Part shown: positions 1 to 30,477 of the stretch, piece after piece
How positions within the stretch are numbered: position 1 is the first letter of the stretch
How the letters are laid out: every line of letters begins with the position of its first letter
IMG/VR virus record: IMGVR_UViG_3300044723_010558
Length of the DNA stretch: 30,477 nucleotides
Direction: 5' to 3' (one strand)
Source: a virus
Notes under the pieces: generated by a model
Seen by the model: the letters and a program-made list of their open reading frames with translations, nothing else
What the model was told of the DNA's origin: nothing
Database searches by the model: none
Translations under genes and position numbers: made by a program

Positions 1-2
1 AA

Positions 3-1799
3 TTATTAGTTAAAGAAAATGAGCAAAGAAATAAAACTCTAAATAATGAAAAAACAATAAACCAAGAAAAAATACGCATTGAGGAAATTAGAGCTCAAAA
101 CACAAAAGAAGAATTAGAAGCTCAAAGAGAAATATCTAGCATTCAGGCTCAAAGAAGAATTGCTGATGCGCAAATAGCAAAACAGCAAGCTGATGTTAAT
201 CTTGCTTTATCTAGAAGAGAATTTGGCTTAGATATGAGCGTTGGACTTACCGGCTCTCAAAGAATAAGAGAATCTCAATCTATTGCTGGAGCTAGGTTTA
301 GAGCTGATGTGGGTGATTTAAACGCAAAAGAACAAAGAGATTTAGAAAGATCTTTCACGGATCAAGAGCAAGCTATCGCCAAAGCAAGGCGTGAAACTTT
401 AGGGCAAGTTAGTCCGGGGGATGCAAATTATTCAGCAGCTTATAATGATTTTGTGGCAAGGCAAAAAGAAATCCTAGACAATGCTGAAGCAGAAAGAAAA
501 GAAATTGAATTACAAGCTGCGGCTAGCAGAGAGAAATTTAATGAAGACTATAGACAAACAAACGAAAAATTCTTAAGAGAACTTCAAAAGCGCGGTCCTA
601 GCGGTATAGGTCTTGGTCTTAAAGAAGGTATGGGGCAGGTTAAAGATGATCTAGAAACATTCCAGTATAGCATGACTAAAGAAATTCCTATCAAATTTAG
701 GGATGGTATGGCTTCTGCCATGGAAGCTACTTTAGACAAAACAAAAGATCTTAAAAGTGCTTTAACGGATGTTGCTATGGATTTTATGCGTATTATGCGC
801 CGACAAGCTTTAGAAAATATTGTTGGTGGAGTTATGACTTTAGGAGCTGTGCCATTTAAAAGCCAACGAGGTGGCGTTATAAAAGCTCAAAATGGCATGT
901 ATATTTCTGGTAGCCGTACCGGAGATAGAAACCCCGCTTTACTTGAAGATGGAGAATACGTTTTAAATAGAAATGCTGTTCGAGCGTTAGGTGGCCCTTC
1001 AGCAATTGATAGATTAAATTTTGGCATGGCTCCAAGATTTAAAGGCGGAGGAGCATTTTTAAACAAAAATGTTAATCTAAAAAGCAGTGGTCAAATGAGC
1101 AGCATGTATTATGCTAGCGATGATCCATTGCTGAAAGAAATGAGAGATGCTGCTATTGCTGCAGAGCAAAGAAGGCAAGAAAAGAAAGCTAAAAAAACAG
1201 CTTTAAGGAACATGATTATCCAAACTGCTGTTTCTGCTGTTATAGGATCTGCAGGAGCAGCAATGCAAGGTAAATTTGGAGGTGGAGCTTCTGGGGACAT
1301 ACCTGCTGAGCTACCAGAAGGCTATGCTGGCCCTCCTGTGCCAGCATCTGGTATGGGTCCGTATAAGACAGGTTATGTTAAGCAAGCTGGGGGATATATC
1401 TCTAGCGGTCCTAGAAATATAGATTCTATTCCTGCATTTATGGCTGGTGGAGAATTTGTAATGAATAATAGAGCTGTGCGTAAATATGGTCTTGGATTCA
1501 TGAGCCGCATTAACGGCGGGTATATACCGGGCTATCAAGAAGGAGGAAGCGTCGCAGAATCTGCTCAAAAATTAGGTTCTTCTGATTCTTCTAATACTAA
1601 TAATATTAGTATTAATATTAATATGGGATCAAGTGGAGAAGGCTCTAGCAGTACAGATGGTAATCAACAAAGTGGTTCCAACGATCAAAAAACAAAAGCC
1701 AAAGATTTATCAGAAAGAATTAAATCTGTTGTTCTTCAGGTTATCAATGAAGAGCAAAGAACTGGCGGCTCATTAAGTAAAACTAAAGTAGCAAAGTAA
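3..1799 (+). CDS. Tail tape measure protein, C-terminal part (5'-truncated by the window)
   Basis: The frame is open from position 3 (LLVKENEQRNKTLNNEK...) into the tracked ORF at 234. It is Ala/Gln/Glu/Arg-rich helical sequence and has two copies of the TMP C-terminal motif GG.I.G....D..PA....GE.V.N..AV (about 868-1050 and 1386-1555). It ends with a S/N-rich linker and the helix IKSVVLQVINEEQRTGGSL, and lies directly upstream of a lambda-like M/L/K/I/J block. Confidence 0.9.
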   Translation, partial: LLVKENEQRNKTLNNEKTINQEKIRIEEIRAQNTKEELEAQREISSIQAQRRIADAQIAKQQADVNLALSRREFGLDMSVGLTGSQRIRESQSIAGARFRADVGDLNAKEQRDLERSFTDQEQAIAKARRETLGQVSPGDANYSAAYNDFVARQKEILDNAEAERKEIELQAAASREKFNEDYRQTNEKFLRELQKRGPSGIGLGLKEGMGQVKDDLETFQYSMTKEIPIKFRDGMASAMEATLDKTKDLKSALTDVAMDFMRIMRRQALENIVGGVMTLGAVPFKSQRGGVIKAQNGMYISGSRTGDRNPALLEDGEYVLNRNAVRALGGPSAIDRLNFGMAPRFKGGGAFLNKNVNLKSSGQMSSMYYASDDPLLKEMRDAAIAAEQRRQEKKAKKTALRNMIIQTAVSAVIGSAGAAMQGKFGGGASGDIPAELPEGYAGPPVPASGMGPYKTGYVKQAGGYISSGPRNIDSIPAFMAGGEFVMNNRAVRKYGLGFMSRINGGYIPGYQEGGSVAESAQKLGSSDSSNTNNISININMGSSGEGSSSTDGNQQSGSNDQKTKAKDLSERIKSVVLQVINEEQRTGGSLSKTKVAK

Positions 1800-1800
1800 A

Positions 1801-2733
1801 ATGGCATATAACGCATCACCAAGTTACGAGCATATTTTTTATGTTGGCGGTACCGGGATCTCAGGTGTTACAGATCTTAGTATGAGCTACAGTGTAGCTC
1901 GTCGCCCTATTAACGTTCTTGGTGGTGGTCATATACAGCCTATTTTAGCTGAACCACCGCAAGGAGAAATATCTTTTACTAGAAATTATATTTATAATGA
2001 CCCTTTATTGGATTTGACAGGTGATTATGGTGTAGATGGATCTTTGATATATGCAACGGATTTAGATGAAAATTCAGGACAGGTAATAGGGTTCACATCT
2101 GGTTATTTAACAAATTATTCTATTTCTGCAGATGTGGGCTCTATACCTCAAGTTCGATGTACTTTTGTTGTGTTTGGGCAATTAGGTAGCGGCGTTAGAG
2201 GTGGAGAGTTAGACTACTCAGGAGTTCATACTTTACCGCATTTATGCTTTCTTAATCAAGATAATATAATTTTATCGGTTGATCAGAGCGATAGTAATAG
2301 AATTACTAAGTTTAGTCAAGAATATAATATAACAAGAACACCTGTTTATGATTTAAGAGAAAAAACAAGTCAAAACTATTATGCGCCAACACAGGTTATA
2401 ACTCAAACACCTGTAGAGTTATCAACCAATTTTACAATAGAAATAGATGATTATTATACAGCTAACATGATAGATAATGTTAGAAGTGGTGTATATAAAT
2501 CTTTGAGTGTAAATATAAGGTGTCCGATAGAAGAAGGCACATTAGATGGACTTTTAGATCATGATTCTGAGTTTATTAGAGATCATAATAATGCAATTAT
2601 ACAAGATGACGGCAGGGGAATCACGGCTTATGATGGAAACATACCAGCGTCTGGCAATTTAGTGTCAGAAAGTATAACTACATCTGTTGATGGGTTATTA
2701 GCAATCGATTTACAATTTAAAAACTTTATTTAA
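1801..2733 (+). CDS. Putative tail tube-fold / baseplate-proximal tail protein with two internal repeats
   Basis: Position directly after the TMP. Beta-rich. Both halves share a pattern S.SYS..R.P...LG / F..EYNITRTPVYDL ... S..L.NYSIS / SGNLVSESIT that resembles tail-tube folds. Similar in pattern to 4320..5135. Confidence 0.5.
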   Translation: MAYNASPSYEHIFYVGGTGISGVTDLSMSYSVARRPINVLGGGHIQPILAEPPQGEISFTRNYIYNDPLLDLTGDYGVDGSLIYATDLDENSGQVIGFTSGYLTNYSISADVGSIPQVRCTFVVFGQLGSGVRGGELDYSGVHTLPHLCFLNQDNIILSVDQSDSNRITKFSQEYNITRTPVYDLREKTSQNYYAPTQVITQTPVELSTNFTIEIDDYYTANMIDNVRSGVYKSLSVNIRCPIEEGTLDGLLDHDSEFIRDHNNAIIQDDGRGITAYDGNIPASGNLVSESITTSVDGLLAIDLQFKNFI

Positions 2734-2736
2734 AAA

Positions 2737-4320
2737 ATGCCAAAAATACTAGACTACAATACATTAACGACAACAGCAGGTTGTAATGTGCTATTTATAG
2801 GAGATAAAAATTCTTCTATAACTAACCCTGAAATTAAAAACATCACTGTTGAAAATTTATTTAAGCGAGAGACATTTTACGCACTCAACGCAAACGGCAT
2901 TACGTTTTACGATGATGGCAGTAATGTGTCTTTATTTATCAAAGATGGTGGAAACATTGGTATTGGTGGCACAACAGCAAATTATGCGCTGCAAGTAAAT
3001 GGAACATTTCATGTAACAGGAGGTATTTATGATACTGGCGGCAGTGCTGGTACTACAGGTAAGTTTTTAAAAGTAACAGGTACAGACACTTACGCTTGGA
3101 CTAACATAACAACATCTGATATTGGAGGTGGAGGATTATTATCTGGAGGGGTAGCAAATTACATTCCTAAATGGTCAGACTCAACAACTTTGACAAATAG
3201 TGTTATTTATGAAAGTTCGTCAAAAATAGGAATAGGTTTAATAACGCCGGGAGCTACTTTTCATATGGTAAGTGTGCTGAGTGGGTCAGACGCTATTGTG
3301 CAAAATAGTACTAGTGGGTCTGTGATAGAATTAAGAAGAGACTCAGGGTCATCCACCACAAACAGTTTGTATATTTCTAATACAAGTTCTGGAGGATTTA
3401 GTTTGGGAAATGCTAATACTGGAGGAGCGTCTAATATTAATTTTAATGCTTCTGGTCAGTTAGGAGTTAAAACGACAAACTTTGATGCTGCTTTAAATGT
3501 TTCAGAAACAAATAATGGACTTATTGGAGATTTTTATAGTAATAATTCTAGTGGTTCGTGGATATATTTCAAGAACACGGACAGTAATGCTTATTCTAAT
3601 GTTTTAAGTTATTCTAATTGTCAAAGTAGTACACAAAGAGTTAATTGGATAACGGGAACATTTAAAAATGGGAGCAATCAATACTTTGGAATTCATCATA
3701 AAACGGCTCAACTTAATGCTTCAAATGCTGTGTTTGACAATACTACAGTTTGTAACAATTTGTTTTATGTTGATACTGGGGGGTGTGCATATTTAGCTCA
3801 TGGCATCAACACTCATAACAAAACTAATTCTGGGCATAATACCGGGAGATTTGTCCAAGTTTTTACTCATCCATTAAAATGTTTCAATAATACGGGTATT
3901 ACGGCTTATATGCCAGCTATAAATATAGATCCTAGAATCGATTCTTATTCTGCTATTACTGATCCAAATAGTGGCAATCCTTACCCTGAAACTTCTGATG
4001 AAATTGCGAAATCAGTTATGCCTTATGCGGGTAAATTAATAGCAGCTTATGGAAATTTCAACGTAGATGCTACTGCGCAAGGTGCGACTTGTTTGTCTTT
4101 TGAGTCTAGCAATAATGGTGTTAATGCTGGTTACTTAACAGCATCTTTTGATAGTGCTTCAGCTTCTGATAATTGCATTTTAACTTTTAGTATTGATAGC
4201 TCTTCAGAATCTTACCTTGAATTTACTGCTGAATCAACAGCCACCATAGCATGGTGCGCTCCAAGTGGTAGATATAATGGAGCCAGTCTTACTTTTGTTT
4301 ATGAATTCGATATAACCTAA
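2737..4320 (+). CDS. Tail fibre / receptor-binding-like protein
   Basis: N-terminal KILDY...LFIGD...KNITVENL anchor-like segment. It has fibre linker modules GNIGIGGTTANYALQVNG and YIPKWSDSTTLTNSVIYESSSKIGIG that recur in the giant fibre, a N/S/T/G-rich beta shaft, and a C-terminal beta-sandwich-like domain. Confidence 0.65.
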   Translation: MPKILDYNTLTTTAGCNVLFIGDKNSSITNPEIKNITVENLFKRETFYALNANGITFYDDGSNVSLFIKDGGNIGIGGTTANYALQVNGTFHVTGGIYDTGGSAGTTGKFLKVTGTDTYAWTNITTSDIGGGGLLSGGVANYIPKWSDSTTLTNSVIYESSSKIGIGLITPGATFHMVSVLSGSDAIVQNSTSGSVIELRRDSGSSTTNSLYISNTSSGGFSLGNANTGGASNINFNASGQLGVKTTNFDAALNVSETNNGLIGDFYSNNSSGSWIYFKNTDSNAYSNVLSYSNCQSSTQRVNWITGTFKNGSNQYFGIHHKTAQLNASNAVFDNTTVCNNLFYVDTGGCAYLAHGINTHNKTNSGHNTGRFVQVFTHPLKCFNNTGITAYMPAINIDPRIDSYSAITDPNSGNPYPETSDEIAKSVMPYAGKLIAAYGNFNVDATAQGATCLSFESSNNGVNAGYLTASFDSASASDNCILTFSIDSSSESYLEFTAESTATIAWCAPSGRYNGASLTFVYEFDIT

Positions 4321-5135
4321 TGGCAACAAAATTTATAAAATACGAAAAAGCGTTACTTAAGATAGCAAACACCAGTATTTTTGCTGAGAATGCTACTTTA
4401 TCTTTTAGCGCTTCTTTAGAGCCAGTTACAGATGTGACGGGTTCTGTTATTCGTTATGCGCCACAAGGGCCAACAAAAGGTACATTAAGTTTTTCTCATT
4501 ATTGTACAGGTGATTTTCATGATTTTTTAAATCCTTTGACAGCTATAGAACATACCGGAGAAGCTTTTAATGGATCTTTTGCAGGTCTTAGTTTTGAAAG
4601 CGGATTTGTTAGATCTTTGAGTTTTTCTGTGGCTCCATTTCAACCTATTTTATTTCAATCAGAAATAGATTTGTACGGATCTTTAGGGTCTTTAAATGAC
4701 AATGGTAGATCAGATTCAGACTTTGAATCTTACAGTTCTATTCAAGAAGAAGTTCCAATTGGTCATGGTTTAAGATCGTTTTTAGCTGGAGATGATATTG
4801 GTATAAACAAACAGATGTCTTTTGATTATTCTGTAAAAGCAGATAGAAATCCTGTAGTAACAATTGGCAATGAGGTTCCTTACAGGGTGACAAAAGAAAA
4901 TGTTATTATCAATATGTCTGTAAAAGGCGAAGATTTTGGAAATGCAATATCTTTTACTGGTACTAATGCGGGAGTCGTAATTAAAATTTATGATGTGTAT
5001 GGAGAGTCGCCATTGACAGAATTTGGTTGCACAGGTCAAATTTATCAAAATGATTTGTCTGCAGCAGCTAACGGGTTTATGGAAGGTTCTCTTTCTGTTT
5101 CGCAAGAATATTTAACAGGTAAGGCTGCTGTATGA
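4320..5135 (+). CDS. Putative tail tube-fold protein with two internal repeats (probable paralog of 1801..2733)
   Basis: TAATG overlap with the upstream gene. The N-half TLSFSASLEPVTDV...PQGPTKGTLSFS...FESGFVRSLSFSV parallels DLSMSYSVARRPINV...PPQGEISFT...FTSGYLTNYSISA of ORF 1801. The C-half repeats the pattern (FDYSVKADRNPVVTIG). Confidence 0.5.
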   Translation: MATKFIKYEKALLKIANTSIFAENATLSFSASLEPVTDVTGSVIRYAPQGPTKGTLSFSHYCTGDFHDFLNPLTAIEHTGEAFNGSFAGLSFESGFVRSLSFSVAPFQPILFQSEIDLYGSLGSLNDNGRSDSDFESYSSIQEEVPIGHGLRSFLAGDDIGINKQMSFDYSVKADRNPVVTIGNEVPYRVTKENVIINMSVKGEDFGNAISFTGTNAGVVIKIYDVYGESPLTEFGCTGQIYQNDLSAAANGFMEGSLSVSQEYLTGKAAV

Positions 5136-6316
5136 TTTTAAATTCTGGAGAAACAAATATAGCTAACGTATCAGCTTTTGAGCTTGGAAATTCTTATTCT
5201 AAATTTGATATTGTATATTATAGTGGCTACACAACTGGTAGCACAGAATATCCTGCTGCACAAAATGTATCAGGACACTATTATTATACTGGTGCAGCGG
5301 CATCTTCAACAATACACAATACTCCTACCGGTGATAATAGCCCGTGGACAAATAAGTTTTTTAACGAAGTATCTTATGGAGCTTCTGTTGAGTTTAAAAA
5401 TCATTACTATGATATCAACTATGGAGATGGGTATTTCAACCATTTAAATAAGTCTGAAAATGCAATAAAAGCAAAATTTAATATACCTCTCAGTAAAAGA
5501 TCAGATAAAGAAGCTAAAGCTGTTATTCATTTACTTGAAGACTCATTTAATAAGGGGGCTAAGCCAAGTGGTGGTTACACAGGTATATACTGGACTCCAT
5601 TTGAGCCATACAATCAAGAGTTAGAATTTTTTGTAGAAACATTTGATAACTCTTTAGAATATCCTGATGTTAATAATATTGGCTTAGCATTGCATAATGA
5701 AGATAGATCCACAACAGACTGGAAAGATTTTTATATTCCATTTAGTAATACGAGTGGATTTTGGGCCGCAGGAAACACATACTCAAAAGATGATATTGTG
5801 TATGGCAGCGGAACTAATTTCACAATAGCAACTTCTGGATGGTATTATTACACAGGAGATGCAGAAACTACAGCGACAAATGACAATGGCCCAATAGGTA
5901 ACAATACACTATGGACTAAAAAACAATTTTATTGGCCAATAAATAAAGGCATATCTTTTAATGAAGCGCCAAGATTTTACAAGCAAAATTTTCAAAATGA
6001 TTATTTAGTAAGAGTAGAAGATGGATTAAATAAATCTTTATTGAATTTAGATATAACATTCACAAGCAGGTCAGACAAAGAAGCTAAAGCTATTCTACAT
6101 TTTTTAGAGAAGCACAGAGGTTATGATCAATTTTTATTTACTCCTCCAGCTCCATACAATAAAACAAAAGCGTTTTTATGTACATCATGGACTCACACTT
6201 TAAAATTCAAAGATAATAATGATATATCAGTAAAGTTTAAACAACAGCCTATAGATTATACTTCTTATGAAGTAGATTTTTTAAATTTAATTACAATTGA
6301 TCCTTTCTTATCATGA
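5132..6316 (+). CDS. gpM: Distal tail protein: two tandem lambda gpM-like domains, each preceded by a small aromatic module
   Basis: Both halves match lambda gpM motifs (FGDGY..R...GLN; FLEEHGG.KSFLWTPP; TC..W). Copy 1: YGDGYFNHLNKSEN...GGYTGIYWTPFEPY. Copy 2: FQNDYLVRVEDGLNK...FLEKHRGYDQFLFTPPAPY...LCTSW. The peptide RSDKEAKA is identical in both copies, 570 nt apart (5498 and 6068). Confidence 0.8.
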   Translation: MILNSGETNIANVSAFELGNSYSKFDIVYYSGYTTGSTEYPAAQNVSGHYYYTGAAASSTIHNTPTGDNSPWTNKFFNEVSYGASVEFKNHYYDINYGDGYFNHLNKSENAIKAKFNIPLSKRSDKEAKAVIHLLEDSFNKGAKPSGGYTGIYWTPFEPYNQELEFFVETFDNSLEYPDVNNIGLALHNEDRSTTDWKDFYIPFSNTSGFWAAGNTYSKDDIVYGSGTNFTIATSGWYYYTGDAETTATNDNGPIGNNTLWTKKQFYWPINKGISFNEAPRFYKQNFQNDYLVRVEDGLNKSLLNLDITFTSRSDKEAKAILHFLEKHRGYDQFLFTPPAPYNKTKAFLCTSWTHTLKFKDNNDISVKFKQQPIDYTSYEVDFLNLITIDPFLS

Positions 6317-9300
6317 GTATACCTACAGCAGTCACACAAAGAGCAGAAGGCACCGGTTACATTGGAGTAACTGGGATGGAGTTTGCTGTGCAAACAGGTT
6401 TTGCAATACGCACGGGTTTTTATTTAACAAATAGCGGAACAACATCTGTAAGAATGACATTAGAGCTGGATAGCTCTGCCCATAACTTTGATCAAACTTA
6501 TGATTTTATAAGTGGAACTTATGATGTGAATGATGATAGAAGAGTAACTATATTAGCTGGATCTACTAAATTCATTCCTTTTGATTTTTATGGCTTAAAG
6601 TCTACATCAGGTCCTCAATCCCCAATTACTGGTCCAGCAGGAACTGGTTCTTATAACACAGCAATAAATTTGAGTTTTATATCAGAAATAGATGGAACTC
6701 AAGATCGTACTTATTATGCTGGTCAACCTGAATTAGGCGTTATACGGGTCAATTTAACAGGATATGTAACAGGTCATTTTGGTAGTACATCAGAATTAAC
6801 TCCAGCTCATCCTCAGAAATTTTTAGGAATAACCGGACAAAAAGATGATTTTGGTGTTTATTATCATGATCTAAGATGGGTCAATCCTCCGACGGGTTAT
6901 TATTTTGAAAAATACAAAATAGAAAGATCTACTGATGCTACTCAAAATTGGAGCGCATTAACAACGATAGAAATACCAAAAATAGATCGCCCAACAACAT
7001 TGCCTCCTGCTGTGGGTGGAACGTATTTAAATTCTTTTTACTATGGTACTCCTACGGGAATTGATGGTTATAATACATATTCTGATACTAATTTAACAGC
7101 AAGCACAGATTACTACTACAGAATAAGAGGAGAGCATTATGACAGTTCAAACACTAGCACTTTAATTTCTTATTCTGACTGGGTTTATTGTAGTGGTGTA
7201 GACTCATTTTCTCAAAGTGTTAGTAATGATGTTTTAACAGGTTTAGTTTCCGGGTCTACTAATTTAGAGCCCGGAGATAATCCTGATCCCACAATAAAAT
7301 TGTCAACTGCTGAAAAAGGCGCACTGGAAATATATTTACAAGATGGTGAGTCAAATGTAATTTTAAAAGACAGATTTGAAACAGAAATCAACAAAAGAAA
7401 TATAAGTAAATCAAATTTCTTAGATTATTACACTGGTGTTCATTTTATTATTGATGAAAATAGCACTATTGGTTCTAGTAAATATGAACAATTACTTAGT
7501 AATAGTCCGAAAATTCCAGCCCCAGCTATAAAAACAGGGGCAGTGGTTAATGTTGGTCCTAGTTTAGGTTCGGAGTTACAGATGAATCTGTATTTAAAAA
7601 ACAATGCTAAAATAATTGGCCTTGGTGGTGTAGGGGGTAATGCTGGAATAGCTAAAGTAGTATGGACCGACTCTCCTTCTTCTGGTGGCGGTATTAGTTT
7701 TGATATTCAACCAGCGCAATACGGAAAAAGTACAGACGGTGGTGTAGGGGGGAATGCTATTGAGATAGCTAGCGGTATAAATAATTTTAGAATATATTTA
7801 CCAAGCATTTTTAGTATTTATGCTGGAGGAGGTGGAGGTGGAGGTGGGGATAGGCTTTTTGCGGCTAGAGCTGCTTCTCAGGTTAGACAAGCAAAGCAAG
7901 ACAGGGACATTGATCTAAATACACCAGTTTATTTGACAAAATCTGAAAATAAAATAATACTTGATATTAATGCTGGTGGAAAAAATTCTTTGCTCGCAGA
8001 ATTTGATTTTAGTGATTTTGCTGGAATCCAAACTGCTGGATTTGGTGGTGGTGGGCAAGGATCATTTAAGTCTGATCCCGGCTCAACTTATCAACAGGGC
8101 ATAAACACTTACCAGAAAACAGCATGGAACGAAACAAATAAAGGTAATACACAAAGAGCTGGAGCTGGCAGGTCATTCAACTTAAATTATCAAATTTCGC
8201 AGGGGGGTGCAGGAGGTGCTTTTGGTCAATATGGAGATAGGGCACCAGACAGCTCTTTTGATGATGGTTTATTTACGGTAATTAGTAGCACAAGTAATGA
8301 CGAAGTAGGGAAATTAGGAGGTCGAGGAGGATTTGCTGTTAAATCAGCTAGTAGCGCATACACAACAAGTAACTTAATTGGTGCATTGTTTTTTCCTAAT
8401 TCAGATTTTCAACCTGAAAATATCGGTAATTTTATAGCGAGATGGGATGCTAGCACAACGGTTTATAACACCGGAACAACTGATGCCACAAATGGGCAAG
8501 ATGTGGAAACGTGGGTAGCTGCTGCGAAAAATTCTGCGCTTTCTGCTGTTGCTGTTCAGATTGTTGGTGATGCTACTAATAAACCAAAATTTTACAATGT
8601 CGCTGCTAGTGACAATGCAGTATCCCGCTTCAATGGAAAGCCATGTATACAATTTGACAATTTAGCTTCTGCAGTTATAAATGGAATTTATAACAATTCA
8701 ACAGATTATACTTTAACTAATAATACCGAAGCATTTGATATATTTTATTTAGTTTTTCCAGATTCATTTGGCTCCAAAAGGCAATTTAATGCGGATAATA
8801 AAAAAATCCGCAGCCAGAATCTGAGTTTTACTAAGTTTAATAGTAATAATAATGTCAGTTATTTATATAACGCGAGTAGCGAGATTAAAGAATCCACCGG
8901 TATGCCGAATAGAGGAAATAATTACTCTGTGGAAACTAGTACTTCTGAAAATGCAGATGAATTAATGCCATCATATGCTTTTGTTTATAATGTTGCTGCA
9001 TCAAAAGATGGAAGAAAATTAGTTTATAAAAGCTTTATAAATAATATAAGCAAGGGAGCCAAAGAATTATCAAATCAAGAATCTTTCAAATTTGATATAA
9101 ATCCAATAATTGGCGCAAATAATGGAACATCAAGTTTTAGTGTATCAGATATTATTATTTATAATAAACAGTTAAAAAATGAAGAAAGGAATGCCGTTTA
9201 TTTGTATCTTAGACAAAGAGCTATGATGAATATAAATATAATAACTACAGAGGATATTGATACTACAACTTCTAATAATAAAGTGGAAGATGAAACGGGA

Positions 9301-9330
9301 TTCGCAGGTTACTTTAAGCTAACATCATAA
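6313..9330 (+). CDS. Multi-domain tail adhesin: Ig/ASH-like + FN3 + glycine-rich (gp38-like) + LamG/ConA-like
   Basis: N-terminal LTNSG...TILAGS...F...GSY...L...VNLTG Ig-like pattern. FN3 signature LRW.NP...YKIERS...Y.D..L...TDYYYRIR. Glycine-rich motifs IIGLGGVGGNAG, GGVGGNAI, IYAGGGGGGGG, GGAGGAFG, GGRGG. C-terminal RWDAS...V.TW...P.F...NG.P.IQFD...SDIIIYN..L...ER..V..YL pattern typical of LamG-like domains. Confidence 0.65.
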   Translation: MSIPTAVTQRAEGTGYIGVTGMEFAVQTGFAIRTGFYLTNSGTTSVRMTLELDSSAHNFDQTYDFISGTYDVNDDRRVTILAGSTKFIPFDFYGLKSTSGPQSPITGPAGTGSYNTAINLSFISEIDGTQDRTYYAGQPELGVIRVNLTGYVTGHFGSTSELTPAHPQKFLGITGQKDDFGVYYHDLRWVNPPTGYYFEKYKIERSTDATQNWSALTTIEIPKIDRPTTLPPAVGGTYLNSFYYGTPTGIDGYNTYSDTNLTASTDYYYRIRGEHYDSSNTSTLISYSDWVYCSGVDSFSQSVSNDVLTGLVSGSTNLEPGDNPDPTIKLSTAEKGALEIYLQDGESNVILKDRFETEINKRNISKSNFLDYYTGVHFIIDENSTIGSSKYEQLLSNSPKIPAPAIKTGAVVNVGPSLGSELQMNLYLKNNAKIIGLGGVGGNAGIAKVVWTDSPSSGGGISFDIQPAQYGKSTDGGVGGNAIEIASGINNFRIYLPSIFSIYAGGGGGGGGDRLFAARAASQVRQAKQDRDIDLNTPVYLTKSENKIILDINAGGKNSLLAEFDFSDFAGIQTAGFGGGGQGSFKSDPGSTYQQGINTYQKTAWNETNKGNTQRAGAGRSFNLNYQISQGGAGGAFGQYGDRAPDSSFDDGLFTVISSTSNDEVGKLGGRGGFAVKSASSAYTTSNLIGALFFPNSDFQPENIGNFIARWDASTTVYNTGTTDATNGQDVETWVAAAKNSALSAVAVQIVGDATNKPKFYNVAASDNAVSRFNGKPCIQFDNLASAVINGIYNNSTDYTLTNNTEAFDIFYLVFPDSFGSKRQFNADNKKIRSQNLSFTKFNSNNNVSYLYNASSEIKESTGMPNRGNNYSVETSTSENADELMPSYAFVYNVAASKDGRKLVYKSFINNISKGAKELSNQESFKFDINPIIGANNGTSSFSVSDIIIYNKQLKNEERNAVYLYLRQRAMMNINIITTEDIDTTTSNNKVEDETGFAGYFKLTS

Positions 9331-9345
9331 AATAAAAAATAAATC

Positions 9346-10371
9346 ATGTCAACTCAATCATTTAATGCATCTTTATTAGATTTATTGCCAGATACTATCA
9401 TAGAATTATACGAACTAGATTTAGGCGAACAAGATGGTCTTTTTAGGTTTCATCCCGGTATAGTTTCGGCTTCTAATCTTATTTTTGATGGTAAAACCTA
9501 TTATTCGTTACCTGTTGATGCTAATGGGTTTGAAAAGAAAGGTGATGGTCGAATGCCTCGTCCAACGCTAACAGTTGCCAATCTAGATGGTTTGATGAGT
9601 GATATACTAAAAAGAAGACAAGATTTAGTAGGTCATTTATTTATCAGAAAAAGAACTTTTTTGAAATATATTGATGCAGCAAATTTCCCTAATAATTTTA
9701 ATCCTTTCGCAATACCGGACCCTGAGGCTCGTTTTTCTGATGATCAGTTTATTGTGAATAAAAAAAGTCAAGAAAATAAGTTTTATGTTGAATTTGAGCT
9801 TATTTCTCCTCTTGAGTATGAGGGGGCAAAACTTCCAGCTAGGGTTATGATTGCTAATTATTGCCCTTGGAAATATCGGGGCGCGGGTTGCAGATATGGC
9901 CAATTGACAGATTTTGATGAACAAAAAATTTTGGGTTTGCAAACAGCTGCAACTATTTTTGGAAATAACGGTAATTTAGGTATACCTTTGGCAGATGATA
10001 AGGATAAATTACTTTTTGAAAAAAATGGTTATAATTTAACAAGTATCCAATTTCGTGGCGATTACGATAAAACTATAACCAATTATGTTAAAGGTGATGT
10101 GGTTATAATGAGGCCAGCTGTAAAAATATTAAGCAAAATAGGTTTAAGTGACACACTGGAAAATACAGATGATCAATGTAATTTTTTCTATGTTTGTATA
10201 AAAGATAATGGCTCTACAGCAAAAGACCCTCGTTATGAAAAAGAATATTGGGTAGCAGATCAATGCTCTAAAACTCTCAACGGGTGCAAAATAAGATTCA
10301 AACACTATGGAGAATATACAAAAGGATTATCTTTCGGAGGGTTTCCCTCTATTGAATCTTATAGATTTTGA
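9346..10371 (+). CDS. gpL: Lambda gpL-like minor tail / tail-tip protein (Fe-S binding)
   Basis: IELYELDL, FHPG, GFEKKGDGRMPRPTLTVANLDG, RKRTFLKYID..NF, ENKFYVEFELISPL and the terminal FGGFP are all gpL hallmarks. The four Cys CPWKYRGAGC...DQCSKTLNGC..RF are intact (codons at 9862, 9889, 10264, 10285). Confidence 0.93.
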   Translation: MSTQSFNASLLDLLPDTIIELYELDLGEQDGLFRFHPGIVSASNLIFDGKTYYSLPVDANGFEKKGDGRMPRPTLTVANLDGLMSDILKRRQDLVGHLFIRKRTFLKYIDAANFPNNFNPFAIPDPEARFSDDQFIVNKKSQENKFYVEFELISPLEYEGAKLPARVMIANYCPWKYRGAGCRYGQLTDFDEQKILGLQTAATIFGNNGNLGIPLADDKDKLLFEKNGYNLTSIQFRGDYDKTITNYVKGDVVIMRPAVKILSKIGLSDTLENTDDQCNFFYVCIKDNGSTAKDPRYEKEYWVADQCSKTLNGCKIRFKHYGEYTKGLSFGGFPSIESYRF

Positions 10372-10705
10372 TGGTTTTTGTAGTCAAATAAAAAATTATT
10401 GCTGCGAATATGATTTTGAGTGCTGTGGAATAGCAACCTCAAAGAATCTTTATTTTCTTGAGAATATACATCCTATTAAAAATCTATTTTTTCAAATAGA
10501 TTCTCGAAAATATTTTAATATTATAAGCAAAGAAAACGTGCTTTTTATTTGGCATTCTCATGTTTTTGGATCTGCTGATCCAAGCGATTGTGATGTGGAG
10601 TATGCTTATGATCATCAGCACTCATCTCTTATCTATTCTGTCCAAGATAAAAATTTTTGTTTTTTTAGAGCAGATCCGTTCAAGTCAGTTTATTTTTCCA
10701 TTTAA
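10307..10705 (+). CDS. gpK: gpK-like tail assembly protein, JAB/MPN metalloprotease domain only
   Basis: ECCG plus an exact JAMM motif H-S-H-x7-S-x2-D (HSHVFGSADPSDCD), located between gpL and gpI. There is no room for an NlpC/P60 domain. The true start may be the TTG at 10352. Confidence 0.8.
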   Translation: MENIQKDYLSEGFPLLNLIDFDGFCSQIKNYCCEYDFECCGIATSKNLYFLENIHPIKNLFFQIDSRKYFNIISKENVLFIWHSHVFGSADPSDCDVEYAYDHQHSSLIYSVQDKNFCFFRADPFKSVYFSI

Positions 10706-10706
10706 A

Positions 10707-10722
10707 AGTGTATAATATAAGG
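10707..10722 (+). promoter_or_regulatory. Candidate -10 element (AGTGTATAAT) just upstream of gpI
   Basis: A perfect TATAAT at 10711-10716 ends 6 nt before the ATG at 10723, in one of the few intergenic gaps. There is no convincing -35, and TATAAT is common in this AT-rich window. Confidence 0.25.
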
Positions 10723-11379
10723 ATGACAAAGGTTAGTATTCATGGTCGATTTGGGGAAATAGTAGGTAAAACACACCAGTTTGCTTGCTGTAAGCTCTCT
10801 GAGATCTTTTCTGCCCTAGAAGCTAATACGGGTAAAGTTAAATCTTACATAACAAGAAATAAAAAAAGATCAATGAGCGTTTTTGTTGATGGCGTAGCCG
10901 TACAGGAAAAAAACTTTAATTTAGTCAACGTAAAAAATAAAGAAGTAGTTATTTTGCCTATTTTGATGGGGGCAGTGGGGTTTACTCTTATGATAGCTTT
11001 AAGCGCAACTGCAACATCAATTGGCACATTAAGTGTTGGGGCTATTATTGCTGCCGTAGTCATCAATATTGCTTTTGCTATTGGGATGAGCTTATTGATG
11101 AGTAAGTTGTTGGCTCCAGATGACCCTGATACAGCTTCAACTAGCTCTTATATTTTTGCACAAGCAGAAAACAATACTAGACAGGGTGTTCCGGTGCCTG
11201 TTGGATATGGTCGCTTTAAGGTGGGATCTACAGTTATATCTGTAAATTTGTTAAGTATAGATAAAGCGATAGCTTCAGGGCAAGGGTTTTATGATAAGTT
11301 GTTTAACAATATAACCCAAGAATCTCCATCAGAAGACTCAATAGACATTACTTCATCAGCTTTAGCTAGATCTATTTAA
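10723..11379 (+). CDS. gpI: Lambda gpI-like tail assembly protein
   Basis: M-T-K-V-S-I-H-G-R-F-G start, ubiquitin-like domain ending VVILPILMGA, hydrophobic Ala/Ile-rich stretch, then SYIF....N.TRQGVPVPVGYGRFKVGSTVIS. The ATG at 10723 is preferred over the tracked GTG at 10708 because gpI homologs begin at the V.L.G.LG-type motif. Confidence 0.88.
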   Translation: MTKVSIHGRFGEIVGKTHQFACCKLSEIFSALEANTGKVKSYITRNKKRSMSVFVDGVAVQEKNFNLVNVKNKEVVILPILMGAVGFTLMIALSATATSIGTLSVGAIIAAVVINIAFAIGMSLLMSKLLAPDDPDTASTSSYIFAQAENNTRQGVPVPVGYGRFKVGSTVISVNLLSIDKAIASGQGFYDKLFNNITQESPSEDSIDITSSALARSI

Positions 11380-11380
11380 T

Positions 11381-14300
11381 ATGAGCCACGAAGAAAAATT
11401 AGACACATTCATATCGCGATGGAATAACTTAGGGCCTAAAACAATATGTCCATCTGTAGTTTTTGCTTCAACTATCACACAAGGCCCACATTTAGGTATG
11501 GTTGGTATAGATAGAGCCGTGGCTCACCATAAAGATTTAAAAAAAGAATCTACTTCTTTTTATCAAACTGTTGATATTTTATCGGAAGGTGAAGTTCACG
11601 GTTTATGTGATGCTTTTGGGCAATCTATCTTTTTATCTAACGACCAAAATAAAAATAGCGATTATTTTAAAGGCATATATTTAAATGACACACCAGTAAA
11701 AAATACTAAAACAAATACGTATAATTATAGAACAGCTTTTTCAGAAATAAGATTAGGTACAGAAGACCAATTACATTTTTCAGATCTAACGCAGGGCTTG
11801 TCTTTTGCTAAATCATCTCAGACGTTTAATTATAATGTTCAATTATTTGCTAATGTTTTTGACACAGCTTTAAAGAACGTGACAGTAAAAGGTCAAGAAT
11901 TAAAATTTTTAGATGGAGATAATAATAGGAGTGGTTATCCATATGATACAGTTATACCAACTATATATAAACCTGATTTTATATATTCAGAATTTCCCTT
12001 TGTTCATACTGTGACAAATCATAATGTAGATTCTGTTGTTATTAATGTAGCTTATACAGGACGATATCAATCTAGCAGTGGAAGTGCTTATTCAGCTGGA
12101 GTAACTTTTGTAATAGAGGTGGGGCATGTTGGCGATGAATTAAGTCTAGGGGAAGGTGGTTCGGTTGGTTATGTAGTTTGTTCTATTAGAGGTTTGGCTT
12201 CTTCTGAATATATCAGAAGTCATCACATTCCTCTTCCTGATTCAGGCGGAACGAAATATAGATTTGTTAGAGTGACTAGAGTTGATAGAGATTTTGGGCC
12301 AGCATTTGTTCAGGGAGATAAAAGTTTGGCTATAAATTCTATAGTAGAAAATATATCAGAAAAGCTAAGGTATCCGAATAGCACTTTAATCGCTAATATT
12401 TTTGATGCTTCAGCATTTGGGCAAATACCAAAAAGATCATATGATTTAAAACTTTTAAAAATTAATGTGCCCTCTAATTATGATCCTGAATCAAAAATAT
12501 ATTCTGGAAACTGGAATGGCACATTTGCCCCAAATAAACAATGGTCTGATAATCCAGCATGGATTTTGTACGATATCATTACTAACAATAGGTATGGTTT
12601 AGGGAAATATGCTTTTCAGCAAGCTATGCTAGATAAATGGAATTTATATTCTATTGGTAAATATTGCGATGAATTGCTGCCAACTGGTAATACTGGATTA
12701 CAACCGCCAATAGGTTTTTCTACAGACTCTTCTTCCGCTATATTTAGCATACCTATTACAAGTGAAAACACAAGGACGGATCTACAGTCTATATTTGAAG
12801 TGGGCTCAGAAATTTGTTTTTTAGATTTAAAAAATAGTTCATCTGAAGATGTAAATTTGAATTATAGAGCTATAATAAAAAAAACACGGATTGATGGGCT
12901 AGTATTTAAATTTGAAATTGTTAGAGATTTTGGGGTGGATAAAATATTTTTTGATTATCCTGAACTTAAAAGAGCTTACCTTTATCAGAGAGGGAATTCT
13001 TCTCAGAGCGCTAAAAAATGGCTAATAGATTTGTTAATTAATAAACAAGCAGAATCTTACTTATCAAACAGTAGGTCTGCAATTTTTTATAATTATTACT
13101 ACAATTCATATTCTTTAAACTCTTCTGTAACATCTGGTTATATAGTTAGGCAATATGAAAATGAGAGACCTATTTTAGAACCGAGATTTGCTTGCAACAT
13201 TGTATTCACAGGGCAAGACGAAGCTTTAAATACTATTAATAATATTGCTGCTGTTTTTAGAGGTATAACCTATTGGAATGAAGGGCTAGTTTATCCATCT
13301 ATAGATAAATTAAAGGACCCAATTTTGATGTTTAATAATAGTAATGTTGTTGGGGGTAGCTTTGGTTACACAGGGAGCGCAAAAACATCTAGAACCTCCA
13401 GTGTTGTTGTTAGATACAACGATGCTGATGACAATTTTAAAACTAAAGTCGCATACGCTGAAGATTTTGCTGCTTTGAGGCAATTTGGCTATAATGAGCA
13501 AGAAGTAGTAGCAATAGGCACAACATCACGATCCCAAGCCAAAAGAATCGCAGATTGGATTTTATATACAAATCAAACAGAAACTGATGTGGTGCAGTTT
13601 TCAACAGGGCAGGAAGGTAGTATTTTATTGCCGGGAGATATTATTTTAATACAAGATAATTTTAAATCAATCAATAGATACGGAGGTAGAATCAGTAATA
13701 TTAATTTTAGAGATAAAAGCGTTACTTTAGACAAGGGCATAAAAGAAAATATTGTTGGTCAAAAAATATATTTTATGGTGCCTAAATCTACAACTTCTTC
13801 TAAAGATCTTTCTAATTTAGCGAAACAAAGGCAAAACACAAATAATAAAGGGATAACAGATTCGGAAATTGACAATCAAACTACCCCGCAAATCAAATAC
13901 TTTACAATAGCATCAGTGTCTGACGGCAACGTGGTAACCATAAATGAAACAACAGACCCAGATTTTAATTTAATCACCAGAGGAACAATATGGTCTGTGG
14001 AAAATTCTAATACAGGATATGATATAAAAGGAATAAAATATCGTGTGTTGTCTGTGGAAGAAAAAGCGTTAAATGAGTTTATGATTACAGCAATGATGTA
14101 TAATGCAACTAAATTCGAAGCCTTAGAAAGAAATAAGAACTTAGAAGAAAATCAAAACTCAGATGAGCTTAAATTTAGTTTATCTGATTATCCAACCAAG
14201 ACAGTTGCAAGTGATAGTTTCACTACTTCTGACGCAAATATAGATGATCAAATTTACGATGCTTATTTTGTTAAAGAAAAAAGCGATGACGACATAAAAT

Positions 14301-14524
14301 TAGAAGTAACTTTTGATTTTGGCACTGAAGACTTAAGTAATATTGGTGGTTACGTGGTAGATTTTTTTGTTTTGGGTAAAAATTTAAGATTTTGTCTAGA
14401 TGGTAGCGATAATAGAAGTTTTTCTGTATTTTTAGGAAATAGAAGTTTATTTCCTGAAAAAGGTTACGGTTATAAAGTGTATGTATATGATAAGGATTTC
14501 AAATTAGAACAATTGAATATTTAA
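11381..14524 (+). CDS. gpJ: Lambda gpJ-like baseplate hub / central tail fibre protein
   Basis: DILSEGEVHGL, IYLNDTPV, LRYPNSTL, F..IPKRSY, YSGNWNGTF...WSDNPAWILYDIITNNRYGLG, YCDE, EPRFACN, VRYND.DDNFK, IGTTSRSQAKRIADWILYTN..ET..V.F.TG.EG..L.PGDII.IQD, RYGGRI, YRVLSVEE. All are gpJ-family motifs in the expected order. Confidence 0.93.
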   Translation: MSHEEKLDTFISRWNNLGPKTICPSVVFASTITQGPHLGMVGIDRAVAHHKDLKKESTSFYQTVDILSEGEVHGLCDAFGQSIFLSNDQNKNSDYFKGIYLNDTPVKNTKTNTYNYRTAFSEIRLGTEDQLHFSDLTQGLSFAKSSQTFNYNVQLFANVFDTALKNVTVKGQELKFLDGDNNRSGYPYDTVIPTIYKPDFIYSEFPFVHTVTNHNVDSVVINVAYTGRYQSSSGSAYSAGVTFVIEVGHVGDELSLGEGGSVGYVVCSIRGLASSEYIRSHHIPLPDSGGTKYRFVRVTRVDRDFGPAFVQGDKSLAINSIVENISEKLRYPNSTLIANIFDASAFGQIPKRSYDLKLLKINVPSNYDPESKIYSGNWNGTFAPNKQWSDNPAWILYDIITNNRYGLGKYAFQQAMLDKWNLYSIGKYCDELLPTGNTGLQPPIGFSTDSSSAIFSIPITSENTRTDLQSIFEVGSEICFLDLKNSSSEDVNLNYRAIIKKTRIDGLVFKFEIVRDFGVDKIFFDYPELKRAYLYQRGNSSQSAKKWLIDLLINKQAESYLSNSRSAIFYNYYYNSYSLNSSVTSGYIVRQYENERPILEPRFACNIVFTGQDEALNTINNIAAVFRGITYWNEGLVYPSIDKLKDPILMFNNSNVVGGSFGYTGSAKTSRTSSVVVRYNDADDNFKTKVAYAEDFAALRQFGYNEQEVVAIGTTSRSQAKRIADWILYTNQTETDVVQFSTGQEGSILLPGDIILIQDNFKSINRYGGRISNINFRDKSVTLDKGIKENIVGQKIYFMVPKSTTSSKDLSNLAKQRQNTNNKGITDSEIDNQTTPQIKYFTIASVSDGNVVTINETTDPDFNLITRGTIWSVENSNTGYDIKGIKYRVLSVEEKALNEFMITAMMYNATKFEALERNKNLEENQNSDELKFSLSDYPTKTVASDSFTTSDANIDDQIYDAYFVKEKSDDDIKLEVTFDFGTEDLSNIGGYVVDFFVLGKNLRFCLDGSDNRSFSVFLGNRSLFPEKGYGYKVYVYDKDFKLEQLNI

Positions 14525-14528
14525 AAAT

Positions 14529-17500
14529 ATGAGTTTTACTAAATATCTATCCCAAACACCTCAAGATTTTGGGCAAGCTTTACAGGTATCCGGGTTTTCC
14601 GTAACAAATTCAGCTGCAGACGCATCGTATGTTGCTAATTTAACGCCAACTTCTGACCCGTTGTTTATCAGCGGAAGCGGCGTACCTGCGGGAGCTTTAA
14701 TATCAAGTGGTGATTTTTGGAGAGAAAACCCATATATACAATGGAGCTTATATAACCCTACCAACAATAAAGTTTATGATAATCAAAAATTATCCAGTTT
14801 AAATTTTTTCTCAGGTTTTGACTTAAGCATTAAAGATGAAACTGGTCTACTTATTTCAACGCTAGAGACGGGATACTATAAAAATTATTATGAGATAGAT
14901 ATTAATAGTTTAAAAGATGATTTTGATTATTTTAGTGGGTTAGATGAAAGAAGGTTCAGATTTGAGGTAGTTTCAAATGATTATTATGGCAGAAAACATA
15001 CAGGTATTTTCTTTTTGACCTGTGAAAGACCAGATATCACGGGGCTATCGGCCTATATAGGAAAAGAAATAGTTTTCTTACCGGAATTCTCTAAAAATTC
15101 AGGTGTCAACGCTTTGCATTTGTGTATAGGAACTGGAGCTAATTTTGATGTTTTAGAAACAGGATCTGCTAATAATCCAATTGCTAAAATGCAAATTAGG
15201 CCTGACAATGGCGATGTTAGCAATTTTAGATACCAGCATCAGCCACCATTAAATTCAGGTTATTACTATGGGTTTTACGCTGAAGACGTTTATGGCACTG
15301 GAGCAGCTTATATTTATCCTTCGTCGATAAAACCTTTTGAAATAGATCCTTTACATTACAATATAAAACCTTCTGGTTTTAGAGGCAAAGTGATTGTAGA
15401 AAGAGATTCTTTAAATAAAGATATAAAACCTTATTTTAAAGCATCGATAAACAAAGATTTTACTTTGGACAAAACTCAATATGAAGTTTTTGTTTTTCAA
15501 AGTGGGTCTAGAGAACTAGAAGATTCATTTTCAATAGATTCCCAGTCGATTAAAAATGTTAAATATTATGTTCATGGTAGCGGAGAAAATAGGATAGATT
15601 CTTTATTTTATTCTGGGGACAGATTCAGGGGTCAAGATTACTATTATAGTGGCGCGAATTCAGAGCCTGTATTTTCTGTTTACAATACTACAGGTATTCA
15701 ATGGAAAGAGCACACAATTATATTGGATAATCAAGCTTCTTTACCCGGAGGTTATTATACAGGTCAATCACCTGTAACAGAAATAGCTATAGCAGCAGGT
15801 AATACTACTGGAAACAAGATTTATTTGGGGGTTGAAATAGATCCTGATAGTAAACAATTTTATTTTTATCCTTCTGGGGGATATTATGGATCTGGTATTT
15901 ATACAGGAACTTATGCGACTTCTTTAACTGGCGGCTATTATGTTTATGAAAATTATGGCCCAAGTGGTCCAAGCGGTCCAAGTGGTCCAAGTGGACCAAC
16001 AGGTCCACAATCAAGTGGATACGCTACACAGATTACGGGCATAACAGGATCTTTAGTGGCAACTAATTTGTCTGGGTTCATATCTACAAATTACGAGCCT
16101 AATTTTTCATATAATCTTTCTCCTGATAACGAATATTATTTCAAAATACGTCCTATTGATAGGTACGGAAAGAAAGGTTCATTTAGTGATTTAATTTATA
16201 TTAGCTCTAATGACATTACGTCTGCTGTTACTGGCGCAGGATATACCACAGGTATCATTAATGGTGATACTGCAAGTGGTATAGCTTATTATAATGCAGA
16301 TTTAGATGTCTTAAATATTTCTGATAGAGTTCTTGCTAGCGGAGAAGGTTTATCTCTTAGCGGTTATTTGTATGATACTACAGGCTCTACCGGAGCAGCA
16401 GGTTATGTTTTAACTTCTAGAGAAAGCGGCGTTTTCTGGGAAGAAGTTGGCCAAGGAGATGGTACTATTAGTGGCAGCGGTACTGCGACCTACATACCAA
16501 TGTGGTCTGGCACAACTGAACTAACAGACAGTAATATATATCAAAGTGGATCTAGTATCGGTATTGGAACGACCAGCCCCGGTAAAGATTTACATATTGT
16601 TGGTGATACTCGTTTAGAAGGCTATCTTTACGATTACAACAACACAACTGGTGCAGCCGGTTATGTGTTAACATCAGAAGAAAATGGTCCTCAGTGGAAA
16701 CAGATTGAAGACGTATTGTCTGGTGTTGGCGGTAGCGGCGCGACTAACTATGTTGCTAAATGGTCTGATGAAGATACATTAACAACAGGTATTTTATACG
16801 ACAACGGTACTAGTGTTGGTATTGGCACGACTACTCTTGCTGAAGCTTTAACAGTTAATGGTAGAGTAGAAGCTGACGAATTTATTGGCGATTTAAGAGG
16901 GCCAGTAGTATTTAAAGCTAATGCTGGAGAAGCTATCACAAAAGGCGAAGCGGTATATATTTCTGGTATTAGCGGCAACAAAACTGTTGTTGCTCTTGCT
17001 GATGCAGATAATGCATCAAAGATGCCAGCATTTGGTGTAGCTTATGAAACAGTTAGTCAAAATTCTGATATTACTATTGTTACTTTTGGTATTGTTACTA
17101 ACTTAGATACTTCTGCTTACAGTGAAGGTACTGAGTTGTTTGTTTCTACAGTGCCCGGACAACTCACAGGAGTTGCACCTACCGGTGAATCTGCTTTACT
17201 GCAAAAACTTACAAAAGTAACCAGATCAGATAATTCTGCTGGTTCCATGACGGTAATGGGCGCTGGTAGAACTAATGCTGTACCAAACTTAAATGAGGGC
17301 AGATTATTTGTTGGTAATGCAAATGATGAGCCTGTAGCAGATGGTACTGTTCATATTGATATTGCTAATTCTAAAGTTGGTATAGGTACTTCTACTCCGT
17401 CTACAGAACTGCATGTTACAGGCAAAGTAACTATAGAAACTATAGATTTAGATGCTTCTTTAACTGAATTTTTAGTTATTGATAGTTCCGGGGAAATACA

Positions 17501-20500
17501 CAAAAGAACAAGTGGCGCTGATGGCAGCAGCGGAACATCAGGAACTTCAGGCACATCTGGGTCTTCTGGCACTTCTGGTACCTCAGGAACCACGGGAACA
17601 TCTGGAACTTCAGGATCAAGCGGTACCTCAGGAACAACTGGCACTTCAGGATCAAGCGGTACTTCAGGATCTTCTGGAACAAGTGGAAGTAGTGGTTCGT
17701 CTGGCACCACTGGAACTTCTGGAACCTCTGGATCTTCAGGTACTTCAGGAACTGGTGGAACATCTGGTTCTTCGGGTACTACCGGAACTTCAGGATCAAG
17801 CGGTACTTCAGGTAGCGCAGGTTCAGCTGGGTCTTCAGGAACTTCTGGAACTAGTGGAATATTGAACTTAACAGGTCCCAATAATTTCACAATAATAAAA
17901 GACAGTGCTACATCAGGATTTGCTGGTGGAATATATTATTCAGGCACAGGAGGAACAACGGGTAGTGTTGGTATAGGTACTACAGGTCCTCTCTCAGAAC
18001 TCCATATAGAAAAAGGCTTAACAGGTGATAGCTCTCAGCTTAGAATTACTAACGGCACTGGCGCGACTATCAGAATGGGTATCACAGGTTCTGGTGCTAA
18101 TGAAGCTGCCCACATAAAAACTAATAGCGGTGAAAATTTAGAGTTTCAAATTGGTCGAGCTGCAGACAGTGCTTCACCGGATGTACTGTTTAAATCTGGT
18201 GGTGGGGTTCAATTCAGTGTTTATGGTTCTGGCACTTTTACAGGGACAGCAACCCAAAGGTTAGCTGTAGATTCAAGTGGTAACATTATTGAAATACCTA
18301 TTGGCTCTGGAGCTATCGATGGATGTGGCACTCAGTGCTATATACCCAAATGGCATGATGCTAACACAATATGCGACTCAGTTATATACCAAGATGGTAA
18401 TAATATTGGTATTGGAACAATAACTCCAGCTGGTAAATTAGATGTTGCTGGAGATGTGTATGTAAATGGAGTTAGGGTTGGAAAAGGTTCTAATTCTGTA
18501 GCAGGAAATACAACGGTAGGTTGTAACGCATTAGCTTGTAACACATCTGGTGGTTTCAATACAGCTATAGGTAATTCAGCTTTAGAGTGTAACACTAGCG
18601 GTTATGATAATACAGCGGTAGGACAGTGCGCATTAAAAAATAATGATTACGGTACCCGTAATACTGCTATAGGAAGAGCGGTAGGTATCAATATAACTAG
18701 TGGAGCTAATAATACTGGTGTTGGTTGGGAAACATTAAATAACACTACAAGTTCAAGTAGGAATACAGCTCTAGGCGCTAGAGCTTTAAGAAACAATACT
18801 ATAGGTTGTTGTAACACGGCAAGTGGTTCATATTCTCAATGCTCTAACACATCAGGTAAACTTAATACTTCATACGGAGCTGAATCTTTAAGGTATAACA
18901 CTACTGGTAATTGTAATACTTCAATAGGAGTTTTATCTTTATATTGCAACACAACAGGTAACGCCAATACAGCCGTTGGGGTTAATAGCTTAAAAAGTAA
19001 TACTACTGGTTTCGCAAATACTGCATCTGGTGGTTATGCGTTAACTGCTAACACAACTGGTAGTTGTAGTGTTGCTATTGGATATAACGCGTTAAAATCA
19101 AATACGTCAGGATATAGTAATAATGCAGTAGGTTATCAGTCTTTATATAATAATACAACAGGTATACATAATCAAGCTTTTGGTAAAAATAGTTTATATA
19201 GTAATACCACTGGTGGCTATAACACGGCATCTGGTTACAGATCTTTAGTTTGTAACACAACAGGGTGTCAAAATACCGCTTTTGGTATGTATACCCTTAC
19301 AGAAGTACTTGGTAACAGTTGCAATGTTGCGGTAGGTGCTTACGCTCTTCGTTATAATACAGAATCGGCAAACTCTGCACTTGGTTGGCAAGCTTTGTAT
19401 TGCAACACAACAGGTACTCGTAATGTTGCTGTTGGTTATACTTCTTTAGCATATAATACAGTTGGAGGACAAAACACAGCTATAGGTCATTCCGCTTTAA
19501 TATCTAATACCACTGGTAGTCAACACACCGCAAGCGGTAATTACGCATTAGAAAGTAATACTACAGGTGTTAGAAATACTGCCCTTGGTACTGAATCAAT
19601 GAGATGCAACACTATCGGTAATGATAATGTTGCTGTAGGTAGAGCTTCCCTTAATAAAAACACTAGTGGGTCTTCTAACACAGCTATTGGTAAAGACGCT
19701 ATGTTTAGCAATACTTCTGGCGCAAGAAACACTGCTGTGGGTTTAAGATCCTTATATATTAATACCACGGGTGATAACAATACAGCTTCTGGTTATTACG
19801 CCTTGAGAAATAATGTCACAGGAGCAGATAATACAGCTTTAGGTTATAGAGCTTTAAGATTTAATACAGCTGGATCTAACACAGCGGTTGGTGCTAGTGC
19901 GTTGTTTACTAATACGACTGGCACATTTAACACTGCTGTTGGTAAAAATGCATTATATGCTAATACAACAGGTGGCTGCAATGCTGCTTTAGGTCATTAC
20001 TCTTTAAGTTTAAATACAACGGGGTCAAGAAATACAGCAAGCGGGAGGTATGCTCTTAAATCTAATACAACCGCGAATGATAATACCGCTACTGGTTATT
20101 TGGCTATGGGGTGTAATACTACTGGTAGTTACAATACTGCATCTGGTAAATACTCGTTATTATGCAATACAACTGGCTTACATAATACTGTTTCTGGTTA
20201 TAAAGCTTTAATGTGTAATACTAGCGGCTCTTATAATGTAGCTTTTGGTTCTGCTGCTTTAGAATGTACAACAGGGGGTAATAATACAGCTGTTGGTCAT
20301 GAAGCTTCTCGTCGTGCAACAAATAATTGTTACAACACAGCTGTAGGTTTTCAATCTTTATATTGTAATCTAACTAACGAAACAACAGCTGTTGGTTTTA
20401 GATCCTTATTTGTTAACACTACAGGTTGTTATAATACCGCTTTAGGATTTGAATCGTTGTTATGTAATACAACTGGTTTAGCTAATACAGCGGTTGGTTA

Positions 20501-23500
20501 TTCTTCACTGAGAGCTAATGTTGGTTTGAAGAATACATCTGTAGGATCAAAATCGTTAATTTACAATACAACAGCAAATGATAATGCCGCGTTAGGTTAC
20601 GCATCTCTCTATTTCAACACTACTGGTAATAATAATACTGCTTCAGGAGCTTATTCATTATGTTCAAACACTGTAGGTAGTTGTAATACTGCTTTTGGTA
20701 GATCTACTTTGCTTTATAATACAGGTGGTTTGTTAAATTCAGGTTTAGGTTATCAAGCTTTGTTTTGTAACGTAACTGGTTGTTATAATACTGCAAGTGG
20801 ATCTTATGCACTGAAAAACAATACTGCAACAGGTAATACTGCATTAGGTTATGCAGCAGCTGGGTCAAATACAACAGGAACTGGTATAGTTGCTATTGGT
20901 TGTAGAGCTTTAAATGCTAGTACAACTGGTAATAATAATGTAGCGGTAGGTAATGCTGCTATGTACTGTAACACATCCGGTAGATGTAATACTGCGGTAG
21001 GTACATATTCTCTGTATAATAATACCTCTGGTAACCTCAATACAGGTTTGGGTTATTATACTTTAGGTAGCACAACGACAGGTAGTTGCAATACAGCCAC
21101 GGGTTATTTCGCTTTATGGAATAATACAACAGGTAACTATAATGTTGCTATTGGATGGAATGCTTTATATGCTAATAAACAATCTACTAATGTCGCAGTA
21201 GGAGCTGAAGCAATGCGCTGTAATACCGATGGTATAAGAAGCACATCTATTGGTACTGGAGCTCTAAAAACTAACAGCACAGGTAATTGTAATAGTGCTT
21301 CTGGTTATAGAGCATTATATTGTAATACAACTGGTAGTAATAATACAGCTTCAGGTGTCTATGCGTTATGTTTTAATACCACAGGAGGCGCGAATGTAGC
21401 TTTTGGTCATGTAGCAGCAAGAGCTAATACTAATGGGGTAGGTAATACAGCTATCGGTTATGGTACCTTACAGACTAATACTTCAAGTTCTTATAGTACT
21501 GCTCTAGGTTATAAAGCTTTAAATGTAAATACCTGCCCTCAGAACACAGCAATAGGTGGTTTCGCGATGGCTTGTAATACTACAGGTTATTGTAATACAG
21601 CTGTAGGTTATACCGCATTGTATTTAAACACTACAGGTATTCATAATACCGCTGTAGGTAGAAACGCTTTACAGCAAAATACAAGTGGATATCAAAACAC
21701 AGCAATTGGTGCTGATGCTTTAAAAAATAATATATTAGGTAGACAAAGTACAGCGGTTGGTTTTTATTCTCTATGTAATAATTGTGGTAATTTTAATACT
21801 GCATCTGGAGCCTATTCCATGATGACAAATACTACTGGTGAATACAATAGTGCTTTTGGTAGAACAGCTTTGTATTTAAACACTAGTGGTTGTCATAATA
21901 CAGCACTCGGAGCGAATGCTCTATGTAGTAATACTACTGCTTGTTATAGTACAGCGATTGGTTCATATGCATTAAAATCGAATACTACAGGTGAAAACAC
22001 AGCCATTGGTTTTTGTTCATTATTTTCAAATACTACAGGTACTGGTAACGTTGCCGTTGGTATTAATACCCTAACCCAAAATACTACAGGAACAAGAAAT
22101 ACTGCGGTTGGTTCGGCGGCTTTATATAGTAATACTACAGGATCATATAATTCAGCTTTTGGATGTGGTGCTTTGCAGGTTAGTACAACTGGCGACTACA
22201 ATACTGCGATGGGTGAAAGAGCTCTCAAAAACAGTACTACCGCGAGCCAAAATGTGGCTTATGGTTTTTGCTCGATGTATGCTAATACTACCGGTGGTTG
22301 CAATACCGCTTTAGGTTATATTGCAATGTTTAATAATACTACTGGTTATTTTAATACAGCTATAGGTTATAGATCGTATGAATGTAATCAAACAAGCTCT
22401 GCTACAACCGCTATAGGTACATGCTCGCAAAGAACAACAACTATAGGTGGGAATACTTCGGTAGGTCATCACAGTTTAAGATTTAACACTACTGGTAACT
22501 TTAATACAGCTGTAGGTACTAGTGCAATGGAGTATACAAGTACTGGTGTTAGGAATACAGCTATAGGTTATGCTGCAGCTGTTTTAACTTCAACTGGTCA
22601 ATCAAATACAACATCTGGGTCATATTCTTTACATCAAAATACTACTGGTAGTTATAATTCCGCGTTCGGAGAAAGAGCGATGAGGTTGAATACTACTGGT
22701 GCTTTGAACTCAGCATTTGGTAGACTAGCTCTTTGTAGTAATACAACTGGTAGCTATAACACTGCAGTAGGGGCCCAGTCATTATTAAGTAATACGACTG
22801 GGAGTGATAATACAGCTAGTGGTTATCTTACTCAATATTCTAATACTACAGGTTATTCAAATGTATCTATTGGTAATAGATCTTTATGTAGCAATACTAC
22901 AGGAGCTTTAAATACAGCTCTCGGTATAAGCGCGTTAAGATTCAATACAGCTAACTGGAATACAGCTGTAGGAGCAGAAGCGTTATTCTGTAATACTTCA
23001 GGAACTAGAAATACAGGCTCTGGTTATAGAGTAATGTATAATAATACTACAGGAAACTATAACTCTGCTTTTGGTGATCGTGCTTTGTATTGTAATACAA
23101 CTGGTAGTGGTAATACTGCTTCTGGTTATAGAGCTCTTTGGGGTAATAGAACAGCCAATAATAATACAGCTATTGGTTGGTATTCTATGTTATCGAATAC
23201 AACGGGTTTCAATAACACAGCGAGTGGTAAATATGCTTTAAGAAACAACTCAACGGGGTATAATAATTCAGCTTTCGGAGAAAATTCTTTAGCTTGTAAT
23301 ACAACTGGTCATACTAATATAGCGTTAGGTAGGTTCACTCTACTTAATAATAATGGCTCTTTAAACATTGCTATTGGTAATGGAGCGATGCAGAGCAATA
23401 CTACATCATTAAAGAATGTAGCTATGGGTCATTCATCCATGTATGCAAATACAACTGGTAATGAAAATACTGCTAGCGGTCATTACTCATTACAAAATAA

Positions 23501-26500
23501 TACTACAGGATGTGATAACGCTGCTTTTGGATCGTGTGCTTTACAACAAAACACTACCGGAATTTTAAATACAGCAGTTGGTTCTAAAGCTTTGCACTGT
23601 AACATTGTAGGTACTAACAATACAGCTGTAGGAACTGTAGCTTTGAAATATAATACTGGCCATGCAAACACCGCTGTCGGTGCTTATGCAATTTGGGCGG
23701 GTACTAGCTCAGGTTACAATACTGCAATAGGTAGAACTGCTTTATACCAACTTACAACAGGTAACTACAATACAGCTAGTGGTTATAGATCATTATTTAC
23801 TACCACAATAGGTTGTGAAAACGTTGCTACTGGAAGCTTTTCCTTGAATTCTACAACGACTGGTGTGAGAAATACAGCTTTAGGTTACGCAGCTTTACAT
23901 GATAACACAACTGGTAGCTATAATGTCGCTGTTGGTTGGAACGCATCTAGAACATCTACCACATACGTAAACACTATTGCTATTGGCTGTTGTGCTCAGC
24001 CACCAGCTAACAACACTACAGTTATAGGTAATGGTTCTACAACATGCTCTATATTCCCAGCAGGACAAATGAAGTTCGGCAGCTATGGCAGCGGAACTTA
24101 TTCGGGCGTTCATAATAAATTTTTAGGAGTAGATACTTCTGGTAATGTTTTAGAAATTAGTTCTGGCGTAGGAACAGGAAGCGTTACTTCCAGTAGTTGC
24201 ACCACTTGTTATCTTACAAAATGGACAAATGGCCCGAATGAAGTTATTGGCAATTCTGTAGTTTATGAAGATTCTTGCGGAAATATTGGTATAGGAACTG
24301 TAGCTCCTGCCGCCAAACTTCAGGTTACAAATCAAGCTATTATTGATGGCTTGACAATAGGTCAAGGCGGTGGAGATGTATCTACTAATACTGCTTTAGG
24401 TCAATGCGCGTTAAACGCTAATACGACTGGGGCTTATAATACTGCCGTTGGTGATGCTGCTTTATGTAGTAATACTTCAGGTGGATGTAACGTTGCTGTT
24501 GGAGCATTTGCATTAGTGGAAAATACTTTAGGTGGTAAAAATACAGCTGTAGGTCACGGAGCATTAAATAAAACCACTACTGGTTGTAGAAATACAGCTA
24601 GCGGTCATTATTCAATGTTTTGGAACACGACTGGTATATTTAATAGCGCATATGGTACTTGTTCGTTGAAAGTTAATTCTTCAGGATCTCAAAACGTTGC
24701 TTTTGGTTATAATTCAATGATGTGTAATTCTACGGGGACCGGTAATACTGCTAGCGGTTCGTATTCTTTATTTAGAAATACAACAGCATATAATAATACA
24801 GCATACGGTAGTTCTGCTTTAAAATGTAACACAACAGGTTGTAATAACACCGCTTTAGGGGCAGGCACTCTTTTAGCTAATACTACGGGTAGCTGCAATG
24901 TTGCAGTTGGTATGTGCTCTTTGTATTGTAACACAACAGGTAGTTGTAATACAGCTCTAGGTTACCAATCCTTAAGAAACAATACAGGGGCTTACAATAC
25001 TGCAGTTGGTAATAGTGCTTTAACATCTAATACTACAGCAATCAATAATACCGGTATAGGTAATCAAGCTTTATACTATACAACATCCGGTAATTATAAC
25101 ACAGCTCTTGGAGCAGTTGCTTTGTGTAGTAATAGTACAGGAAAAGCCAATACAACCACCGGTAGTTATTCTTTGAGAGGTAATACTACAGGTTGTTACA
25201 ATACTGCTAGTGGTTATTACGCTTTACGTTGTAATACTACTGCAAATCATAACGCTGCATTCGGAGCTTACACCATGCAGTATAATACTACTGGTAGACA
25301 AAATACAGCTGTAGGTAATCAAGCTTTAAGGTATAATACTACAGGTTTTGTTAATGCTGCTCTTGGTTATCAATCTTTACTATCGAATACAACAGGTAAT
25401 TATAATACTGCTAGTGGGGCTTATGCTTTAGTATCGAATACTACTGGTAATGAAAATACAGCTACTGGTTATCTGTCAATGCGGAATAATACAACAGGCC
25501 TTAATAACGTAGCATATGGAGTATATTCTTTATGCGGTAATACTACTGCTAATAATAATGCTGCATTTGGTCATAGAACTTTAAAAGAAAATACCACAGG
25601 TAGTAAAAACACTGCTAGTGGTTTTTATGCTTTAAGATATAATACTACAGCTAACGCTAATACTGCTTCAGGATATAGGTCTTTGACTTGTAATACGACA
25701 GGATGTAGAAATACCGCTTCTGGTGCATATGCGTTGGATAAAAATACAACTGGTGTTAGTAACACAGCTATTGGAGCTAGTACTTTAAGTTATAATACTT
25801 CTGGTTACTATAATACCGCCATTGGGGATCAAGCAATGTTCACCAATACTACTAGTAGATTTAATACAGCTATCGGTATGTATGCTTTATATGCTAACTC
25901 TACTGGTAATTATAATACTGCTAGTGGTTATAATGCATTAGTATGCACTACAAGTGGTTATAATACTGCTACCGGCTCTGGAGCATTATTATATAATACA
26001 TCAGGAGCAATGGGATCTGCTCATGGTTTCCGAGCTTTATTTAGGAATACCACAGCGTCTCAAAATACAGCATTAGGTGCCTACGCTTTATGTGGTAATA
26101 CAACCGGAGACAAAAACACTGCCAGTGGTTATCAAGCTTTATTATACAATACAGTAGGTGTTAGAAATACTGCTAGTGGTCATTATGCTTTAAGGCAAAA
26201 TACTACAGGCAATGAAAACGCTGCAGTAGGTTATCAAGCTTTACTTAATAATACAACCGGTGGTGGAAACATGGCTTTCGGTGCCCATGCTCTTTGCTCT
26301 AACACATCTGCATCTACTAATTCTGCTTTTGGCTTATGTTCCTTATACAGCAATACGACAGGAACTAACAATGCTGCATTTGGTGGGTTTTCGTTATACT
26401 CTAATACTACTGGTAATTGCAATACTGCTCTGGGTAGGTCTTCGATGGGCGCTAATACAACAGGTTGTTTTAATACAGCAATTGGTACTTTTGCTCTAGA

Positions 26501-29210
26501 TGCTAACACTACTGCGTGTTATAATTCTGCGGTTGGTTATAGGGCTTTATGTAAAAATACAACAGGTTATTTCAATACTGCTATTGGGGTAGATGCATTA
26601 TTTAACAATACAACCGGTATTTCCAATACAGCATTAGGTCTTAACAGCTTATTTGGGAATACGACGGGATCTTATAGTACAGGTGTAGGTCATGGAGCTT
26701 TATTTTGTAACACAACTGGGCGTAATACTGCAGTTGGTTTCACTGGTTTATATTTTAATACAACAGGTAGTTGTAATACAGCTTTAGGGGATAGTGCATT
26801 GTATAATAATACTACTGGAAACGAGAATACCGCTAGTGGTTATCAGGCAATGGTAACAAATACTACGGGTAGTTATAACGCTGCTTTTGGTAGGTCTGCG
26901 TTATTATCTAACACAACTGGTAATCATAATACAGCTAGTGGTTACCATGCTATGTTATTGAATAGTACTGGTTCACGTAACTCTGCATTTGGTAGAACAA
27001 CATTAAGAGGTAATACTATTGGTAGTTGTAATACAGCAATGGGTATGTATTCTATGTATAGTAATACTACCGCTGATGGTAATACAGCATATGGTTATGC
27101 TTCATTGTTCGCGAATACAACTGGTGGTCAGAATACTGCAAGCGGTTTTTATTCGTTATGTAAAAACACGACTGGAAGTTATAATACTACAACCGGGGGT
27201 TACTCTTCATTTAATAACACAACAGGATGTGGTTTAGTTGCTTTAGGTTATGGAGCTGCATACTCTAATACAACAGCGAATCATACTACAGCTTTAGGTT
27301 ACCAATCTTTATACGATGTAACTACAGGTAGCTCTAATACTGGTTCAGGTTATAGGTCTGGTTTCAATATTTCTACCGGTGGACATAATGTCGCGATGGG
27401 TTGGAGAGCTATGTATGGTCCGAAAACGCCATCTGGTAACATAGCTATAGGTAGTGAAACAATGTACGCTCTAGGTACTGGCGATTGTAATGTTGCTATT
27501 GGTCATCAGTCATTAAATCAAAATACTGCTGGTCAGCTCAATACTGCAGTTGGTGGGTGTACGTTAAGATACAATACAACTGGTCAGTACAATACAGCTA
27601 TAGGTTATAGCGCGCTAAGAGCTAACACTACAGGCACTATTAACACCGCTGTTGGTATGTATGCTATGTTGAGTAATACAACAGGTCGTTGTAATACAGC
27701 AACTGGATATTACTCTCTAGGGTCAAATACAACAGGTAGTTATAGTACAGCAATGGGTTATTACTCGTTGAATTCCAATACAACTGGTCGTAATACTGCG
27801 TATGGTATGGAATCGCTGAGATTTAACACTACTGGAAGTTGTAATACTGCGCTGGGGGATAATGCGATGTATTGCAATACTGGTGGTTTTTGGAATACTG
27901 CGGTAGGTTTTTCAGCTTTATTAGCTAACACTACTGCTTGTTACAATACAGCTATAGGGTTTCAATCGTTACTTTGTAATACAGCTAATAACAACACAGC
28001 TGTTGGTTATAGATCTTTATGGTGTAACACAACAGGAATATGTAATACTGCAGTTGGTATGCATGCGTTATCTAAAAATACAACTGGTGAAATTAACGCT
28101 GCATTAGGTCATTATGCTCTTGCTTGTAATACAACCGGCGCTGGTAACACAGCAATGGGTGCTTGTTCAATGAGAGATAATACAACAGCAGCATATAACA
28201 CTGCTTTTGGTCAGTTTACATTAGTGTATAATACAACAGGTGCTTCTAATACTGCTTTAGGTAGAACCACTTTATTCGTTAATACAATAGGGTGTCAAAA
28301 CGTTGCTGTTGGTATGAATGCAATGTGTTGTAATACAACAGGTAGTCTGAATACAGCTCTTGGTTATTGTACTTTAATTTGTAATACTACAGGTCTTTAT
28401 AATACTGCATCAGGGTCAGAATCTTTACGTGCAAATACAACAGGTTTCTGCAATACTGCATATGGTTATAACGCCGGATATAATATAACTACTGAAAGCA
28501 ATACAATTTCTATAGGTATCAACGCTGTATCTTGTGGAACTAACACAACAGTTATAGGTAACGGATCTACGACATGCTCTGTTTTTCCTGCTGGCCAAAT
28601 GAAGTTTGGCAGCTATGGGTCTGGAACTTACTCAGGAACACCAACTTACAGATTAGCTGTTGATTCAAGTGGGAACGTCATTGAAATATCTGTTGGTGCT
28701 GGAGCAATAGATGGTTGCGGAACAACATGTTACATACCTAAATGGAATGATTGCAACACAATATGCAACTCTGTTATTTATGAAGATGCTTCTGGTAACA
28801 TTGGTATTAATTGTACTACTCCATCTTACAAGCTGCATGTTAACGGATCATTTGCAGCTACATGCAAATCATTCGTCATCAATCACCCCACTAAATGTGG
28901 CCATATGCTGCGCTATGGATCTCTTGAGTCTCCATACCACGGCGTTAGATTAACAGGTAAGTCCTGCACAGTTTGTGGATCAACAGAAGTTCAGTTGCCA
29001 GATTATATTCATGCATTAGTTCATGAAGAAGATGTCAATGTTCAAATCACAAATTACAAACACGGCCATGTGATGTGGGTGGATGATGTGGATGTCGATA
29101 ACAATAAATTCACAGTAAAAACAGAAACAGAAGATGTTAAAGAATTTTATTGGTCATTCACTGCAGTAAGAAAAGATGTAGACAGATTACAGACAGAATA
29201 TGCCGAATAA
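14529..29210 (+). CDS. Giant (4893 aa) modular tail fibre / adhesin with beta-solenoid repeats and collagen-like segments
   Basis: Single uninterrupted 14.7-kb ORF directly after gpJ. It has an FN3-like N-terminal region (EYYFKIRPIDRYG), repeated IGIGT.TP...LHV.G fibre linkers, G-X-Y stretches, about 3200 aa of 17-residue repeats, and a C-terminal KSFVINHPTK...LRYGSLE domain of a type seen at the ends of phage fibres. Confidence 0.85.
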   Translation: MSFTKYLSQTPQDFGQALQVSGFSVTNSAADASYVANLTPTSDPLFISGSGVPAGALISSGDFWRENPYIQWSLYNPTNNKVYDNQKLSSLNFFSGFDLSIKDETGLLISTLETGYYKNYYEIDINSLKDDFDYFSGLDERRFRFEVVSNDYYGRKHTGIFFLTCERPDITGLSAYIGKEIVFLPEFSKNSGVNALHLCIGTGANFDVLETGSANNPIAKMQIRPDNGDVSNFRYQHQPPLNSGYYYGFYAEDVYGTGAAYIYPSSIKPFEIDPLHYNIKPSGFRGKVIVERDSLNKDIKPYFKASINKDFTLDKTQYEVFVFQSGSRELEDSFSIDSQSIKNVKYYVHGSGENRIDSLFYSGDRFRGQDYYYSGANSEPVFSVYNTTGIQWKEHTIILDNQASLPGGYYTGQSPVTEIAIAAGNTTGNKIYLGVEIDPDSKQFYFYPSGGYYGSGIYTGTYATSLTGGYYVYENYGPSGPSGPSGPSGPTGPQSSGYATQITGITGSLVATNLSGFISTNYEPNFSYNLSPDNEYYFKIRPIDRYGKKGSFSDLIYISSNDITSAVTGAGYTTGIINGDTASGIAYYNADLDVLNISDRVLASGEGLSLSGYLYDTTGSTGAAGYVLTSRESGVFWEEVGQGDGTISGSGTATYIPMWSGTTELTDSNIYQSGSSIGIGTTSPGKDLHIVGDTRLEGYLYDYNNTTGAAGYVLTSEENGPQWKQIEDVLSGVGGSGATNYVAKWSDEDTLTTGILYDNGTSVGIGTTTLAEALTVNGRVEADEFIGDLRGPVVFKANAGEAITKGEAVYISGISGNKTVVALADADNASKMPAFGVAYETVSQNSDITIVTFGIVTNLDTSAYSEGTELFVSTVPGQLTGVAPTGESALLQKLTKVTRSDNSAGSMTVMGAGRTNAVPNLNEGRLFVGNANDEPVADGTVHIDIANSKVGIGTSTPSTELHVTGKVTIETIDLDASLTEFLVIDSSGEIHKRTSGADGSSGTSGTSGTSGSSGTSGTSGTTGTSGTSGSSGTSGTTGTSGSSGTSGSSGTSGSSGSSGTTGTSGTSGSSGTSGTGGTSGSSGTTGTSGSSGTSGSAGSAGSSGTSGTSGILNLTGPNNFTIIKDSATSGFAGGIYYSGTGGTTGSVGIGTTGPLSELHIEKGLTGDSSQLRITNGTGATIRMGITGSGANEAAHIKTNSGENLEFQIGRAADSASPDVLFKSGGGVQFSVYGSGTFTGTATQRLAVDSSGNIIEIPIGSGAIDGCGTQCYIPKWHDANTICDSVIYQDGNNIGIGTITPAGKLDVAGDVYVNGVRVGKGSNSVAGNTTVGCNALACNTSGGFNTAIGNSALECNTSGYDNTAVGQCALKNNDYGTRNTAIGRAVGINITSGANNTGVGWETLNNTTSSSRNTALGARALRNNTIGCCNTASGSYSQCSNTSGKLNTSYGAESLRYNTTGNCNTSIGVLSLYCNTTGNANTAVGVNSLKSNTTGFANTASGGYALTANTTGSCSVAIGYNALKSNTSGYSNNAVGYQSLYNNTTGIHNQAFGKNSLYSNTTGGYNTASGYRSLVCNTTGCQNTAFGMYTLTEVLGNSCNVAVGAYALRYNTESANSALGWQALYCNTTGTRNVAVGYTSLAYNTVGGQNTAIGHSALISNTTGSQHTASGNYALESNTTGVRNTALGTESMRCNTIGNDNVAVGRASLNKNTSGSSNTAIGKDAMFSNTSGARNTAVGLRSLYINTTGDNNTASGYYALRNNVTGADNTALGYRALRFNTAGSNTAVGASALFTNTTGTFNTAVGKNALYANTTGGCNAALGHYSLSLNTTGSRNTASGRYALKSNTTANDNTATGYLAMGCNTTGSYNTASGKYSLLCNTTGLHNTVSGYKALMCNTSGSYNVAFGSAALECTTGGNNTAVGHEASRRATNNCYNTAVGFQSLYCNLTNETTAVGFRSLFVNTTGCYNTALGFESLLCNTTGLANTAVGYSSLRANVGLKNTSVGSKSLIYNTTANDNAALGYASLYFNTTGNNNTASGAYSLCSNTVGSCNTAFGRSTLLYNTGGLLNSGLGYQALFCNVTGCYNTASGSYALKNNTATGNTALGYAAAGSNTTGTGIVAIGCRALNASTTGNNNVAVGNAAMYCNTSGRCNTAVGTYSLYNNTSGNLNTGLGYYTLGSTTTGSCNTATGYFALWNNTTGNYNVAIGWNALYANKQSTNVAVGAEAMRCNTDGIRSTSIGTGALKTNSTGNCNSASGYRALYCNTTGSNNTASGVYALCFNTTGGANVAFGHVAARANTNGVGNTAIGYGTLQTNTSSSYSTALGYKALNVNTCPQNTAIGGFAMACNTTGYCNTAVGYTALYLNTTGIHNTAVGRNALQQNTSGYQNTAIGADALKNNILGRQSTAVGFYSLCNNCGNFNTASGAYSMMTNTTGEYNSAFGRTALYLNTSGCHNTALGANALCSNTTACYSTAIGSYALKSNTTGENTAIGFCSLFSNTTGTGNVAVGINTLTQNTTGTRNTAVGSAALYSNTTGSYNSAFGCGALQVSTTGDYNTAMGERALKNSTTASQNVAYGFCSMYANTTGGCNTALGYIAMFNNTTGYFNTAIGYRSYECNQTSSATTAIGTCSQRTTTIGGNTSVGHHSLRFNTTGNFNTAVGTSAMEYTSTGVRNTAIGYAAAVLTSTGQSNTTSGSYSLHQNTTGSYNSAFGERAMRLNTTGALNSAFGRLALCSNTTGSYNTAVGAQSLLSNTTGSDNTASGYLTQYSNTTGYSNVSIGNRSLCSNTTGALNTALGISALRFNTANWNTAVGAEALFCNTSGTRNTGSGYRVMYNNTTGNYNSAFGDRALYCNTTGSGNTASGYRALWGNRTANNNTAIGWYSMLSNTTGFNNTASGKYALRNNSTGYNNSAFGENSLACNTTGHTNIALGRFTLLNNNGSLNIAIGNGAMQSNTTSLKNVAMGHSSMYANTTGNENTASGHYSLQNNTTGCDNAAFGSCALQQNTTGILNTAVGSKALHCNIVGTNNTAVGTVALKYNTGHANTAVGAYAIWAGTSSGYNTAIGRTALYQLTTGNYNTASGYRSLFTTTIGCENVATGSFSLNSTTTGVRNTALGYAALHDNTTGSYNVAVGWNASRTSTTYVNTIAIGCCAQPPANNTTVIGNGSTTCSIFPAGQMKFGSYGSGTYSGVHNKFLGVDTSGNVLEISSGVGTGSVTSSSCTTCYLTKWTNGPNEVIGNSVVYEDSCGNIGIGTVAPAAKLQVTNQAIIDGLTIGQGGGDVSTNTALGQCALNANTTGAYNTAVGDAALCSNTSGGCNVAVGAFALVENTLGGKNTAVGHGALNKTTTGCRNTASGHYSMFWNTTGIFNSAYGTCSLKVNSSGSQNVAFGYNSMMCNSTGTGNTASGSYSLFRNTTAYNNTAYGSSALKCNTTGCNNTALGAGTLLANTTGSCNVAVGMCSLYCNTTGSCNTALGYQSLRNNTGAYNTAVGNSALTSNTTAINNTGIGNQALYYTTSGNYNTALGAVALCSNSTGKANTTTGSYSLRGNTTGCYNTASGYYALRCNTTANHNAAFGAYTMQYNTTGRQNTAVGNQALRYNTTGFVNAALGYQSLLSNTTGNYNTASGAYALVSNTTGNENTATGYLSMRNNTTGLNNVAYGVYSLCGNTTANNNAAFGHRTLKENTTGSKNTASGFYALRYNTTANANTASGYRSLTCNTTGCRNTASGAYALDKNTTGVSNTAIGASTLSYNTSGYYNTAIGDQAMFTNTTSRFNTAIGMYALYANSTGNYNTASGYNALVCTTSGYNTATGSGALLYNTSGAMGSAHGFRALFRNTTASQNTALGAYALCGNTTGDKNTASGYQALLYNTVGVRNTASGHYALRQNTTGNENAAVGYQALLNNTTGGGNMAFGAHALCSNTSASTNSAFGLCSLYSNTTGTNNAAFGGFSLYSNTTGNCNTALGRSSMGANTTGCFNTAIGTFALDANTTACYNSAVGYRALCKNTTGYFNTAIGVDALFNNTTGISNTALGLNSLFGNTTGSYSTGVGHGALFCNTTGRNTAVGFTGLYFNTTGSCNTALGDSALYNNTTGNENTASGYQAMVTNTTGSYNAAFGRSALLSNTTGNHNTASGYHAMLLNSTGSRNSAFGRTTLRGNTIGSCNTAMGMYSMYSNTTADGNTAYGYASLFANTTGGQNTASGFYSLCKNTTGSYNTTTGGYSSFNNTTGCGLVALGYGAAYSNTTANHTTALGYQSLYDVTTGSSNTGSGYRSGFNISTGGHNVAMGWRAMYGPKTPSGNIAIGSETMYALGTGDCNVAIGHQSLNQNTAGQLNTAVGGCTLRYNTTGQYNTAIGYSALRANTTGTINTAVGMYAMLSNTTGRCNTATGYYSLGSNTTGSYSTAMGYYSLNSNTTGRNTAYGMESLRFNTTGSCNTALGDNAMYCNTGGFWNTAVGFSALLANTTACYNTAIGFQSLLCNTANNNTAVGYRSLWCNTTGICNTAVGMHALSKNTTGEINAALGHYALACNTTGAGNTAMGACSMRDNTTAAYNTAFGQFTLVYNTTGASNTALGRTTLFVNTIGCQNVAVGMNAMCCNTTGSLNTALGYCTLICNTTGLYNTASGSESLRANTTGFCNTAYGYNAGYNITTESNTISIGINAVSCGTNTTVIGNGSTTCSVFPAGQMKFGSYGSGTYSGTPTYRLAVDSSGNVIEISVGAGAIDGCGTTCYIPKWNDCNTICNSVIYEDASGNIGINCTTPSYKLHVNGSFAATCKSFVINHPTKCGHMLRYGSLESPYHGVRLTGKSCTVCGSTEVQLPDYIHALVHEEDVNVQITNYKHGHVMWVDDVDVDNNKFTVKTETEDVKEFYWSFTAVRKDVDRLQTEYAE
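15957..16010 (+). repeat. Short collagen-like repeat (GPS)4-GPT-GPQ
   Basis: Six Gly-Pro-X triplets read directly from the sequence. Confidence 0.95.
17523..17855 (+). repeat. Proline-free collagen-like repeat, 37 G-X-Y triplets (GTS/GSS/GTT)
   Basis: Gly at every third residue for 111 aa. 71 of 74 X/Y positions are Ser or Thr; the exceptions are one Gly and two Ala. Confidence 0.97.
18507..24030 (+). repeat. 17-aa (51-nt) tandem repeat array, block 1 (about 108 units)
   Basis: Units such as NTTGNCNTSIGVLSLYC / NTTGNANTAVGVNSLKS / NTTGFANTASGGYALTA, with occasional 16-aa units. The count is estimated as length/51. Confidence 0.93.
24385..28560 (+). repeat. 17-aa (51-nt) tandem repeat array, block 2 (about 82 units)
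   Basis: Same consensus N-T-T-G-x-x-N-T-A-x-G-x-x-[AS]-[LM]-x-x. The count is estimated as length/51. Confidence 0.93.
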
Positions 29211-29246
29211 AAGTAGAAAAAACGAACCAAACATCTAAAATAATTA

Positions 29247-29918
29247 GTGAAAAAAGTCCTAATTGGAACTCCTGCGCATGACGGCAGATTAGATGTTTGG
29301 TATACCAATAGTTTGGTTAATACTATAAAAAGATCTTTTTCGGAAGGTTATAGTATTGATCCTATTTATACCAGCTTTGATAGTTTGATTCAGAGGGCAA
29401 GAAACAGTCTTTTCAAAATCGCTGTTGAACAAAATTTTGATTATTTGTTTTTTATTGATAGCGATGTCGAATGGGACCCAGAATGGGTTTTCAGATTGTT
29501 GAAATATCCTGAAGATGTGATTGGTGGGCCGCTGGTAAAGAAAAGTGACGATAAAGAAGGATACACTTGTAAAATTTTAAACAAAACTTTACAATACAAC
29601 GATTCAAAAACTTTAATTAAAGTTGATGCTGTGGGTACTGGTTTTATGAAGTTATCTCGTAAAGCTATTATGGATTTATGGAACAACAGCCCAATATATA
29701 AAAATGAAGAAAATCCGTACGACAGTACAGATCGTATGATTTGCAATGTGGAACTACAAAACGGCATATTGATCAGTGAAGATTTCATTATTTGTCAAAA
29801 ATTAAAAAAATTTAACTACACTATATGGATGGACCCTACATTTACTTTGAATCATTTAGGTCCTAAAAAATTCTTGGGAGATTTTCCTAAGTTTATGAAG
29901 AAAAGCGGTTACGCATGA
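29247..29918 (+). CDS. GT-A fold (GT2-like) glycosyltransferase
   Basis: GTG start. KVLIGTP N-terminal strand, SLIQRARN, DYLFFIDSDV (DxD motif), DAVGTGFM, SEDF, and a C-terminal NHLG. Confidence 0.8.
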   Translation: MKKVLIGTPAHDGRLDVWYTNSLVNTIKRSFSEGYSIDPIYTSFDSLIQRARNSLFKIAVEQNFDYLFFIDSDVEWDPEWVFRLLKYPEDVIGGPLVKKSDDKEGYTCKILNKTLQYNDSKTLIKVDAVGTGFMKLSRKAIMDLWNNSPIYKNEENPYDSTDRMICNVELQNGILISEDFIICQKLKKFNYTIWMDPTFTLNHLGPKKFLGDFPKFMKKSGYA

Positions 29919-30477
29919 GTAATTTTGATCAACCTATGGGCGGCACAGAATTGATGTACGCCGAATTAAAGAAAAGAATTTCACAATCATATTTTGAGAA
30001 GTTTTCTATATTTAATTATCCTTGTTACGCTGACTTCAATAAGCCTACTGTTTATTGGAACCAACTATCTTACGATCAAGAAGCTGTTCAGTTTTTAAGT
30101 GACTTGAATTATGTAGAGAATATTGATTATTTTGTTTTTGTAAGTAATTGGCAAGCAGAGATTTACAGAAAACACTTTAATCTCCAAGGCGACAAAATAA
30201 AAGTAATAAAAAACGCATGTTCTGGTGTAACACCTGATTTAGAAAAAAATAACGAAAAAACAAAAATTTGTTACACTTCGACTCCTTGGCGCGGATTAAA
30301 TGTTTTGCTTAAAGCATGGGAAATACTAAAGCCACAAACATGTGAGTTACACATATTTTCTAGTACAAAAATTTATGGCACAGAATTCTCTAAAAATGCT
30401 GGTTCACAGTACGATCATTTATATGAAAAATGTAAACAGCTGCCGAATGTTGTTTATAGAGGTGCGGTAAATAATGC
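29915..30477 (+). CDS. GT-B fold (GT4-like) glycosyltransferase, 3'-truncated by the window
   Basis: Not in the ORF track. The ATG at 29915 overlaps the upstream TGA (ATGA) and translates as MSNFDQPMGGTELMYAELK...DYFVFVSNWQAE...IKVIKNA...KICYTSTPWRGLNVLLKAW...LHIFSS...LPNVVYRGAVN with no stop to the window end. GGTE, FVS..Q, VI.N and RGL..LL.AW are GT4-type motifs. Confidence 0.85.
   Translation, partial: MSNFDQPMGGTELMYAELKKRISQSYFEKFSIFNYPCYADFNKPTVYWNQLSYDQEAVQFLSDLNYVENIDYFVFVSNWQAEIYRKHFNLQGDKIKVIKNACSGVTPDLEKNNEKTKICYTSTPWRGLNVLLKAWEILKPQTCELHIFSSTKIYGTEFSKNAGSQYDHLYEKCKQLPNVVYRGAVNN

Follow-up and report, generated by a model that had tools for sequence, protein, structure and literature searches.

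The 4893-residue protein encoded at positions 14529 to 29210 of viral record IMGVR_UViG_3300044723_010558 (the whole 30,477-nt stretch analyzed is referred to as the window) is probably a side or central tail fibre from an uncultured long-tailed phage whose tail tip is of the lambda type, and most likely a trimer with an anchor, collagen-like segments, junctions, two predicted rods and a tip. The gene lies downstream of a lambda-type tail module (tape measure, gpM, gpL, gpK, gpI and a gpJ-like gene), and only 4 nt separate the gpJ-like stop codon from the fibre ATG on the same strand. The relevant features are as follows.

11381..14524, + strand: gpJ-like tail tip protein, 1047 aa (phrog_31 'central tail fiber J', E 9.8e-132; Pfam Phage-tail_3 and FNIII-A_GpJ)
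14529..29210, + strand: whole fibre ORF, 4893 aa plus stop
14529..15956, + strand: conserved N-terminal domain, aa 1-476, proposed tail-tip anchor (identity to relatives)
15957..16010, + strand: mini collagen-like run, aa 477-494, six G-P-S/T triplets (kept in P0002 and P0003)
16011..17513, + strand: proximal shaft modules with capping-loop motif, aa 495-995 (motif at 677 and 950)
17514..17864, + strand: collagen-like G-[ST]-[ST] stretch, aa 996-1112, 39 triplets (PF01391, phrog_1806, PDB collagen chains)
17865..18506, + strand: connector and junction module copy 1, aa 1113-1326 (three-copy alignment)
18507..23972, + strand: array 1, 107 units of 17 aa, aa 1327-3148 (unit HMM; PHROGs 23837, 6002 and 4636)
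23973..24386, + strand: inter-array connector and junction module copy 2, aa 3149-3286 (repeat family D9; three-copy alignment)
24387..28502, + strand: array 2, approximately 81 units of 17 aa, aa 3287-4658 (unit HMM; aa 3490-3795 modelled)
28503..28787, + strand: array terminator and junction module copy 3, aa 4659-4753 (three-copy alignment; 8ojn/8ond sequence match)
28788..29207, + strand: C-terminal tip domain, predicted beta-sandwich, aa ~4754-4893 (phrog_17490, AF2, Foldseek)
29247..30475, + strand: two glycosyltransferase genes directly downstream, GT2-like then GT4-like, the latter cut at the window end (profile matches)

The fibre is dominated by a 17-residue repeat. Residue autocorrelation in the repeat region was 0.37 at lag 17, compared with approximately 0.05 to 0.12 at other lags, with harmonics at 34 and 51. 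A unit HMM identified 187 units (187 to 188 in all) in two arrays, of 107 and approximately 81; unit spacing was 17 residues in 165 cases, 16 in 18 and 33 once, the last of these corresponding to one missed unit. The consensus, N-T-A-x-G-x-x-A-L-x-x-N-T-T-G-x-x, leaves seven variable positions per unit, which are rich in Tyr, Ser, Asn, Cys and Arg, with Tyr the commonest. PHROGs 23837, 6002 ('virion structural protein') and 4636 ('tail spike protein') matched with E = 0 and scores of 1766, 1431 and 1347 bits, respectively, each covering 24 to 40 stretches. Searches of the anchor, repeats and tip against Pfam and NCBIfam found nothing, and the repeat profile matched no PDB sequence. Recent tandem expansion of the array was considered and rejected: there is no superperiod or block duplication among the units, and every diagonal offset gave approximately 55 to 57% identity.

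The ORF, which begins with ATG, is intact over 14.7 kb, and at 35 to 40% GC an open frame of 4893 codons cannot have arisen by chance. Relatives share the first N-terminal residues of the ORF, which supports the assigned start codon. The preliminary description had reported a gene of this size, with about 190 repeats and a product several times longer than classical phage fibres, and on all of these points it was borne out.

It had also called the product a fibre, a reading that is upheld by the adjoining gpJ-like gene in a lambda-type module and by a conserved anchor followed by a mosaic distal part. The N-terminal 750 residues, including the mini collagen-like run, share 61 to 64% identity with two metagenomic proteins, P0002 (3242 aa) and P0003 (3773 aa); within this segment, the N-terminal domain (aa 1-476) is 61 to 64% identical in these two proteins and in IMG/VR loci L003 to L005, and 39% identical in L006. 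P0002 and P0003 contain 30 and 5 of the 17-residue units, respectively, and have different shafts, consisting mostly of capping-loop modules, and a different tip domain. Since the N terminus is conserved and the distal parts differ, these proteins follow the usual fibre pattern of a fixed anchor and a swappable distal part. Scanning viral contigs with the fibre's own peptides gave no loci, and a profile that included P0002 and P0003 gave five. The IMG/VR relatives L003 to L006 have the same synteny, with the fibre after the gpJ-like gene, and the L006 record encodes a large terminase subunit. The N-terminal domain had no PHROG match and gave weak ESM Atlas matches (0.81 to 0.84) to gpJ Ig-like domains. 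When the 14.5 kb preceding the fibre gene were compared by megablast with 50,697 phage records, no match was obtained. There are no capsid genes within the window, which leaves a tailocin-like element conceivable for this contig. The phage genome is probably large, approximately 145 kb, judging from a relative.

According to the structure prediction, a 17-residue unit corresponds to a single coil in a narrow beta-solenoid, for which right-handed beta-helices are the best fit. An AF2 monomer of 18 units (aa 3490-3795), generated from a shallow alignment of non-overlapping blocks of the protein's own repeats only, had a pLDDT of 85, a pTM of 0.81 and a strand pattern with a period of 17. All 306 model residues superposed on 18-coil stretches of single-chain right-handed beta-helices (rmsd 3.1 to 3.7 A, Z 18 to 23), the best being 8egr_A (Z 22.8, rmsd 3.1); further fold matches were Vag8, EtpA, pertactin and TibA, a hyper-glycosylated beta-helix. 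Foldseek comparison of the repeat model with the PDB returned nothing at E <= 0.001. These monomer data are consistent with the earlier proposal that the repeats form a solenoid. The conserved Asn, Thr, Ala, Gly and Leu residues would provide the core and turns, and the seven variable positions would face outward. The rise per unit was inferred from the superposition ranges of the AF2 model and, because that model gives one coil per unit, the earlier calculation, in which a rise of 0.48 nm per coil brings the arrays to approximately 90 nm, is a fair estimate; the two rods would measure approximately 51 and 39 nm. With the collagen and other modules added, and assuming trimer geometry, an extended fibre of more than 100 nm with up to three joints is plausible.

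The modules that separate and flank the rods carry recognizable motifs. The long collagen-like run consists of 39 uninterrupted G-X-Y triplets, 37 of which are pure Ser/Thr, and scored 38.9 bits against Pfam PF01391 (cut-off 27.2; E 7.6e-10); it also matched phrog_1806 'collagen like minor tail' and PDB collagen chains. It would contribute approximately 33 nm. The stretch is, however, without proline or charge pairs; it therefore may not form a stable triple helix. In the mini-run, the six triplets are of the form GP[ST]. The junction module, of approximately 95 aa, is present in three copies with 41 to 60% identity. The capping-loop motif V-G-G/N-pi-x-x-P-x-x-x-L, which was described in trimeric fibre crystal structures (Caulton et al. 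2024, PMC10769870), has five strict matches and one variant that precedes the tip, and in the proximal shaft the motif takes the form '[VI]G[IV]G[T]..P...L'. The motif region near the array terminator matched the Bdellovibrio fibre chains 8ojn and 8ond in sequence, and aa 722-948 share 31 to 42% identity with cyanophage and Flavobacterium phage 'tail fiber-like' proteins. The collagen repeats and the capping-loop motif of trimeric fibres, together with the PHROG labels, point indirectly to a trimer in the virion.

A 236-aa query ending in the tip domain matched 12,055 representative clusters, and among the matches listed the domain was located at the extreme C terminus. The tip domain matched phrog_17490, and AF2 predicted a small beta-sandwich with a pLDDT of 85 to 98 across the last 90 or so residues; the top Foldseek match of this model was the Bd2133 fibre 8ond (E 1.9e-4, with a low TM-score). 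No Peptidase_S74 domain (PF13884) was matched on the fibre.

We postulate that three chains assemble in the cytoplasm into one fibre, the conserved N-terminal domain of which docks on the gpJ-like tip. The remainder would comprise a short and a long collagen-like spacer, three junction modules of approximately 95 aa, each with the capping-loop motif of trimeric S74/MAT fibres, and two long rods of 107 and 81 units of 17 residues. The basic, Tyr-rich surface of the rods could permit lateral binding, and the predicted C-terminal sandwich probably binds the receptor.

Solved parts of MAT fibres are intertwined trimeric beta-helices (PMC10769870), and it can be envisioned that here too the three chains of the shaft wind around one another as a single triple beta-helix, like the crystallised segments of S74/MAT fibres, instead of forming side-by-side solenoids. 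Such a shaft would rise approximately 0.04 to 0.07 nm per residue, giving arrays of at least roughly 140 nm. The type of capping-loop motif found on both sides of each array is, in Bd3182 and Bd2133, part of an intertwined trimeric beta-helix; many relatives also have a C-terminal Peptidase_S74 domain, and the known partners of that domain are intertwined stalks. However, intertwined segments usually yield poor monomer models, whereas the AF2 monomer folds confidently on its own into a closed solenoid; furthermore, the nearest solved structures by sequence are TAA heads (23 to 24% identity), in which each chain forms its own roll. On balance, we regard an intertwined shaft as rather unlikely. 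It is possible, though unlikely, that the rods act mainly as a display or binding surface and not as a spacer, either because their Tyr/Arg-rich basic faces bind host glycans reversibly and multivalently or because their N-x-S/T and Ser/Thr sites are glycosylated by the downstream glycosyltransferases. The arrays contain 190 N-x-S/T sequons and 127 Lys and Arg residues, compared with 59 Asp and Glu; the predominance of Tyr at the variable positions, the occurrence of TibA among the fold matches and the presence of glycosyltransferase genes directly after the fibre, both here and in Pelagibacter phage HTVC112P, point in the same direction. The preliminary description had proposed that the filament could reach through a thick capsule or S-layer, or serve as a search antenna. 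A solenoid is, however, a costly route to length. Among common fibre folds it gives the least length per residue, approximately 0.03 nm, compared with 0.29 nm for collagen, and reach alone therefore poorly explains 3200 solenoid residues. Against glycosylation, the N-T-T motif is kept in the P-SSM2 and SPO1 relatives, which have no adjacent glycosyltransferase, and it is therefore probably structural, forming Asn and Thr ladders; in addition, to our knowledge no GT2 or GT4 enzyme is a protein N-glycosyltransferase. A more elaborate proposal seems distinctly improbable, namely a jointed fibre longer than 150 nm that has two beta-solenoid rods locked by disulfides and in which the two co-transcribed phage enzymes glycosylate either approximately 190 N-T-T sites or the Ser/Thr-only collagen stretch. 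If true, it would represent a sugar-coated virion fibre of a kind undescribed for phages of Gram-negative or marine hosts.

Two further explanations would remove the protein from the virion or call the gene itself into question. Many of its giant relatives are encoded on bacterial chromosomes, for example in Limnobacter and Patescibacteria, and the gene might encode a MAT- or TAA-like adhesin of the bacterial surface whose position beside prophage tail genes is incidental. The protein, however, has no signal peptide (no signal-peptide-like hydrophobic run was found in aa 1-60), membrane anchor or S74 domain, the gene starts immediately after the gpJ-like stop codon on the same strand, and at least four other viral contigs have the N-terminal domain together with this tail module, all of which makes an adhesin extremely unlikely. 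It is also highly improbable that the assembler inflated or chimerised a shorter repeat gene. All of the IMG/VR relatives end within the fibre gene at the contig end, suggesting that such genes are hard to assemble, but long near-identical stretches are absent: the DNA identity between unit copies averages approximately 56%, with 81% for the best single pair and 69% for the best six-unit run, so that assembler collapse or expansion is very unlikely. Moreover, the frame stays open throughout, and the domain order is coherent, with a proper anchor, junctions and tip.

The reading of the gene as a tail fibre is consistent with comparisons to known systems. Pelagibacter phage HTVC112P, and likewise HTVC111P, encodes a 'putative tail fiber' (gp48; MN698246.1, QGZ18225.1) with the same 17-residue unit, at 44 to 48% identity over approximately 490 to 600 aa, and has the same local gene order of tape measure, gpL, J-like protein, fibre and glycosyltransferase. 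Its fibre is only 756 aa, however, with no long collagen stretch seen, its J-like protein is barely related to the gpJ-like protein here, and its glycosyltransferase is GT9-like, as opposed to GT2 and GT4. Other phage records with the unit include P-SSM2 PSSM2_298, Venkman gp55, CRP-7 and SPO1 gp2.52. The MAT fibres of Bdellovibrio bacteriovorus, in particular the non-S74 subgroup exemplified by Bd2133, have the capping-loop motif in common with this protein; Bd2133 is a modular trimeric fibre in which a beta-sandwich tip replaces the S74 chaperone, as may also be the case here according to the tip model. Unlike these cell-surface proteins of approximately 1000 aa, the present protein is phage encoded and five times longer, and the 17-residue array that dominates it has no solved counterpart. 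MAT-type display on the cell surface was rejected on the basis of the phage tail context and the lack of a signal peptide.

YadA-like heads (BpaC 7o23, UspA1 3pr7; PF05658) likewise consist of short Asn/Gly/Ala-rich repeats with one coil per unit. Their period is 14 to 16 residues, compared with 17 here, and the model superposes on them with an rmsd of 7.8 to 8.4 A, compared with 3.1 to 3.7 A for the right-handed helices. The distinction previously drawn between this repeat and the 14-residue YadA head therefore stands, given the lag-17 peak and a Pfam YadA_head match on the fibre that was not significant (E 0.42, 11.5 bits against a cut-off of 25, in the array terminator only). Some giant relatives do carry PF05658 matches. 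A YadA-like trimeric autotransporter was rejected on the period and the PF05658 result, and also because no YadA C-terminal membrane anchor was matched by Pfam on the whole protein or its C terminus.

Besides isolated phage fibres, the repeat was found in giant viruses and in hundreds of proteins of 2.7 to 8 kaa. The rarity implied by the preliminary description was therefore overstated, and the fibre is the most repeat-rich member found of a widespread, structurally unsolved viral fibre family and not a new kind. The 17-residue unit is among the commonest fibre building blocks in marine and freshwater phages, giant viruses and many bacterial surface fibres; no Pfam or NCBIfam model of it was found, nor any solved structure sharing its sequence. 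The view of how phage fibres work is unchanged. What this gene offers is a clean, complete and very long example with clear borders between anchor, collagen, junction, array, junction, array, junction and tip; it is therefore well suited as a template from which to define the family and select fragments for structural work. It also poses a puzzle, namely, why approximately 10% of a genome is spent on a fold with little length per residue. The T4 long tail fibre (gp34 to gp37), which is jointed, approximately 145 nm long and responsible for reversible host recognition, is assembled from four proteins, none longer than 1289 aa, that differ in fold; for a fibre of comparable overall length, a single polypeptide would suffice here.

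The proposed tail fibre is encoded by one uninterrupted ORF (14529-29210, + strand, 4893 aa), as the preliminary description had stated. Its ATG lies 4 nt past the stop of the preceding gene, and because its relatives share its first residues in an N-terminal comparison, the position of the start codon is regarded as fixed. No Shine-Dalgarno sequence was evident in the AT-rich leader of the fibre gene (14500-14528), nor was a Shine-Dalgarno-like sequence found in the A/T-rich leader of the gene that follows it (29211-29246); together with a GC content of 31-43%, these leaders may be a hint that the host makes little use of Shine-Dalgarno sites. No hydrophobic run in the first 60 residues exceeds 3, and a signal peptide is therefore absent.

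Layout of the fibre (aa, protein; nt, window, + strand)
aa 1-476, conserved N-terminal domain
aa 477-494, six G-P-S/T triplets
aa 495-995, modules with the motif [VI]G[IV]G[T]..P...L
aa 996-1112, collagen-like stretch
aa 1327-3148, array 1 of 17-residue units
aa 3287-4658, array 2 of 17-residue units
aa ~4754-4893, C-terminal domain
nt 18171-18506, 24054-24386 and 28584-28898, three copies of a junction module (~95 aa)

Autocorrelation of the fibre residues peaked sharply at lag 17 and again, as harmonics, at 34 and 51; in a sliding window this signal was restricted to aa ~1290-3130 and ~3260-4650, and aa ~940-1110 were marked by a lag-3 signal. A unit HMM found 187 units, spaced by 17 residues in 165 cases, by 16 in 18 and by 33 once, and the two arrays comprise 107 and 81 units, about 188 in total. 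These data bear out the roughly 190 repeats of period 17 described previously, as does the collagen-like run (39 G-X-Y triplets, above the Pfam cut-off) for the collagen that had been reported. Seven positions vary in the unit consensus, N-T-A-x-G-x-x-A-L-x-x-N-T-T-G-x-x. At the DNA level, mean identity between units is 56% (best pair, 81%; best 6-unit run, 69%), and the third positions of codons approach saturation (43.5%); because of this divergence, the array is old, and an assembly artefact is very unlikely as its origin.

The junction modules, 41 to 60% identical, precede array 1, array 2 and the tip, share the pattern F-G-S-Y-G-S-G-T ... C-Y-I-P-K-W ... G-N-I-G-I-G-T..P..K-L and may act as nucleation caps or hinges. 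Their motif is the capping loop V-G-G/N-pi-x-x-P-x-x-x-L, which Caulton et al. (PMC10769870) described from crystal structures of Bdellovibrio mosaic adhesive trimer (MAT) fibres and reported as well in the S74-containing protein MyRF. The region before the tip matches MAT chains by sequence (8ojn, E 5e-4; also 8ond), and the collagen-like stretches would imply three chains per fibre.

No Pfam or NCBIfam model covers the repeat, and its profile had no match among PDB sequences. An AlphaFold2 model of 18 units (aa 3490-3795), built on a shallow alignment to ten further blocks taken without overlap from elsewhere in the fibre, was all-beta, with a strand pattern every 17 residues (mean pLDDT, 85; pTM, 0.81). 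Of the predictions of 10 to 15 repeats envisaged earlier, it is the monomer that was run, at 18 units, and one unit is predicted to form one coil. Foldseek gave no significant PDB match to this model; in exhaustive VIA-align comparisons, all 306 residues superposed on stretches of ~445 residues in single-chain right-handed beta-helices, namely, the phage Andhra tail protein (8egr_A; Z, 22.8; rmsd, 3.1 A), Vag8 (Z, 20.8), EtpA (Z, 20.2) and pertactin (Z, 18.0). Trimeric-autotransporter heads had the highest sequence identity to the model (BpaC, 24%; UspA1, 23%) but fitted poorly (rmsd, 7.8 to 8.4 A), and left-handed helices (LpxD, GlmU) likewise fitted poorly. The unit resembles YadA-like heads in the style of its sequence, whereas its register and period differ, in agreement with the distinction drawn previously, and the model probably represents a slim, right-handed solenoid, which supports the proposed solenoid shaft at the level of prediction.

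The genes that precede the fibre, identified by PHROG and Pfam matches, are all on the same strand, and prediction and context together support its identity as a fibre.

Genes around the fibre, in order
end of the tape measure protein, + strand
three ORFs without matches, + strand
gpM-like (phrog_14), + strand
6313-9330, + strand, 1005-aa ORF, without a PHROG or Pfam hit at the thresholds applied
gpL (phrog_18), + strand
gpK-like, + strand
gpI (phrog_32), + strand
gpJ-like tip protein, 1047 aa (phrog_31, E 1e-131), + strand, directly before the fibre
29247-30475, GT2-like and then GT4-like glycosyltransferases, directly downstream of the fibre

No isolated phage among 50,697 phage records was close in DNA to the 14.5 kb upstream of the fibre (megablast). 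Pelagibacter phage HTVC112P has the same order of J-like protein, fibre and glycosyltransferase, and its fibre is 44 to 48% identical across the repeats; however, that fibre has just 756 aa and the J-like protein is barely related to that of the window. Its glycosyltransferase (7971-8852 of the HTVC112P locus) is GT9 heptosyltransferase-like (PF01075, 22.1 bits against a cut-off of 22). A glycosyltransferase thus directly follows the repeat fibre in both phages, although the enzyme families differ, which hints that fibre and glycosylation are recurrently linked.

Searching IMG/VR with a profile of the first 750 aa yielded five contigs that share the gene order of the window. In all three with ORFs listed, the fibre ORF was open at the contig end (L003, at least 899 aa; L004, at least 2530 aa; L006, at least 1527 aa); complete copies seem rare in short-read assemblies, and fibre lengths in this clade are therefore systematically under-reported. 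L003 and L006 carry an ORF of 987 to 1106 aa in the position of the 1005-aa ORF. The L006 record (60.9 kb; CheckV completeness, 42%) includes a large terminase subunit, which indicates that these relatives are real phages, and its completeness suggests a genome of probably ~145 kb. The best two protein matches, P0002 (3242 aa) and P0003 (3773 aa, on a 143.7-kb contig), share only the first ~750 aa (61 to 64% identity); the unit HMM counts 30 and 5 units in them, respectively, and both have many more capping-loop modules than the query and a different tip. P0002 also carries a junction module.

The repeat itself is widespread. The arrays match PHROGs 23837 and 6002 ("virion structural protein") and 4636 ("tail spike protein") with E = 0, and tblastn located the repeat in 103 phage records, including Pelagibacter phages HTVC112P and HTVC111P ("putative tail fiber"), Roseobacter phages CRP-1 and CRP-7, Methylophilales phage Venkman (gp55), Prochlorococcus phage P-SSM2 (PSSM2_298, 1094 aa), Bacillus phage SPO1 (gp2.52) and a marine cyanomyovirus single-virus genome (2491-aa ORF). 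Predicted fold matched proteins of Bodo saltans virus ("FhaB-like adhesion protein", 34 to 39% identity), chloroviruses, Marseillevirus, Pithovirus and Tenacibaculum phage pT24 ("Chlorovirus glyco repeat" protein). Among 1355 candidates scored from a 5.8-billion-protein collection, 267 proteins of 2.7 to 8.5 kaa matched (E <= 0.001), from phage-sized contigs and bacterial chromosomes (Limnobacter, Patescibacteria and others), many ending in Peptidase_S74. The survey of repeat number in homologues suggested in the preliminary description found at least 50 units in 56 of 121 proteins (the query and its 120 best matches); the query ranked highest and the next had 110, although the HMM was built from the query and favours it. 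Since the family and its giant members are widespread, the query is an extreme member rather than a new kind. It is unlikely to surprise a phage specialist; however, as a tidy exemplar of a repeat for which neither a Pfam or NCBIfam model nor a solved sequence relative was found, it is a good structural target.

A 236-aa query that ran from the end of array 2 through junction module 3 to the tip (aa 4658-4893) matched 12,055 representative clusters (E <= 0.001), and among the matches listed the tip domain lies at the very C terminus of proteins of 179 to 5875 aa; no Pfam family covers it. Modelled with 33 short homologues, the last ~90 residues form a predicted beta-sandwich (pLDDT, 85 to 98), whose best PDB match was the C-terminal region of the Bdellovibrio MAT fibre Bd2133 (E 1.9e-4), followed by tailspike C-terminal sandwiches, e.g., that of cyanophage Pam1 (rmsd, 2.1 A over 72 columns).

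If each unit rises by the canonical 0.48 nm, which was assumed, the 188 coils would span about 90 nm (51 + 39), and the collagen (117 + 18 residues at 0.286 nm), if helical, about 38 nm. The remaining ~1090 shaft residues would add 40 to 75 nm at the 0.04 to 0.07 nm/aa of MAT fibres (PMC10769870). A fully extended fibre of 130 to 200 nm is therefore plausible under this model. The T4 long tail fibre, at about 145 nm, has a comparable reach; the query is notable for its single polypeptide and coil number, not its reach. Per residue, the solenoid would gain only about a tenth of the length that collagen provides, which makes selection for stiffness or for the extensive lateral face more probable than selection for length alone. 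The rod surface is net basic (K+R, 127; D+E, 59) and Tyr-rich, with 190 N-x-S/T sites. The two arrays (18507-28502) hold 107 of the 129 fibre cysteines, almost all at variable positions 7, 10, 11, 16 and 17, and the first 1260 residues contain only 2. Such a cysteine content is unusual for a protein folded in the cytoplasm, and disulfides could form only after release.
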